Source of the DNA: Alphaproteobacteria bacterium
GTDB taxonomy: Bacteria > Pseudomonadota > Alphaproteobacteria > Bin95
Assembly: GCA_963665325.3 (NCBI GenBank)
Contig: OZ224045.1
Location: forward strand, 1,504,001 to 1,568,000
DNA length: 64,000 nt
Reading direction: 5' to 3'
Shown: one piece after another, positions 1 through 64,000 of the stretch
How positions within the stretch are numbered: position 1 is the first letter of the stretch
How the letters are laid out: each line of letters starts with the position of its first letter
Translations under genes and position numbers: made by a program
The notes under the pieces: generated by a model
What the model saw: the letters and a program-made list of their open reading frames with translations, nothing else
Databases searched by the model: none
Told to the model about the DNA's origin: nothing

Positions 1-783
1 CACGCCCTTGCGGGCGTCGAGCAGCGCCACGTCCTGCGGGGTGGAGACGACGATGGCGCCCGTGACCTCGGCGTTTTGCGAGAGCGTCATCGGCACATCG
101 CCCGTGCCCGGCGGCAGGTCCACCAGCAGCACGTCGAGCGCGCCCCACTGCACCTGGTTCATCATCTGCTGGAGCGCGCCCATCAGCATCGGCCCGCGCC
201 AGACGACCGCCTCGTCCTCGCGTGTCATCAGGCCGATGGACATCATGGTGACGCCGTGGTTGCGCAACGGCAGGATGGTCTTGCCGTCGGGCGAAGCCGG
301 GCGGCCGGAGACGCCGAGCATTCGCGGCTGCGAGGGCCCGTAGACATCGGCATCGAGCAGGCCGACGCGGCGTCCCTCGGCGGCCAGCGCCGCGGCGAGA
401 TTGGCGGTCACGGTGGACTTGCCGACACCGCCCTTGCCCGACGCGATGGCGACAATGCGGTCCACGCCCGGAATCTGCTGAGGTCCGGCGGGCTCGGACC
501 GGCGGCCGATATTGAGTTCCGGCCCCGGCGGGGCGTCGCGGTGGGCGGTCAGCACGGCAGACACCTGCTCGACGCCGGGCACCGCGCGCACGGCGGCCTC
601 GGCCTCGGCGCGCACGCCCTCCATGAGCTCGGCGCGGGCCGGGTCGATCTCCAGCACGAAACGCACCGTGCCGCTATCCACCGTCAGCGCCCGCACCGGG
701 CCGGCCGAGACGAGGTCCTGCCCGCTGACAGGGTCGGTAACTCCCTTCAGCGCGTCCAGAACGTCCTCGCGCGTTGCGGTCAT
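1..783 (-). CDS. apbC: Mrp/ApbC (NBP35-family) Fe-S cluster carrier ATPase; 3' end runs off the window
   Basis: Manual translation from the ATG at 783 gives MTATREDVLDALKGVTDP...IASGKGGVGKST...LLDADVYGPS...VVWRGPM...DLPPGTGD...VSTPQDVAL, the canonical Mrp motifs. The start overlaps the stop of the upstream gene (ATGA). Confidence 0.93.
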   Translation of the reverse strand, partial: MTATREDVLDALKGVTDPVSGQDLVSAGPVRALTVDSGTVRFVLEIDPARAELMEGVRAEAEAAVRAVPGVEQVSAVLTAHRDAPPGPELNIGRRSEPAGPQQIPGVDRIVAIASGKGGVGKSTVTANLAAALAAEGRRVGLLDADVYGPSQPRMLGVSGRPASPDGKTILPLRNHGVTMMSIGLMTREDEAVVWRGPMLMGALQQMMNQVQWGALDVLLVDLPPGTGDVPMTLSQNAEVTGAIVVSTPQDVALLDARKGV

Positions 784-983
784 CCCGCCTTCCCGTCGAT
801 GCGCCCCTCGACGCTGTGGGTGAGGTCGAGCTCGTCAACGGTCAACACTATTCGCGCGGTGAAGCTCTTGCCTTCCGTCTGCGCCGGCCCGGCATTGCGC
901 ATCGCCTCTTCGATCGCCTGCTGCGAGGTGACCCCGACCTGTTTCAGGAACTTGCGCATCGACATGTTGAAATCGCCGCTCAT
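780..983 (-). CDS. Small conserved protein (DUF6494-like)
   Basis: MSGDFNMSMRKFLKQVGVTSQQAIEEA resembles the small protein found beside Mrp in alphaproteobacterial fdh accessory clusters; GGAGG upstream; coupled to mrp. Confidence 0.8.
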   Translation of the reverse strand: MSGDFNMSMRKFLKQVGVTSQQAIEEAMRNAGPAQTEGKSFTARIVLTVDELDLTHSVEGRIDGKAG

Positions 984-1094
984 CGGAACCTCCTCCAGCA
1001 TCTTCGTCCGAGTTTAGCGGAGTTTAGCGGAGACTCCCCGTAAAGTCCGCGCGCCTGCTAGGCTGCAACTGTCCTCAGCGCGGGAGGGACGGCG

Positions 1095-1862
1095 ATGTCG
1101 ATTCGGCAGGCACTCGGACTGGCCGCATTGCTGATGCTTGCGGCCGCCGGCGCAGAGGCGCAGGAGCGCCGGATCACGGTGGCGGCGAGCGCCGAGCTGA
1201 TCGAGAGCGGGCTGCTGAAACACATGCTGCCGCGCTTCTCGCTGAAGACGAGCATCCGGACGACCCCGGTGCCGCTCGAACCGGGCATCGAGGCGGACGT
1301 ATCGATCGGTCCGGCGGTGGAGGGGGGCCAACCGGTCTTCCGGCGCGGAGAGACCATTTATCTTGCCGGCCCCGGCGGAGGCCCGCGCACGGAACTGGCG
1401 AAACGCTTCCTCGACTGGCTCGCTTCCGATATCGGCCAGCGCACCGTGGCGTCCTTTGCGCCGGACGGGAAGCCGCTCTACGAGCCGGCGGCGGGCCCGA
1501 AGGCGGTGGTGCAGGCCCCGGCGGTGACGGGCGACGCGATGGCCGGCGAGCGCCTGGCGCTGGTTCATTGCGGGCGCTGCCATGTGGTCGGGCCGAAGAA
1601 CCGCATGGCGGGCATCGGCTCGACGCCCTCCTTCGGCATGCTGCGCACGCTCGGCGACTGGCAGCGGCGCTTCCGGGCGTTCTTCACGCTGAACCCGCAT
1701 CCGTCCTTCACGCAGGTCGCCGGCGTCACGCCGCCCTTCGACGAGGCGCGCCCATCGCCCATCGCGCCGCTGGAGATCACGGTCTCCGACATCGACGCGA
1801 TCCTGGCCTATGTCGCCACCATCGCCCCGGCCGACCTCGCCGAGCCGCTCAAATACGAGTAA
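1095..1862 (+). CDS. Exported c-type cytochrome with a TupA/ModA-like N-terminal segment
   Basis: Signal peptide; SGLLKHMLPRF and AKRFLDWLASDIGQRTVASF resemble periplasmic oxyanion-binding proteins; CxxCH motif (CGRCH). Confidence 0.75.
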   Translation: MSIRQALGLAALLMLAAAGAEAQERRITVAASAELIESGLLKHMLPRFSLKTSIRTTPVPLEPGIEADVSIGPAVEGGQPVFRRGETIYLAGPGGGPRTELAKRFLDWLASDIGQRTVASFAPDGKPLYEPAAGPKAVVQAPAVTGDAMAGERLALVHCGRCHVVGPKNRMAGIGSTPSFGMLRTLGDWQRRFRAFFTLNPHPSFTQVAGVTPPFDEARPSPIAPLEITVSDIDAILAYVATIAPADLAEPLKYE

Positions 1863-3003
1863 TCCCGCCACCTGCGCCTCGATAATGCGCGGCCAGCCGG
1901 CCAGAGAGCGCCAGCACCGCGTCGAGCTCCCGCCTCCCGGACCAACCGGCGAACTCATGCAGCCCTATCGCCGCCTCGCCGTCCCGGCCGAGCAGCAGCA
2001 CGGCATCGCCGACTGCGGCATCCTCGACATCGGAGAGGTCCAGGGTCAGATGCTCCAGCGACACGGCCAGGACCGGCGCCCGCCGGCCGCGGATGAGCGC
2101 CTCCGGCCGGCTGCCCGGCGCGGGCCGGGCCAGGCCCTGGGCGGCGCCGACGGGTGCGACGCCGGTGCGGCGGCCGCGGCGAATCCCGTAGCTGCCGGCG
2201 ATCGCGATATCGCTGCCCTGCGGATGGTCGGAGACCTGCACCAGCCGGCTGCCGACCTCCGCCAGAACGGGCCGGAACGCCGACAGGTCAGCGACCGAGG
2301 CATCGGCGAAAGGCGACAGGCCGTAGAGCAGGTGGCCGACGCAGACCGCATTGCCCCGGTCGGCCAAACCGGCGGCGACGGAGGCGCTGGCGCCGGCCTG
2401 CGTGACCGGCGGCGCCAGCCCGCGCTCTTTGAGGCGCGCAAGGAAAGAGTCGAAAGCGGCGAACCTCTGCCCCGCCCAGTCGCGTCCGCGCGCGTCGCCG
2501 AAAGGCAGGTGCGTATAGAGCCCCTGCACCTCGAGGCCCGGCATGGCGGCGAGGTCCACAAGAAAGCCTTCGGCCTCCTCGAGCGGCACGCCGAGCCGCC
2601 CCAGCCCGGCATCGACCTTGACATAGACCGGGACGGTTTCGCCCGCTGCCGCCGCGCGCGCCGCGGCCTCCGCGCCCGCCCGGTCCACGATTGTCGGGAC
2701 CAGCCCGGCGCGAATCAGGTCGGCCATGCCCTCCGGCAACGCGCCCGCGAACATGACGACCGGCGTGCGAAGCCCTTCCGAACGCAGCCGGCAGGCTTCG
2801 TCGTAGGAGCCGGTCATGAACGCCGCCAGCCCCTCGCCCTCGAGCGCCCGCGCCACGGGAACCGCGCCATGGCCGTAGGCGTTGCCCTTGAGCGCCGCGA
2901 TGAAGGACTGGCCGGGTGCGCACCGGCGGCGAATCGCGGCGAGATTGGCCAGCAGCCGGTCCAGGTCGTAAACGGCCCAGCCGGGATGCACGGAGTCAGA
3001 CAT
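1849..3003 (-). CDS. alr: Alanine racemase-family PLP enzyme (divergent)
   Basis: DLDRLLANL, ALKGNAYGHG (PLP lysine), KVDAGLGRLG, GLYTH, SYG motifs; start placed at the ATG at 3003. Confidence 0.85.
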   Translation of the reverse strand: MSDSVHPGWAVYDLDRLLANLAAIRRRCAPGQSFIAALKGNAYGHGAVPVARALEGEGLAAFMTGSYDEACRLRSEGLRTPVVMFAGALPEGMADLIRAGLVPTIVDRAGAEAAARAAAAGETVPVYVKVDAGLGRLGVPLEEAEGFLVDLAAMPGLEVQGLYTHLPFGDARGRDWAGQRFAAFDSFLARLKERGLAPPVTQAGASASVAAGLADRGNAVCVGHLLYGLSPFADASVADLSAFRPVLAEVGSRLVQVSDHPQGSDIAIAGSYGIRRGRRTGVAPVGAAQGLARPAPGSRPEALIRGRRAPVLAVSLEHLTLDLSDVEDAAVGDAVLLLGRDGEAAIGLHEFAGWSGRRELDAVLALSGRLAAHYRGAGGGITRI

Positions 3004-3155
3004 TCGGCAATCCTCCCCGGTACGCCGCCGGCATGCCGTCCCGGCCGGCGCGCATCGCGACCGCCTTATACCGCCATACGGCCCGGAGCCGATGAGCCAA
3101 TGGCCGGATTTCGACAAACGCGGCACGGCACGGTTGCAGGGCCCACTCCATCTGG

Positions 3156-3184
3156 ATGTCATGAAATGTCATGAAATGTCATGA
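3156..3184. repeat. Tandem 10-bp repeat (ATGTCATGAA x ~3)
   Basis: atgtcatgaa atgtcatgaa atgtcatga read directly; each unit contains palindromic TCATGA. Confidence 0.85.
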
Positions 3185-3679
3185 GGCGCGTCGCGCCGCA
3201 CCCCTCTCGGCCTGCCTCGCCGAAGCTCCGCCCGCCGCCATCCTGCATGCCGTTCCTCCATCGCGTTTCGTTCTACTCCGTTCCGTTTCCCCCGCCGCCG
3301 GCTTTCCCGGGCGGTGGGACCCTTTTTCGCGCGTATCGCGTGCGGGTGCGGGCGCCCGTTGGCGCCGGCGCGGTTCGCGCGCCTGATTGCGCCTGCGCGC
3401 GCAAGGCAAACGCAAGGCATACGTCTCCCGTTACTTTCTCAGGGCTCTTTTTTCGCGCCGGCGCGAACGGTAGGAACCCGGCCCCGCGCGGATACCGGTC
3501 CCTTCCTCCCGCCCCATATTGGCACGGTTGGTTCCGGTGTCAAGATCATGAATAAGAATTATTTCATATAACATGAACAAACGGCTGGTCGCAGTCGCGG
3601 GTCCGGCGGAGCAGGCCCCTTGTCTTGAGAGCCGGCGTCGTCATGCTTGCCTCGACAGTGGCGAGAGAGGGGCCCGACA

Positions 3680-4070
3680 GTGGAACCGATTGCGGAAACG
3701 GCCTATGCCAATCTGGACCGGCTCTCATGTCTCGAGATCCAGGGAGCGGCGCTGCCGCACGGCGTAAAGACGGGCCTCTACGAGGCGGCGCGGGAAGCCG
3801 AGGGCCGGCCGCTCACCCTTGCCGCGGCCGAACTGCTCGACCGGCCGCCGGCCCGTATCGGCATCGTCACGGGGGCCGCCGTTCCCGACCACATGCCCGC
3901 AGGCGAGAATGACGGACCGCTGGGCTCGGTTGTGCTGGCGCAGGCCCTCGTCCGCATGGGGCATCGGGTGAGTTTCTATACCGACCCGCCGGCGGCGCCG
4001 GCGATAGAGGCCCTGGCGGCGCGTTACGGCCTCGACGCGCCGACGGTGCATCTCGGCCTGCACGACACCG
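3680..4070 (+). pseudogene. 5' fragment of a D-glutamate cyclase-like (DUF4392) gene, interrupted by the integrative element
   Basis: GTG start after GAGAGGGG; IGIVTGAAVP...GENDGPLGSVVLAQAL matches the E(T/N)DGP motif; the frame stops a few codons after the ACACCG junction. Confidence 0.85.
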
Positions 4071-4074
4071 CGCA
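4065..4074 (+). repeat. attL-like core / target duplication ACACCGCGCA
   Basis: Matches 26681-26690 (ACACCGAGCA) at 9/10 with 6 bp exact; lies where the DUF4392 frame breaks. Confidence 0.8.
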
Positions 4075-4113
4075 GCGCACCGGTGGGTGCTAACTATCTG
4101 ACTTAGTGTCGTT

Positions 4114-4192
4114 TTTTCTCCCGAAAATATAGCGGTCGGGGAAGCGGTTTGCAACTGCCTGTTCCCCGGCTGCCACCGGAGCCGGGAGAAAA
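4114..4192 (+). promoter_or_regulatory. Long nested hairpin covering the RBS of integrase 1
   Basis: ttttctcccg(4114-23)/cgggagaaaa(4183-92); gcggtcggggaa(4132-43)/ttccccggctgc(4162-73); gcggtt/aactgc, with G-U pairs. Confidence 0.55.
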
Positions 4193-4195
4193 GGC

Positions 4196-5320
4196 ATGCC
4201 TGCAACCATCCTCACCGACGCCCGCGTAAGGGCGCTCAAATCGCGCAAGACAGTCCGCGACTTCCGTGACGGCAAGCTCAGGGGCTTCGGCGTGCGCGTG
4301 TCGCCGTCGGGCCGCAAGCAGTTCTTCATCCAGTGCCAGCATGGGGGCGAACGGACCTGGAGGATCGTCGGCGACGCCGGGAGCATGAACGTCACGGAGG
4401 CGCGGGCTTCGGCTGATGAAATGCTTGCCGCCGTCCGGCGCGGCGAGGACATGGTCCACGCGCCCGGCGAGACTGTCTTCGAAGCCGTCGCCGAGGCGAC
4501 GTTCGGGCATTACGAGCGGCTCTGGAAGCCGGGGACGCTGTCCGTCAATCGCTACTATCTTCGCAACCAGCTGTTGCCGTATTTCGCGGGGCGGACGATC
4601 GCCGACATCGACCGGCAGGAGGTGAGGAACTGGTTCGCCCGCCTGCACGCGACACCGGTCGCCGCGGACAGGTCCATGCCGATCCTGTCCGTCATCATGA
4701 CGGAGGCGGAGCGGCTGGGCCTGCGGCCCGAGGGCTCCAATCCCTGCCGGGGCATCAGGCGCTACCGCCGCAAGGGCCGGGAGCGTTTCCTGTCCGACGA
4801 CGAAATCCGCCGCCTGTCGGAAAGGTTGACTGCGCATGAGGCACGTTGGCCCGGACAGGCTGCGCTCATCCGCCTGCTGCTGCTCACCGGGTGCCGCAAG
4901 AGCGAAATCCTGACGCTCAGGTGGTCTGACTACCGGGACGCCCATCTGTTCTTGCGCGACAGCAAGACGGGGCCGAGGACCGTGTGGCTCTCCGGACCGG
5001 CGTGCGCCGTTCTCGACGGCATCGAGCGGAAGGGACGCTGGGTGTTCCCGGCGTCGCGGAGTGACCGCCCCCGGAGCATCAACTGGCTGGAACGTTTCTG
5101 GAAGCGGGTCCGCGCCGAGGCGGAGCTTGAGGACGTGCATCTTCACGACCTTCGCCATACCGTAGCCAGCCTGGCCCTCAGGCAGGGCGAGACCGTGCTG
5201 GCGATCGGGAGGCTGCTCGGCCACAACAGGCCCGAGACCACGCTGAAATACATCCACCTTGCCGACGCCATGGTGCGCGATGCCGCCGAGACGGTCGGCA
5301 CCGCGCTGGCAGGAGAATAA
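4196..5320 (+). CDS. Tyrosine recombinase/integrase 1 with arm-binding (DUF4102-like) N-domain
   Basis: GFGVRVSPSGRK arm domain; catalytic LTGCRKSE, DSKTG, HDLRH, LLGH, TLKY. Confidence 0.95.
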   Translation: MPATILTDARVRALKSRKTVRDFRDGKLRGFGVRVSPSGRKQFFIQCQHGGERTWRIVGDAGSMNVTEARASADEMLAAVRRGEDMVHAPGETVFEAVAEATFGHYERLWKPGTLSVNRYYLRNQLLPYFAGRTIADIDRQEVRNWFARLHATPVAADRSMPILSVIMTEAERLGLRPEGSNPCRGIRRYRRKGRERFLSDDEIRRLSERLTAHEARWPGQAALIRLLLLTGCRKSEILTLRWSDYRDAHLFLRDSKTGPRTVWLSGPACAVLDGIERKGRWVFPASRSDRPRSINWLERFWKRVRAEAELEDVHLHDLRHTVASLALRQGETVLAIGRLLGHNRPETTLKYIHLADAMVRDAAETVGTALAGE

Positions 5321-5323
5321 GCC

Positions 5324-6493
5324 ATGGCGGCAAGAGAGAAGATGAAGCTCACCAACGCCGCCATTGCCCGGCTCCGGCCCCGCGAGCGGGAATACACGGT
5401 CTGGGACAGCGGCATTGCCGGCCTCGGCGTCCGGGTGCGGCCCACCGGCGGGCGCAGCTATGTGTTGCTTCTGGACATCGGCGGGCGTACGAAGCGCATC
5501 TCGCTCGGCCCGGTCGGCGTGAAGAGCCTTGAGGAGATCCGCAGGGAATGCCACGGCCGCCGCGCGAACCCGGAGCCCGGGACAAGGGTCGAGGCGGCCT
5601 GTCCGGTCCCGCTGTTCCGGGACTTCGTCGCGGGGCCGTGGAAGGCGGCGCATTACGACCGCTACAAGCCTTCGACGAAGAAGACCGCCCGATATACGCT
5701 GGCGAGCCAGCTTCTGCCCGTCTTCGGGTCGAAGCCGCTGGACCGCATAAGCGAGGCGCGGATCGGGCGCTGGTTCGACCGCTTCAGCCGCACCGCGCCC
5801 GGCAACGCCAATCACATACTCGGCCGCCTCCGGCAGATCCTGAACTTCGCCATCGCCTGCGGCCATATCGAACGCAATCCCGCCGACGGCATCGCGCTCA
5901 ACCGGCGGGCGAAGCTCATGCGCTTCCTGTCCACGGAGGAGCTCGGACGCCTGCATGCCGCGCTGGATGCGCAGACCCGCAAGGACAGACGGCCGCAGGC
6001 AGACATCATCCGGCTGCTGCTGCTCACCGGATGCCGCAAGGGCGAGATCGTCAATCTGCGCCGGTCGGAAATCCGCGACGGCATGCTGGCGCTCGCCGAT
6101 GCCAAGACGGGGCCGAGGACGGTTCCGCTTAACAACCAGGCCCGCGCCATTCTCGACCGGCAGCCGCGCGGCGGAAGCCCTTTCGTGTTCCCCTCTCCGC
6201 TCGACCCTGCCCGCCCGCGCACTGAACTCACCCTCTGGTATCGCGTCCGCCGCGAGGCCGGAATCGAGGACTGCCGTCTTCATGATCTCCGGCATACGAT
6301 GGCGAGTCACGCTGTCATGAACGGCGTGCCGGTACCGGTGGTCTCCAGGTTGCTGGGCCACAGCAACGTGCAGATGACGCTGCGCTACGCCCATCTCGCC
6401 GACCGCGACATCAAGGCGGCGGCAGAGCGGGTGGGGGAAGCCATGGCGAAGACCATGGCGGGTGACCCGTCCGAGGCACATGATCAGAACTGA
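5324..6493 (+). CDS. Tyrosine recombinase/integrase 2, paralog of integrase 1
   Basis: GLGVRVRPTGGR arm domain; LTGCRKGE, DAKTG, HDLRH, LLGHS, TLRY; AGGAG RBS inside the end of integrase 1. Confidence 0.95.
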   Translation: MAAREKMKLTNAAIARLRPREREYTVWDSGIAGLGVRVRPTGGRSYVLLLDIGGRTKRISLGPVGVKSLEEIRRECHGRRANPEPGTRVEAACPVPLFRDFVAGPWKAAHYDRYKPSTKKTARYTLASQLLPVFGSKPLDRISEARIGRWFDRFSRTAPGNANHILGRLRQILNFAIACGHIERNPADGIALNRRAKLMRFLSTEELGRLHAALDAQTRKDRRPQADIIRLLLLTGCRKGEIVNLRRSEIRDGMLALADAKTGPRTVPLNNQARAILDRQPRGGSPFVFPSPLDPARPRTELTLWYRVRREAGIEDCRLHDLRHTMASHAVMNGVPVPVVSRLLGHSNVQMTLRYAHLADRDIKAAAERVGEAMAKTMAGDPSEAHDQN

Positions 6494-6579
6494 CCATGCC
6501 GGCACGATAACAGGCATGCACGATTACGTATGGCGCGACAAACAGGATGATACGAATCTCACCTTGATCGCTGCGCCAT

Positions 6580-7110
6580 ACTCGCGGCGCTCAAGTCCGA
6601 CTTCGCCGCCGGGATGATGCCGTCGGGGCGGTTCGGGGCGAGCGCCGCCTGGCTGTGGCTGGCGGCGATGGCGCTGCTGCGCCGCGCCGCCTACGGCCCC
6701 GAGTGGCGCTGGATACGAATGAAGTGCATCCGCGCGGTATGGCTCCACCTCGTCGCTCGCGGCGTGCGTCACGGGCGAGGGGTCAAGGTCGTGCCTGGCG
6801 CCGGCGGCGCCCATCTCATGGCCTCGCGCCAGCGGATGAATCTGGCCATGCCGCCGCTGGCATCCGCGCCCGGCTGACCCCACCTCGAACGGATCTGCAC
6901 CGATAAAACAATCCGGCACGACGCCGGACGGAGCCGCGCGCGCCCAAGACGTCGGTGAAGACCCAACCATCCCGAAAATGCCGACCTTCCCGCTCCGCAA
7001 AAGCCTCTTGCAAGCGACAACAGCCTGATCGACGACCCGGCAGAACCCGACAGCCCTGCTCAAGGCCGAAATCCAGTCGCAGCAAAAGAAATCAGTTCGC
7101 CGATCGGGGG
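6580..7110 (+). mobile_element. IS1380-family remnant (transposase C-terminus and probable right end)
   Basis: ALKSDFAAGMMPSGRFGASAAWLWLA...RMKCIRAVWLHLVARGVRHGR resembles the IS1380 transposase tail; non-coding tail ends in ...CCGATCGGGGG. Confidence 0.6.
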
Positions 7111-7330
7111 CTCGTGCCACGGCTTGACTCCCGCGCCCATGCGCCGGACATTTTCTCTCGCAGACATTCCGCGCGTCCCGCTCTGTCGGGTCGCCCGCCG
7201 AATAGAACAGCCTGATACCCGGCGAGGGGTAGCTCCCCGCGCTTGGCGAATAGGCGGGGTCATCTCACGTGCGCGTGGAGTGTCTGCAACGGCCTGACGC
7301 CAGCCGGCCGGGCCTTGCAGAGGGTCCGTC

Positions 7331-8074
7331 ATGCAGAGCGCCTTTCCGCCGATTTTCGTCATCTCCCTCGAACGGGAGCCCGAGCGCCGCGCCCGCATGC
7401 GGCAGGAGCTCGCCGGCTTCGACTTCGAATTTTTCGACGCCGTGGACGGGAAGGCGCTGGATGCCGCCGACTACGCCCACCGCATGGATGCCGAGTGGTT
7501 TCGCATCATGCGGGGCCGTGAGCTGGCGCCGGGAGAAATCGGCTGCTTCCTCTCGCACTACGGCCTGTGGGAACGCCTGGTCGAGACCGGGATACCTTGC
7601 GCTCTCGTGCTCGAAGACGATGCCCGGCTTGAAGACGGGTTTCGGGAGGTCGTCGCGGAGGCCGTGAAGATTCAGGACGAGTGGGATGTTGTCTATCTCG
7701 CCGCGATGAAGAAGCCGCTGCGCACAGTCCGCATGATCGCCGCCCTGGACGGCTGCCGATGGCTCATCCAGTGCCGCCGGCGCACAGGGGGCGTCGGCTA
7801 TCTCATCCGGCTGGATGCTGCGAAGGTGCTGCTACACTACTGCTGGCGTATCCGCTCCCCTATCGACTACCTCTATACGGGTTGGTGGGACAACGGGCTC
7901 CGGGTCTATGCCATCGATCCGGCAATCGTCCGCCATGCCGGAATGCCGTCCACCATCATGACGTGGGAGGGTGGCAAATGGCCGAAGCTGAAGCGGACGC
8001 TTCTCGAACACGCGGCCGGTTATTTCTGGCGCAAGGCCGACAAGCTGCTCTCTCGTGCCCGGTCGAAGGGATAA
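7331..8074 (+). CDS. Glycosyltransferase family 25
   Basis: IFVISL...ERR, FFDAVDG, GEIGCFLSH, LVLEDDA motifs. Confidence 0.92.
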   Translation: MQSAFPPIFVISLEREPERRARMRQELAGFDFEFFDAVDGKALDAADYAHRMDAEWFRIMRGRELAPGEIGCFLSHYGLWERLVETGIPCALVLEDDARLEDGFREVVAEAVKIQDEWDVVYLAAMKKPLRTVRMIAALDGCRWLIQCRRRTGGVGYLIRLDAAKVLLHYCWRIRSPIDYLYTGWWDNGLRVYAIDPAIVRHAGMPSTIMTWEGGKWPKLKRTLLEHAAGYFWRKADKLLSRARSKG

Positions 8075-8079
8075 GCGGG

Positions 8080-8904
8080 ATGCTGCCTGTCTTTATCATC
8101 AACCTCGACCGTCGCCCAGACCGTTGGGCGGCCATGACCGCGCAACTCGAACGGCTTGGCATCGAGGCGGCGCGCGTTCGAGCCCTCGACGCCAAGCTAC
8201 TCATGCTGCAAGAGGAGTTCGATCCATCCGAGCCAGGGCGGATGGTCTCTATTGGTGAAGAAGCCTGCACTCTCTCGCATATGAAGGCGCTGGCCGCTTT
8301 TCTGCGCACGACGCACCCGGCCGCCCTCATCCTTGAAGACGATGTTGATATGGCGAACAGCCTGCCAAGCATTCTGGATTCGATGGAATGGTGGCCAAGA
8401 GGGGCGGGCCTCATCAAGCTGGAAACCCACTTCGAGAAACGCCGGCATTTGGGTCCTTCCATTGGCACCGCGCCTGGCTGTCATTCGCTCCACCGGATTG
8501 CATGGGTCCATCCAGGCGCGGCCGGCTATCTCATCAACCGGGAGACCGCAGAGATCGTGTTGGCGGAGGCCGGAACGCACACGATGCAGATCGACCTTTT
8601 GCTGTTCTCTCTGCGGGACTCACCATTGGCACGGCGGTTGGAGCCCGTGCAGATGTTGCCTGCCCTCACCCGCCAGATTGAAGACGAGTTATTCGAGACC
8701 TCCGACATTGCACCGTTCCGACCCAGGACGATGTACAAGCTGTTCAAGAAGCGACAGCGAGCGCAACAAGGTCGGTGGATGCGCTGGCGGCAGAAGCTGC
8801 GGATCGTGCTGCTTCAAGTGACCGGGCGCGTTCGCCGTCGGCCCACGCCGTTCGCACAGCGGAAATGCTGCTCTCCCGCGCCCGGTCGCAGGGATAAGCC
8901 ATGA
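8080..8904 (+). CDS. Glycosyltransferase family 25 (second copy)
   Basis: From ATG 8080: MLPVFIINLDRRPDRW, GEEACTLSH, LILEDDV, AAGYLI. Confidence 0.9.
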   Translation: MLPVFIINLDRRPDRWAAMTAQLERLGIEAARVRALDAKLLMLQEEFDPSEPGRMVSIGEEACTLSHMKALAAFLRTTHPAALILEDDVDMANSLPSILDSMEWWPRGAGLIKLETHFEKRRHLGPSIGTAPGCHSLHRIAWVHPGAAGYLINRETAEIVLAEAGTHTMQIDLLLFSLRDSPLARRLEPVQMLPALTRQIEDELFETSDIAPFRPRTMYKLFKKRQRAQQGRWMRWRQKLRIVLLQVTGRVRRRPTPFAQRKCCSPAPGRRDKP

Positions 8905-9752
8905 AGAAACTTCTGGCCCGGCTGATCGTGGCCTTGGCCGCACTTCTGACCATCAACATGAGCCCGGTGAGGAAAGCCGGTGTCTATGGCCGCGTTAGGG
9001 ACTGGCTAGGCCGTGGGATTCCCGTCGCAATTTCCGGCGGCAGGAAGATAGCGTTTTGCGACAACTCCCGTACAGCCACCGCACAGATTCGCGGTTTGCC
9101 GAAGAACGAACCGGACACCATCGCTTGGATTGAGGCCATGCCAGAAGACGGCGTGCTATGGGACATCGGGGCGAATATCGGCTTTTTCAGCCTCTATGCC
9201 TGCGCCGTCCTGGGCGGGAACGGCGTGCGTGTCGTAGCATTTGAACCCGGCGCCGCAAGCTACAGTGTCCTCAACCGGAACATCGAAGGCAACGGGATGG
9301 ACGCCCGCGTTGTCGCCTATTGCGTGGCCCTGGCCGGCGCAACCCGGACAGGAACACTCAATATGGGCGCAATCGGCGAAGGCACCGAGGCCGGCGGCTG
9401 GGGTAATGGGTTTGACTCCGAAATCGAGAGCCTCGAACGAAATATCGGCACGGTTTTCCGGCAGGGAGCGGTCGGATTTTCCGTTGACGACTTTGTGCAG
9501 ATGTTCGGGCCGCCTCTGCCGACGCATGTCAAAATGGATGTTGACGGTATCGAGGCAGAAATTCTGCGCGGAGGCAGGCGCACGCTGTCCGCAGGCACGG
9601 TGCGCTCCATGATTGTCGAGATGGAAGGCGACCTGGACTCGCCGCGCAACCGGGAGTTGTTCGCGGTGATGGCCGAACTCGGTTTCGCGCCCCTGCCGAA
9701 GCTGGCGCCGGAACTGCGGAACGTGATATTCGAGCGCCCTGGAGGGGCATGA
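8901..9752 (+). CDS. FkbM-family SAM methyltransferase
   Basis: WDIGANIGFFSL, VVAFEP, HVKMDVDGIEAEILRG. Confidence 0.92.
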   Translation: MKKLLARLIVALAALLTINMSPVRKAGVYGRVRDWLGRGIPVAISGGRKIAFCDNSRTATAQIRGLPKNEPDTIAWIEAMPEDGVLWDIGANIGFFSLYACAVLGGNGVRVVAFEPGAASYSVLNRNIEGNGMDARVVAYCVALAGATRTGTLNMGAIGEGTEAGGWGNGFDSEIESLERNIGTVFRQGAVGFSVDDFVQMFGPPLPTHVKMDVDGIEAEILRGGRRTLSAGTVRSMIVEMEGDLDSPRNRELFAVMAELGFAPLPKLAPELRNVIFERPGGA

Positions 9753-9882
9753 CATGACGTCCACCTTTCGCCGCATGAGCTACCCGCACAAGGCGGACGC
9801 GCGCGACTTGATTGTCCAGCTGACGACAGTGGGAAACAGCATCATTGCACCCAGCGCAAACCGAAGGGGCTTATATACCAGT

Positions 9883-10089
9883 TTACCCGAGGTGACTGAC
9901 CGCCGCCCCGAGGAGGCTGGTCGTCGCCATTATCGCGACCACGACCAGGATGACGACGATGAGCGTCATCGCCGACGCCATTGCCTCTCTTCCGAGTTCT
10001 CCCCGGAGCCCGCCAGCCAGCCATAGAAAGAGCGTCAGCCACGGGGTGGCAATCCAGAGACACACGACTAGAAAACCGCGTAGCGTCAT
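9883..10089 (-). CDS. Possible small two-helix membrane protein or gene fragment
   Basis: 68 aa with two hydrophobic stretches; GAAGGGGAG upstream; no family recognised. Confidence 0.35.
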   Translation of the reverse strand: MTLRGFLVVCLWIATPWLTLFLWLAGGLRGELGREAMASAMTLIVVILVVVAIMATTSLLGAAVSHLG

Positions 10090-10363
10090 GCTCCCCTTCC
10101 GAGCACGTCACAGAATGGCCGGTATGGCCTTTCTTCCCTTCGTCGCCCCGGCTCGGCTTGCACGTGTCGCGACAGTCGGCCACCAGGGTAGACTAGCGGG
10201 TGCGGACGGTAAGCTCAAGGCGGAGAGGCCATACTGCGGGCCGGCCGAGACATGTCTATGGTGCTCCTCGGCCCGCAACCACCGAGACCGACACGGGCTT
10301 GTCGTGGACATCTAAGTCTCGAATATTTCGAGCAATCGTAGCTTATGTGTCCGGCGAGGTATG

Positions 10364-12301
10364 TCAGCCGGTCGAATTCGCCCGCTTGCGCATGAACCGG
10401 CCGGCGGCGAATACCCCGGCCAGGATGACGAAGCCGGCGGCGTCGCTCTCGAAGCCCGGTAAGAGGAAGGCCGCGGCGGCGCCGAGCAGCGGCAGGCGCA
10501 GCGGCCACTCGATGCGGCCGACGCCGTAGAGCCAGCCCTCGAACCCTGCGGCCATCAGCCAGACGGCGACGATCGCCGTGCCGGTGTCGTGCAGGATATC
10601 GAAGAAATTGCCCTCCAGAATGAGCGTCGGCGTCAGCACGAACAGGAAGGGCAGGATGAAATTGATGATGCCCATGCGCATGGCCATGAAGCCGGTGCGC
10701 AGCGCATTGGAGCCGGAGATCGTCGAGGCCGCCACCGCCGCCAGAGCCACGGGCGGGGTGATGTAGGACAACATGCCCCAATAGAGGATGAACAGGTGGC
10801 TCGCGATAACATTCAGGCCCGCTTCCTGCAGTGCAGGGCCGAGCACGATGGCGAGGAAGATGTAGCAGGCGCTGACCGTCATCCCCATGCCGAGCACGAA
10901 GCTCGTGACCGCGCCCATGGCGAGCAGGAACAGCACATCGTCGCCGGCCAGCAGAACGAGCTCGCTCGAAAAGGCGGGGCCGACGCCCGTGAAGGATAGC
11001 GCGCCGACGATCATGCCGATGCCGACCAGTATGCCGACGATATTGGCGATATTGCGCGCCGCGTCGTCGAGCAGGTCCAGCAGCCGGGCAGGGCGGAACG
11101 GAATGCGCCCCGGCGCGAGCTTGGACATGGTCGCCGAGGACAGCAGCAACACCAGGGTGGCGTAATAGGGCGCCTGACTCTCCACGCCGACCCAGATCAG
11201 CAGGTAGATCAGCACGGCGAGGCTGAAGAGGAAATGCCAGCCGTCCGCGAGCACCGCGCCGAGTTTCGGTATTTCCGAGCGGTCCTGCCCGACAAGGCCG
11301 TTGCGAGCCGCGAAATTATCCGCCTGCAGGAGCAGCGCCAGATAGAACAGTACGGCCGGCACGAGTGCGGCGATGACCACGGTCGCGTAGGAAATGTTGA
11401 GGATCTCGGCCATAATGAAGGCGACCACGCCCATGACCGGCGGCATGAGCGCGCCGCCGGTGGAGGCGCAGGCCTCGACGGAGGCCGCATAGGTCGGCGG
11501 ATAGCCGGTGCGCCGCATGGTCGGGATGGTGAGCTTGCCGGTCGTCACGACATTGGAGATGACGCTGCCGGAGAGCGAGCCGAAGAAGCCGCTGGAAAGC
11601 ACCGCGACCTTGGCCGGCCCGCCCCGCGTCGTGCCCATAAGCGCAGTGGCGAAGGACATGAAGAACTCGCCGCCGCCGGTGATCGCCAGCGCCGAGCCGA
11701 AGACGAGGAAGCCGATCAGGATCGAGGACACGGCGCGCATCGGCACGCCGATAATGCTCTCCGTGCCCATGGCATGGACCCGCACGACCTCCTCGAACGG
11801 GCTCTGCGGCCCCCACATGAAGCCCGGCATCTGCTCGGCGAACAGCGGGTAGAGGAAGAAGAAGCCGCAGATCGCGAACAGCACCCAGCCGCCTATGCGG
11901 CGCACCGCCTCCAGCGCCATCAGGCAGACCAGGCCGGCGATGACCGTGGCGCCGGCCGGGGCCAGTATGTCCCACCCCTCCTGGATGATGCGTTCCCCGT
12001 TCCAGGCGAGATACAGCCCCGCGGCGATCGCCGCGGCGAACAGGGCCCAGTCGTAAAGCGGTATCCGGTGGGAGGCCTTTTTGTGGGCCGGATAGATCAC
12101 GAAAACCAGCGAGAGGAACAGCGCGACGAGTATGTAGTAATAGGATGTATCGATCATCAGGTGACCGACGAAAAACTGCAAATTGTAGATCTGGTTTATA
12201 TGCAGAAAGATACCCGTGAACCCGAAGACCAGAATTAGCGGGCGGGCGATTGCTCCCTCGCCGCGAACCGGCAGTCGCGAGAGTTGCGTGGCTTCGGTCA
12301 T
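10364..12301 (-). CDS. TRAP transporter fused 4TM/12TM permease (TAXI type)
   Basis: Polytopic; GGPAKVAV, SGSVISNV, EACASTGGALMPPVMG, ITPPVALA motifs. Confidence 0.93.
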   Translation of the reverse strand: MTEATQLSRLPVRGEGAIARPLILVFGFTGIFLHINQIYNLQFFVGHLMIDTSYYYILVALFLSLVFVIYPAHKKASHRIPLYDWALFAAAIAAGLYLAWNGERIIQEGWDILAPAGATVIAGLVCLMALEAVRRIGGWVLFAICGFFFLYPLFAEQMPGFMWGPQSPFEEVVRVHAMGTESIIGVPMRAVSSILIGFLVFGSALAITGGGEFFMSFATALMGTTRGGPAKVAVLSSGFFGSLSGSVISNVVTTGKLTIPTMRRTGYPPTYAASVEACASTGGALMPPVMGVVAFIMAEILNISYATVVIAALVPAVLFYLALLLQADNFAARNGLVGQDRSEIPKLGAVLADGWHFLFSLAVLIYLLIWVGVESQAPYYATLVLLLSSATMSKLAPGRIPFRPARLLDLLDDAARNIANIVGILVGIGMIVGALSFTGVGPAFSSELVLLAGDDVLFLLAMGAVTSFVLGMGMTVSACYIFLAIVLGPALQEAGLNVIASHLFILYWGMLSYITPPVALAAVAASTISGSNALRTGFMAMRMGIINFILPFLFVLTPTLILEGNFFDILHDTGTAIVAVWLMAAGFEGWLYGVGRIEWPLRLPLLGAAAAFLLPGFESDAAGFVILAGVFAAGRFMRKRANSTG

Positions 12302-12330
12302 ATCGGTTTTCTCGCCCTGTCGGGAGGCTC

Positions 12331-12365
12331 ACAAGAAACTCCCCCGCCCGCATGGGGCGGGGGAG
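12331..12365 (-). terminator. GC hairpin with U-rich tail between the TAXI receptor and permease genes
   Basis: ctcccccgccc(12339-49)/gggcgggggag(12355-65), followed on the - strand by TTTCTTGT. Confidence 0.6.
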
Positions 12366-12387
12366 CGCCGTTACGAATGAGGAGCGT

Positions 12388-13554
12388 CTAGAGGTTCTCG
12401 TCGCGGTAGCGCTGCCACCAGGCAGGCCATTCCGCGGCAACATCGACCTTTTCGCCTTTTTCTTTCTTCTCCAGGCGCATGGCGTCGAAATCGCCATTGG
12501 CCATGTCCCAGACCTCGATGACCTTCTCCAGCCGCGCGAGCCGCTCGTCATGCCAGGCCTGGTCTTCGGCCGTCCAGTAGCCTTTTTCCTTGGCGTAGCG
12601 GATCGAGCCTTCGTGCCAAGGCGCGTCCGCCGGCGGCCGACCCGCCTTGTCGAGGGCCCAGTTGAAGGAGCTCGCCGTGGTGTTCCTGTAGTCGTCGAAG
12701 CTCATATCGAGAGCCTTCACGAGGTTATAGACCTCATCCGCGCTCTGGCGGGCATAGGTGGTAATCATCGGATAGCGGTAGCCGACCAGCCAGGTCGGGT
12801 TCTCTTCCGATAGGCCCGCGCCGCGCGTTTCCTCCACCGGCTTGACGAAGCTGATAATGCTCTTCATCGCATCCCAGCCGGCCTTGTTGTCCGGCCGGAA
12901 TGGTGGCCAGTAGAGACCGCGCGGGCTCGCCTCGATCTGGCGCATGTTCGCCGAGGTCGTGACGCTGCCAAAGGCGTCGAGCTGGTTGGCGAGCAGCGCG
13001 TCCTTCATAGCCCGGTAGCTGCCGAACCACACCTGCTGCACATCGTCCCTGGTCAGGCCGCCGAAGGCAAGATAGCCGTCATTCTTCACATTGACGGAGG
13101 GGTTCGCCTTGACGAAGCCGATCCGCTTGCCTTTCAGGTCCGACAATTCCTTGACGCCGATATCGCCGGCGGTGGCGAGCCCAACCGCGGCGACGCGGCC
13201 CACGGCGATCCGGAGGTCCTGCGGTCCCCATTCGCGCACCGCGAAGTCGTAAGTGCCTTCCGCGGCGAAGAACGCCTCATTGGCGAGGAAGCCGTAGGAC
13301 ACCTTGCCGGTCGACATCGGCAACAGGCGCCCGATGGAAGTGCCGGCAGGCACGATACGGATGCGGGTGCCGTAATTCTTCCTGAATGCATTGGCGATGC
13401 CGGCGGCTTCAGCATAGCCGGAGGAGCCGAGATCGTAGGCGCTCCAGACCATGGATTTCGGAAGTTTCGGCGCTTGGCCGTCGGCGGCGGCAGCGCCGAC
13501 GAAAGCGAGCGCCGCGGCGCCGGCGACGAGGCCGGTCAGAATACGCGAAGTCAT
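12388..13554 (-). CDS. TAXI-family TRAP solute-binding protein
   Basis: Signal peptide MTSRILTGLVAGAAALAF; WSAYDLGSSGY, DLKGKR, PWHEGSIRY; adjacent to the fused permease. Confidence 0.9.
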   Translation of the reverse strand: MTSRILTGLVAGAAALAFVGAAAADGQAPKLPKSMVWSAYDLGSSGYAEAAGIANAFRKNYGTRIRIVPAGTSIGRLLPMSTGKVSYGFLANEAFFAAEGTYDFAVREWGPQDLRIAVGRVAAVGLATAGDIGVKELSDLKGKRIGFVKANPSVNVKNDGYLAFGGLTRDDVQQVWFGSYRAMKDALLANQLDAFGSVTTSANMRQIEASPRGLYWPPFRPDNKAGWDAMKSIISFVKPVEETRGAGLSEENPTWLVGYRYPMITTYARQSADEVYNLVKALDMSFDDYRNTTASSFNWALDKAGRPPADAPWHEGSIRYAKEKGYWTAEDQAWHDERLARLEKVIEVWDMANGDFDAMRLEKKEKGEKVDVAAEWPAWWQRYRDENL

Positions 13555-13639
13555 GCTGGGTTCATTCTCCCGGTTGCGAAACGGCGGCCGCCATTGCTGG
13601 GCGGCCGCCAGGCCGAGTCCGTCAGGGACGCGGCAAGGG

Positions 13640-13920
13640 TCAGTTATACCCCGTCTCGGCAAGATTGAGCAGCGGGTAGGCGCTGAACACGGAGGGCGGG
13701 TTGGTGGGCTCGGCGGGAACGACGAATTCCGGGCCGAGATCCCGCAGTCCGCGCAGCCCATAAGGCCGAGCGCCATCATCGTCTCGTCCTCCAGCAGCTC
13801 CAGCATGGCGATGACGCCAGATTCGCCGTTTGCGGCGAGCGCCGCTGCCAGTCGACCGATGACGACCGCGCTGCCGCCGAGCGCGAGCGCCTTCACGACA
13901 TCCGTGCCGCCGCCGTCCAC
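13640..13920 (-). pseudogene. 3' remnant of an FMN-dependent alpha-hydroxy-acid oxidase
   Basis: VDGG-GTDVVKALALGGSAVVIGRL...LLEDETMMALGLMG, then a frameshift to ...PSVFSAYPLL..GYN*; small deletions, 5' part missing. Confidence 0.75.
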
Positions 13921-13974
13921 TCAGACTTCGGCCCTCATGCTTGGTTTCCGCATAATAGGAGGCGGTCCAATGCG

Positions 13975-14504
13975 AGATCGTGCGAGGCTTCTCCCACCTT
14001 GAACCAAGACAGGATGGCCCCCGACGCCCGGTTGAGCGGAAACATCAGCAGGTAGAATCCGTAGAGCGGGTAGGCACAGCAACGAGACCGGCTCGGGCTT
14101 TCGTATCGCGAAGGTCTTCGGAACCTGTTCGCCCACTACGATGTGCAGGGAAGAGAATGTGACGAACCCGATGATAAAGGCGACCGTGTGCAGGGCCTCT
14201 TCCGGCAGGCCCAGCTCCGCGGAACATGAGTTCGAAATGCGCCGCCACGGTAGGCTCACCGATCCATCCCAGGCCCAGCGACGCCATGGTGATCCCCAAC
14301 TGGCAGGCAGCGAGATAAGCCTCGAGGTTTCCGAGGATGCGTCGGGTCATGCGAGCCGAACGACTGCCGTCGTCGGCGAGCGCCTCGACCCGAAACCCCT
14401 TCGCCTTGACCAGCGCGAACTCGGCCGCGACGAAAAAGCCGTTGGCGACCAGCAGCGCCGCCGCCGTGACGAGGGCGATTGCCGAATTCTCCGTCTTGGG
14501 TCAC
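13975..14504 (-). pseudogene. Frameshifted 5' remnant of a CNNM/HlyC-CorC (DUF21) gene
   Basis: ANGFFVAAEFALVK, YLAACQLGITMASLGLGWIGEP, LHIVVGEQVPKT spread over different frames; truncated. Confidence 0.8.
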
Positions 14505-14736
14505 CCCGTCCTTAGTCGGAAGTGCGACAGTCTGATGCCAAGGATGGCTATGAAATCGCCGTCTGGCTTCGATTCCCGCGATGGGCGTCGCAGTCGCCGT
14601 AGGTTGCGGACTCTGGCCTAGTTGGGATTGGCTAAGAACGAGCGGTGAGTCGAACAGGGTGACGCTTCGCAACATCGCACTCGTCGCCGGCGCTGTTTTC
14701 GCCGCGCTGCCATCCTGGCGTCGAGATTGCGGGACG

Positions 14737-15498
14737 TTACTCAAACTCCAAGGCTATATCCGAAGTCCAATTGTCCAGCTCCCGCTCGAAACCCTTCTCG
14801 ACCGCCTCGTGAAGACGCTGGCCGGCTTCTTTTGCTGCGGCGACAAATTTGCTGCGCCGGGGGTCTTCATTGAGACGGTCTCTGTGCCAAACGTTATTTT
14901 TCCACTCGCTTGTCTCCAGTGGAAAGCCGAAATGTTCGGGATCGGACAAATACATCGCCACGATAAAATGGCACCTGCTCGACTTGAAGAACTCGTTCCT
15001 GAGATATGTGGCCCTTCCCATTCCTCTTTCTTTTATTGCATGGTTTATCTTTCTCTGAAAATCGGACTTGGGATCCTTATATGGCAACACTATGTAATGA
15101 TTAAGATTCCAGCAACTTGCATCCTTGGGATTGTAATTCCGATCCGATGAATTATGGTGTGTGCCTTTCCGGTCGCATAACGTATTCCGACGTTTCCACC
15201 CTGTGCAATTGGACGATTCGACATTTCCTCGAATGAAGATAGCTTGAAACCCGGATTCACCCGAACCCTGACCCAAGACAGCCTCTCCAAGCTTTCCGAG
15301 ACCACCTTTCCGCCAATTGTGTGCCGCCAACACTTCCCACTCGCCCTTGGGTAGAGGGATTTGGCTCTTTCCTATGGTTACGACATTCTCAACCTTACTG
15401 CCTATCGGCATATCGGTCAGCTCCCCGGAATATGCCGGGGATACGAAGAGACAAAGGAGAGCCACTGGGATTGAATGGAAACCGAATTTCATTCTCAC
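14737..15498 (-). CDS. Hypothetical exported protein, lower GC
   Basis: Signal-peptide-like N-terminus (..LLCLFVSPAYS), several Cys, clean 253-aa ORF in visibly AT-richer DNA. Confidence 0.7.
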   Translation of the reverse strand: MRMKFGFHSIPVALLCLFVSPAYSGELTDMPIGSKVENVVTIGKSQIPLPKGEWEVLAAHNWRKGGLGKLGEAVLGQGSGESGFQAIFIRGNVESSNCTGWKRRNTLCDRKGTHHNSSDRNYNPKDASCWNLNHYIVLPYKDPKSDFQRKINHAIKERGMGRATYLRNEFFKSSRCHFIVAMYLSDPEHFGFPLETSEWKNNVWHRDRLNEDPRRSKFVAAAKEAGQRLHEAVEKGFERELDNWTSDIALEFE

Positions 15499-15624
15499 TA
15501 CCCCCGATTGGAAAGCTGAAGAACAATACGGATGATGCTGGAATCCTGAGTATTGTCAATAGGAGCTCTTGTCCGGACAGGCGTGAGTTTGGCATGGCGA
15601 TGACGGGAGCGCTGGTCTGACCTG

Positions 15625-15765
15625 GTTCATGCGGCGCGTTTAGCGGCGTTGCGGGTGCAATTGTTGTCGTTGGCCGGGGTATCGGCATCGCCCATGACGC
15701 CGGCCCAGGCGTGGTCGAAGCGTCCGGATTTGATGAGGCCGCGGACTGTGAGCACGGCCTGCGTC
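15625..15765 (-). mobile_element. ISKra4/ISLre2-like transposase 3' remnant
   Basis: Manual translation QAVLTVRGLIKSGRFDHAWAGVM...ANDN...RAA* resembles this transposase tail. Confidence 0.5.
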
Positions 15766-15776
15766 CGGACACCGCC

Positions 15777-18700
15777 TTAACGGGGAATGAAATAGCGGTT
15801 TTCGCCGTCCGGGCCGTCCGCTGTTCGTTGCGCCGCGCCGGCAGCGGCGAGGGTTTCGAGGGTCTTTTCCACGGCCTTGCACCGGCGGGGCGAATCCTTG
15901 CCCTTGAAGGCTTCGCTCAACGCTGCCGCACCGGCGGGAGCGGCGGCGCGGTCCAGCATGTCGCGGAGCGCGCGGATGCGGGCCAGCTCCTCCCTCGGCC
16001 ATGCCGGCTTGCCCTTGGCGGCCTTCGGCGCGGCAAGGTCCGCCTCCTCCTGGTGGCCCTTCGCCTTGTGGCCGAGCTTCGGTATCTGGTAGTCGGGCCG
16101 CAGCCAGCGGACCGTGCCGACTTGCTCCTCTTCCGCCCGCTCCCGGTTCAGCGCGACGAGGCGGGCGAGCAATTCCTCCTCCGCTTCCTCCTGTTCCGGC
16201 GTCTTGTGCGGCGAGGGCATCGTGGCGCCCGGCCTGCCGATCAGCGCAGGCGCGAGGTCAGCCCAGCCGTAAGCCTCGAAGACGCCGCGGTCTATATCGT
16301 CGTGGATTTCCTTCAGGACCGAGACCAGCCCGGTCTCGTGAGCCTCCCGCTCCTTCGGCGTGAGTGCCGGAACCTCACAACCGTTATCCAGTTCCCGCAC
16401 CCGCTCCAGCACATTGTAGAGCGCCGTCATGGTTAGAAAGTTGCGCTCGGCGAGACGTTCCTTGCGGAAGCTGTCGAGGCGTTCGCCAAGATCGGCAAGC
16501 ACGGGGGCCAAGTTGTTCTGCCCGTCAAGAGCAGGAAACGGCATAGGGTCGAAGGTACGGGACTTGCTGTAGCGCGGATCATTGCCCATTCCGAGCCAAC
16601 CGCCAGCCTCAATCGACCAATGAACATGAACCCGAGAAGACAGCACTGCAAGCAAACTTGCCGCATCGGAACCAATACAAACAAGCATATTGTCAGGCCT
16701 TATATTTGCATCGAGAAATTGGAAGAATCGGTGCTTCGATGTTTCCGACGTAGCAATGTAGCGATCCAGAGGCTCGAGAACCGGCCTCAAATCGGAACGT
16801 GGTTCGCCGAAAATCCACCAGTTATCGCGATAGGTCCGGCGGTTGTTCTGGTCCCGATCCGGTTTCACATGGTCGAGGACATGCTGATAAACTCTTGGAA
16901 ATTGCTCGCGCACCTGTTTCGCTGATAGCGGCCAGAGGTCGACAACCATAACACCGCGTGGATGCCGAGCGAGGTCCTGGCCGTTGCGGTAGGGCAGGAT
17001 ATGCTTTTCCAGTCCCGGCACAGACCCGAGGCCGAGCGCCTCGGCCTGTCGCGGCGTAACTTTGAAGCCGGCGCCGTGCAGCTTGACGCCGGGGCTGGAA
17101 ATCATGTCGTTCGCCAGCAGCGGCCGGACCGCTGTAATGTCCGCGCCGACTTTCAGATTGCCGGCGATCCTTCCGTTCCGTTCCCTCAATTCGACAAGCG
17201 GCGTATCGGTATTGAGGCCGTCTTCCCGCACAACCGCCGCGAGCCTGCCTTCGCTTCCGCCGCGCACCGCAACGGTCATGGCGATGCGCACCGCCGCCTT
17301 GTCCACCGCCTTCAGCCACGGATGGTCCGGCACGGCATAAGCCAGCGCCAATGGCTCCTTCGCCTCCATATGCCGTTCGATCACGCGCCGGGAAAAGGTC
17401 TGCGTCACCGAATTGGTGGTGATGAAGCCGAAGCGGCGCAGCGGGTTGATTCCGCCCTTCCTCGGCTTTCCCAGCAGGCGCGCGGCGGCCTCGTCCCAGA
17501 AGTGCATGACGAAATCCGCGCCGCCGGGAACCTTCTTGCGCGCCTTCCAGCAGGCTTCGGCGTAGCCGTCGCCGAGCTTCAAGCGCATGTCCTTCCCGCC
17601 GATGAAGGGCGGGTTGCCCACGACGAATTCCGCCTCCGGCCACTCGGCCGGGCGGGGGTTCTCGTAGCGGTACAACTCCACCTGCGCGTCGGGATCGGGA
17701 ATCTCCTCGCCGGTAATCGGATGCAGCTTCATCGTGACGCCGTCCCAGCGGGAAAGCGGCTTGCCGTCCTCGCCGCGAAGGACCTCCTGTCTGTCCCAGG
17801 CCAGAACCGCATCCTGCTCCCGGATCGTGCCGTAGGCGTGCAGCACGGGCTCGGCGATCCGGTCCAGCGGGAAGGTGCGAAGCTGCCATTTCAGGTAGCC
17901 GAGCCACAGCACCAGATCTGCAATAGCGACGGCGCGCGGGTTGAGTTCCAGCCCGTAAAACTGGCGCGGGCCGACCGTCTCTCCCTCCATGACGAAGCGC
18001 GGTGCGTTCTCGCCCAGCCCCTCCAGCGCGTCCAGCGCCTCGCCTTCGAGCCGCTTCATCAGTTCCAGCGAGACATAGAGGAAATTGCCGGTGCCGCAGG
18101 CCGGGTCCAGCACGCGGGTCGTGCAGAGCTTGTGGTGGAAGTCCTTGACCCTGTTGAGCGCGGCGTCGCGGTCCCCCGCCTCGTCCAGCGCATGGGCCTC
18201 CGCCAGCGCCGCTTCCCAGTCGGCGCGCAGCGGCTCGATAATCGTAGGCACGACCAGCCGTTCCACATAGGCGCGCGGCGTGTAATGAGCGCCGAGTTCC
18301 CCGCGCTCCCGCTTGTCCAGCGCGCGTTCCAGAAGCGCGCCGAAAATGGCCGGCTCCACATCGCGCCAGTCGCGCCCGGCGGCGATACGGAGTTCGCGGA
18401 TTTCGTTCGCCTCCAGCGGAATCGCCGTGCGTTTCCGGAACAGCGAGCCGTTGAAGCGCCTGACCGTCGCGTTCAGGTGCGGGGCGTAGCCGCCCTCGTC
18501 CATGACCTGCCACAGGCTCTCCAGCGCCGGGGCGAAATGCTGCGGCGTATCGACCATCCGGCCCAGCAGCGTCTCGAAGCCCTTCTCCGGCAGCAGGCCG
18601 ACATCCTCGGCGAACATGGTGAACAGGCAGCGCATGAGGAATTCGGCGACTTCCTCGGGGTGGTGGCCCCTGTCTTCCAGGCTGCGGGCGATGCGGGCGA

Positions 18701-19409
18701 GGCGCTCGGCGATGTCGCGGGTGACCTCGGCGCTCCGCCGGGCGGGGTCGAGCGACTGCGGGTCGGTCCAGACTGCCCGCAACCGGGCGCGGATAGCCGG
18801 ATCGCGCAGGCTCGCCAGCGGAATGGAATAGCCCTCGCGATCCGGAAATTGGGCATAATTCTTCCCCTGGCCGGAGAAGTCGGCATAGACCTCGAAGACG
18901 TGTCCGACATCGACGACGAGGATGAAAGGCGGCCAACCGTGCTCCGCCGGCAGGGCGCGGGCATAGCCCTCCGCCTGTTGTTTGGCGGCGCTCATCGTCC
19001 GGTCCCAGCCGCGTGTGCCGCGCGTCGCCGCGCCTGCCTTCGCCTGCATGGCATCCTCGGAAAGCATGTCCGTCTGGCGTGGGTCTGCGGTGTTCTTCGC
19101 CTTCCGCTTGGCGGACTGCTTCGCCTCCATGACGAAGCTGCCGCGCCGGTAAAGGTCGATCCTTCCCGGCGTCGTGCTGCCGTCGTCATGCTTGAAGTCG
19201 ATGCGCCGCTCGAACACATAATTGTTGTATGCGTTCTGCGTTAGTGACGGTTCGGGTTCCGGCAGGCGGAGCAGACGGCAGAGTTCGCCGGCGAATGTCT
19301 GGAAGTTGGCCAATTCCGAGCCGCCGGATTCCCGCCAGCGGTCGATGAGGGCGTCGATATCGGCGGCGGCGACGCCGTCCTCGGGCATTTCGGTTTCCGA
19401 GCCTGTCAC
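15777..19409 (-). CDS. MmeI-like type IIL restriction-modification fusion (nuclease-methyltransferase-TRD)
   Basis: IDLY...VMEAK PD-(D/E)xK, GAHYTP, VLDPACGTGNF, VVGNPPF, C-terminal TRD and L..LN.ERA motif. Confidence 0.92.
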   Translation of the reverse strand: MTGSETEMPEDGVAAADIDALIDRWRESGGSELANFQTFAGELCRLLRLPEPEPSLTQNAYNNYVFERRIDFKHDDGSTTPGRIDLYRRGSFVMEAKQSAKRKAKNTADPRQTDMLSEDAMQAKAGAATRGTRGWDRTMSAAKQQAEGYARALPAEHGWPPFILVVDVGHVFEVYADFSGQGKNYAQFPDREGYSIPLASLRDPAIRARLRAVWTDPQSLDPARRSAEVTRDIAERLARIARSLEDRGHHPEEVAEFLMRCLFTMFAEDVGLLPEKGFETLLGRMVDTPQHFAPALESLWQVMDEGGYAPHLNATVRRFNGSLFRKRTAIPLEANEIRELRIAAGRDWRDVEPAIFGALLERALDKRERGELGAHYTPRAYVERLVVPTIIEPLRADWEAALAEAHALDEAGDRDAALNRVKDFHHKLCTTRVLDPACGTGNFLYVSLELMKRLEGEALDALEGLGENAPRFVMEGETVGPRQFYGLELNPRAVAIADLVLWLGYLKWQLRTFPLDRIAEPVLHAYGTIREQDAVLAWDRQEVLRGEDGKPLSRWDGVTMKLHPITGEEIPDPDAQVELYRYENPRPAEWPEAEFVVGNPPFIGGKDMRLKLGDGYAEACWKARKKVPGGADFVMHFWDEAAARLLGKPRKGGINPLRRFGFITTNSVTQTFSRRVIERHMEAKEPLALAYAVPDHPWLKAVDKAAVRIAMTVAVRGGSEGRLAAVVREDGLNTDTPLVELRERNGRIAGNLKVGADITAVRPLLANDMISSPGVKLHGAGFKVTPRQAEALGLGSVPGLEKHILPYRNGQDLARHPRGVMVVDLWPLSAKQVREQFPRVYQHVLDHVKPDRDQNNRRTYRDNWWIFGEPRSDLRPVLEPLDRYIATSETSKHRFFQFLDANIRPDNMLVCIGSDAASLLAVLSSRVHVHWSIEAGGWLGMGNDPRYSKSRTFDPMPFPALDGQNNLAPVLADLGERLDSFRKERLAERNFLTMTALYNVLERVRELDNGCEVPALTPKEREAHETGLVSVLKEIHDDIDRGVFEAYGWADLAPALIGRPGATMPSPHKTPEQEEAEEELLARLVALNRERAEEEQVGTVRWLRPDYQIPKLGHKAKGHQEEADLAAPKAAKGKPAWPREELARIRALRDMLDRAAAPAGAAALSEAFKGKDSPRRCKAVEKTLETLAAAGAAQRTADGPDGENRYFIPR

Positions 19410-19622
19410 TCTACCAAGAACCTGGGATATCGGGTTCCGGCATTAACGACCGTCAGGTGATCGGGACCGGCGATTGTCATGCAGCAGGCCGCTGAAGCGC
19501 GATTGACGGAGGCCACGTCAGACGAGGATAGCACATCGTGCGTACTCCGGGACGCACCGTGGACAAATCCTCGGAGAACACCGAATGTCAGCTGACCAAT
19601 TCAGCCGGAATTTGCCGGCTTG

Positions 19623-19886
19623 TCAGTTTGCGCGAGGCTCCACGATCACCCGTCCACGACCCCGGCGAACGATATAGCCGCCGCGCCGGATCATGAGCTT
19701 GCCGTCCTGAATGAGGCCCCATAACGCATCGCGGATAACCTCCGCGTTCGTGTCGGTCTCCGGCGCTTCAACCGATTGGGCGAGCCACTTGGCGAATGCC
19801 TCGTCGGCAATGGCGGGGCCCACTGACTTGCGAAGGGCATTGAGCTTTCGGAGTTGGCCCTTCTTCAGGGCGGTTTCGTCGATCAT
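19623..19886 (-). CDS. Small basic hypothetical protein, possibly DNA-binding
   Basis: 87 aa, helical N-part and basic beta-hairpin-like C-terminus (IRRGGYIVRRGRGRVIVE); divergent from the relaxase. Confidence 0.65.
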   Translation of the reverse strand: MIDETALKKGQLRKLNALRKSVGPAIADEAFAKWLAQSVEAPETDTNAEVIRDALWGLIQDGKLMIRRGGYIVRRGRGRVIVEPRAN

Positions 19887-20135
19887 GAGGCGTTGCCAAT
19901 TGTCCGGTCATGGGGTTGCTGTAGACAGACGGCTCAAGGTCTGAGCCGTGGCGAATATATCCGATTCCTCCGCCCGACATGACAGCTTTTTCTCATGGCC
20001 GGAATCGAGGCAACTGTTGCTCCGAAAGAGGTTGCCCGTGCGACTCGGAACGGCCGCCGTACACCCTGTCGCGACGCATGGCCGGTCGCTGCCAACAACT
20101 ATGAGCGCACGGTCTTTCCCGTCTAGAATGGTGTC

Positions 20136-23100
20136 ATGGTCGCGACGGTGACGAATATCGGCTCGGCGAGTTCGACGGTCCACTATTTCGAGCAGGACGG
20201 CTACTACGCGAAGGGGGACCCGGAGCACCGCAAGGCGAGCTTCTGGCACGGGGAGGCGGCGCAGGCGCTGGGCCTGGGGCGGCACGTGTCGCCGAAGCGC
20301 TTCAATGCGATCCTTGAGGGCCATGTGCCGGGGACGGGGCTGCGCCTCGGCCGCATGCGCGACGGCGGGCACCAGCACCGTCCGGGATTGGACGTCACGC
20401 TGTCGGCACCGAAGTCGGTGTCGCTGGCGGCTCTGCTGCACGGCGACAAGCGAGTGATCCGCGCGCATGACAAGGCGGTGCGGGCGGCGCTGGACCGGGT
20501 GGAGGCGGAGCTGTTGAAGACGCGGGGCTGGGACCCCGCAACGCGGCGCCGCCCGCGCGTGAAGGCGCACGGCATGGTGGCGGCGACCTTCCGGCATCTG
20601 GCGAGCCGCAACCTGGACCCGCAGCTGCACACGCATTGCGTGGTGGCGAACATGACCCGGAACGGCGCCGGGGAGTGGCGGAGCATCGAGGCGACGGCGA
20701 TCCGGCGCAACAGGAAGCTGATCGGGGCGCATTACCGCAACGAGCTGGCGCGGCGGCTTCAGGAGATGGGCTACGAGACCGTGCCGACGATGATCGGGCC
20801 GGTGCCGGGCTTCGAGCTTGCGGGCTATGACCGGGAAATGCGCGACGCGTTCTCGACCCGGCGCCGCGACATCCTTGAGGACATAAAGAAACGGGGCGGC
20901 CCCTACAGCGCGGCCAGGGCGCAGCAGGCGGCGCTCTTCACGCGGCGGCGCAAGGCGGAGCCGGCCATGCATCTGCTGCGGCGGATATGGCGGCGGCGTG
21001 CCCGCGAGGCCGGCCTGCTGCCCCGCGAGGCGGCAGCACGGGCAAGGCGCGAGCGGCGGGACAGGCGGCAGGCAGACGCGCGCCCCGTTCTGCCGGTGCT
21101 TGAAGCGGTCTGGCGGGCGGTGGAACATCTGGAGGAGCGGTCGTCGGTATTCGCGGCGGGCGACATTGCGGCGCATGCGCTCGGCCAGGCGCCCGGGCGG
21201 TATTCGGTCGAGGAGGCGGAAGCGGCGATCGAAGCATTGCGCCGTGACGGTCATCTGGTTGAAGCGGTACTGCGCGGGGCGGACCGGGCCTTCGTCACCG
21301 ACCGGGCGCTCAGGGCCGAGCGCGGCAATATCGGCTGGATGCGCGACGGCGCCGGCGCCGGGCAGGCGGCGGCGGACGGGGCGGCGGTGGAGACGGAACT
21401 GGCGGCCGGCCTGCTGACGGAAGGCCAGCGCGAGGCGGTGCGCACGATCCTGCTGTCGTGCGACCGTGTGGTGGGCGTGCAGGGCCATGCGGGCACGGGC
21501 AAGACGACCATGCTGCGCGAAATGGCGCGACTCGCGGGCGAGCGAAAGGTGGTGGGTCTCGCGCCGTCGAAGGCGGCGGTGCGGGCGCTGGAGCGGGAGG
21601 CGGGCATTCCGGCGCGGACGCTGCAATGGTTCCTGGCGCGCCACCGGGATATCGGCGACCGGATGGCGAGCCCGGAGCGGCTGGCCGAGGCGCGGCTCGC
21701 GTTCGGCGGTGCGGTGCTGGTGGTGGACGAGGCGTCCATGGTGAGCGCGGCGCAGATGCGCCAGACGATGCGCATTGCCGAGCGGATCGGGATCGCGCGC
21801 CTGGCACTTGTCGGCGACAGCGGGCAGCTGCGTTCGGTCGAGGCCGGTCAGCCCTTCCGGCAACTTCAGCAGGCGGGCATGGCGACGGCGCGCATGGACG
21901 AGATCCTGCGCCAGCGCGACCCGGACCTGCACGAAGCGGTCGTGGCCATACGGGAGGGGGAGCCTGCCGAGGCCATGGGCCGCCTCGGCGACAATGTCCA
22001 CGAGGCGGAAGCGGACGAGCTCGGCGAGGCGGCGGCCCGGCTCTGGCTCTCGCTCCATCCCGAGGCGCGCGCCCGGACGGCGATCCTGGCGCCGACCCAT
22101 GCGCTCAGGGAGGACATCAACGAGGCGGTGCGCGAGGGGCTTCGCGACGAGGGCGTGCTGCACGGGCGGGTTCTGGAGATCGAGCGGCTGGTCGGCCTAG
22201 GGCTCACGCGCGCGCAGAAGGCCGATATCGCCAGCTACCGCCCCGGCGACGTGCTGGTCTTCCACAACGACATTTATCAGTTCCGGGTGAAGACGGACGA
22301 TGCCTGCACGGTGACGGAAACCGATCGTGGACAGGTATCGCTGCATCATCCCGACGGGCGGCCGCGCCGGATCGATCCCTCGGACCCGATCCGCTACCGC
22401 TACGAAGTCTACGAGACGCGCCCGATCCGCCTTCAGGCGGGCGACCGCATCCGGTGGACGCGCAATGACGGGAAGCGCGGCCTGGTCAATGGCGACGAGG
22501 CGGAGATCCTCTCCATTGGCTACCGGTTCGTGAAGCTGGAGACGGATGACGGCCTCACCCTGTCACTGCGCCGGGACGATCCGCAGCTGCGCCATGTCGA
22601 CCATGCCTGGAGCGCGACCCTGCATGCGGCGCAGGGCACGACCCGCGACAATGTCATCGCAGTGCTGGACTCGGGCCATGACGCGCCTGTGGACCGGGCG
22701 GCGTTCTATGTCGGGATCAGCCGGGCGCGCGACAATGCGGTGGTGCTGACCGACAACCGCGAGGACCTTGTCGAGGCGCTGGAGGAACATGCGGGCCTGC
22801 CGATGACGGCGCTGGAGGCGGTGGGCGAGGAGATCGCCCCGCCTGTGCCCTTGCCTATCCCGGAGCACGAGGCGGTGTGGCCGGAGCTTTCCGCCTGGCG
22901 CGCGCTGGAGGAGGAGGCGCGGCAGCAGGGCACGATCCCGTATTATATGGAGGGATGCGCGGAGGCGGTCGAACGGCTTGCCGAGCTTGGCCGCGCCCCC
23001 GGCATATCGGCAGGTATCGCCGCCGAGGCGAAACGCGCGGCCGAGACGCACGAAGCGGCAGCCGCGGCCCGCGCCGCCCTCGACCGGCTGCATGAGAAAC

Positions 23101-24464
23101 TCGAGGCCGAAATCGCCGGGCGGACCGGCCTTACCGACAGGACCGGCGACCGCGGGCGCGACTACGAGCTCTGGTGCGCGGGGGAGCTGAAGCTCCGGGC
23201 CGAGGCGGACGGGATCGCCGGAGAGGAGGAACGCTACCGGCCGCATCTCAACGCCTTGCCGGCGATTCGCGACGGCATCGCAGAAGCTTGCGAGAAGCTG
23301 AAGGGCATCCTCGAAGCGGACAAGGCCGTGCTCCCCATCCTGGATGACTGGAGGGCGCTGGACGGGCGCGCGAGGGAGGCCGGAACGCACTGGTTCCACG
23401 AAGACGGCCGCGAGGACGTGCTCAGCCGCATTGAAACGGTGCCGGAACTGCCGCACATGGACGCCGCCCTGCGCACGGGCCTTGCCGCCATTGTCGCGGA
23501 GGGACGCGGCATCGCCGCCGCGGAAGACAGGTTCAGGCCGCTCGCAAAGAGGCTCCGCGACTGCGTGGAGAAGCGCCAGCGCCTGATCGAGAGGACCGGG
23601 GAACTCAGGGCGACATATTCGCTCGATTCGCGACTTGAGACCTGGCGTGAGGAGGCGGGCCGCCTCCTGGACGAGGCGCGGGACCTGCTGGATGCAGGCG
23701 GCTCGTTCGCGCATGCCGGCGCCCTGCCGGACCTGCGCGACGGCATTGCGGCGGACCGCAGGTTGCTGACGGACGCGGTCTGGCTTGACCGGCGCCTTGC
23801 GGCATGCCTGCTGGAGAGGCGGGAGATCGCGAGGCGGGAGAGCGAGGGGCCGCTCTTCTACCGCGAGGGCAATGAGGAGGTCGTGCTGCGCATGCGGCTG
23901 ATGGCGATGGAGCCGGAGCTGAACGGGGACACGCGCGCGCTCCTCGACCGGCTGGTCGCGGAGCATGACAGGGAGGCGGCGGCACGCTCGGAGGTGGAGG
24001 GCCTCGTCCGGGACCTCGGCTCCGCCCTGGAGGCGCGTGAGCAGCTGTCGGACGTCACCGCGCCGCGCGGCAGGAGCCTGACGGAGGACGGGGCGAGCTA
24101 CCGGATCTGGTCGGAGGTGGCGCGGCAGCTCTGCAGGACGGCAGAGCGGATTCTCGGAGAGGAGCGGTATGCCGTTCACCTGGACCGTATCGAGGGCGCG
24201 CGCGAGGCCATCGGACGGGACGGGAAGAGGCTCTCGCAGGCGCTGGAGACCGATGCGGCTTACGGCAGGATCGCCCCGAAGCTCGGCCGCTACGACCTGG
24301 GCGGTCCCGAACGGAGAAGGGTCGCCGGGGAGGCCCGGCGGCTGCTGACGCGCCCGGAACTGGACCCCGGCGCCCGCAAGAGGCTCGAACGGCAGGTCGG
24401 CATCCACGATGCGGCCCGGCGGCAGGACCGCAGCCGCGATATCGGCGGCGGCATGACGCCCTGA
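20136..24464 (+). CDS. mobF: MOBF (TrwC/TraI-like) conjugative relaxase-helicase with long C-terminal extension
   Basis: YFEQDGYY tyrosines, DVTLSAPKSVS, FRHLASRNLDPQLHTH, FSTRR; helicase GHAGTGKT, DEASM, HAAQGTT, YVGISRAR. Confidence 0.95.
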   Translation: MVATVTNIGSASSTVHYFEQDGYYAKGDPEHRKASFWHGEAAQALGLGRHVSPKRFNAILEGHVPGTGLRLGRMRDGGHQHRPGLDVTLSAPKSVSLAALLHGDKRVIRAHDKAVRAALDRVEAELLKTRGWDPATRRRPRVKAHGMVAATFRHLASRNLDPQLHTHCVVANMTRNGAGEWRSIEATAIRRNRKLIGAHYRNELARRLQEMGYETVPTMIGPVPGFELAGYDREMRDAFSTRRRDILEDIKKRGGPYSAARAQQAALFTRRRKAEPAMHLLRRIWRRRAREAGLLPREAAARARRERRDRRQADARPVLPVLEAVWRAVEHLEERSSVFAAGDIAAHALGQAPGRYSVEEAEAAIEALRRDGHLVEAVLRGADRAFVTDRALRAERGNIGWMRDGAGAGQAAADGAAVETELAAGLLTEGQREAVRTILLSCDRVVGVQGHAGTGKTTMLREMARLAGERKVVGLAPSKAAVRALEREAGIPARTLQWFLARHRDIGDRMASPERLAEARLAFGGAVLVVDEASMVSAAQMRQTMRIAERIGIARLALVGDSGQLRSVEAGQPFRQLQQAGMATARMDEILRQRDPDLHEAVVAIREGEPAEAMGRLGDNVHEAEADELGEAAARLWLSLHPEARARTAILAPTHALREDINEAVREGLRDEGVLHGRVLEIERLVGLGLTRAQKADIASYRPGDVLVFHNDIYQFRVKTDDACTVTETDRGQVSLHHPDGRPRRIDPSDPIRYRYEVYETRPIRLQAGDRIRWTRNDGKRGLVNGDEAEILSIGYRFVKLETDDGLTLSLRRDDPQLRHVDHAWSATLHAAQGTTRDNVIAVLDSGHDAPVDRAAFYVGISRARDNAVVLTDNREDLVEALEEHAGLPMTALEAVGEEIAPPVPLPIPEHEAVWPELSAWRALEEEARQQGTIPYYMEGCAEAVERLAELGRAPGISAGIAAEAKRAAETHEAAAAARAALDRLHEKLEAEIAGRTGLTDRTGDRGRDYELWCAGELKLRAEADGIAGEEERYRPHLNALPAIRDGIAEACEKLKGILEADKAVLPILDDWRALDGRAREAGTHWFHEDGREDVLSRIETVPELPHMDAALRTGLAAIVAEGRGIAAAEDRFRPLAKRLRDCVEKRQRLIERTGELRATYSLDSRLETWREEAGRLLDEARDLLDAGGSFAHAGALPDLRDGIAADRRLLTDAVWLDRRLAACLLERREIARRESEGPLFYREGNEEVVLRMRLMAMEPELNGDTRALLDRLVAEHDREAAARSEVEGLVRDLGSALEAREQLSDVTAPRGRSLTEDGASYRIWSEVARQLCRTAERILGEERYAVHLDRIEGAREAIGRDGKRLSQALETDAAYGRIAPKLGRYDLGGPERRRVAGEARRLLTRPELDPGARKRLERQVGIHDAARRQDRSRDIGGGMTP

Positions 24465-24467
24465 GGG

Positions 24468-24920
24468 TCAGCTGTCCGGCCGGCGGGCCTTTGCGGCGTA
24501 TTGCCGGGCGAGCTCCGAACCCCGGGCCTCGCCGAAGGCGTCCCGGAGCAGGCCGCGCATCCGCTCTTCCTGGCCCATCTCGATCATGTCGGTCATGAGC
24601 CGTTCGAGCAGCACGCCGAGCACCGCCGGCAGTTCCGCCATGCCCGCCGGATCGGGCGGGGCCGGACCCAGCCACCGCTCGGCGATGCCCGCAACGCGGT
24701 CGTGCAGTTGCCGCTGTTCTTCCTGTCCGAGGATGAGGGAGGGCGGCGAGGCAGCCTCGTCTTCGGCAGCATCGAGGTCGACCGTCAGGCCGCGCTCGAT
24801 GACGAAGGGCGAGAGGTTCATGCCGGCTTCCGCCGCGCGCTTGCCGATTTCCTCCCTCTGCCAGTCGGTGCAGGAGAAGGAGCGCACGATCTTCTTCGGC
24901 CCGGAGCGCGGACGCCTCAT
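24468..24920 (-). CDS. RHH/MobC-like protein (third of three)
   Basis: IVRSFSCTDWQREEIGKRAAEAGMNLSPFVIERGL; ATGA overlap with the upstream gene. Confidence 0.75.
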   Translation of the reverse strand: MRRPRSGPKKIVRSFSCTDWQREEIGKRAAEAGMNLSPFVIERGLTVDLDAAEDEAASPPSLILGQEEQRQLHDRVAGIAERWLGPAPPDPAGMAELPAVLGVLLERLMTDMIEMGQEERMRGLLRDAFGEARGSELARQYAAKARRPDS

Positions 24921-25237
24921 GCCGCCTCTCCCGGTTCTTCGGACGCCAGCAGTCGGCAGAGGAGCGCGACCGCCTCGAAGGCGGACATGTCCATGCCCGG
25001 CAGCGGCGCCAGCATGGTCCGGCTGCAAAGGTCGAGCCGCGCTACCCGGTCGTGGAGTTCCCGCTGTTCCTCCCCCGTCAGCACGAGAGCCTGTCCCGTA
25101 CGGGGCTCCGCATCGCTCTTCAGCGCGCAGGCGACCAGGAACGGCGAGACCTTCATGCCCGCCGTCTTCGCCCGCGCCTGGATGCGCGACCACTCCGCCG
25201 GCGTCGGATAGAGGCAGCGCGACTTCGCCTGCTTCAT
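24917..25237 (-). CDS. RHH/MobC-like protein (second of three)
   Basis: SRCLYPTPAEWSRIQARAKTAGMKVSPFLVACAL; ATGA overlaps on both sides. Confidence 0.75.
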   Translation of the reverse strand: MKQAKSRCLYPTPAEWSRIQARAKTAGMKVSPFLVACALKSDAEPRTGQALVLTGEEQRELHDRVARLDLCSRTMLAPLPGMDMSAFEAVALLCRLLASEEPGEAA

Positions 25238-25563
25238 GCCAGTTCCTCCTGCCGGTCCAGCCAGGCGTCCACTTCGGCCGCCAGCGCCGCGCGCTCCTCC
25301 GACACATGCTGGCCGGCCATACGCTGTTCTTCGATGCGGCCGAGCAGCAGCACCTCACGCGCCACCTGCCGCCAGATCTGCGCCGGCAGCCCGCCCGGCC
25401 CCCGGTCCGGCGGCGGGCCCGGGTCCGCCTCCACCAGCCGGTGGACGATGAAGCGCGAGACCGGCATGCCCGCCTCCTTCGCCCGCGTCTTCAGCCGGAG
25501 CCACTCGCTGTCGGTCACTGTAATGGCGTGCTGGCGCCGCCGGTCCTCCCTGTCCCTCGTCAT
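25234..25563 (-). CDS. RHH/MobC-like protein (first of three)
   Basis: QHAITVTDSEWLRLKTRAKEAGMPVSRFIVHRLV; AAGGACGAAGG upstream. Confidence 0.75.
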   Translation of the reverse strand: MTRDREDRRRQHAITVTDSEWLRLKTRAKEAGMPVSRFIVHRLVEADPGPPPDRGPGGLPAQIWRQVAREVLLLGRIEEQRMAGQHVSEERAALAAEVDAWLDRQEELA

Positions 25564-25626
25564 GACCTTCGTCCTTTCCCGTCATCGCCTGTATTTTGTC
25601 AACGGTGCCGCCGCTGGGGGAATGCC

Positions 25627-26310
25627 ATGACCGACAAACCGCCCGAAACCGCTCTCGACCGCCTGAGGGCGGGGCTGAACCGCCGGAACGATCCGCCGTC
25701 CCCCACGCCGGTTCCTGAATCCTCCCCGGGCCCCTCGAAACCGGTCGCCGCCGCACCGCCGCCGGTCGAGCCGGCCCCCATCGACGAGCCGGCGCCACGG
25801 ATGCCGGAGACGCCGTTGATCGCCCGCGACGAACAACCCCAAACCGGACCGGAGCCGCAGACCGTGAACGCCGCCCGGCTGCGCGCCATGCAGGAAACCC
25901 TCGACCGCCAGAAAGTCAGCCACCGCAAGGAACTCCTCGGAACCCGCCTCCGGACCAACCTGGTGTGGGCAACGATCGTCGCACTCATGTCCGCTGTTAT
26001 CGCCGCCGCCACATACCTCCCGGCCTTCCCCATGCAGGACGACTGGTTTCGGGGCACCTGGCCCTGGCGCGCCCATGTCTGGAACCGGTACGGCGGCGCC
26101 GCCATCTGGTGCATCAACGAGGCCCGCAAGACGAAAGGGCCGCAGCCCTTTGTCTGCCAGATCAATTTCACAACAGACGGCCCCGATTGTCCCCGGCCCA
26201 AGACAAGGGACGTCACCGCCGCGTATCTCTGCCCGCCTTGGGAGACGACCTGGCCGACCGACCCCGCGCCGCGCTGGAGCGCCGATGGCCCGCCGCAGTG
26301 GAGCCGGTGA
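25627..26310 (+). CDS. Hypothetical single-pass membrane protein (Pro-rich N-terminus, Cys/Trp-rich C-domain)
   Basis: GGGGGA RBS-like sequence then MTDKPPETALDRL; TM segment LVWATIVALMSAVIAAATYL; four Cys in the C-terminal part. Confidence 0.6.
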   Translation: MTDKPPETALDRLRAGLNRRNDPPSPTPVPESSPGPSKPVAAAPPPVEPAPIDEPAPRMPETPLIARDEQPQTGPEPQTVNAARLRAMQETLDRQKVSHRKELLGTRLRTNLVWATIVALMSAVIAAATYLPAFPMQDDWFRGTWPWRAHVWNRYGGAAIWCINEARKTKGPQPFVCQINFTTDGPDCPRPKTRDVTAAYLCPPWETTWPTDPAPRWSADGPPQWSR

Positions 26311-26680
26311 GCCGCGGGCGGCAGCATATTGCTCCAGTGGCGCCCGCCACAGCACAACAATTGGCCCATATTTCCAACGAAATTACCCATAGTAAGCCAT
26401 AGGCAAAATTATCGACATATATTCCATACATGGCAGATTTCGGTCCAAATCCCCTATGAGCCAATGTAGATCCATTCACTTGAACTGTTGCCTCCGGAAT
26501 ACACATCCAGTTCCCCGAATGCAACAGAATGGCTCTCGGAAATGCTGCTGATTAGTTCGCAAGATAACTCGGATTGTATCTTGACATGCATTTTAAGACA
26601 CTGTATTCATGATCGAAATGGGAGAACGATGACGCTGTGGCCAAACATGAAGCAATCCTGAAAAATAGTTGTTTTGTGTT

Positions 26681-26690
26681 ACACCGAGCA
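26681..26690 (+). repeat. attR-like core ACACCGAGCA
   Basis: Sits at the abrupt AT-rich to GC-rich transition where the DUF4392 frame resumes (T-E-Q-Q-D-A). Confidence 0.8.
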
Positions 26691-27261
26691 ACAGGACGCC
26701 ATCGCCGCAGAACTGGATGTCGCGGTGGCCGTGGAGCGCCACGGCGGCAACCCGCACGGCAATCTATACGGCGTCACCGGAACGCCCCGGCATACCTTCC
26801 GGGCGAACGTGGACCACCTGTTCGGGACGGTGGCCGCGTCCGGCAAGCCGACCCTCGGGGTCGGGGACGGCGGCAATGAGGTCGGCTTCGGCAGGATCTA
26901 CGACACGCTTTGCGCCCGCATGCCGGAATACAACCTGAAGGAGAAGACCGCGTGCGGCGGCGGCATCTTCACGGTGATGCCGACCGACGTGCTGGTCGTC
27001 GGAACGTCGTCCAATATCGGATGCTACGGCGTTGTCGCGGCGCTCGCGCTCAGGCGAGGCGAACTGGAGCTTTGCCACACGCCGGACGAAGAGCGCGCCA
27101 TCACCGCCTACGGCGTCGAGCTCGGGCTGACCGACGGGGGCAGCGGGACGGTGATCGCCGCCGTGGATGGCGTGCCCGTGGACGACAATGCGGCTGTCGT
27201 CCACCTCATGCGGGCGGTGGTCCGCCGCGCGCTTTCCCGGCCCGGCGACCGGGGTTTCTAG
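26687..27261 (+). pseudogene. 3' fragment of the D-glutamate cyclase-like (DUF4392) gene
   Basis: VAVERHG, TLGVGDGGNEVGFG, SSNIGCYG, VDG motifs; no RBS or convincing start of its own. Confidence 0.88.
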
Positions 27262-27332
27262 GGCGCAATACCGGCAGCGGTTGATCGGAACCGATAGCGA
27301 GGGCGCCTCTGCCGTCGGCCCGGTCCTCTATC

Positions 27333-27442
27333 CTCCTCATCCCGAGTAGCGGCGTCAGCCGCGTATCGAGGGAGGCGTTTCCACCGGTGCTACGGTCCTT
27401 CGATACGCACCCGCTGGTGCGGGCGCTACTCAGGATGAGGAG
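27333..27442. repeat. REP/RIME-like palindromic intergenic element
   Basis: ctcctcatcccgagtagc...gcgtatcgaggga / tccttcgatacgc...gctactcaggatgaggag inverted arms with internal small hairpins, between convergent genes. Confidence 0.8.
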
Positions 27443-27559
27443 AGGGCCGGGACGCCGAGCGGGGCGGCGCCAACGCCGCCATCCGAAATGTTCGCCGCGT
27501 TCGGCGCGGCGGCGCCAACTCATGAGTCTTAACCCGGCACCGCTGGAAAAAGCGGGGCC

Positions 27560-28582
27560 CTACACCCCGAAGGTGAAGCGGCTGCCGAGATTGGAGGCGA
27601 CGAGTCGCTCCGGCATCCGCCGGCGCATGGCCTCGATGAAGGCCGTGCCGGTGCAGTGCATCGGCACCACCACGTCGGGGGCCAGTCGCTCCAACTCGTC
27701 GATGGTGTGCTCGATATAGTCGGGCTTGGCGGTCGTCAGGTGGAAGCCGCCGATGACGGCGTGGAGTTTGTCGATGCCGGAGACCGCCATCGCCGTCTTC
27801 ACGGAGTTCACGATGCCGGCATGGCCGCAGGACGAGATCACCACCAGGCCGCGGCCCCTGACGACGTAGCAGGCGGCGTGCTCCTCCGGGTGGCTGTCGC
27901 GCACGAGCTCGCCGCGCCGCTCCGCCTCGGAGAAATGGTCGTAGGGCGCCAGCATCGAGCCGCCGGTGACCTCCTCGAACGTGTCGCGGGTTATGTAGCC
28001 GGTGGTGAACGGGCCGGGCAGCGCGTGTGGGTGCGGGCAGCAGACGGGAACCACGTTCTGCGCCACCAGGCTCGTGCGGTCGGGCGCGCCCCAGCAGACA
28101 TATTCCCGCTTCCCGCCCGGCGCGGGCGGCGGGCCGGTCGGTACCCAGCGCACCGAGAATGCCTCCTCCGCGCCGACGAAGAGGGAGAGGTCGCCCTTCA
28201 TCGCCTTGCGGTGCTGCGTCACGAAGCCGTCGAGGCCGCCATAGTGGTCGCGGTGGCCGTGGCTCAGGATCAGCCCGTCGAGCCGCGCCGGGTCGATGTC
28301 CAGCAGCGAGGTGTTGCGGTTGATGATTTCGGGCGTGAAGCCGAAATCCAGCATGTATTGCGCGTTCGCGCCCTCGGCGCGCGATTCGAGATGGAGCGCC
28401 AAGCCCCATTCGCCCGCGAGCGTCGTCATCGGCCGTCCGGGGATGTGGCCCACATGCTCGATCGTCACATGCTCGTGCTCGGCGCGCGGCAGGAAGCGCT
28501 CGTAATGCGAGTCGACGACCACCCGCACCGAGAGGCGCTCCACCACGGGCGCCGTGAACGGGGTCTGCGCGGCGATGCTCAT
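27560..28582 (-). CDS. MBL-fold metallo-hydrolase (MJ0301/pterin-synthase-like group)
   Basis: GEWGLAL, LSHGHRDHYGG, SSCGHAG, IGGFHL, PMHCTG. Confidence 0.9.
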   Translation of the reverse strand: MSIAAQTPFTAPVVERLSVRVVVDSHYERFLPRAEHEHVTIEHVGHIPGRPMTTLAGEWGLALHLESRAEGANAQYMLDFGFTPEIINRNTSLLDIDPARLDGLILSHGHRDHYGGLDGFVTQHRKAMKGDLSLFVGAEEAFSVRWVPTGPPPAPGGKREYVCWGAPDRTSLVAQNVVPVCCPHPHALPGPFTTGYITRDTFEEVTGGSMLAPYDHFSEAERRGELVRDSHPEEHAACYVVRGRGLVVISSCGHAGIVNSVKTAMAVSGIDKLHAVIGGFHLTTAKPDYIEHTIDELERLAPDVVVPMHCTGTAFIEAMRRRMPERLVASNLGSRFTFGV

Positions 28583-28601
28583 CGGGTGCTCCCTCGGGAA
28601 A

Positions 28602-30563
28602 TCAATGGTCCTTGCTGCGGTCGCGGAGATAGTCCTCGGTCGTGCGCACGCGCGGGCGCTCGCCCATGGCGAAGGGGTTGTCGGTGGAATGGTACTGGGC
28701 GTTGATGCGGCAGTCGTCGCACATGCGGATCAGGCGCGAGGCGTCGGAGCTGGCGAACATGGAATGCTTGCCGGCGAGTTGCGCGACGATACGCTCCACC
28801 GTCGATTTCACGCCGAAGGGCTTGCCGCATTCGATACATTCGTAAGGCTCTTCCTCGTTGAGCACGCGCTGCTCCAGCGCGGCGTCGGAGAGGTCGAGGC
28901 GCGGCTCCAGCGCAACCGCATCCTCCGGGCAGACCTGCACGCAGAGCCCGCATTGCAGACAAGCGTCCTCCTGGAAGCGGAGCTGCGGCAGATCGGGATT
29001 GTCGCCGAGCGCACCCGACGGGCAGAGTGAGGCGCAGGCGAGGCAGAGCGTGCAGGCGTCCGTATCGACCTGAACCGAGCCGTAGGGCGCGCCTTCGGGC
29101 AGCGGCAGCATCGCGCCGGCGGGGTTGAGCGCCTGGGCCGCCAGCCGCGCGATCTGGCGGCGGGAGCCGAGCGCGAGAACGGGCTCGGCAGCGGGCTCTG
29201 CCGCCTCGCGTCCGTAGAGCGCGTCCGAGAGTGCATCGGGGTCGCCGACCTCCAGCAGGCGAAGCCGGCCCTCGCCGCCCATCGCTTCCGCCAGGGCGAG
29301 TTCCCGGCGCAGCGCGTCGTCCTCGCCGCGCGGCGGCAACAGCAGATCGACGGTGGAGAACCCGCCTGCGAGCGCGGCCAGCATTTCGGCGTGGCCGAAG
29401 CCCGCCAGCGCCTCGACCTCGAAGGGGACGGTATCGGCCGGCAGGCCGCGCCCGAAACGCGCCGAGAGAGCCACCATCTCCGCGCCAAAGCTGCGATCCG
29501 TAACCAGCAGGCGCGGCGCCTTGCCCCCGGCCTTGCGATAGGCCCCGGAAAGCGCCTCCATGCGGCGGAAGAGAGAGGCCACAGGCGGCGCATCGAAGCT
29601 GATCGCCCCGGACGGGCAGACGGCCGAGCAGGACCCGCAGCCCGCGCAGACCATGGGATCGACGGCCACATGGTCGCCCGCCGGCGAGATGGCGCCGGTC
29701 GGGCAGATGTCCAGACACTTGTTGCAGCCGCGCTGTTCGGCGCGGGAATGGGCGCAGAGGCTCTCCTCCAGCCGGACGTAGAGCGGCTTCTCGAAGGTGC
29801 CGACCGTCTGCCCGGCCTCGAACAGGGCTGCGGCGACGGCATTCGGGTCGCCGGGGTCGGCGCGGAAATAGCCCTCGCGCTTCTCGTGAGCGGGGAAGAG
29901 GGGTGTGCCGCCCGAAAGGTCGAGGATCGAGTCGCACTCGCTCTCCGCGCCGTCGCGGGGCTCGGAGAAGGCGAAGACGCCGCGCCCGCCGGGCTCCATC
30001 TGCCGGAGTCCGTCCATGCGCAGCCGGAAGCCGCCGAGCGCGCCCGTCGCTCCGCGCAGCCTGCCGACGACAACCTCGAACCGGCGGTCCACCGGCAGGT
30101 CTTCCGGCGGCTCCGAAAGCAGCACGGTGACGGACATCGGTTCGGCCAGACGCTCCGCGGCCGGCAATGCGACGGAGTCCCTGCCGACCACAAGGCAGCG
30201 CCCCTCGGATACCACGTCCACGGTCCGGGTCCCGGGCGCGGCGAGCAGCGCCTGGGCCACGAGCGCCGCCTGTTTCGGGCCGGCCTCTGCCGCTTCGTCC
30301 GACCATCCCGCACGGTCCCGGATATCGACCAGCATCGGGGCCGGCGCTTCCAGCTCCTCCGCGATCTCCTCGAACCGCGCCCACTCCTGCTGGCAGGCGA
30401 TGACTGCGTCCCCTGCCTCTATCGCCTTCGCAGCCACAGCCGCCTCCGTTGTGCAGAGCGCGCTGTGGATGCGTGAGCAGGCAATCCCGGCGCCCGCCTC
30501 GATGCTGTCCGCATCGATCGTCTGGCTGTGGGCGCAGTCGCACAAAAGCAAGGTCGCGGCCAT
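28602..30563 (-). CDS. FDH-associated multi-[4Fe-4S] protein
   Basis: LLCDC N-terminus, ACQQE, DIRDRAGW, four CxxCxxCxxxCP motifs, terminal CIECGKPF and MCDDCR. Confidence 0.92.
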   Translation of the reverse strand: MAATLLLCDCAHSQTIDADSIEAGAGIACSRIHSALCTTEAAVAAKAIEAGDAVIACQQEWARFEEIAEELEAPAPMLVDIRDRAGWSDEAAEAGPKQAALVAQALLAAPGTRTVDVVSEGRCLVVGRDSVALPAAERLAEPMSVTVLLSEPPEDLPVDRRFEVVVGRLRGATGALGGFRLRMDGLRQMEPGGRGVFAFSEPRDGAESECDSILDLSGGTPLFPAHEKREGYFRADPGDPNAVAAALFEAGQTVGTFEKPLYVRLEESLCAHSRAEQRGCNKCLDICPTGAISPAGDHVAVDPMVCAGCGSCSAVCPSGAISFDAPPVASLFRRMEALSGAYRKAGGKAPRLLVTDRSFGAEMVALSARFGRGLPADTVPFEVEALAGFGHAEMLAALAGGFSTVDLLLPPRGEDDALRRELALAEAMGGEGRLRLLEVGDPDALSDALYGREAAEPAAEPVLALGSRRQIARLAAQALNPAGAMLPLPEGAPYGSVQVDTDACTLCLACASLCPSGALGDNPDLPQLRFQEDACLQCGLCVQVCPEDAVALEPRLDLSDAALEQRVLNEEEPYECIECGKPFGVKSTVERIVAQLAGKHSMFASSDASRLIRMCDDCRINAQYHSTDNPFAMGERPRVRTTEDYLRDRSKDH

Positions 30564-30873
30564 GTCCCTGTCCTCCGCACAAGCCGCTGCGGGCCGGCTG
30601 CTGGCTTGTCGTGTTCCCGCCGTATCCGGCCGGGCGGAGAGAAATTTCGCTGGGGCCGGACGGCGGTTCCCGGGAGCATTGCCCCCGCCGCACAGCGGTT
30701 AGTATGGACCGTTTGGACCACCTGTCCAGAGCGCCGGAAATACAGGCGACAGCGATACTCCGAATACCGTTTTTTGTGTTGGCAGGGGGCCGAAAGGGGT
30801 GCATTATCCCTCTTAGGGAGCGTGCTGCTTTGCGCGGAAATTGCGGGGCGTCTTCCTGGAGGAGATCGGCACC

Positions 30874-31440
30874 ATGCCGGCGAGCGCGTTGTCATTACCG
30901 CTCGGAATTGTGCTCCGCCGGAGTCCGGCGTCGAGCCGGTGGGTAAGCTGGACCTGGACAGTAGCGGGTGTATTGCCGGGGGCAGGGCCGGCGGACTGGC
31001 GCGAGCTCAGGCGCGAGGGCGAGGCCGTCGAATACCACGCCGCCACGGTGCCGCTCGAATTCTGGGCCTCCGATGTCGAGGCCTACATGACCGGCCTCGC
31101 GGCGCGCGTGCCCGCGATCTATGTGGTCATGCGCCGGACGACCGAAGCGGATGCGCCCCATGATCTGGAAGTCGTGCTGGCCACGGCGTCCCCATACGAG
31201 GCGCAGGACTACCTGGACAGCGGCGAGGAGATCGTCGAACAGGCGCCGATGCCGGAGGGCCTGGTCGCGGTGGTGCGCGATTTCGTCGAGCGCCACCACG
31301 AGGAGGAGCCCTTCGTCAAACGCCGGCGCGACAAGCGACGGGTCGATCTCGCGGAGGACGGCAAGGGCGATGCGCGTATCCGCCAGATGTCGGATGTCTA
31401 TCGTGCGCCGAGGCGTGCAGGCGCGGAGACGGTCCAATGA
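30874..31440 (+). CDS. DUF3305-family FDH accessory protein
   Basis: SRWVSWTW..VLP, ATASPYEAQDY, FVKRRRD; position in the fdh operon. Confidence 0.85.
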   Translation: MPASALSLPLGIVLRRSPASSRWVSWTWTVAGVLPGAGPADWRELRREGEAVEYHAATVPLEFWASDVEAYMTGLAARVPAIYVVMRRTTEADAPHDLEVVLATASPYEAQDYLDSGEEIVEQAPMPEGLVAVVRDFVERHHEEEPFVKRRRDKRRVDLAEDGKGDARIRQMSDVYRAPRRAGAETVQ

Positions 31441-32057
31441 GTGCGCAGGCGGATTTCTGGGCCCGCCGCAAGGCAGCCGTGGCGGAGGAGGAGCGCGCCG
31501 CGGAAGAGGCCGGGCGCGAGGCCGCGGCCGCCGAGGAACGCAGGGCGCTGGAAGAACGCCCGGACGAGGAAGTGCTGGCTGAGTTGGAGCTGCCCGATCC
31601 CGACACCATGAAGCAGGGCGACGACTTCTCGGCATTCATGTCCGACGCGGTGCCGGAGAGGTTGCGGAAGCGGGCGCTCAGGCAGTTGTGGCGGTCCAAC
31701 CCGGTGCTCGCCAATCTCGACAATCTGGTCGATTACGGCGAGGACTACACCGACGCTGCCCTGGTCGTGGAGAACCTCCAGACCGCCTACCAGGTCGGCA
31801 AGGGGATGCTCAAGCATCTGGAGGCGATGGCCGAAGCGGCGGAGCGGGCCGCCGAAGCGGCGACCTCCGGGACCGCAGAGGACGAAGCGCGCGAGGAAAT
31901 GCAGGAGGCGGACGCGGAAGAGCCGGCGCTGGAAGCGGACGCCGGGCCGATCGCCGCGATTCACGAAGTGCCGGCACCAGAGGAGCCGCCGGTGGCGCGG
32001 GCGAAGCCCCGGATGCGGTTCGCATTCGCGGACGCCGAGCCGGGACAGGCGGCCTGA
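31437..32057 (+). CDS. DUF3306-family FDH accessory protein
   Basis: FWARRK, LPDPD, DFSAFM, RALRQLWRSNP, LVDYGEDYT. Confidence 0.87.
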   Translation: MSAQADFWARRKAAVAEEERAAEEAGREAAAAEERRALEERPDEEVLAELELPDPDTMKQGDDFSAFMSDAVPERLRKRALRQLWRSNPVLANLDNLVDYGEDYTDAALVVENLQTAYQVGKGMLKHLEAMAEAAERAAEAATSGTAEDEAREEMQEADAEEPALEADAGPIAAIHEVPAPEEPPVARAKPRMRFAFADAEPGQAA

Positions 32058-32061
32058 GGCG

Positions 32062-32685
32062 ATGGGAGAGTCGATGACGGCAGAAGCGGCATACGGCGTG
32101 GAGATCGCGGAAGAGGACCGGCTCAGGGCCGACCTCTACGATTTTCTCGGCGCGCTGCTGGCCCGGGCTCCGGAGCGGGCGCTGCTGGACAAGTCGGCTG
32201 CACTGGCCGGCGACGACGGCGAGCTCGGCCGCGCCATCCATGCGCTTGCGCGGGTCGCCGGAGCGATGACCGAAAGGGCGGTGGAGAGCGAATACACCGC
32301 ATTGTTCATCGGTGTGGGACGCGGCGAACTGCTGCCCTATGCCAGCTACTACCTGACGGGTTTCCTCAACGAAAAACCGCTGGCGACGCTGCGCAACGAC
32401 ATGGCCGGTCTCGGCATACAGCGCGCATTCGCCGTGTATGAACCCGAGGACCATATCGCCAGCCTGATGGAGATGATGGCGGGCATGATCTCCGGGCGCT
32501 TCGGCGAGCCGGTCACGCTCGAGGAGACCAGGCGGTTCTTCAACAGGCACATCGCCCCTTGGGCGGGGCATTTCTTCACGGATTTGGAAAGCGCACGGAA
32601 CTCGGTCTTCTACGCGCCCGTCGGTTCTGCGGGACGGGCGTTCATGGAGATCGAGAAAGAAGCTTTTCGAATGATGGCGGGCTAG
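32062..32685 (+). CDS. TorD/DmsD-family chaperone
   Basis: LFIGVGRGELLPYASYY, EPEDHIA, HIAPW. Confidence 0.9.
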   Translation: MGESMTAEAAYGVEIAEEDRLRADLYDFLGALLARAPERALLDKSAALAGDDGELGRAIHALARVAGAMTERAVESEYTALFIGVGRGELLPYASYYLTGFLNEKPLATLRNDMAGLGIQRAFAVYEPEDHIASLMEMMAGMISGRFGEPVTLEETRRFFNRHIAPWAGHFFTDLESARNSVFYAPVGSAGRAFMEIEKEAFRMMAG

Positions 32686-32742
32686 CCCGCAACAAGACGA
32701 CCCGTCGCGCAGACGGGCCGAACGAAGAGGAGGAGCAGACGC

Positions 32743-32934
32743 ATGAGCAGCAGAACGGACGGCGAGAAGGCCAATCGCCGGGACTTTCTGAAGCTCGCAT
32801 CGGTATCGGTGCCCGCAGCCGCGGTGGCGGTAGTGGCGGGCGGCGCGGCCGAAGCGGCGGTCCCGGACGAGAAGGGCGAGCGGATGCAGGATACCCCGCA
32901 TACGCGCGCCTATTACGAAAGCGCCCGTTTCTGA
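32743..32934 (+). CDS. Small twin-arginine FDH-region protein
   Basis: NRRDFLK Tat motif, TPHTRAYYESARF tail, GAGGAG RBS. Confidence 0.85.
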   Translation: MSSRTDGEKANRRDFLKLASVSVPAAAVAVVAGGAAEAAVPDEKGERMQDTPHTRAYYESARF

Positions 32935-33044
32935 CGGACGTGTCTCGCCGAGGCATGGCCAAAGGTTGCGAGACGCCCGGCGGCCATCGGCATGACGAAC
33001 CCGGCGGACCGGCCAGCGGCCGGAACGCCTGACGGAGGAACAAG

Positions 33045-35939
33045 ATGCTCAGGAAAAAGACCAACGGGGTTGCGAGACGCCCCCAGCGGACTTCGATCCT
33101 GCCCAACATTTCGGAGGCATCGGTCGACCGGCGGACCTTCCTGCGGGGCTCGGGCCTCGCGATCGGAGGCCTGGCCGCCATCGGTGCTGCCGGCGGCATG
33201 GTGACGAGGGCCGAAGCGCAACAGGCGGCAATGGGCGCAAGCGCGACCGCGAAGTCCGTCTGCACGCACTGCTCGGTCGGTTGCACCGTGATCGCCGAAG
33301 TCGATAACGGCGTGTGGGTCGGACAGGAACCCGGGTGGGACAGCCCGTTCAACCTCGGCGCGCATTGCGCCAAGGGCGCGGCCGTGCGCGAGCATGCGAA
33401 TGGCGAACGCCGCCTCAAATACCCCATGAAGAAAGAGGGCGGCGAGTGGAAGCGCATCAGCTGGGACCAGGCGATCGACGAGATCGGCGACGGCATGATG
33501 TCCATTCGCGAACAGAGCGGCCCGGACAGCGTCTACTGGCTGGGATCGGCGAAGTTCAGCAATGAGCAGGCCTACCTGTTCCGCAAGTTCGCGGCCTACT
33601 GGGGCACGAACAATGTGGACCACCAGGCCCGCATCTGCCACTCGACCACGGTTGCAGGCGTTGCGAACACATGGGGCTACGGCGCCATGACCAACTCCTA
33701 CAACGACATCCACAAGAGCCGTGCGATCTTCCTCATCGGCGGCAACCCCGCGGAGGCGCATCCGGTATCGCTGCTGCATGTGCTCCGGGCCAAGGAGCAG
33801 AACAACGCTCCGTTGATCGTGTGCGACCCGCGCTTCACGCGCACCGCCGCCCACGCCGACGAGTATGTCCGCTTCCGGCCTGGCACCGACGTGGCGCTCA
33901 TCTGGGGCATTCTCTGGCACATCTTCGAGAACGGGTGGGAGGACAAGGAGTTCATCCGCACCCGCGTCTGGGGCATGGACCAGATCCGCGAAGAGGTCGC
34001 CAAGTGGACGCCTGAGGAAGTGGAGCGCGTGACCGGCACGCCCGGCTCGCAGCTTCGCCGCGTCGCCCGCACGATGGCGAACAACCGTCCCGGCACCGTG
34101 ATCTGGTGCATGGGCGGCACCCAGCACACCCAAGGCAACAACAACACGCGCGCCTACTGCGTGTTGCAGCTCGCGCTGGGCAACATGGGCACCTCCGGCG
34201 GCGGCACCAACATCTTCCGCGGCCACGACAATGTGCAGGGCGCCACCGACCTCGGCATCCTGTCGCACACGCTGCCCGGCTATTACGGCCTTTCGGGCGG
34301 CGCCTGGGCCCACTGGGCGCGTGTCTGGGAAGAGGAGCTCGACTGGCTGAAGGGCCAGTTCGCGATGCTCGAAGGCGCTGACGGCAAGAAGAAGCCGCTG
34401 ATGAACCTGAAGGGCATCCCGGTGTCCCGCTGGATCGACGGCGTGCTCGAAGACAAGGCGAACATGGACCAGCCGGACAATGTCCGGGCCATGGTGCTTT
34501 GGGGCCATGCGCCGAACTCGCAGACCCGCGGCAAGGAAATGAAGACCGCGATGGAGAAGCTGGACATGCTGGTCGTGATCGACCCGTATCCCACCGTCTC
34601 CGCCGTGCTTCACGACCGCACCGACGGCGTCTATCTGCTGCCGGCCTCGACGCAGTTCGAGACCTACGGGTCCGTTACCGCATCGAACCGCTCGATCCAG
34701 TGGCGCGACAAGGTGGTGGATCCCGTGTTCGAGAGCCTGCCCGACCAGAACATCATGGCGAAGTTCGCCAAGAAGTTCGGCTGGGCGGACCGCTTCTTCC
34801 GCAACATCAAGGTGGAAGAGGGCGACGCTCCGCTGGTCGAGGACATCACGGGCGAGATCAACCGCGGCATGTGGACGATCGGCTACACCGGCCAGTCGCC
34901 GGAGCGGATCAAGCTGCATATGGCCAACCAGCACACCTTCGACAGGACGACGTTGCAGGCGGTTGGCGGTCCCGCCGACGGTGACTATTACGGCATGCCC
35001 TGGCCTTCCTGGGGTCCGCCGGAAATGGGCCACCCCGGCACGCCCAACCTCTACGACATGTCAAAGCCGGTGGCAGAAGGCGGTCTGACCTTCCGCGCCC
35101 GGTTCGGCGTGGAGCGCAACGGCGAGAACCTGCTGGCGGAAGGTGTCTATTCGGTCGGCTCCGAGATCCAGGACGGCTATCCCGAGTTCACCATGCAGAT
35201 GCTGATGGACCTCGGGTGGGACGGGGATCTGACGGACGCCGAGCGGGCGGCCATCGACGCCGTGGCAGGGCCGAAGACCAACTGGAAGACCGACCTCTCG
35301 GGCGGCATCCAGCGGGTCGCGATCAAGCATGGCTGTGCGCCGTTCGGCAACGCCAAGGCGCGGACCGTGGTGTGGAACTTCCCGGATCCGGTGCCTCTGC
35401 ACCGCGAGCCGCTCTACACCCCGCGGCGCGACCTGGTGGCGGACTATCCGACCTATGAGGACCGGAAGTTCTACCGCTTGCCGACCATGTATGCCTCGAT
35501 CCAGAAGCAGGATTTCTCGAAGGACTACCCGATGATCCTGACTTCGGGCCGCCTCGTGGAATATGAGGGCGGTGGCGAGGAATCGCGGTCGAACAAGTGG
35601 CTCGCCGAGCTCCAGCAGGACATGTTCGTGGAGGTCAACCCGAAGGACGCCAACGATCTCGGGCTGCGCAACGGCGCGCAGGTCTGGGTCGAGGGCGCGG
35701 AGGGCGCCAGGGTCAAGGTCATGGCCATGGTCACCAACCGTGTCGGTGTCGGTGTCGCCTTCATGCCCTTCCACTTCGGCGGGCATTTCGAAGGTGCGGA
35801 CCTGAGGCACAAATATCCCGAAGGTGCCGATCCCTTCGTGCTGGGCGAAAGCTCCAACACGGCGCAGACCTACGGCTATGACTCAGTCACGCAGATGCAG
35901 GAGACCAAGACCACTCTCTGCAAGATCTACGCGGCCTGA
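33045..35939 (+). CDS. fdhA: Formate dehydrogenase alpha subunit (Tat-exported, Cys-type Mo/W-bisPGD)
   Basis: DRRTFL Tat motif, CTHCSVGC...CAKG, HQARICHSTT, RGHDNVQG, SGRLVEYEG. Confidence 0.95.
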   Translation: MLRKKTNGVARRPQRTSILPNISEASVDRRTFLRGSGLAIGGLAAIGAAGGMVTRAEAQQAAMGASATAKSVCTHCSVGCTVIAEVDNGVWVGQEPGWDSPFNLGAHCAKGAAVREHANGERRLKYPMKKEGGEWKRISWDQAIDEIGDGMMSIREQSGPDSVYWLGSAKFSNEQAYLFRKFAAYWGTNNVDHQARICHSTTVAGVANTWGYGAMTNSYNDIHKSRAIFLIGGNPAEAHPVSLLHVLRAKEQNNAPLIVCDPRFTRTAAHADEYVRFRPGTDVALIWGILWHIFENGWEDKEFIRTRVWGMDQIREEVAKWTPEEVERVTGTPGSQLRRVARTMANNRPGTVIWCMGGTQHTQGNNNTRAYCVLQLALGNMGTSGGGTNIFRGHDNVQGATDLGILSHTLPGYYGLSGGAWAHWARVWEEELDWLKGQFAMLEGADGKKKPLMNLKGIPVSRWIDGVLEDKANMDQPDNVRAMVLWGHAPNSQTRGKEMKTAMEKLDMLVVIDPYPTVSAVLHDRTDGVYLLPASTQFETYGSVTASNRSIQWRDKVVDPVFESLPDQNIMAKFAKKFGWADRFFRNIKVEEGDAPLVEDITGEINRGMWTIGYTGQSPERIKLHMANQHTFDRTTLQAVGGPADGDYYGMPWPSWGPPEMGHPGTPNLYDMSKPVAEGGLTFRARFGVERNGENLLAEGVYSVGSEIQDGYPEFTMQMLMDLGWDGDLTDAERAAIDAVAGPKTNWKTDLSGGIQRVAIKHGCAPFGNAKARTVVWNFPDPVPLHREPLYTPRRDLVADYPTYEDRKFYRLPTMYASIQKQDFSKDYPMILTSGRLVEYEGGGEESRSNKWLAELQQDMFVEVNPKDANDLGLRNGAQVWVEGAEGARVKVMAMVTNRVGVGVAFMPFHFGGHFEGADLRHKYPEGADPFVLGESSNTAQTYGYDSVTQMQETKTTLCKIYAA

Positions 35940-35953
35940 GGGAGGAGAAGGAG

Positions 35954-36547
35954 ATGGCAAGAGCTAAATTTCTCTGCGACGCCGAACGTTGCATTGAATG
36001 CAACGCCTGCGTCACCGCGTGCAAGAACGAGCACGAGGTGCCGTGGGGGATCAATCGGCGCCGGGTTGTAACCATCAACGATGGCAACCCGGGCGAGCGG
36101 TCGATCTCCGTGGCGTGCATGCACTGTTCGGATGCGCCCTGCATGGCCGTGTGCCCGGTGGACTGCTTCTACCAGAACGAGGAAGGGGTGGTCCTGCACT
36201 CCAAGGACCTCTGCATCGGTTGCGGCTACTGCTTCTATGCGTGCCCGTTCGGCGCGCCGCAGTTCCCGCAGGCGGGCAATTTCGGGTCCCGGGGCAAGAT
36301 GGACAAATGCACCTTCTGCGCCGGCGGACCGGAAGAGACCCACTCGACCGCCGAGTTCGCCAAGTACGGGCGTAACCGGATCGCGGAAGGCAAGCTGCCG
36401 CTCTGCGCCGAGATGTGCTCGACCAAGGCGCTGCTGGCGGGCGACGGCGACGTCGTCTCGGGCATCTACCGCGAGCGCGTGGTGGCCCGGGGCTTCGGTT
36501 CCGGCGCCTGGGGCTGGGGCACGGCCTACGGCCAGAAGGGCTCCTGA
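35954..36547 (+). CDS. fdh3B: Formate dehydrogenase Fe-S beta subunit
   Basis: CIECNACVTACK, CMHCSDAPC, CIGCGYCFYACP, KCTFC. Confidence 0.95.
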   Translation: MARAKFLCDAERCIECNACVTACKNEHEVPWGINRRRVVTINDGNPGERSISVACMHCSDAPCMAVCPVDCFYQNEEGVVLHSKDLCIGCGYCFYACPFGAPQFPQAGNFGSRGKMDKCTFCAGGPEETHSTAEFAKYGRNRIAEGKLPLCAEMCSTKALLAGDGDVVSGIYRERVVARGFGSGAWGWGTAYGQKGS

Positions 36548-36560
36548 GGCCCTGAAGCGC

Positions 36561-36609
36561 GGCCGGTCCCGCCAGATCGGGGGACCGGCCCGCCTCCTTG
36601 TTTTTGTTG
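36561..36609 (+). terminator. Hairpin with U-rich tail between the fdh beta and gamma genes
   Basis: ggccggtccc(36561-70)/gggaccggcc(36581-90) followed by cgcctccttgtttttgttg. Confidence 0.55.
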
Positions 36610-36671
36610 CGGAAGGGGCATTGCCCCTGGCCGCCGTCGCGTCCGGTCGATTTCGTCGGGAGTCCTGGAAC

Positions 36672-37886
36672 ATGACGCTGCTGCGCCTGCCGATGTTCAC
36701 GATCTTCGCCGCGTTGCTGTTCATGGCAACGCCGTCTGCAGCCCAGCAGGCGGGCGATAACAGTCCCCGGGCAACGACAGGCGGGGCGCAGACGCTTGAG
36801 GACATTCTTGCCCGGCAACGGGGAGAGCCTATCGACGACCGCTTCCGCCGCGAGGCCGTCGGAGACCCGGCGCGCGCCGCCGGCATCCGAATGCAGCTCG
36901 GCACGCTGGGCGGCGCCTCGGATTCGGAAGTCTTCCGCGCGCTCCGCTACGGCGGCGCCGATGTGACGGTTTCAGCCAGGGGGCCCGCCTCCGAGGTGGT
37001 CATACAGGACGGCGGCATGCGCTGGCTCGAGTGGCGCAAAGGGCCGCTGCGCGAGTGGGGCGGCTGGCTCCTTGCGGGCATGGTCGGGCTGCTGGCGCTT
37101 TTCCTGCTGCTGCGCGGGCCGATCCGCATCGACGGCGGCCGGTCCGGAGAGACCATTCTGCGCTTCAACGCGCTGGAACGGTTCGGGCACTGGCTGCTTG
37201 CCGGCTCGTTCATCCTGCTGGCGATCAGCGGGCTCATCACGCTGTTCGGGCGTCCGCTGCTGATACCGCTGCTCGGCAAGGACGCCTTCGCGCCCATCGC
37301 GCTCGCGTCCAAGTGGGTCCACAACAATGTCGCCTGGGCGTTCATGCTGGCGCTGGTGTGGGTGTTCGTGTTCTGGATCGTCCACAACATCCCGAACCGC
37401 GCCGACCTCGTCTGGATGGCGAAGGGCGGCGGACTCTTCATGCGCGGCAGCCACCCGCCGGCGCGCAAGTTCAATGCCGGCCAGAAAGTCATCTTCTGGG
37501 CGGTGGTCATCCTCGGCCTCTCGATCTCGGCGTCCGGTCTGTCGCTGCTGTTCCCGTTCGAAATGCCGATGTTCGCCAAGACCTTCGACATATTGAACAC
37601 GCTCGGCCTGTCACAGGCATTGGGCTTTGGCGAGTTGCCGACGGAGCTCGCCCCGCATGCGGAGATGCAATACGCGCAGCTCTGGCACTCGATCGTCGCC
37701 TTCGTCTTCATCGCGATCATCATCGCGCACATCTATCTGGGCTCGATCGGGATGGAAGGCGCGTTCGACGCCATGGAATCGGGTCAGGTGGACCGGCAGT
37801 GGGCGAGGGAACACCATTCGATCTGGTTCGAGGAGGAGACCGGAGAGCCGGCTCATCCTGCCCATGAGGCTCCGCCGGCGGAATGA
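36672..37886 (+). CDS. Formate dehydrogenase gamma subunit (cytochrome b) with periplasmic N-terminal extension
   Basis: RFNALERFGHW, WVHN, KFNAGQK, WH...AHIY, WAREHH. Confidence 0.92.
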   Translation: MTLLRLPMFTIFAALLFMATPSAAQQAGDNSPRATTGGAQTLEDILARQRGEPIDDRFRREAVGDPARAAGIRMQLGTLGGASDSEVFRALRYGGADVTVSARGPASEVVIQDGGMRWLEWRKGPLREWGGWLLAGMVGLLALFLLLRGPIRIDGGRSGETILRFNALERFGHWLLAGSFILLAISGLITLFGRPLLIPLLGKDAFAPIALASKWVHNNVAWAFMLALVWVFVFWIVHNIPNRADLVWMAKGGGLFMRGSHPPARKFNAGQKVIFWAVVILGLSISASGLSLLFPFEMPMFAKTFDILNTLGLSQALGFGELPTELAPHAEMQYAQLWHSIVAFVFIAIIIAHIYLGSIGMEGAFDAMESGQVDRQWAREHHSIWFEEETGEPAHPAHEAPPAE

Positions 37887-37901
37887 CGCCGGACGCCTGA
37901 C

Positions 37902-39212
37902 ATGCGGCTCCGGGCGCTTCTGACGGCCTTGGCCCTGCTGCCCTGCGCCGCCGCCCCGGCCGGGGACTTCTTCAAGCTGACGGGGCATGGCGGTCCTGTC
38001 CGGGGGATCGACGTGTCGCCGGACGGCCGGCAGGTGCTCACGGCGAGTTTCGACTATTCGGTGGGGCTGTGGCGGTCGGGGTCGCCGGTCTGGCTCGAGG
38101 CGCACGATGCGGCGGTGAACGCCGTGCGCTTCATCGACGACAGGCGCGCGGTCTCCGCCGGCGACGACAACGACGTCCGACTCTGGAACCTGGAGCGGGG
38201 CGCGCCGCGACGCCTCGGCAGCCACAAGGCGAAGGTGGTGTCGCTGGCGCTCTCGCCGGACCGGGGCCTGATTGCCTCGGCAAGCTGGGACGGACGCATC
38301 GGCCTCTGGCCCGTAGGCAGTGGCGCGACGCGGTTTCTCAAGGGCCATACCGCCGGCGTCAACGACGTGGTCTTCTCCGAGGACGGTACACGCCTCTATT
38401 CCGCCTCGACCGACGGGACGATCCGTGTCTGGGACCATGCGCGCGGCGTGCAGACGCGGCACATCCTGGAAGGGCGGTTCGGCATCAACACGCTGGCGCT
38501 GGACGAGGCCGAAGGCTGGCTCGCCTATGGCGGGGTGGACGGCGCGACCCGCATCCTGGACCTGGAGACGGGCCGCGAGATCGCAGACTTCACGCTCCAG
38601 CGCCGCCCGATCCTGGCGATGGCCTTCGACCGGGAAGGCGGCACGCTGGCGGTCGGCGACGGCGAGGGCTTCATCAAGGTGATCGACAGCCGGCGGTGGA
38701 CGGTGCTGCGCGACTTCCGCGCGGCTCTGCGCGGGCCGGTCTGGGCGCTCGCCTTCTCGGCCGACGGCGAGGACATCCTCGCGGGCGGCATCGACGATGC
38801 GCTTTACAGCTGGCCGATAGCGGCGCTGGGCGCGGGCGGCCTGATGGCCGGCGGCGACCGCAGCTTCCTGCGCGACCCGGCGAGCATGGGCAATGGAGAG
38901 CGGCAGTTCCAGCGCAAGTGCTCGATCTGCCATACGCTGGGGCCCGAGGGCCTCAGGCGCGCGGGCCCGACGCTCTTCGGCGTTTTCGGGCGCCCGGCGG
39001 GGGGCGTTCCGGGCTATAAGTATTCGCGAACCTTGCGCGAGGCGGAGTTCGTGTGGAACGAGGACACCATCGACGCGCTGTTCGACGAGGGGCCGGACCG
39101 GTTCGTGCCCGGCACCAAGATGCCGATGCAGCGTATCGCCAGGCCGGCCGACCGCAGCGACCTGATTGCGTTCCTGAAGCACGCGACGAGGGAAGGAGGA
39201 CGCCAGAGATGA
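37902..39212 (+). CDS. Exported WD40 beta-propeller fused to cytochrome c
   Basis: Repeated GH..V...S.DG...W units; C-terminal CSICH, GPTL.GV.GR, PGTKMP. Confidence 0.9.
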   Translation: MRLRALLTALALLPCAAAPAGDFFKLTGHGGPVRGIDVSPDGRQVLTASFDYSVGLWRSGSPVWLEAHDAAVNAVRFIDDRRAVSAGDDNDVRLWNLERGAPRRLGSHKAKVVSLALSPDRGLIASASWDGRIGLWPVGSGATRFLKGHTAGVNDVVFSEDGTRLYSASTDGTIRVWDHARGVQTRHILEGRFGINTLALDEAEGWLAYGGVDGATRILDLETGREIADFTLQRRPILAMAFDREGGTLAVGDGEGFIKVIDSRRWTVLRDFRAALRGPVWALAFSADGEDILAGGIDDALYSWPIAALGAGGLMAGGDRSFLRDPASMGNGERQFQRKCSICHTLGPEGLRRAGPTLFGVFGRPAGGVPGYKYSRTLREAEFVWNEDTIDALFDEGPDRFVPGTKMPMQRIARPADRSDLIAFLKHATREGGRQR

Positions 39213-39331
39213 GAGCCATGCTGATCGCATTCCTGGCCATGGCGGTCATTGCCGTGGTCGCCGATCTGGCGCTGGACTATTCCGGCTTTGCCACAGCCGA
39301 GGTCACCGCCGGCCCCGCCGTCCGGAATTAG
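39209..39331 (+). CDS. 40-aa membrane peptide at the end of the fdh operon
   Basis: AGGAGG RBS, ATGA overlap, MRAMLIAFLAMAVIAVVADLALDYSGF... Confidence 0.7.
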   Translation: MRAMLIAFLAMAVIAVVADLALDYSGFATAEVTAGPAVRN

Positions 39332-39418
39332 CGAAAACCGGGCGTATGCGGGTTTCCCGCTCCGCCCGTGCGTCGGATCGGGTGACAGCTTCTTCCCTCT
39401 CTGCTAGACCCGTGCCCC

Positions 39419-39706
39419 ATGAGTCCTGAGTTGATCGCTATTCTCGCAGTCGGCGTCGCGCTGGCCGGCCTTATCCTGCAAGGCCAAAGCGGCCTCGGCA
39501 GGCGCATGGATCGTCTGGACGGCCGCATGGACCGTCTTGAAGGCCGCATGGACCGCCTGGAAGCGCGCATGGACGGTTTGGACGAGCGACTGCGGGCGGT
39601 CGAGGCCGCCATTGCCGAGATCAAGGGCCAGCTCACCATCGTCCGGGACTATATCGCCGGCCGCAACATGAGGCCGGACGACCCCCCGATAGCCCCCGCG
39701 GAGTAG
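39419..39706 (+). CDS. Small membrane-anchored heptad-repeat (coiled-coil) protein
   Basis: N-terminal hydrophobic helix, then RMDRLDG/RMDRLEG/RMDRLEA/RMDGLDE (21-bp repeats, 39503-39586). Confidence 0.8.
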   Translation: MSPELIAILAVGVALAGLILQGQSGLGRRMDRLDGRMDRLEGRMDRLEARMDGLDERLRAVEAAIAEIKGQLTIVRDYIAGRNMRPDDPPIAPAE

Positions 39707-39714
39707 TGCCCCGC

Positions 39715-40578
39715 CTACCCGTGCTTCGCCTGCTGGTCGAAGAAGGACGCGGTTGTCGGCAGTTGCGGTAGCTGGAGTTCGAAGGCGGTGGAGCGGATGC
39801 GGCCGCTGCGTTCGCCGCGGACCATCAGGCCCTCATAGCGGTTCGGGACAGGGTTGGGCGAACTCGGCACGGCGTCCTCGGCGCTATAGACCGAGATGTG
39901 CAATGTCCGCGGCCGGGCGGAGCGGTTGGGCGCTGAGCCGTGCAGCAGCCGCGTGTGCATGAGGCAGACGGCGCCGGCCGGCCCCGTGCAGATCACTGCG
40001 GCCTTCTCGCTTTCAGCGGCCACTTCGTCCGCGACCGCGCCGGTGAACGCGCCGCCGTGCCAGAGGCCGTGGATCGGGCCGCGATGCGAGCCGCGCAGCA
40101 CCTTGAGCGGGCCGTTCTCCTCCGTTACCTCGTCCACCATCAGCAGCGCGGTCACGATGTCGTCATTGCTGTGGGGGGTGAACGGGAAGTCCTGGTGCCA
40201 CTTCACTTCCGTGTGCCCGCCGGGCAGCTTGGAGTTGATCTTGGTGTGGTGCAGCTTGACCGCGGGCCCGATCAGGTCGGCGACGCACTCGGTCATCCGG
40301 CTGTCGGCGGTCGCACGGAAATAGGCGTCCGATACCTCGATCGGGGCGTTGACGCGCCGCAGGCCCGGCCGGTCGGCCGAATGGCCCGGCTCCAGGTCGA
40401 ACCGGGGCCGGCCGTCGGCGGTGTCGCCGTAAGGGTCGGCGTGCCGCCGGCTTTCCTCTACCCAGCCGTCGAAATCGCGCCTGAGTTCGGCCAGCAGGGA
40501 GGCGTCCACCGCGTCCTCCACCACGACATAGCCATGCTCCCAAAAGAATTCGCGCTGTCCGGCTTCCAGTTCGGCCAT
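39715..40578 (-). CDS. Phytanoyl-CoA dioxygenase-family Fe/2OG enzyme
   Basis: GYVVVED, WHQD, ENGPL..L.GSH, LHGSAPN.S..R. Confidence 0.92.
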   Translation of the reverse strand: MAELEAGQREFFWEHGYVVVEDAVDASLLAELRRDFDGWVEESRRHADPYGDTADGRPRFDLEPGHSADRPGLRRVNAPIEVSDAYFRATADSRMTECVADLIGPAVKLHHTKINSKLPGGHTEVKWHQDFPFTPHSNDDIVTALLMVDEVTEENGPLKVLRGSHRGPIHGLWHGGAFTGAVADEVAAESEKAAVICTGPAGAVCLMHTRLLHGSAPNRSARPRTLHISVYSAEDAVPSSPNPVPNRYEGLMVRGERSGRIRSTAFELQLPQLPTTASFFDQQAKHG

Positions 40579-40673
40579 GCCCGCCTCCCGGTTTCGGCGG
40601 GGCCGAGTTTAGGCCGTCCGCATTGCCCGCGGAAAGGCTTTCGTCTATCCCGGCTCTCAGGGGAGATCTGAGG

Positions 40674-41960
40674 ATGATGGAGTTCGGACTGCCCGTCCTG
40701 TGCGCGCTCGCCGGTGCCGCGCTGGTCTGGTTTGTCTTCGCGGTCCCGGCGCGTAGCCGGGCCGCCGGGGCGGAGGCGGGACTCGAGGCCGAGAAGAAGG
40801 CCTATGCGGCGCGTCTGGACGAGATCGAGAAGGCGCGCAGCGAGGCGGAGACGCGCTTTGCGGTGCTTGCAAACGAGGCGCTCAGCAAGAACAGCGCCTC
40901 TTTCCTGCAACTGGTTAGTGAGCGCTTCCAGTCTCACAAGGTCGAGGCGGAGAAGGACCTGAAGGCGCGCGAAGAGGCAGTCGCGTCGCTCGTCAAGCCG
41001 CTCAGCGAAGGGCTGGAGAAGTTCCGCACTCATGTGCAACAGATCGAGAAGGACCGTGCAGGCGCCTACACCGCCATTACCGAACAGGTGAAGGCGCTGG
41101 CTGCCAGCCAGACGCAATTGCAGTCCGAGACAGGCCGGCTGGTCCAGGCGCTCCGCCGACCGCAGACGCGCGGCAGATGGGGCGAACACCAGCTTCGCAA
41201 CGTGCTCGAAATGGCGGGCATGACAAAGCATGTCGATTTCGTCGAACAGGACACGCTGGAGGGCGGCGAAGGAGGAGCGCTCCGCCCGGATGTGATCGTC
41301 CGCCTGCCGGGCGGCAAGTCGATCATCGTCGATGCCAAAACGCCGCTGCAGGCTTATCTCGATGCCATCGAGGCGGAAGACGAGGAGACCCGCGCTACCC
41401 ATATCCAGGCGCATGTGCGCCATGTCCGAAGCCATGTCCGCGCGCTGTCCTCGAAGGAATACTGGAGTGCGCTGTCCGGAACGCCGGACTTCGTCGTCAT
41501 GTTCATTCCGGGCGAATCGTTTTTCGCGGCCGCCCTGGAGAACGATCCGCAGCTCTTCGACGATGCTGTGGGGAGAAAGGTGCTCATCAGCACGCCGACC
41601 ACCTTCATCGCGCTCGTCAAGGCCATTGCCTATGGCTGGCAGCAGGAGAAGCTGGCCGAGAACGCCCAGGCGATTTCCGAAGCGGGCCGCGAACTCTATG
41701 AGCGCGTTCGGGTATTCGGTGGGCATATGGCGGGTGTCGGCCGGTCGTTGAAGCAGGCCGTGGAGCGCTACAACAACAGTGTGGGCTCGCTCGAACGGCG
41801 GGTTTTGCCCTCGGCGCGCCGTTTGGAGTCGCTGGAAGCCGCGCCACCGGGTTCCAACCTGCCCGAAATGCCGTCCGTCGATATCGAGCCGAGTGGCTTG
41901 CAGGCCCCGGAACTGGCGGGTTCGTCGGAAGAACCGGGCACCGAAAAGGAGTTGGCGTAG
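40674..41960 (+). CDS. rmuC: DNA recombination protein RmuC
   Basis: RGRWGE, RPDVIVRLP, VDAKTP, LSSKEYW, DFVVMFIPGE, TPTT. Confidence 0.95.
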   Translation: MMEFGLPVLCALAGAALVWFVFAVPARSRAAGAEAGLEAEKKAYAARLDEIEKARSEAETRFAVLANEALSKNSASFLQLVSERFQSHKVEAEKDLKAREEAVASLVKPLSEGLEKFRTHVQQIEKDRAGAYTAITEQVKALAASQTQLQSETGRLVQALRRPQTRGRWGEHQLRNVLEMAGMTKHVDFVEQDTLEGGEGGALRPDVIVRLPGGKSIIVDAKTPLQAYLDAIEAEDEETRATHIQAHVRHVRSHVRALSSKEYWSALSGTPDFVVMFIPGESFFAAALENDPQLFDDAVGRKVLISTPTTFIALVKAIAYGWQQEKLAENAQAISEAGRELYERVRVFGGHMAGVGRSLKQAVERYNNSVGSLERRVLPSARRLESLEAAPPGSNLPEMPSVDIEPSGLQAPELAGSSEEPGTEKELA

Positions 41961-41963
41961 CGG

Positions 41964-42596
41964 TCAGCCTGCTGCGCGGTCAGCCTGCAATCCCTGGCCG
42001 AAGCTCTCGCCGCCCGCCGCCATATGCGCTTGTTCGTCCGGTGTGCTGGCGCGGCCGAGCACGGCGTTGCGATGCGGGAAGCGGCCGAAGCGGGCGACGA
42101 TGTCGCGGTGGCGGGTCCAGCCCTGGATGCTCCGGTCCACATAAGCCCGCCATGCCGGATCGGCCTCCTGCCTCATCGCCCGCAGGAGGTCGATGCCCCG
42201 GTCCTGTTCGTCTACCGCTTCGGAATGGTGGAACGGGTGGTAGAGCCAGATGCGCGCAACCGGATGGAGCGCCCGGTCCAGTCCCCGGTCGATGGCATGA
42301 TTCACGATCTCGAAAGCTGAAGCGTCGCCTGCATACGCACCGATCGTGCCGCGATAGAGGTTCCGCGTGAACTGGTCGAGCAGCAGGATGAGCGCCAGCG
42401 CGCCGTCCGGCGTGTCCCGCCAACCCGTCAATTCCGGTTCCCGCGCACAGGCGCGCCGCACCAGGCTGCCGAAGCGCGCGCGGATCTCTTCATCGACGGC
42501 CGGTCCGCCCCTGTACCACCATTCGCGGCGAGCCGAGGCGCGCTCCGGACTGTCGAGGCTGTCGGCCAGCCAGAAGGCAACGATTTCGGCGATCAT
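41964..42596 (-). CDS. DUF924-family protein
   Basis: VAFW, LLDQFTRN, YHPFHHSE, FGRFPHRNAVLGRASTPDE. Confidence 0.9.
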   Translation of the reverse strand: MIAEIVAFWLADSLDSPERASARREWWYRGGPAVDEEIRARFGSLVRRACAREPELTGWRDTPDGALALILLLDQFTRNLYRGTIGAYAGDASAFEIVNHAIDRGLDRALHPVARIWLYHPFHHSEAVDEQDRGIDLLRAMRQEADPAWRAYVDRSIQGWTRHRDIVARFGRFPHRNAVLGRASTPDEQAHMAAGGESFGQGLQADRAAG

Positions 42597-42613
42597 GCGG
42601 GGACGGAACCGTT

Positions 42614-44335
42614 TCAGACTATAGGAATGCGGCCGGCGGCGATGTCGGCCGGGGAAAGCACGTCCGGGTCCAGCGCCGTCTGCCATCGCTCCGTGAGGCG
42701 CACCCGGGGCGGTTCCGGGGAGCGAGCGTCCAGAACGAAACCCTCGAAGCCTGCCGCCATCACCTCGTTGCATTTCTGCACATAGACCGGGAAACCGCCG
42801 ATATAGGGCATGAAGACGCGCGGCCGGCCGGGAATATTGGCGCCGACATACCAGCTCGAACAGGTCGAACGCAGCGAGATCGACGCCACATCGGCCACAT
42901 GGCCTACCCAGTCGGCCTCATGGCTTTCCTGGGCGTCGATGGTCTGCGCGCCGATATCGCGCATATGCGCCATGCAGTCGGCGATCCAGTCCACATGCTG
43001 CTCGATGGAAGGGAGCATGTTCGCAAGCACGGACGGGCTGCCCGGCCCGGTGACGGTGAAGAAGTTGGGGAAGCCGGCGACGGCGAGCCCCAGGTAATTC
43101 TGCGGGCCGGCCCGCCACTTCTCCGCGAGCGTCAACCCGTCCCTGCCGGTAATGCGGATGCGGTCGAACGAGCCGGTCATCGCCGCAAAGCCGGTCGCGA
43201 AGATGAGCGTGTCCGCGGGATATTCCACGCCGTGCGCAACGACGCCGCTCGCGGTGAAGCCCTCGATGGGCCGCTCGGACACATCCACCAGCTTCACATG
43301 GTCCCGATTGTAGGTCTCGTAATAGCCGGTATCGACGCAGAGCCGCTTGCATCCGAACACATTGTCCGGGCAGAGCAGTTCGGCCGTTTCGGGGTCGTCC
43401 ACCCGCTCGCGGATCTTCTCGCGGGCGAACTCGGCCGCCGTGTCGTTCGCCGCCTTGTCGAACAGCAGGTCGCCGAAAGCGCCGAGGAAGGGCAGGCCGC
43501 CTCGCTCCCAGGACTCCTCATACTGCCGGCGGCGCTCCTCCGGCGTCGAGTCGAGCGCCGGGCGGGTGTTGTAGGGGAAGTAGAAACCGGTAGGGCGCGA
43601 CCGGGCCTTGGCGCGGAAACCCGGATAGTCCGCCTTGAAGGCGCGCACGCGCTCCGGGTCGAGCGGCGCGTTCCAGGCGGGCACGGCGTAGTTGGGCGTG
43701 CGCTGGAAGACGGTGAGCGCCGCGGCCTGCCCGGCGATGACGGGAATCGACTGGATCGCCGAGGAGCCGGTGCCGATGATCGCCACCCGTTTGCCGGAGA
43801 AGTCCACCGGTTCGTGCGGCCACTCGCCCGTATGCAGCACTTCGCCGCGATAGTTCTCGAAGCCCTCGAAACGGGGGTGGTTGGCCGCCGAGAGGCACCC
43901 CACCGCCATGATGCAGAACCGGGCCGAACAGCGGTCGTCCCGGTCGGTCTCGACATTCCAGCGTTTCGCGGCTTCGTCGAAGGCAAGCGTTGTCACCCTT
44001 GTGTCGAAGCGGATGTCTCGCCGGAGGTCGAACCGATCAGTCACATGGTTGGCATAGGCCAGGATTTCCGGCTGCGGCGCGTATTTCTCCGTCCACTCCC
44101 ACTCCTGGTCCAGTTCCTCGGAGAAGGAATAGGAATATTGCAGGCTCTCGATATCGCAGCGCGCGCCGGGGTAGCGGTTCCAGTACCAGGTCCCGCCGAC
44201 ATCGCTGCCGGCTTCCAGGACCCGCGCCGAGAAGCCGAGTTTGCGCAGGCAATGCAGCATGTACATACCGGCGAAGCCCGCCCCGACGATGACGGCATCG
44301 AAATGTTCGCTCGGGGTCGGGGTGGTTGCGGTCAT
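42614..44335 (-). CDS. Baeyer-Villiger monooxygenase (type I)
   Basis: GAGFAG, GGTWYWNRYPG, YRGEVLHTGEW fingerprint, GTGSSA, ATGF. Confidence 0.95.
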   Translation of the reverse strand: MTATTPTPSEHFDAVIVGAGFAGMYMLHCLRKLGFSARVLEAGSDVGGTWYWNRYPGARCDIESLQYSYSFSEELDQEWEWTEKYAPQPEILAYANHVTDRFDLRRDIRFDTRVTTLAFDEAAKRWNVETDRDDRCSARFCIMAVGCLSAANHPRFEGFENYRGEVLHTGEWPHEPVDFSGKRVAIIGTGSSAIQSIPVIAGQAAALTVFQRTPNYAVPAWNAPLDPERVRAFKADYPGFRAKARSRPTGFYFPYNTRPALDSTPEERRRQYEESWERGGLPFLGAFGDLLFDKAANDTAAEFAREKIRERVDDPETAELLCPDNVFGCKRLCVDTGYYETYNRDHVKLVDVSERPIEGFTASGVVAHGVEYPADTLIFATGFAAMTGSFDRIRITGRDGLTLAEKWRAGPQNYLGLAVAGFPNFFTVTGPGSPSVLANMLPSIEQHVDWIADCMAHMRDIGAQTIDAQESHEADWVGHVADVASISLRSTCSSWYVGANIPGRPRVFMPYIGGFPVYVQKCNEVMAAGFEGFVLDARSPEPPRVRLTERWQTALDPDVLSPADIAAGRIPIV

Positions 44336-44414
44336 GGGAAGCGTGGTGTCTCGGAGTTCGGGAAGGCGCCCCTGTCTATTCCGAATCGTGCGGTCTCCGC
44401 AACGGCAGACGGAC

Positions 44415-46730
44415 TTACCCGCCGTTCAGCGCCCGCCAGACCTTCTCCGAGGTGATCGGCATGTCGATATGGGAAATGCCGAGCGCATCCGCCACGGCGG
44501 CGGTGATCGCGGGCGGTGCGCCGCAGGCTCCGCCCTCGCCGATGCCCTTGACGCCGAGCTCGTTGGACGGATTCGGCACCGGGTTGAATCCGACGTCGAT
44601 CTCCGGAAAATCGCTTGCCCGCGGCATGCAGTAGTCCATGAAGGAGCCGGCGAGAAACTGGCCACTCTCCGCCTCGTACGCTGTGTTCTCCAGAAGCGCC
44701 TGCCCCAGCCCCTGTCCGACGCCGCCATGCACCTGGCCCGCCGCCAGCAATGGGTTGATGACGATGCCGCAATCGTCCACGGCGGTGTATTTGACAACCT
44801 GCACCTGCCCGGTGTCCGGGTCCACCTCGACCTCGCAGATATGGCAGCCGTTCGGGAAGTTGCACTCGGTCGGGCGCTGGTAGCGGCAGGTCTCGTCGAG
44901 GCCGGGCTCCTCGCCCTCGGGCAGGGCCGCAGGGTCGCGGGCGATCCGGGCGACCTCCGAAAGGGTAACGGCGAGATCGGTGCCGGCGACCCGGAATGTC
45001 CCGTCGGAGAACTCGATATCGGCCGGCGCCGCTTCCAGCCGGTGCGCGGCGATGCGCGATGCCTTCTCGACGATTTGTGCGCTTGCGCGCGAGACGGAGA
45101 CGCCGCCCATCTGCGAGGAACGCGAGCCCCCGGTGCCGTTGCCGAAAGAGACGAATGCCGTGTCGCCCTGGAGGAGCTGGATATCGTCCAGGGCGATGCC
45201 GAGTTTCTGGTGGACGATCTGGGCGAAGGCGGTCTCGTGTCCCTGGCCGTGGCTGAACGTGCCCATGATGAGCGAGACGCGCCCGTCCTCCTCGAAACGT
45301 ACCTGGGCCTGTTCCACCGGCGCCCCGCCCGACGCTTCGATATAGTAGCCGAGGCCGAGGCCGCGGCGCTTGCCGGCGGCTTCCGACCCCGCCCGGCGCT
45401 TGTCGAAGCCGGAGACATCGGCGCGCTCCAGCGCCTGCTCCTGTGTGTCGGCAAAGGCGCCGGAATCGATGACCATGCCGACCCGGTTGGTATAGGGCAG
45501 GGCTTCGGGCGCGATGAAGTTGCGCCGGCGGATTTCCGCGGTGGAGAGGCCGAACGCCTCGGCGCCCGCGTCCAGCAGGCGCTCCATCTGGTAGCAGATT
45601 TCCGGCCGCCCGGCGCCGCGATAGGCGTCCGTCGGCACCGTGTTGGTGAAGACACAGCGCACGGAGAGCTGCATGGCCGGCACATGATAGACCGAGCCGG
45701 CGATGCGGGCGCCGGCCACGGTCGGAATCCTTGGCCCGAAGTCGGAGAGATAGCCGCCGAGATTGGCGAGCGTCGCCGCCTTCATGCCGAGGATGCGTCC
45801 CTCGCCGTCGAACGCCATTTCCGCCACCGTCAGGTGGTCGCGGCCATGCGGGTCGGCGAGCATCGTCTCCTGTCGGTCGGCGCACCACTTGACGGGCCGG
45901 CCAAGCCGCCGGGCCGCCCACAGCACCATTATCGTTTCCGGAAACAGCTTCCCGCGCAGCCCGAACCCGCCGCCGACATCGGGAGATACCACGCGCACCC
46001 GGTCCTTGGGGACCTGGAAGGCGATGTCCGCAAGTCCGTTACGCACGCGCACGGCGCCCTGGGTCGGCGAATGCAGGAGATACCGTTCGGCTTCGCCTTC
46101 CCATTGCCCGATGGCGACGCGCGGTTCCATCGGATTGCCGACGACGCGGTTGTTCGTCAGCTCTACCCGCACCGTCTTCGCCGCCCGGGCAAAGGCGGCC
46201 TCGGCCTCGGAACCGTCATGACTGAGCCAATGCACGCAGAGATTGGAGCCGACCGACTCATGCAGGACAGGCGCGCCCGACGCTTCCGCCTCGGCGGCGG
46301 TGCTGACGGCCGGCAGCACCTCGTATTCCACCTCGACGAGCTCAGCGGCGTCCCGGGCCTGTTCCGGTGTTTCGGCCACCACGAACGCAACAGGGTCGCC
46401 GACATAGCGCACCCGGTCGGTCTGGAGCACCGCGCGGCCGGGATCGGCCATGCGCGCCCCTTTCGCACCCGGTACATCGACCTGGCAGGGCAGCAGCGGC
46501 AGACCGTCCGTCGCCGCATCGCGCCCGGTCAGTACTGCCAGCACGCCCGGTGCGGCCTCTGCAGCTCTGGTGGCCAGCGCCCGGATATGCGCATGGGCGT
46601 GCGGGCTCCGGAGCACGACAGCATGGGCCTGCCCCGCGATGTCGATATCGTCGGTATAGCGTCCAGCGCCGGTCACGAAGCGCGCGTCTTCCCTGCGCCG
46701 CACCGGCTGGCCGATGCCGAATTGTTCCAT
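44415..46730 (-). CDS. Xanthine dehydrogenase-family molybdopterin subunit (form II CoxL-like)
   Basis: RREDARFVTG, VGGGFG, AYRGAGR, HGQGHET, GQVHGG, KGIGEGG. Confidence 0.93.
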   Translation of the reverse strand: MEQFGIGQPVRRREDARFVTGAGRYTDDIDIAGQAHAVVLRSPHAHAHIRALATRAAEAAPGVLAVLTGRDAATDGLPLLPCQVDVPGAKGARMADPGRAVLQTDRVRYVGDPVAFVVAETPEQARDAAELVEVEYEVLPAVSTAAEAEASGAPVLHESVGSNLCVHWLSHDGSEAEAAFARAAKTVRVELTNNRVVGNPMEPRVAIGQWEGEAERYLLHSPTQGAVRVRNGLADIAFQVPKDRVRVVSPDVGGGFGLRGKLFPETIMVLWAARRLGRPVKWCADRQETMLADPHGRDHLTVAEMAFDGEGRILGMKAATLANLGGYLSDFGPRIPTVAGARIAGSVYHVPAMQLSVRCVFTNTVPTDAYRGAGRPEICYQMERLLDAGAEAFGLSTAEIRRRNFIAPEALPYTNRVGMVIDSGAFADTQEQALERADVSGFDKRRAGSEAAGKRRGLGLGYYIEASGGAPVEQAQVRFEEDGRVSLIMGTFSHGQGHETAFAQIVHQKLGIALDDIQLLQGDTAFVSFGNGTGGSRSSQMGGVSVSRASAQIVEKASRIAAHRLEAAPADIEFSDGTFRVAGTDLAVTLSEVARIARDPAALPEGEEPGLDETCRYQRPTECNFPNGCHICEVEVDPDTGQVQVVKYTAVDDCGIVINPLLAAGQVHGGVGQGLGQALLENTAYEAESGQFLAGSFMDYCMPRASDFPEIDVGFNPVPNPSNELGVKGIGEGGACGAPPAITAAVADALGISHIDMPITSEKVWRALNGG

Positions 46731-46766
46731 TGGAAGGCCTTTCCTGGAGAGCGCCGGAATCCGGGT

Positions 46767-51553
<4,787 letters not shown>

Positions 51554-51638
51554 GCGGCGCGCCGGGACGGGTTGACCGCAGGGCCGGCCGGGCCGATAAC
51601 GGCTGCGTTGCAGCAAGGCGATGGAGCAACGGAAAGCC

Positions 51639-51935
51639 ATGCATGCATTCATCTTCAGCCCAGCCCGCACGGCGATGCAGCAGGGTCGGGGCCGAACCGG
51701 CATGTGGGTGGTCGAGTTCGAGCAGCAGTCGGCCCGCCGGCCGGACCCGCTGATGGGCTGGACGAGTTCCAGCGATACCCGCCAGCAGGTCAGACTGGAA
51801 TTCGAGTCGCGCGAGGCGGCGGTGGCCTATTGCGAGAAGCGCGGCTTCGAATACAGCGTGCGCGCAGCGCAGCGGCGACAGGTGAGACCCAAGGCCTATG
51901 CGGACAATTTTCGCTGGAACAGGGTCTCCGGGTGA
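51639..51935 (+). CDS. ETC complex I subunit (NDUFS4-like)
   Basis: PARTAMQ, DPLMGWTSS.D, KAYADNF. Confidence 0.9.
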   Translation: MHAFIFSPARTAMQQGRGRTGMWVVEFEQQSARRPDPLMGWTSSSDTRQQVRLEFESREAAVAYCEKRGFEYSVRAAQRRQVRPKAYADNFRWNRVSG

Positions 51936-51945
51936 GCGGACATGC

Positions 51946-52022
51946 GCGCCCTTAGCTCAGCCGGATAGAGCAGCGGACTTCTAATCCGCAGGTCGGAGGT
52001 TCGAGTCCTCCAGGGCGCGCCA
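51946..52022 (+). tRNA. tRNA-Arg (anticodon TCT)
   Basis: Acceptor GCGCCCT/AGGGCGC, D-arm TAGCTCAG..GGATAGAGC, anticodon arm GCGGA-CTTCTAA-TCCGC, GGTTCGAGTCC, encoded CCA. Confidence 0.97.
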
Positions 52023-52130
52023 GTCATTCTCAATAAGTTAGAGGGCATTATTCAGCCGCCGTTAACACGTCCCGATGAGGGCGTTCCGTAGCCGTCCCGG
52101 GGGCAAGACCCATGCACATCGCTCTCGGGG

Positions 52131-53027
52131 TCAAGAGCAGCACTCTCGATATGCGCCCGGCGTGGTGCCGATAATCCGCTTGAAGCACCTGATGAACTGG
52201 GTCTGAGAAGAAAATCCGCACAGATGGGCGATGCCGGCGAGCGGGAGCCGCCCTTCCGCAATCAAGGATTTCCCGCGCTCGATCCGGCGGTACGTGACGT
52301 AGCGATGCGGCGCACTCCCGGTTGCCGCCTTGAAGGCGCGGGCGAAGTGGAACGGACTGAGGCAGGCCTCGTTCGCAAGCGACTCGATGGTCAGGTCTTC
52401 GCCGAGATGGGCGTCGATAAATTCCATGACCCGTTTCAGACGTCGCGGATCGAGCGCACCGCGGGCAGCCGGCAGCGACCTGGATGCCGGCGCCAGGCTG
52501 GAATGGCGCCGCAGGATGTGAACGCCGAGCGCCGAGGCCAGCGTCTCCGCCAGGATCTTTCCCGCAGGCGCAGGGTCGACCATCTCGCTGTGGATCGCCC
52601 GCGCGATCCGCTCGATCAGAGGATCGTGGAAGCCGCCGTCATAGTGCAGGTCGAGTTTGTCTGGATCGATGTCGAGTTCCCGCAGGGCTGTTTCCGACAG
52701 CGGGGAGGCGGGGAGGAAGAGATGGATGCTCTCCTCGACCTCGCCGTAAAGATGGATCATGTCTTCGTAAACGCCTTTGGGGCAGAGCCAGACCGTGCCC
52801 GGCACCGCGTCGCAACGCTGCAGCCGCCCGTCACCTCGCCGTCGGACATGGAGACGGCCCTGAAGCATGACGATGACTTCGGTGTCGCGAACCTGGACCT
52901 CGCCGAGGTCGCCCTCCGCATGCTGCCAGCGTTCCGCAAGCAGCCCCTTCCAGCCCCGGTCGGCGCTGGATCCGAGCCGGGTCCCGGTGGTGAATTTCGC
53001 CCGCCCGTGTCCGTTTGAGCCCGCCAT
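52131..53027 (-). CDS. AraC-family transcriptional regulator
   Basis: LANEACLSPFHFARAFK and IAHLCGFSSQTQF..FKR..GTTP double HTH. Confidence 0.92.
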   Translation of the reverse strand: MAGSNGHGRAKFTTGTRLGSSADRGWKGLLAERWQHAEGDLGEVQVRDTEVIVMLQGRLHVRRRGDGRLQRCDAVPGTVWLCPKGVYEDMIHLYGEVEESIHLFLPASPLSETALRELDIDPDKLDLHYDGGFHDPLIERIARAIHSEMVDPAPAGKILAETLASALGVHILRRHSSLAPASRSLPAARGALDPRRLKRVMEFIDAHLGEDLTIESLANEACLSPFHFARAFKAATGSAPHRYVTYRRIERGKSLIAEGRLPLAGIAHLCGFSSQTQFIRCFKRIIGTTPGAYRECCS

Positions 53028-53423
53028 GGCGCTCCTCGTCCAAAACGGATCGATCGGATGACACCGTGTGCATGGTCACCCTGGTGTTCCGAGCGATCCT
53101 GATTTGGCCCTGTCGTGACCATGCATGCGGTCGGATGGACTAGCGCCTTGTTGCCCGGAACTAGAATACATTCTTGCGCCTTCTTTATGTCGAGTCGGTA
53201 TACCGGGCGGGAAACACATATGACCGACCATGGGCAGATATAATAATTGATAGTTCCTTAGTAAAATTCTTATGGGAGGTACACATTAGAGAGTAGATCA
53301 TCGCGAAATAAAGGTCCGTTACCTCCGATAGCAAGAGAGAGCGATGCAACCGCAAGATCCCGCGATACGGACTGCCCTGCCGTGCATTAGGACTGCCTCC
53401 AAGCTCTTTAGGAGGCTCGAGTC

Positions 53424-56400
53424 ATGCAAGCGGACAACCGTCGTGGTGGTCGTCATGTCGCGGGAGTATCGAAGAAAACCGCCGACTGCTTCGTCGTAAG
53501 CGCCAGACGTCGAGGGGTCTTATTTCATTCTTGGCGGTGCCTGATACCGATGATTGCCGGAGTTTGGACCTGTTTTGCGGGGTCCCTGGCGTACGCGCAG
53601 ACCCCGATAACGCTGGTATCCAACCTCGCGCAGACTATCGACGCGCCGCAGTTCGATGGAGAAATATTAAGGGCTTGGGAAAATCAGGATCTCGGCATCG
53701 TATTCAGGACGGGTCCGTCCCAGTCTGGCACGCTACTGAGTGCCGTTGCTCTGGACGTCAACCGATGGCCGCGCGGAACCACGCCGACCGTCTCGATATA
53801 CAGGGCCGAGCTCGTTGGCGACCCCGGCCTGCCGGCGCCCACCACGAGGATCGCGACCCTGGACAATCCGTGGGCGGCCAAGGGATGGCGGACCTTTACC
53901 GTGTCGAGCCGGGTGCAACTCAAGCCCAACAGGTTCTACGCCATCGTTGTGGAAAGCACAGCGACGACCGTGGAACGGGCATTCGAACTCAGAGGCACGC
54001 AGTCCTACGAAGAAGACGCGAGCAGTCAGGCCGGCTGGGACATCGAACGCATAACGAATGTCAACCTAGGCATGGGATGGGAGGGAACCGACGCATCGGC
54101 CTCCACGCAGAAAGTGAGGTTTGCCGCCCACGGATATGACGCAGGCGAGGTGTGGCGAGAAGGCGCGAAGCTGGAGAGCTTCACGGTGACTCCCGTCAGC
54201 GGCAGCCTTGTCCAGTTCACTCCGTCGTTCAAGTCGGGCAGGCGAGGCCCCTACACCGTCTGGGTGACCCATGACACGACGCAGGTGACGCTCGCGGCGA
54301 TGGCGGAATCGTCGAGCGCCTGGGTGGAATTGCCGGACGACGTGAATCCGAGTCTCGAGGGCACGCAGATCAATCTCCCGGCGGGCACGACGACAACCAG
54401 AGAGATCCGGGTCATCGACGGACCCAGCGGCATCTTCCGGACCTTCTATCGGCTGAACATCAAGCGCCCCGGCAGCATGCTGACGGGAAAGCCCAACGAA
54501 CTGGAGCCAATATCGAGCGACGGGTCTCTCCAGTACCGCTTCGCTGTCAAGCTGAGCGCCCCTGTCGAACTCTCGCTCGCGCACTGGAGGAGTTATGTGT
54601 TCCACGTCGCCAACGGCGCCATCGCCGAGGTAAAGCGCGTAGGCGGGAGTGCAGCGGGTCCGGGTGGCGATCCCATCAGCCGTACGTGGCACGTGACGGT
54701 GAACCCCGCCGATCCGGCCAGCGACACGGATGTCACGTTTCGGACCAAGCCGGGTTGCACCTCGACCGGGGCCGTATGCACGGTGGGCGGGCTCAAACTC
54801 GATAGCTTCGACCCAGTCAACTTCAGTCCTTCGGACGTGCGCAGCGTCTCCATCGAGGACGCGAGCGCGGACGAGCAGGACGGGGAGATCGTGTTCACCG
54901 TCAGTCTGTCCAAGCGCGCACAGCGGTATGTGTACGTCGACTTCGAAACCATCGACTCTGGATCCGACAAGGGCACTGCCACTCCAGGCGCGGACTACCG
55001 GCCGCAGTTTACCCGGCTCGTCATCCCGCCGGGAATCGCCTCCGTCGAGGCAGGCGTGGCACTCATCGACGACTCGATCGACGACGACGGCGAGACCGTG
55101 AAGGTCCGTCTCAGCAACGCCCGGCAGGTCAACGACGTCGGCGGCTTTCTGAAGCCGATCAGGATCGGGGCCGCCGAGGCGACGGGCACGATCCGCAACT
55201 CCGATGCGATACCGCAGGCGTGGCTCGCGCGCTTCGGGCGCACGGTGGCGGACCAGGTGCTGGATGCGGTGGAGAGCCGGATGCAGGCGCCGCGAACGCC
55301 GGGAGTAGAGCTGAGCGTGGCCGGACAGCGGGTTGGGGGCGGCCGGGCGCCGGCGCTGAACGAGGCGCGCGACGCGGAGGCCGGTCTCGAGACGGTGTTG
55401 AACCGGCTGCGCCCTGGCATCGATGAGGAGAACGCCAGCGGCTTCGCATCGCGTGCGGTGACAAGCCATGACCTGCTCGCCGGCTCGTCCTTCGCGTTCA
55501 CGGGCGGGACGCCCGAGAGCGGCGTTGGCACGCTCTGGGGCCGGGGCGCGGTCTCGCGCTTCCACGGGCGCGAGGGGGCGGTGTCGCTCGACGGCGACGT
55601 GGCAAGCGCGCTGGTAGGCTTGGATTGGACGCGCGGGCGCACCACCGCCGGTCTCGTGGTATCGCATTCGCGCGGGGACGGCGGCTTTGGCTCACCGGCC
55701 GACGCCGGCACGGTCGAGAGCACGCTCACGGGGTTTTATCCTTGGGGCCGGTATGCATTGAACGACCGCCTTTCGGTATGGGGCGTCGCGGGCTACGGCG
55801 CCGGCGAGCTCGTGCTGACGCCGAAGGAGAAGCCGCCGATCGAGACCGACATGGACCTCAGGATGGCAGCGGCAGGCCTGCGCGGCGTGCTGATGGAGGC
55901 GCCTGCCAACGACGGCTTCGAGCTCGCGGTCACGTCTAACGGCCTGATGGTAAGCACGTCATCGGACGAGGTGCGCGGAAGCGCCGGCAGTCTCGCGGCT
56001 TCCGAGGCCGACGTGACGCGACTTCGTGTCGGCCTTGAGGGGCTGTGGCGCGGGCTCGATGCGGGCGGCGGCTCGTTCGTACCCAGCTTCGAGATCGGCA
56101 TGCGCCAAGACGGAGGCGACGCGGAGACCGGGCTCGGCGTCGATGCGGGTGTCGGTCTTGCCTGGGCAGACCCGACGAGCGGGGTGAAGGCCGAGCTTCG
56201 CGCGCGCGCGCTGCTGACCCATGAGGAGGACGGATTCCGGGAGCGGGGTCTGGCGGGTACGCTCGCCTGGGACCCAGACCCGGAGTCCGACCGGGGTCCG
56301 GCGCTCTCGCTGAGCCAGGCGGCTGGCGCATCCGCGTCGGGAGGAATGGAGAGCTTATTCGGGCCCGGTACGGCGGGTGCGCTCGGCGCATCCGATGATG

Positions 56401-56786
56401 ATCGAGGCGAGCTCGATCGGCGTCGCCTGGAAGCGAAGTTCGGCTACGGGTTCGCCCTCTTCGACGGGCGGTACACGGGCACGCCGCGGCTCGGGTTCGG
56501 ATTGTCGGATGCCGAGAGAGAAATCACGCTCGGGTGGCGTATCGCCGAGGTCCGGCGTGGAGGCCTTGGGTTTGCGCTCGACGTAGAAGGGGCGCGGCAG
56601 GCGAGCCCGGCCGGGAACGGCAAACCCGGACACCGTCTTGCGCTCGGCCTAGGCTGGAGCCTGGAAGGCGCGCAGACCCGTGATATTGCCTTCGAGCTTT
56701 GGCTCGAGGGTTCGCGCCATGTCGCCGCCGCAGCCGACGGAGAGCCCGAGAACCGCGTGGGGCTGCGGATGACGGCGCGTTGGTAG
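53424..56786 (+). CDS. Autotransporter-like surface protein (cadherin-like and Calx-beta-like passenger, C-terminal beta-barrel); start uncertain
   Basis: Signal ...LAYAQ; TLVSN domain; FTPSF..G...YTV; SIEDASADE..G.I.FTVSL..TATPGADY..DDSIDDDGET; AWLARFGRT linker; amphipathic strands ending in W. Confidence 0.85.
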   Translation: MQADNRRGGRHVAGVSKKTADCFVVSARRRGVLFHSWRCLIPMIAGVWTCFAGSLAYAQTPITLVSNLAQTIDAPQFDGEILRAWENQDLGIVFRTGPSQSGTLLSAVALDVNRWPRGTTPTVSIYRAELVGDPGLPAPTTRIATLDNPWAAKGWRTFTVSSRVQLKPNRFYAIVVESTATTVERAFELRGTQSYEEDASSQAGWDIERITNVNLGMGWEGTDASASTQKVRFAAHGYDAGEVWREGAKLESFTVTPVSGSLVQFTPSFKSGRRGPYTVWVTHDTTQVTLAAMAESSSAWVELPDDVNPSLEGTQINLPAGTTTTREIRVIDGPSGIFRTFYRLNIKRPGSMLTGKPNELEPISSDGSLQYRFAVKLSAPVELSLAHWRSYVFHVANGAIAEVKRVGGSAAGPGGDPISRTWHVTVNPADPASDTDVTFRTKPGCTSTGAVCTVGGLKLDSFDPVNFSPSDVRSVSIEDASADEQDGEIVFTVSLSKRAQRYVYVDFETIDSGSDKGTATPGADYRPQFTRLVIPPGIASVEAGVALIDDSIDDDGETVKVRLSNARQVNDVGGFLKPIRIGAAEATGTIRNSDAIPQAWLARFGRTVADQVLDAVESRMQAPRTPGVELSVAGQRVGGGRAPALNEARDAEAGLETVLNRLRPGIDEENASGFASRAVTSHDLLAGSSFAFTGGTPESGVGTLWGRGAVSRFHGREGAVSLDGDVASALVGLDWTRGRTTAGLVVSHSRGDGGFGSPADAGTVESTLTGFYPWGRYALNDRLSVWGVAGYGAGELVLTPKEKPPIETDMDLRMAAAGLRGVLMEAPANDGFELAVTSNGLMVSTSSDEVRGSAGSLAASEADVTRLRVGLEGLWRGLDAGGGSFVPSFEIGMRQDGGDAETGLGVDAGVGLAWADPTSGVKAELRARALLTHEEDGFRERGLAGTLAWDPDPESDRGPALSLSQAAGASASGGMESLFGPGTAGALGASDDDRGELDRRRLEAKFGYGFALFDGRYTGTPRLGFGLSDAEREITLGWRIAEVRRGGLGFALDVEGARQASPAGNGKPGHRLALGLGWSLEGAQTRDIAFELWLEGSRHVAAAADGEPENRVGLRMTARW

Positions 56787-56827
56787 ATGGCCGCTTGTCA
56801 ACGGCGGCACAAGAATGTACCGGTGCG

Positions 56828-56928
56828 TGGAGTGGGCCCCTGGGGTCGGACAGTCTCATGCGGCCGATTTGACCGGTGTGCGGGACTGTTCCTCCTCGAA
56901 ACGGTCGGGGCTCAGATATCCGAGCGCC
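56828..56928 (-). mobile_element. IS3-family right-end remnant
   Basis: The - strand encodes ALGYLSPDRFEEEQSRTPVKSAA*; terminal TGGAGTGGGCCCC..GGTCGGACA. Confidence 0.65.
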
Positions 56929-57207
56929 GTAAGCGGTTCGAACGCGGCACGTGGATTTCAGCTTGACGAGCTGACGAAGTTCCACGGGAGCAAGTCGTCG
57001 ATACGGTCGTTGGGATGGCCGGCCGCGATGGCTTCGAGGGTGGCCTTGAGCCAGGCGTAGGGCTCGATCCCGTTCAACCTGGCGGTCTGGGTGAGTGAAG
57101 CGATCCGGCCCCAAGCGGCCGTGCCTTCGTCGTGACCCGCGAAGAGTGCATTTTTCCTTGTAAGGGCAGTCGGACGGGCGAGATTCTCGACGGCATTGCT
57201 GTCTGTC
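56929..57207 (-). mobile_element. IS66-family right-end remnant
   Basis: GTAAGCG terminus at 56929; - strand DSNAVEN..RP.ALTRKNALFAGHDEG..W...ASL..TARLNGIEPYAWL...IDDLLPW. Confidence 0.85.
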
Positions 57208-57229
57208 CAGATAAATCGGGAACGCAGAG

Positions 57230-58492
57230 CTATTCCGCTGCGTCGGGCATCTTTCGCCTGCCATCATCTCCGGCGACCCGGACCGAGGCTTTCACCACCG
57301 GCACATCGGCTTCCGCAAGCGGCTGCATGTAGGTCTTGCGCGCGAGCGCCGCCTCGATGAACGGTGCAAGCTCGGCGGCCTTGGCTGCTTCGCGCGCTTC
57401 GGCATCGCGAGCGAATTCCGGCATCACCGTGCCCGCAAACAGCTCCAGCGATTCGCAGATATTCGCATGGCTGTTGTGGCCGGCCTGTTGCAGGAAGATC
57501 ACCTGGTCCACGCCGGCCTCCTGCATGCCGGCGAGGTGGCGGGCCATGTCTTCCGGCGTGCCGATCCCGGCGCCATCGTATTCCGCGCGCGCCAGCGCCG
57601 CCTGGATCAGTGCGTCGGTCGCGGCCCCGCGCTTGGCCGTAAACTCGCCCCAGATGTCGGAATAGCCGGGCGTGAAGTCCTCGGCCACGAGCTTCTGCTG
57701 TGCATAGCGGAAGAACTCGAAATGGTCCTGTCCGCGCCGGATCGCCTCGGCCCGGTCCTCATGCATCGAGAAGGCGGAGACCATGGCGAGGTTGGCGTTG
57801 ACCGACCAGCCGAGCGGCACGCATTCCTCGCTCCTGATCGTGTCGTAATAGATGCCGGACCAGGTGTGCGCCTCCTCGGGGTCAAGGAAGGAGAAGGCGA
57901 GCGCGCCGATGCCGTTCTGCGCTGCGACGCGAATGGTGTCGCGGTTGGTGCAAGCCATCCAGAGCGGCGGATGCGGCTGTTGCAGCGGCTTCGGCAGCAC
58001 ATTGCGGCAGGGCATGGAAAAGCCCTCGCCCTCGAAACCCGGATAGGGCGTGAGCACCATCATGTTGCAGACCTGCTCTGCGGCCTCCAGCGCGAGCGCG
58101 CGCTTGCGCCGGGCAGAGATGCCGAAGGCGCCGAGCTCCAGCCGCGTGGCACCCTCGCCGATACCGAATTCGACCCGCCCGTCGGAGATAAGGTCGAGCG
58201 TGGCAAGACCCTCAGCGGTGCGCGCCGGGTGGTTGTAGGCGGGGATGACCTGGCGGATGCCGTGGCCGAGCCGGATGCGCTTCGTCCGGGCCGCGGCCGC
58301 GGCGAGAAAGACTTCCGGCGCGGAGGCGTGGCTGTATTCGTCGAGGAAATGGTGCTCGACCTCCCATGCATAATCGAAGCCCAGCCGGTCGGCGAGCTCG
58401 ACCTGGTCCAGCGCCTCCTTCATCAGGCGGTGCTCGGCGCCTTCGGCCCAGGGCCGCGGCAGCTGCAGTTCGTAGAAAACACCGAAGCGCAT
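57230..58492 (-). CDS. LLM-class flavin-dependent oxidoreductase
   Basis: MRFGVFYELQ, WEVEHHF, TLDLISDGRVEFGIG, PKPLQQPHPP. Confidence 0.93.
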   Translation of the reverse strand: MRFGVFYELQLPRPWAEGAEHRLMKEALDQVELADRLGFDYAWEVEHHFLDEYSHASAPEVFLAAAAARTKRIRLGHGIRQVIPAYNHPARTAEGLATLDLISDGRVEFGIGEGATRLELGAFGISARRKRALALEAAEQVCNMMVLTPYPGFEGEGFSMPCRNVLPKPLQQPHPPLWMACTNRDTIRVAAQNGIGALAFSFLDPEEAHTWSGIYYDTIRSEECVPLGWSVNANLAMVSAFSMHEDRAEAIRRGQDHFEFFRYAQQKLVAEDFTPGYSDIWGEFTAKRGAATDALIQAALARAEYDGAGIGTPEDMARHLAGMQEAGVDQVIFLQQAGHNSHANICESLELFAGTVMPEFARDAEAREAAKAAELAPFIEAALARKTYMQPLAEADVPVVKASVRVAGDDGRRKMPDAAE

Positions 58493-58619
58493 GGGACGGC
58501 ATGCCTCCATTGAGACCGGATACGGAAATCGGGCGCCAGCCTCGCCGCAATGAACGCCCGTGTAAACTGTGCCATAGTCGCGAGGGCAAGCCGCAGAGGG
58601 AATGACGGGGGCGAAGCGG

Positions 58620-59795
58620 ATGAAGATACGGGGATTCGAAAACCTGCATGTGGACGCCGGCTGGCGGAACATCTCCTTTCTGAAGGTCGTGACGGACGAG
58701 GGGCTGGTCGGTTGGTCGGAATATAATGAGAGCTATGGCAGCCGGGGCCTGAGCACCGTCATCGCCGCGCTCGCGGAGACGCTGGTCGGCGTCGATCCTC
58801 GACCGGTCGAGCGGATAAGCGCCATGCTCTACGCGCAGACCCGCCAGGCCCCGGGCGGCATGAACGCGCAGGCTATAGCCGCAATCGAGAACGCGCTGCT
58901 CGATATCAAGGCCAAGGCGCTTGGCGTGCCGGTCTATGAGCTGTTCGGTGGGCCGGTGCGGGACCGCTTCCGCCTCTACTGGTCCCATTGCGGCACCTAT
59001 CTGGTGAACCATGCGGACGTCATCGGCGAGCAGCCGCTGCGCAGCCTCGACGATGTGGAGGCGCTCGGCGCGCGCGTGCGCGAGCGCGGCTTCACGGCGC
59101 TCAAATGCAACATGTACCGCTTCGATGGTGGCGAGCCCTACGTCTATATGCCGGGCTTCTCCCGCTCCTCCGGCGACCGGCCGGAACTCAACCTCTCCCG
59201 CGAAACGGTGCGTGCGCTCCGCAACCAGATCTCGGCCTTCCAGGAGGGCAGCGGCGGCCGGGTGGATGTCCTGGTGGACCTCAACTTCAACTTCCGCACC
59301 GATGGCTATATGGCGCTCGCCCGCGCGCTCGACGATCTCGGCCTCTACTGGATCGAGATAGACAATTACGACCCCGAAGGGCTGGCCATGATCCGCCGGT
59401 CGGTCGAAACGCCCATCGCGTCCTGCGAGTCGCTATACGGGCGGCGCCAGTTCCGGCCCTTCCTCGAGCGTTATTCCATGGATGCCGCCATCATCGACGT
59501 GCCTTGGAACGGATTCAGCGAAAGCCTCAAGATCGCTGCCATGTGCGACGCCTGGGAGGTCAACATTGCGCCGCACAACTTCTACGGCCATCTCTCGACT
59601 CTGATGAGCGCGCATCTCTGCGCAACCGTGCCGAACTTCCGCATCATGGAGATCGACATCGACGATGTGCCGTGGAAGGACGATCTCGTGACCGTGCCGC
59701 CGCAGATCGAGAACGGCGAACTCATCCTGCCGACGGGTCCCGGTTGGGGCGCGGACGTCAACGAAGAGGCCGTTCGCGCCCACTCGCCGAAGTAG
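58620..59795 (+). CDS. Mandelate racemase/muconate lactonizing (enolase superfamily) enzyme, DgoD-like
   Basis: AIENALLDIKAKALGVPVYELFGG, IASCES, APHN, PTGPGWG. Confidence 0.92.
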   Translation: MKIRGFENLHVDAGWRNISFLKVVTDEGLVGWSEYNESYGSRGLSTVIAALAETLVGVDPRPVERISAMLYAQTRQAPGGMNAQAIAAIENALLDIKAKALGVPVYELFGGPVRDRFRLYWSHCGTYLVNHADVIGEQPLRSLDDVEALGARVRERGFTALKCNMYRFDGGEPYVYMPGFSRSSGDRPELNLSRETVRALRNQISAFQEGSGGRVDVLVDLNFNFRTDGYMALARALDDLGLYWIEIDNYDPEGLAMIRRSVETPIASCESLYGRRQFRPFLERYSMDAAIIDVPWNGFSESLKIAAMCDAWEVNIAPHNFYGHLSTLMSAHLCATVPNFRIMEIDIDDVPWKDDLVTVPPQIENGELILPTGPGWGADVNEEAVRAHSPK

Positions 59796-59803
59796 TTTGG
59801 GCG

Positions 59804-61405
59804 TCAAGCTCGGTCGCGGAGGAAGTCGGCGCAGCGCTCGCCGATCATGATTGAGGGCGCATTGGTGTTGCCCGACGGCATGGTCGGGAAGATCGAGGCG
59901 TCCGCGATCCGCAGGCCCCCCAGCCCGTGGACCCTGAGCCGGTCATCGACAACGGCCTCCGGCCCCGGCCCCATACGGCAGGTGCCGATGGGGTGATAGG
60001 CTGTCTGCGAGTTGTTGCGGATCCAGTCCAGGATCTCATCGTCGCTCGCCACGTCCTCTCCCGGCGAGTATTCCGCGCCCCGAAGCGGCGCCATGGCCTC
60101 GGCCGCCATGAGTTCGCGCATCATGCGAAAGCCGCCGGTCATGGCGCGCTGGTCGATCTCGTCCTGCAGGAAGTTGAACCGGATCGCTGGCTGCGCCTCC
60201 GGCTCGGCCGAGCGGATGTGGATCGATCCCAGGCTCTCGGGCCGTAGCTGGTAGCAGGAGATGGTCATGCTCGGGAAGGGCTGCAGCAGCCGGCGCTTGG
60301 GGTCCTTCACCGCATAGGGGACGAGGTGCATTTGCACGTCCGGCGTGTCCATCTCCGGCCGGGTGCGCAGGAAGGCGAGCAGCGGCGCGGAAGGCAGGCT
60401 CATGAAGCCGCCGCGCGTGAAGGCGTATCTGAGTACCTGGCCGGTCTTGCCGAACAGGGTGCCCATGCGCTCATTGTAGGAGGCGCCCCTGGCCGTCACC
60501 CGCCACTGGATGCGGGCATTGATATGGTCCCGGAAGTTCTCGCCGACACCGGCCAGTTCGTGCTGCACCTCGATGCCGTGGGCACCCAGCACGTCCGGGC
60601 GGCCGATGCCCGAAAGCTCCAGGATTTGCGGGGAGCAGACCGCGCCGGCGGTCAGCACGGTCTCGCGCCCGGCGCGCGCCTCGACCGTGCGCCCCCCCTT
60701 CTCGTAGGCGACGCCGACGCAGCGCTTGCCCTCCAGCAGCACGCGGCGCGTATGGGCCTCCGTCTCGATTCGGAGGTTCGGACGGTTCCGGGCGGGCTGC
60801 AGGTAGCAATGGGCGGTGGACATGCGCCGCCCGTTCTTGATCGTCACCTGCGTCTTGACCACGCCTTCTTGGTCGGGGCTGTTGTAGTCGGGGTTCAGCT
60901 TGTGCCCGACCTCGGCGGCGGCGGCGAAGAGCGCGTCGTAAAGCGGGTTCCGGTCCGGCACCTCGGTGACTTGCAGCGGGCCGTCCTCGCCTCTGATGCC
61001 GTCGCCGGCCTTCTCGTAGCTCTCCATGCGTTTGAAGACGGGCGCCACGTCCTCCCAGGTCCAGCCGCGATTGCCCATCTGCGCCCAGCTGTTGTAGTCG
61101 AGCGGCTGGCCGCGCACATAGACGAGGCCGTTGATGCTGCTCGACCCGCCGAGCAGCTTGCCGCGCGGCACCGGGATCTCGCGGTTGGCGGTGTTCGACT
61201 CCGGCTCGGACATGAAGCACCAATTGGCAGCCGGGTTGTCGATCAGGAGGCCGAAGCTGATCGGGAAGCGCGAATAAGGATGGCTTGCCTTGCCGGCTTC
61301 CAGCAGCAGCACCTTGCAGTTCGGGTCCTCGGTCAATCGGCTGGCGAGCGCCGCCCCCGCAGACCCCGCCCCCACGACGATATAATCGAACTCTGCTTCC
61401 GCCAT
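59804..61405 (-). CDS. GMC oxidoreductase (choline dehydrogenase-like)
   Basis: GAGSAG, RGKLLGGSSSING, HPIGTCRMG, GNTNAP. Confidence 0.94.
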   Translation of the reverse strand: MAEAEFDYIVVGAGSAGAALASRLTEDPNCKVLLLEAGKASHPYSRFPISFGLLIDNPAANWCFMSEPESNTANREIPVPRGKLLGGSSSINGLVYVRGQPLDYNSWAQMGNRGWTWEDVAPVFKRMESYEKAGDGIRGEDGPLQVTEVPDRNPLYDALFAAAAEVGHKLNPDYNSPDQEGVVKTQVTIKNGRRMSTAHCYLQPARNRPNLRIETEAHTRRVLLEGKRCVGVAYEKGGRTVEARAGRETVLTAGAVCSPQILELSGIGRPDVLGAHGIEVQHELAGVGENFRDHINARIQWRVTARGASYNERMGTLFGKTGQVLRYAFTRGGFMSLPSAPLLAFLRTRPEMDTPDVQMHLVPYAVKDPKRRLLQPFPSMTISCYQLRPESLGSIHIRSAEPEAQPAIRFNFLQDEIDQRAMTGGFRMMRELMAAEAMAPLRGAEYSPGEDVASDDEILDWIRNNSQTAYHPIGTCRMGPGPEAVVDDRLRVHGLGGLRIADASIFPTMPSGNTNAPSIMIGERCADFLRDRA

Positions 61406-61487
61406 TGCCCCGCTTCCTTCTGTCCCTGCCGTATTCCGGAAGCGGGAGCGTAAGCGGTTTCGGGCGGCAGGGGAATTCGAGGCTGCT

Positions 61488-64000
61488 TCACCGGAAGTCC
61501 CGGGACTTGGGGATCGTGCGGAGGTTGCGCGGGTGGCTTGAGGGGAAGGCGACGGGTCCGGGAGACGGCTCGCCGGCCTTGTCGGGCGTCAGCAGATCGA
61601 GCCAGCCGGTCAGGTCCTCCAGACGGTCAGCGACGACATGGACGATATCGGCGGTGCGCTGGACGCGGCCCCGGACCATCGCGACCCGCGCGCCCAGCAC
61701 CGCCTTGCGGAAGCTCTCCAGCACGCTCGGCCAGACCACGATGTTCACGACGCCGGTTTCGTCCTCCAGCGTCATGAAGATGACGCCGCTGGCGCTGCCG
61801 GGGCGTTGGCGGACCAGCACGAGGCCGGCGGCGGCCGCGCGCTGCCCGTCCCGGGCGCGGGCGATTGCCTCGGCCGCAAGCGCCCCCCGCTTGGCCAGGC
61901 GCGTGCGCAGGAAGGCAAGCGGATGCGCCCGGAGCGAGAGCCTGAGCGTGCGGTAGTCCTCGACGACCTGCTCGCCCGGCGCCATGGCGGGCAGGGCGGC
62001 CGGCGGCTCCGCCCCCTCGGCGGGACGGTCTGCGGCCTCGAAGAGGGGCAGCGACGCCGATTTCTCCAGGGCGCCCGCCTGCCAGAGCGCCCGGCGCCGG
62101 TCGAGCCCCAGGGAGCCGAAGGTGTCGGCCGCGGCCAGCATCTCGATGGCAGCGGCGCCGAGCCCGGTCCCGCGCCGAAGCGCGGCGATATCCGCCCAGG
62201 GTTCGCCGCGGGCGTCGAGGATGCGCTTCGCGTCCTCCTTGCGCAGGCCGGTGACCTGGCGCAGGCCGAGCCTGAGTGCATGGCCCCCGTCCGCCCTGCG
62301 CTCCAGGTTGTTGTCCCAGCCGCTCGCATGGACATCGACCGGGCGGACCTCGACCCCGTGCTCGCAGGCGTCCTGCACGATCTGGGCGGGGGCGTAAAAG
62401 CCCATCGGCTGCGCGTTCAGGAGCGCGCAGGCGAACACGTCGGGATGGTGGCATTTGAGCCAGGACGAGACATAGGCGAGAAGGGCGAAACTCGCGGCAT
62501 GGGATTCCGGGAAGCCGTAATCCCCGAAGCCTTCGATCTGGCGGAAGCAGCGCGCCGCGAGTTCCGGGTCGTAGCCGCGCGCAACCATGCGGCCCACCAT
62601 CCGGTCCCGGAGCCGGCCGAGCGTGCCGCGCTTGCGGAAGGTGGCCATGGCGTGGCGCAGCGCGTCGGCTTCGTCCGGGGTGAACCGGGCTGCCTCCATG
62701 GCGACGCGCATCGCCTGCTCCTGGAAGAGCGGCACGCCGAGCGTCTTCTCCAGCACCTTGCGCAGTTCGTCCGGAGGCCCGTGCTCCGGCGCCGGTGCGG
62801 GATAGATCACCTCCTCCAGCCCGTCGCGCCGGCGAAGGTAAGGATGCACCATGTCGCCCTGGATCGGACCCGGCCGCACGATGGCTACCTCGATCACCAG
62901 GTCGTAGAAAGTGCGCGGCTTGAGTCGCGGCAGCATGTTCATCTGCGCCCGGCTCTCGATCTGGAAGACACCCACCGTGTCGGCCCGGCACAGCATGTCA
63001 TAGACTTCCCTGTCTTCCGCCGGCACGGTGGCGAGCGTGAGGTCCAGGCTCTTGTGCGCGGCCAGCAGCTCGAAGGCCTTGCGGATGCAGGTCAGCATGC
63101 CGAGCCCCAGCACATCGACCTTCATCAGGCCGAGCGCTTCGAGGTCGTCTTTGTCCCACTCGATGAAGGTGCGGTCCTTCATCGCTCCGTTGCCGATGGG
63201 CACGGTCTCGTCGAGCGGGCCCCGGGTCAGCACGAAGCCGCCGACATGCTGGGAGAGGTGGCGGGGGAAGCCCTGGAGTTCGGTGGCGAGCATGACGGTC
63301 CGGCGCAGCAGCGGATCGGCAGGATCGAGCCCGGCCTCACGCAGGCGTTTTTCGGGCACTCCCTCGCGGTGCATGTCGCGGACGGCGGCGGCGAGCGCGG
63401 CGGCGGTGTCCTCCGAGAGCCCCATCGCCTTGCCCACATCGCGCACCGCGCTCCGGGCGCGGTAGGAGATGACGGTGGCCGCGATCCCGGCGCGCTCGCG
63501 CCCGTAGCGCCCGTAAATGTACTGGATCACCTCCTCGCGCCGTTCATGCTCGAAATCGACATCGATATCGGGCGGCTCGCGGCGCTCGCGGGAGACGAAG
63601 CGCTCGAACAGCAGGTCGATCCGGGCCGGATCGACAGCGGTGATGCCGAGGCAGTAGCAGACCGCCGAGTTTGCCGCGGAACCCCGCCCCTGGCAGAGGA
63701 TGCCCTCGCTGTTGGCGTAGCGCACGATGTCGTGGACGGTAAGGAAATAAGGCGCGTAGTCGAGTTCGCCGATCAGCCCGAGCTCGTGGCGGAGCGCGGC
63801 GGCGACCTTCTCCGGGATGCCTCCCGGATAGCGCCAGGCCGCGCCCTTCCAGGCGAGCGCCTCCAGATGCTGCTGCGGTGTGCTGCCGGCCGGCACAGGC
63901 TCGTCGGGATACTCGTAGGCAAGCTCATTCAGATTGAAGCTGCAAAGGGACGCCGCTTCGAGGGTGCGCGTAACGGCGTCCTCATGGCCGCGGAAGAGCC
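61488..64000 (-). CDS. dnaE2: Error-prone DNA polymerase DnaE2/ImuC; 5' part outside the window
   Basis: [42 protein letters not shown]-terminal KSRDFR. Confidence 0.96.

Follow-up and report, generated by a model that had tools for sequence, protein, structure and literature searches.

Int1 and Int2, two paralogous tyrosine integrases encoded in tandem, lie just within the left end of a 22.6-kb island (ca. 4065 to 26692 of the window, i.e., the whole 64,000-nucleotide stretch analyzed here; Table 1) and belong to what seems to be an always-paired module, with many copies in this and related genomes, undescribed in print. The preliminary description of this DNA had already suggested an undescribed element, and our literature search found no published description of the Int1-Int2 module. 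Judging from sequence features, it appears somewhat better than an even bet (roughly 0.55) that the two genes make up a two-enzyme recombination module used by a family of integrative elements, both proteins acting together as a hetero-oligomer in integration and in excision. Integrative elements with a single tyrosine integrase are textbook knowledge and, to our knowledge, multi-recombinase systems (Xer, Tn554, SE, GInt, and RIT) are scarce and not well understood. This would be a further widespread two-recombinase system, made of ordinary arm-binding integrases, with a simple and clearly defined anatomy, in which two coupled genes accompany an ACACC-led core and a single conserved end, and with numerous natural copies for which empty sites can serve as controls. 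It could reveal how two paralogous integrases divide one reaction and how integrases use short, variable, non-tRNA targets. For annotation, tandem "site-specific integrase" genes of this type would be read as one module marking the end of an island, not as duplication or decay.

Table 1. Features of the island and its borders (positions in the window).
Feature	Position	Strand	Basis or remark
Host gene, 5' part, D-glutamate cyclase-like	3647..4076	+	Pfam GLUCM-like_C, profile positions 13-98 of 291
attL core, left direct repeat ACACCGCGCAGC	4065..4076		Same sequence as the relatives' empty site
Island left terminus: GCACC (4077-4081), GGTG, GGTGC (4086-4090), TAA	4077..4093		Conserved inverted repeat beside the crossover
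Conserved non-coding left-end region	4094..4195	+	Alignments of 62 unique sequences
Int1	4196..5320	+	Tyrosine integrase with arm-binding N-domain, 374 aa
Junction TAA GCC ATG	5318..5326	+	Int1 stop, one codon, Int2 start
Int2	5324..6493	+	Paralogous tyrosine integrase with arm-binding N-domain, 389 aa
MmeI-type restriction-modification enzyme, cargo, 1210 aa	15777..19409	-	Pfam MmeI_N, MmeI_hel, MmeI_Mtase above cut-off
TrwC-type relaxase-helicase, 1442 aa	20136..24464	+	Pfam TrwC 253 bits, AAA_30
Three tandem NikA-like ribbon-helix-helix mobilization genes or repeats	24471..25563	-	Pfam NikA-like
attR core, right direct repeat ACACCGAGCAAC	26681..26692		10/12 positions match the left copy
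Host gene, 3' part, D-glutamate cyclase-like	26693..27261	+	Pfam GLUCM-like_C, profile positions 127-291 of 291

The preliminary description had read the two genes as intact integrases in one frame, and both open reading frames are indeed present, with both starts at 2 mod 3 and TAA GCC between them; their stop-to-stop frames abut exactly (G000:C1:1508133-1509320 and 1509321-1510493). The arm-binding N-domain and the full R-K-HxxR-H-Y set ascribed to both were borne out by Pfam matches and residue alignment. Arm-DNA-bind_3 (PF13356, cut-off 27) scored 50.6 bits in Int1 and 30.2 in Int2, and Phage_integrase (cut-off 27.1) 72.3 and 83.7 bits, respectively. As to core binding, the SAM-like Phage_int_SAM_3 was above its cut-off in Int1 and just under it in Int2, Phage_int_M was above the cut-off for Int2 only, and each protein had at least one of PF14659 and PF22022 above cut-off. 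The catalytic residues are R234, K257, H317, R320, H343, and Y352 in Int1 and R238, K261, H320, R323, H346, and Y355 in Int2, so that both have the domain and the six residues of the tyrosine recombinase superfamily, together with the heterobivalent domain layout of P4-type/IntSXT-type integrases. The N-domain matches PDB entry 3jtz, a CP4-like integrase, and in PHROGs both proteins fall in generic "integrase" families only. The two share 41% identity across 375 residues (E 3e-63), and the 18-nucleotide block noticed earlier in both genes (caagacggggccgaggac, at 4963-4980 and 6103-6120) codes for the conserved KTGPRT hairpin of the two integrases. By domain and residue content, Int1 and Int2 are intact P4-like tyrosine integrases.

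Rather than occurring mostly singly, the outcome that the preliminary description had named as counting against it, homologues were paired nearly throughout, Int2 being directly downstream in 77 of 80 Int1 homologues (79 public loci). The three unpaired Int1 genes were those of L064 (an insertion between the genes), L072 (a decayed copy), and L075. Because it recurs in 77/80 homologous loci, the tandem arrangement is far above chance and, from these neighborhoods, the pair is not an accidental duplicate. The order, Int1 then Int2, is fixed and the gap is 4 nucleotides or less in all 77 pairs. Stop-to-start gaps were +3 in 56 pairs, -1 in 13, -4 in 4, +2 in 2, +4 in 1, and 0 in 1, and the spacings of +3, -1, and -4 are compatible with translational coupling. 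Protein lengths across the family are 369 to 406 aa for Int1 and about 379 to 435 aa for Int2. In 61 loci, the 4 kb downstream of Int2 contained no conserved neighbor gene, the largest cluster being another Int1 (8 loci). When metagenome contigs were searched with Int2 as the anchor, two Int2-clade loci had upstream sequence, with Int1 upstream in both; these are too few to count, the patterns being generic and returning mostly distant single integrases. No close relative was found in a plasmid collection, where the best matches were 38 to 41% identical. A distant pair in the same order (about 38% identity) resides on the megaplasmid of Shewanella oneidensis MR-1; its gene 1 is closer to Int1 (253 versus 158 bits) and its gene 2 to Int2 (234 versus 154 bits). 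Pairing, order, tight spacing, and both catalytic sets are thus kept family-wide, down to the Shewanella plasmid.

The two proteins also form two lineages. In a FastTree phylogeny, Int1 (77/77) and Int2 (77/77) were each monophyletic, with support of 1.0 for Int2 and for the joint clade and of only 0.26 for the Int1 node. Pairwise distances of Int1 and Int2 were correlated (r = 0.93), a value that none of 999 Mantel permutations reached. The two co-evolving clades that had been anticipated are therefore found as reciprocally monophyletic groups, although such a correlation is expected of any two linked genes on one element and is not proof of protein co-evolution. The residues R, K, H, R, H, and Y are all kept in 77/77 Int1 and 77/77 Int2, and dN/dS was 0.18 to 0.33 for both genes in seven comparisons; both are under purifying selection.

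Direct repeats that start with ACACC mark the borders of the island, which is an insertion. The host gene is uninterrupted in related species, its 3' part there being contiguous with the 5' part, and in each of the nine loci examined in relatives, the sequence to the left of 4076 resumes at 26681, with an overlap of 10 to 12 bases at the joint in eight of them (in L019, the blast pieces overlap by 5 bases). In the window, the interrupted frame of the 5' part runs on to an island-supplied TAA at 4091-4093. The repeat is 12 bp long and imperfect; at its two mismatched positions the left-end core is target-type and the right-end core element-type, which gives the insertion a polarity for this one event. 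The short asymmetric non-tRNA target that had been proposed is real, i.e., an ACACC-led 10- to 12-bp repeat located within a protein-coding gene; neither island end has a tRNA, and the single one in the window is at 51946. With an integrase module, att repeats, empty sites, and a relaxase but no full conjugation apparatus, the island qualifies as an integrative mobilizable element. A Pfam scan of island ORFs of at least 75 aa gave no match to type IV secretion or coupling-protein genes; nor did it give an excisionase-type match, a result to be read with the small size and diversity of excisionases in mind, as such a gene may be shorter than 75 aa or located in another part of the elements. Such elements carry cargo, e.g., defense genes, represented here by the MmeI-type enzyme, in which MmeI_TRD scored 22.7 bits, below its cut-off of 27. 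In the NikA-like region, made of repeats of 311 to 335 bp (family D1), one copy is above the Pfam cut-off of 27 (34 bits) and two are below (26 and 22.8 bits). Eight other island ORFs had no match in PHROGs. In a search for arm-type repeats, the two island ends had a single 8-mer in common (GTTCCCCG or its complement), which is uninformative. A compact 2.4-kb "two-gene transposon" was also considered and was rejected because homology between copies stops inside the 3' end of Int2, there is no conserved right terminus there, and the true right end is 20 kb away.

This genome contains 10 distinct intact Int1-Int2 pairs, and all 12 of its Int2-type frames are beside an Int1-type frame or fragment, in one case 3.3 kb apart; several copies of the module have decayed. 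In a single genome of the genus, Int1-type matches number up to 28. Two siblings in this genome could be delimited likewise, one of 11.2 kb, whose 12-bp repeat is perfect, and one of 16.5 kb, with a 10-bp repeat. For the sibling on C5, the empty sites in other species have diverged too far to serve for reading the polarity of its insertion, with ca. 7 to 8 of 12 core positions matching. Among the joints listed for the 11.2-kb sibling (L114; Logan contigs, four runs), none spanned its ends, and those listed were short-sided links between homologous integrase blocks. The copies at C1:777 kb and C4:13 kb looked like a candidate for a recent transposition pair, which was rejected: both are within one duplicated 14.4-kb block that includes flank and ends at a contig end, and for this reason they were counted once. 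Other recombinase arrays are also present in this genome.

The left-terminus motif occurs at 14 sites in this genome, all upstream of Int1-type genes. In its strict form, ACACC-N5-8-GCACC-N3-4-GGTGC, it was found in 56 of 73 public loci, with most of the others one change away, and L091 and L100 have paired GCATC..GATGC variants of the repeat. The conserved non-coding region that follows contains TAACTATCTGA, a T-rich box (TTTTTTCTCCCG), and TTCCCCGGCTGC.ACCGGA.CCGGGAGA with a ribosome-binding site; its function is putative. A role of the GCACC..GGTGC hairpin as a terminator was rejected, no terminator-like site being found in 3900-6800. ACACC and GCACC are direct, not inverted, repeats, and their spacing varies from 5 to 8 nucleotides, which is unusual for a fixed core geometry and speaks against joint action on such a core. 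Targets vary between copies of the element family, even for near-identical pairs; those of L055 and L056, which are 95% identical, have the cores ACACCAGCGAGC and ACACCGGTGAGC.

Joint, probably heteromeric action of Int1 and Int2 is the best reading of these features. Translational coupling would yield the two proteins in near-equal amounts, and they would assemble as a hetero-oligomer on an asymmetric core, with the strand exchanges split between them as in XerC and XerD. One half-site would be the ACACC motif common to the target and the right end, the other the element-specific GCACC-N3-4-GGTGC, and the crossover would fall within the 5 to 8 nucleotides between them. Target choice would depend on ACACC plus partial identity of the next 5 to 7 nucleotides, and for that reason many different non-tRNA sites could be used. 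No conserved excisionase would be involved, integration and excision both falling to the pair. Heterodimer modeling, put forward in the preliminary description as a check, speaks for this in part: the predicted Int1-Int2 complex has an ipSAE of 0.43 against 0.02 for the best of three controls, its runs have at least 82% of contacts in common, and partner pLDDT is at least 76, but the score is in the weak range. Of 157 solved complexes, 116 attained the mark used, as did 2 of 215 mismatched pairs; a score of 0.60 or lower was obtained for only 18 of the 157 solved complexes and for both passing mismatches. Oligomers of tyrosine recombinases are among the solved structures, so the score may reflect family likeness, and the prediction lends the heteromer weak support. 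A bolder version, tentative and rather unlikely, is that Int1 and Int2 together are an obligate heteromer, an arm-binding integrase of an undescribed type, working without excisionase, with a 5-bp ACACC anchor and the next 5 to 7 nucleotides as a homology or coupling segment, in which the core sequence and not the protein sets the target and could drift. This would explain the near-identical pairs at different cores (L055 and L056) and the bursts of up to 28 Int1-type matches per genome and, if true, would amount to a naturally retargetable integrase system.

FimB and FimE act on one switch with different direction biases, and by analogy one of our two enzymes might integrate while the other carries out or directs excision, replacing a recombination directionality factor; the preliminary description had likewise raised a separate integrase and excisase as its alternative to a heteromeric pair. 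Such a division of labor would suit the strict pairing, the full catalytic sets in both enzymes, and the lack of a conserved excisionase-like gene beside the pair or, by Pfam, in the island. We find it unlikely, as translational coupling would bring about joint and not alternative expression, nothing separates Int1 from Int2 in relation to attL and attR, and the weak complex support leans the opposite way. It is very improbable that the two enzymes are independent or redundant, either as the relic of two tandem-accreted elements or with the second integrase assigned to another task, e.g., multimer resolution or a further att site. Elements of the family do accrete in tandem (another Int1 at most 4 kb downstream of Int2 in 8/61 loci) and the genome has other recombinase arrays, but the fixed order with a gap of at most 4 nucleotides in 77/77 pairs, the reciprocally monophyletic clades, the purifying selection on both genes, and the absence of room for an att-like site between them all argue against independence.

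The preliminary description had also pointed out that read-through of the single stop codon would give a fused double integrase. As the functional product this is scarcely credible. The gap leaves 57 of 77 pairs in frame without a further stop (+3 in 56 and 0 in 1), but 20 of 77 are out of frame (gaps of -1, -4, +2, and +4), so the capacity for read-through fusion is not conserved; these include two of this genome's 10 pairs, and a separate start codon is present in every Int2. The natural fusions that were to be looked for amounted to a single clean case among 10 longer matches (P0123, 773 aa, a stop-loss with Cys in place of the stop), the other long hits being frameshifted or truncated reads.

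Like P4-type/IntSXT-type integrases, Int1 and Int2 have an arm-binding, then a SAM-like core-binding, then an R-K-H-R-H-Y catalytic domain, with the integrase gene at the element end by attL and direct repeats flanking the element. Those systems use a single integrase together with a small directionality factor of its own and usually sit at a tRNA, tmRNA, or other fixed locus. Here, in contrast, there are two coupled paralogues (77/80 loci), a short ACACC-led site in ordinary genes instead of a tRNA, tmRNA, or one fixed gene, and no conserved excisionase seen with the pair. In the metagenome scan, more distant relatives that fell beyond the Int1/Int2 clade were for the most part single genes. 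XerC and XerD are likewise two paralogous tyrosine recombinases (at dif), each occupying its own half-site of an asymmetric core and exchanging one pair of strands, and they form the basis of our working model. Unlike them, Int1 and Int2 have arm-binding domains, are on a mobile element, and integrate DNA. They are not members of the NCBIfam XerC and XerD families (TIGR02224 and TIGR02225; 43.7 to 70.4 bits against cut-offs of 330 to 335), and a housekeeping role, such as that of XerC and XerD at the chromosomal dif site under the control of FtsK, is disfavored because both genes are inside an island missing from relatives. Against NCBIfam GmtZ, Int2 scored 25 bits (cut-off 600).

There is a parallel with Tn554 (TnpA, TnpB, and TnpC) and with strand-biased circularizing integrative elements (SE; IntA, Tfp, IntB, and Srap), in which, according to the accessible part of PMC10214605, two tyrosine recombinases are encoded in one operon and needed, translational coupling has been suggested, targets are non-tRNA, and ca. 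6 bp by the element ends come from target or donor. In the same part of that source (PMC10214605), a recombinase of ordinary size is accompanied by a large one and by one or two other essential proteins, and no arm-binding domain is reported. The polarity of the window's island, target-type on the left and element-type on the right, resembles this rule in one event only; the two other repeats checked against it are perfect. Relative to what that account covers, Int1 (374 aa) and Int2 (389 aa) are both ordinary-sized as opposed to a large partner (about 600 aa or more), there is no conserved third gene (TnpC/Srap or Tfp) between them or within 4 kb downstream, and the island has a clean empty site in relatives and 10- to 12-bp direct repeats. 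The bipartite module (BIM) of Cupriavidus was tried as a two-recombinase element and rejected, since the available part of PMC3414803 describes one recombinase and an unrelated protein. BIM, RIT, and GInt (three integrases plus GinD) share with Int1-Int2 the tyrosine-recombinase gene array traveling as a unit. RIT ends are inverted repeats, unlike those found here, and RIT and GInt are trios, whereas there are only two genes in the window and in the 77 public loci.

The two tyrosine integrases were recovered intact and in tandem, and the junction is as in the preliminary description: only TAA GCC lies between the last sense codon of Int1 and the ATG of Int2, and the two stop-to-stop frames abut exactly in the frame listing. 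The common frame is a consequence of the 3-nt spacer. Both proteins matched the Pfam models Arm-DNA-bind_3, SAM-like/central core-binding and Phage_integrase, and the full R-K-H-x-x-R-H-Y set read from the sequence is present in both (R234/K257/H317/R320/H343/Y352 in Int1 and R238/K261/H320/R323/H346/Y355 in Int2). They are 41% identical (E 3e-63) and do have in common the 18-nt block at 4963-4980 and 6103-6120, which codes for the conserved KTGPRT hairpin. Judged by domain content, each protein singly is an arm-binding (P4/IntSXT-like) integrase; in an NCBIfam search, the Xer and integron matches of the two were all sub-threshold.

Features of the island and of the gene that it interrupts
Feature	Position	Strand	Basis or place
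D-glutamate-cyclase-like gene, first third	3647-4093		gene match; upstream of Int1
Int1	4196-5320	+	ORF, 374 aa
Int2	5324-6493	+	ORF, 389 aa
Two family-25 glycosyltransferases, FkbM methyltransferase, TRAP transporter gene			island cargo
FMN_dh-type and CNNM-type gene fragments			island cargo
MmeI-type restriction-modification gene	15777-19409	-	
TrwC relaxase	20136-24464		
Three NikA-like repeats	24471-25563	-	
Target gene, 3' part	26693-27261		Pfam; after island

The island is inserted at a short ACACC-led site. Its target gene was uninterrupted in all nine loci fetched from same-genus species, where the sequence left of 4076 resumes at 26681, with an overlap of 10-12 bases between the two blast pieces in eight loci and of 5 bases in the other (L019). 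From the forms of attL (...CACG ACACCGCGCAGC GCACCGGTGGGTGCTAAC...), attR (...TTGTGTT ACACCGAGCAAC AGGACG...) and the empty site (...CACG ACACCGCGCAGC AGGACG...), it follows that the island spans 22.6 kb (4065/4077 to 26680/26692), with the pair immediately inside its left end. Elsewhere the window carries core genes (CTP synthase, enolase, DnaE), G+C across the window is 58-72%, and the host genome, in which the window is C1:1504001-1568000, comprises 5.58 Mb in five contigs. No match to type IV secretion, coupling-protein or excisionase models was found among island ORFs of at least 75 aa. A relaxase and NikA-like repeats, with no secretion or coupling match, make the island look like an integrative mobilizable element. 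The NikA-like ribbon-helix-helix units stand three in tandem beside the relaxase, with a DNA repeat of 311-335 bp; such triplication of a relaxosome accessory gene is unusual. The cargo is partly decayed (6583-7111 and 12388-14350) and includes fragments of an FMN-dependent dehydrogenase and a CNNM-type membrane protein; one stretch shares 88-93% identity with two places on contig C2.

Pairing is the rule across genomes. In a scan that took one genome from each species, 79 loci with 80 Int1 genes turned up, and 77 of these genes had an Int2-type gene directly 3'; the exceptions were a locus with a 3.3-kb insertion between the genes (L064), a decayed one (L072) and L075. By record title, the loci belong mostly to Alphaproteobacteria MAGs, the named groups including Defluviicoccus, Boseongicola, Amylibacter, Paracoccaceae, Silicimonas and Rhodospirillaceae, with a few from Gammaproteobacteria and from Chloroflexota or Dehalococcoidia. 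Int1-clade matches (E <= 1e-100) were present in 13 of 16 other species genomes of the window's genus (1 to 28 each) versus 3 of the 400 other genomes sampled evenly across the class (four candidates scored per genome), and thus the family is patchy overall, with strong expansion in some lineages. A search at the protein level gave at least 7741 relatives out of 8000 candidates scored; those with names bear only the labels “site-specific integrase” or “tyrosine-type recombinase/integrase.” The megaplasmid of Shewanella oneidensis MR-1 carries a distant pair in the same order with a 4-nt overlap, gene one being 38% identical to Int1 and gene two 39% to Int2, each clearly closer to its own counterpart.

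A maximum-likelihood tree of 77 Int1, 77 Int2 and 7 other integrases of the host genome agrees with the idea of two co-evolving clades. Int1 and Int2 were each monophyletic, with node support of 1.0 for Int2, 1.0 for the joint clade and only 0.26 for Int1, and their pairwise distances were correlated (r = 0.93, reached in 0 of 999 permutations). This correlation reflects co-inheritance and not binding, because any two linked genes would give it. Identity within pairs was 33-42%. The six catalytic residues were complete in 77/77 Int1 and 77/77 Int2, and dN/dS was 0.18-0.33 for both genes in seven comparisons; both genes are maintained. Stop-to-start gaps in the 77 pairs (+3 in 56, -1 as TGATG in 13, -4 as ATGA in 4, +2 in 2, +4 in 1 and 0 in 1) fit classic translational-coupling spacings, and within the host genome the junction is stop-NNN-start in 8/10 pairs and an overlap in 2/10. 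Read-through into a fused double integrase, which had also been suggested, is not supported and is not a conserved property, since 20 of the 77 pairs are out of frame. Natural fusions turned out to be rare, with one clean case among 10 hits of at least 656 aa: a 773-aa metagenome protein (P0123), in which Cys replaces the stop of an in-frame Int1-Int2 fusion and both catalytic sets are intact. Two other hits (P0124 and P0125) were frameshifted or truncated readings, P0126 was not a full double integrase, and none of the other six long hits had two integrase modules by listed Pfam domains.

Int1 had 49 tblastn matches in the host genome, and a frame-by-frame listing gave 10 distinct intact pairs plus decayed copies. 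An apparent eleventh pair was dropped: the 14.4-kb block to which it belongs is a duplicate at the end of a contig. Near-identical blocks of 12-14 kb (C1:777009-791436 versus C4:14439-1 and C1:804781-817154 versus C3:1337637-1325264, 99.7-100% identical) stop at contig ends and raise copy counts; these represent either genuine large repeats or overlaps in the assembly. Among the copies, DNA similarity sets in sharply ca. 130 bp before Int1 and tapers off within the 3' end of Int2, the outer flanks are different in each copy, and no common gene family was found in the 4 kb searched downstream of Int2 in 61 loci. The strictly paired, coupled and selected two-integrase module is the sole conserved coding part, at the island end. 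Right ends are conserved between close siblings only: that of a 19-kb sibling on C5 is 99.5% identical to the right end of the window island, with integrase pairs only 91.6% identical in DNA. An 11.2-kb sibling (C1:1786961-1798176) has ACACCGGGCAGC in both attL and attR as well as in the empty site, and a 16.5-kb sibling on C3 (ca. 694625 to a right repeat at 711133) has the 10-bp repeat ACACCAGCAC. In another species of the genus, an element of the 16.5-kb type lies at the same C3 target site (L113, G011:C2:2187565-2191176; 92.8% identity over 3.6 kb), representing either an old shared insertion or repeated use of one site.

The family layout upstream of Int1 is ACACC, 5-8 nt, GCACC, 3-4 nt, GGTGC, TAAC and then a T-rich box, found strictly in 56 of 73 loci, most of the remainder being one base off; two loci (L091 and L100) have the paired variant GCATC..GATGC. 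From the empty sites, ACACC and the following 5-7 nt are already present in the target before insertion, and the crossover falls between ACACC and GCACC; the 11.2-kb and 16.5-kb siblings confirm this. Near-identical elements have different cores (L055 and L056), and 100% identical copies occupy two sites with the same core (the second copy of L024, and L033). The segment at 4158-4195 (TTCCCCGGCTGC.ACCGGA.CCGGGAGA), directly before the Int1 start, is strongly conserved in 62 unique left ends, and it could pair so that the ribosome-binding site is hidden; on the opposite strand, 4154-4126 holds a promoter-like site.

The system is a member of none of the Xer, Tn554, SE, GInt, RIT or BIM groups, and no description of a tandem or paired two-integrase module was found in a search of the main texts of freely accessible journals. 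Of the earlier proposal of a heteromeric integrase pair, perhaps of an undescribed class, the module stands as real, conserved and apparently undescribed, while the heteromer is a plausible candidate. Both enzymes would take part in a single reaction, probably in hetero-oligomeric form on an asymmetric core, in integration and excision alike; the chief alternative divides the work by direction, with one enzyme integrating and the other excising. Complex prediction with family alignments weakly favors the hetero-oligomer, with an ipSAE of 0.43 for Int1 plus Int2 versus 0.02 for the best of three controls, agreement between runs in at least 82% of contacts and partner pLDDT of at least 76. Of the solved complexes, 116/157 reached the mark, as did 2/215 mismatched pairs, yet scores up to 0.60 occurred in only 18 of the 157 complexes and in both passing mismatches, and solved recombinase oligomers may color the prediction. 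In the window's event, a single case, attL is target-type and attR element-type at both mismatched core positions, the pattern that PMC10214605 reports for SE and Tn554 elements; a classical heteroduplex would give it half of the time.

Outside the window, a single ORF at G000:C4:80988-82157 (-) is a deletion chimera of the two paralogues, joining Int1 N-terminal and Int2 C-terminal parts exactly at the common KTGPRT nucleotide block, with unrelated AT-rich sequence after HDLRH. A probable 57.7-kb element with the perfect 10-bp repeat ACACCAGGTC has this ORF at its left end. Further arrays, each of two to four tyrosine-recombinase frames on one strand (C1:615368-620207, C3:1061876-1064329, C4:37426-39978, C3:6882-9511 and C5:1-2636), only 38-44% identical to Int1, may be RIT-like or additional paired families; one of them interrupts Int1 of a decayed pair at C3:1064446-1065348. 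Upstream of the MR-1 pair (L116, record 32496-34993; upstream region at 3330-3420 of the locus) an ACACC is followed by a short palindrome, and there is also a T-rich box resembling the left end of the family; in this model organism the pair is a possible experimental entry point.
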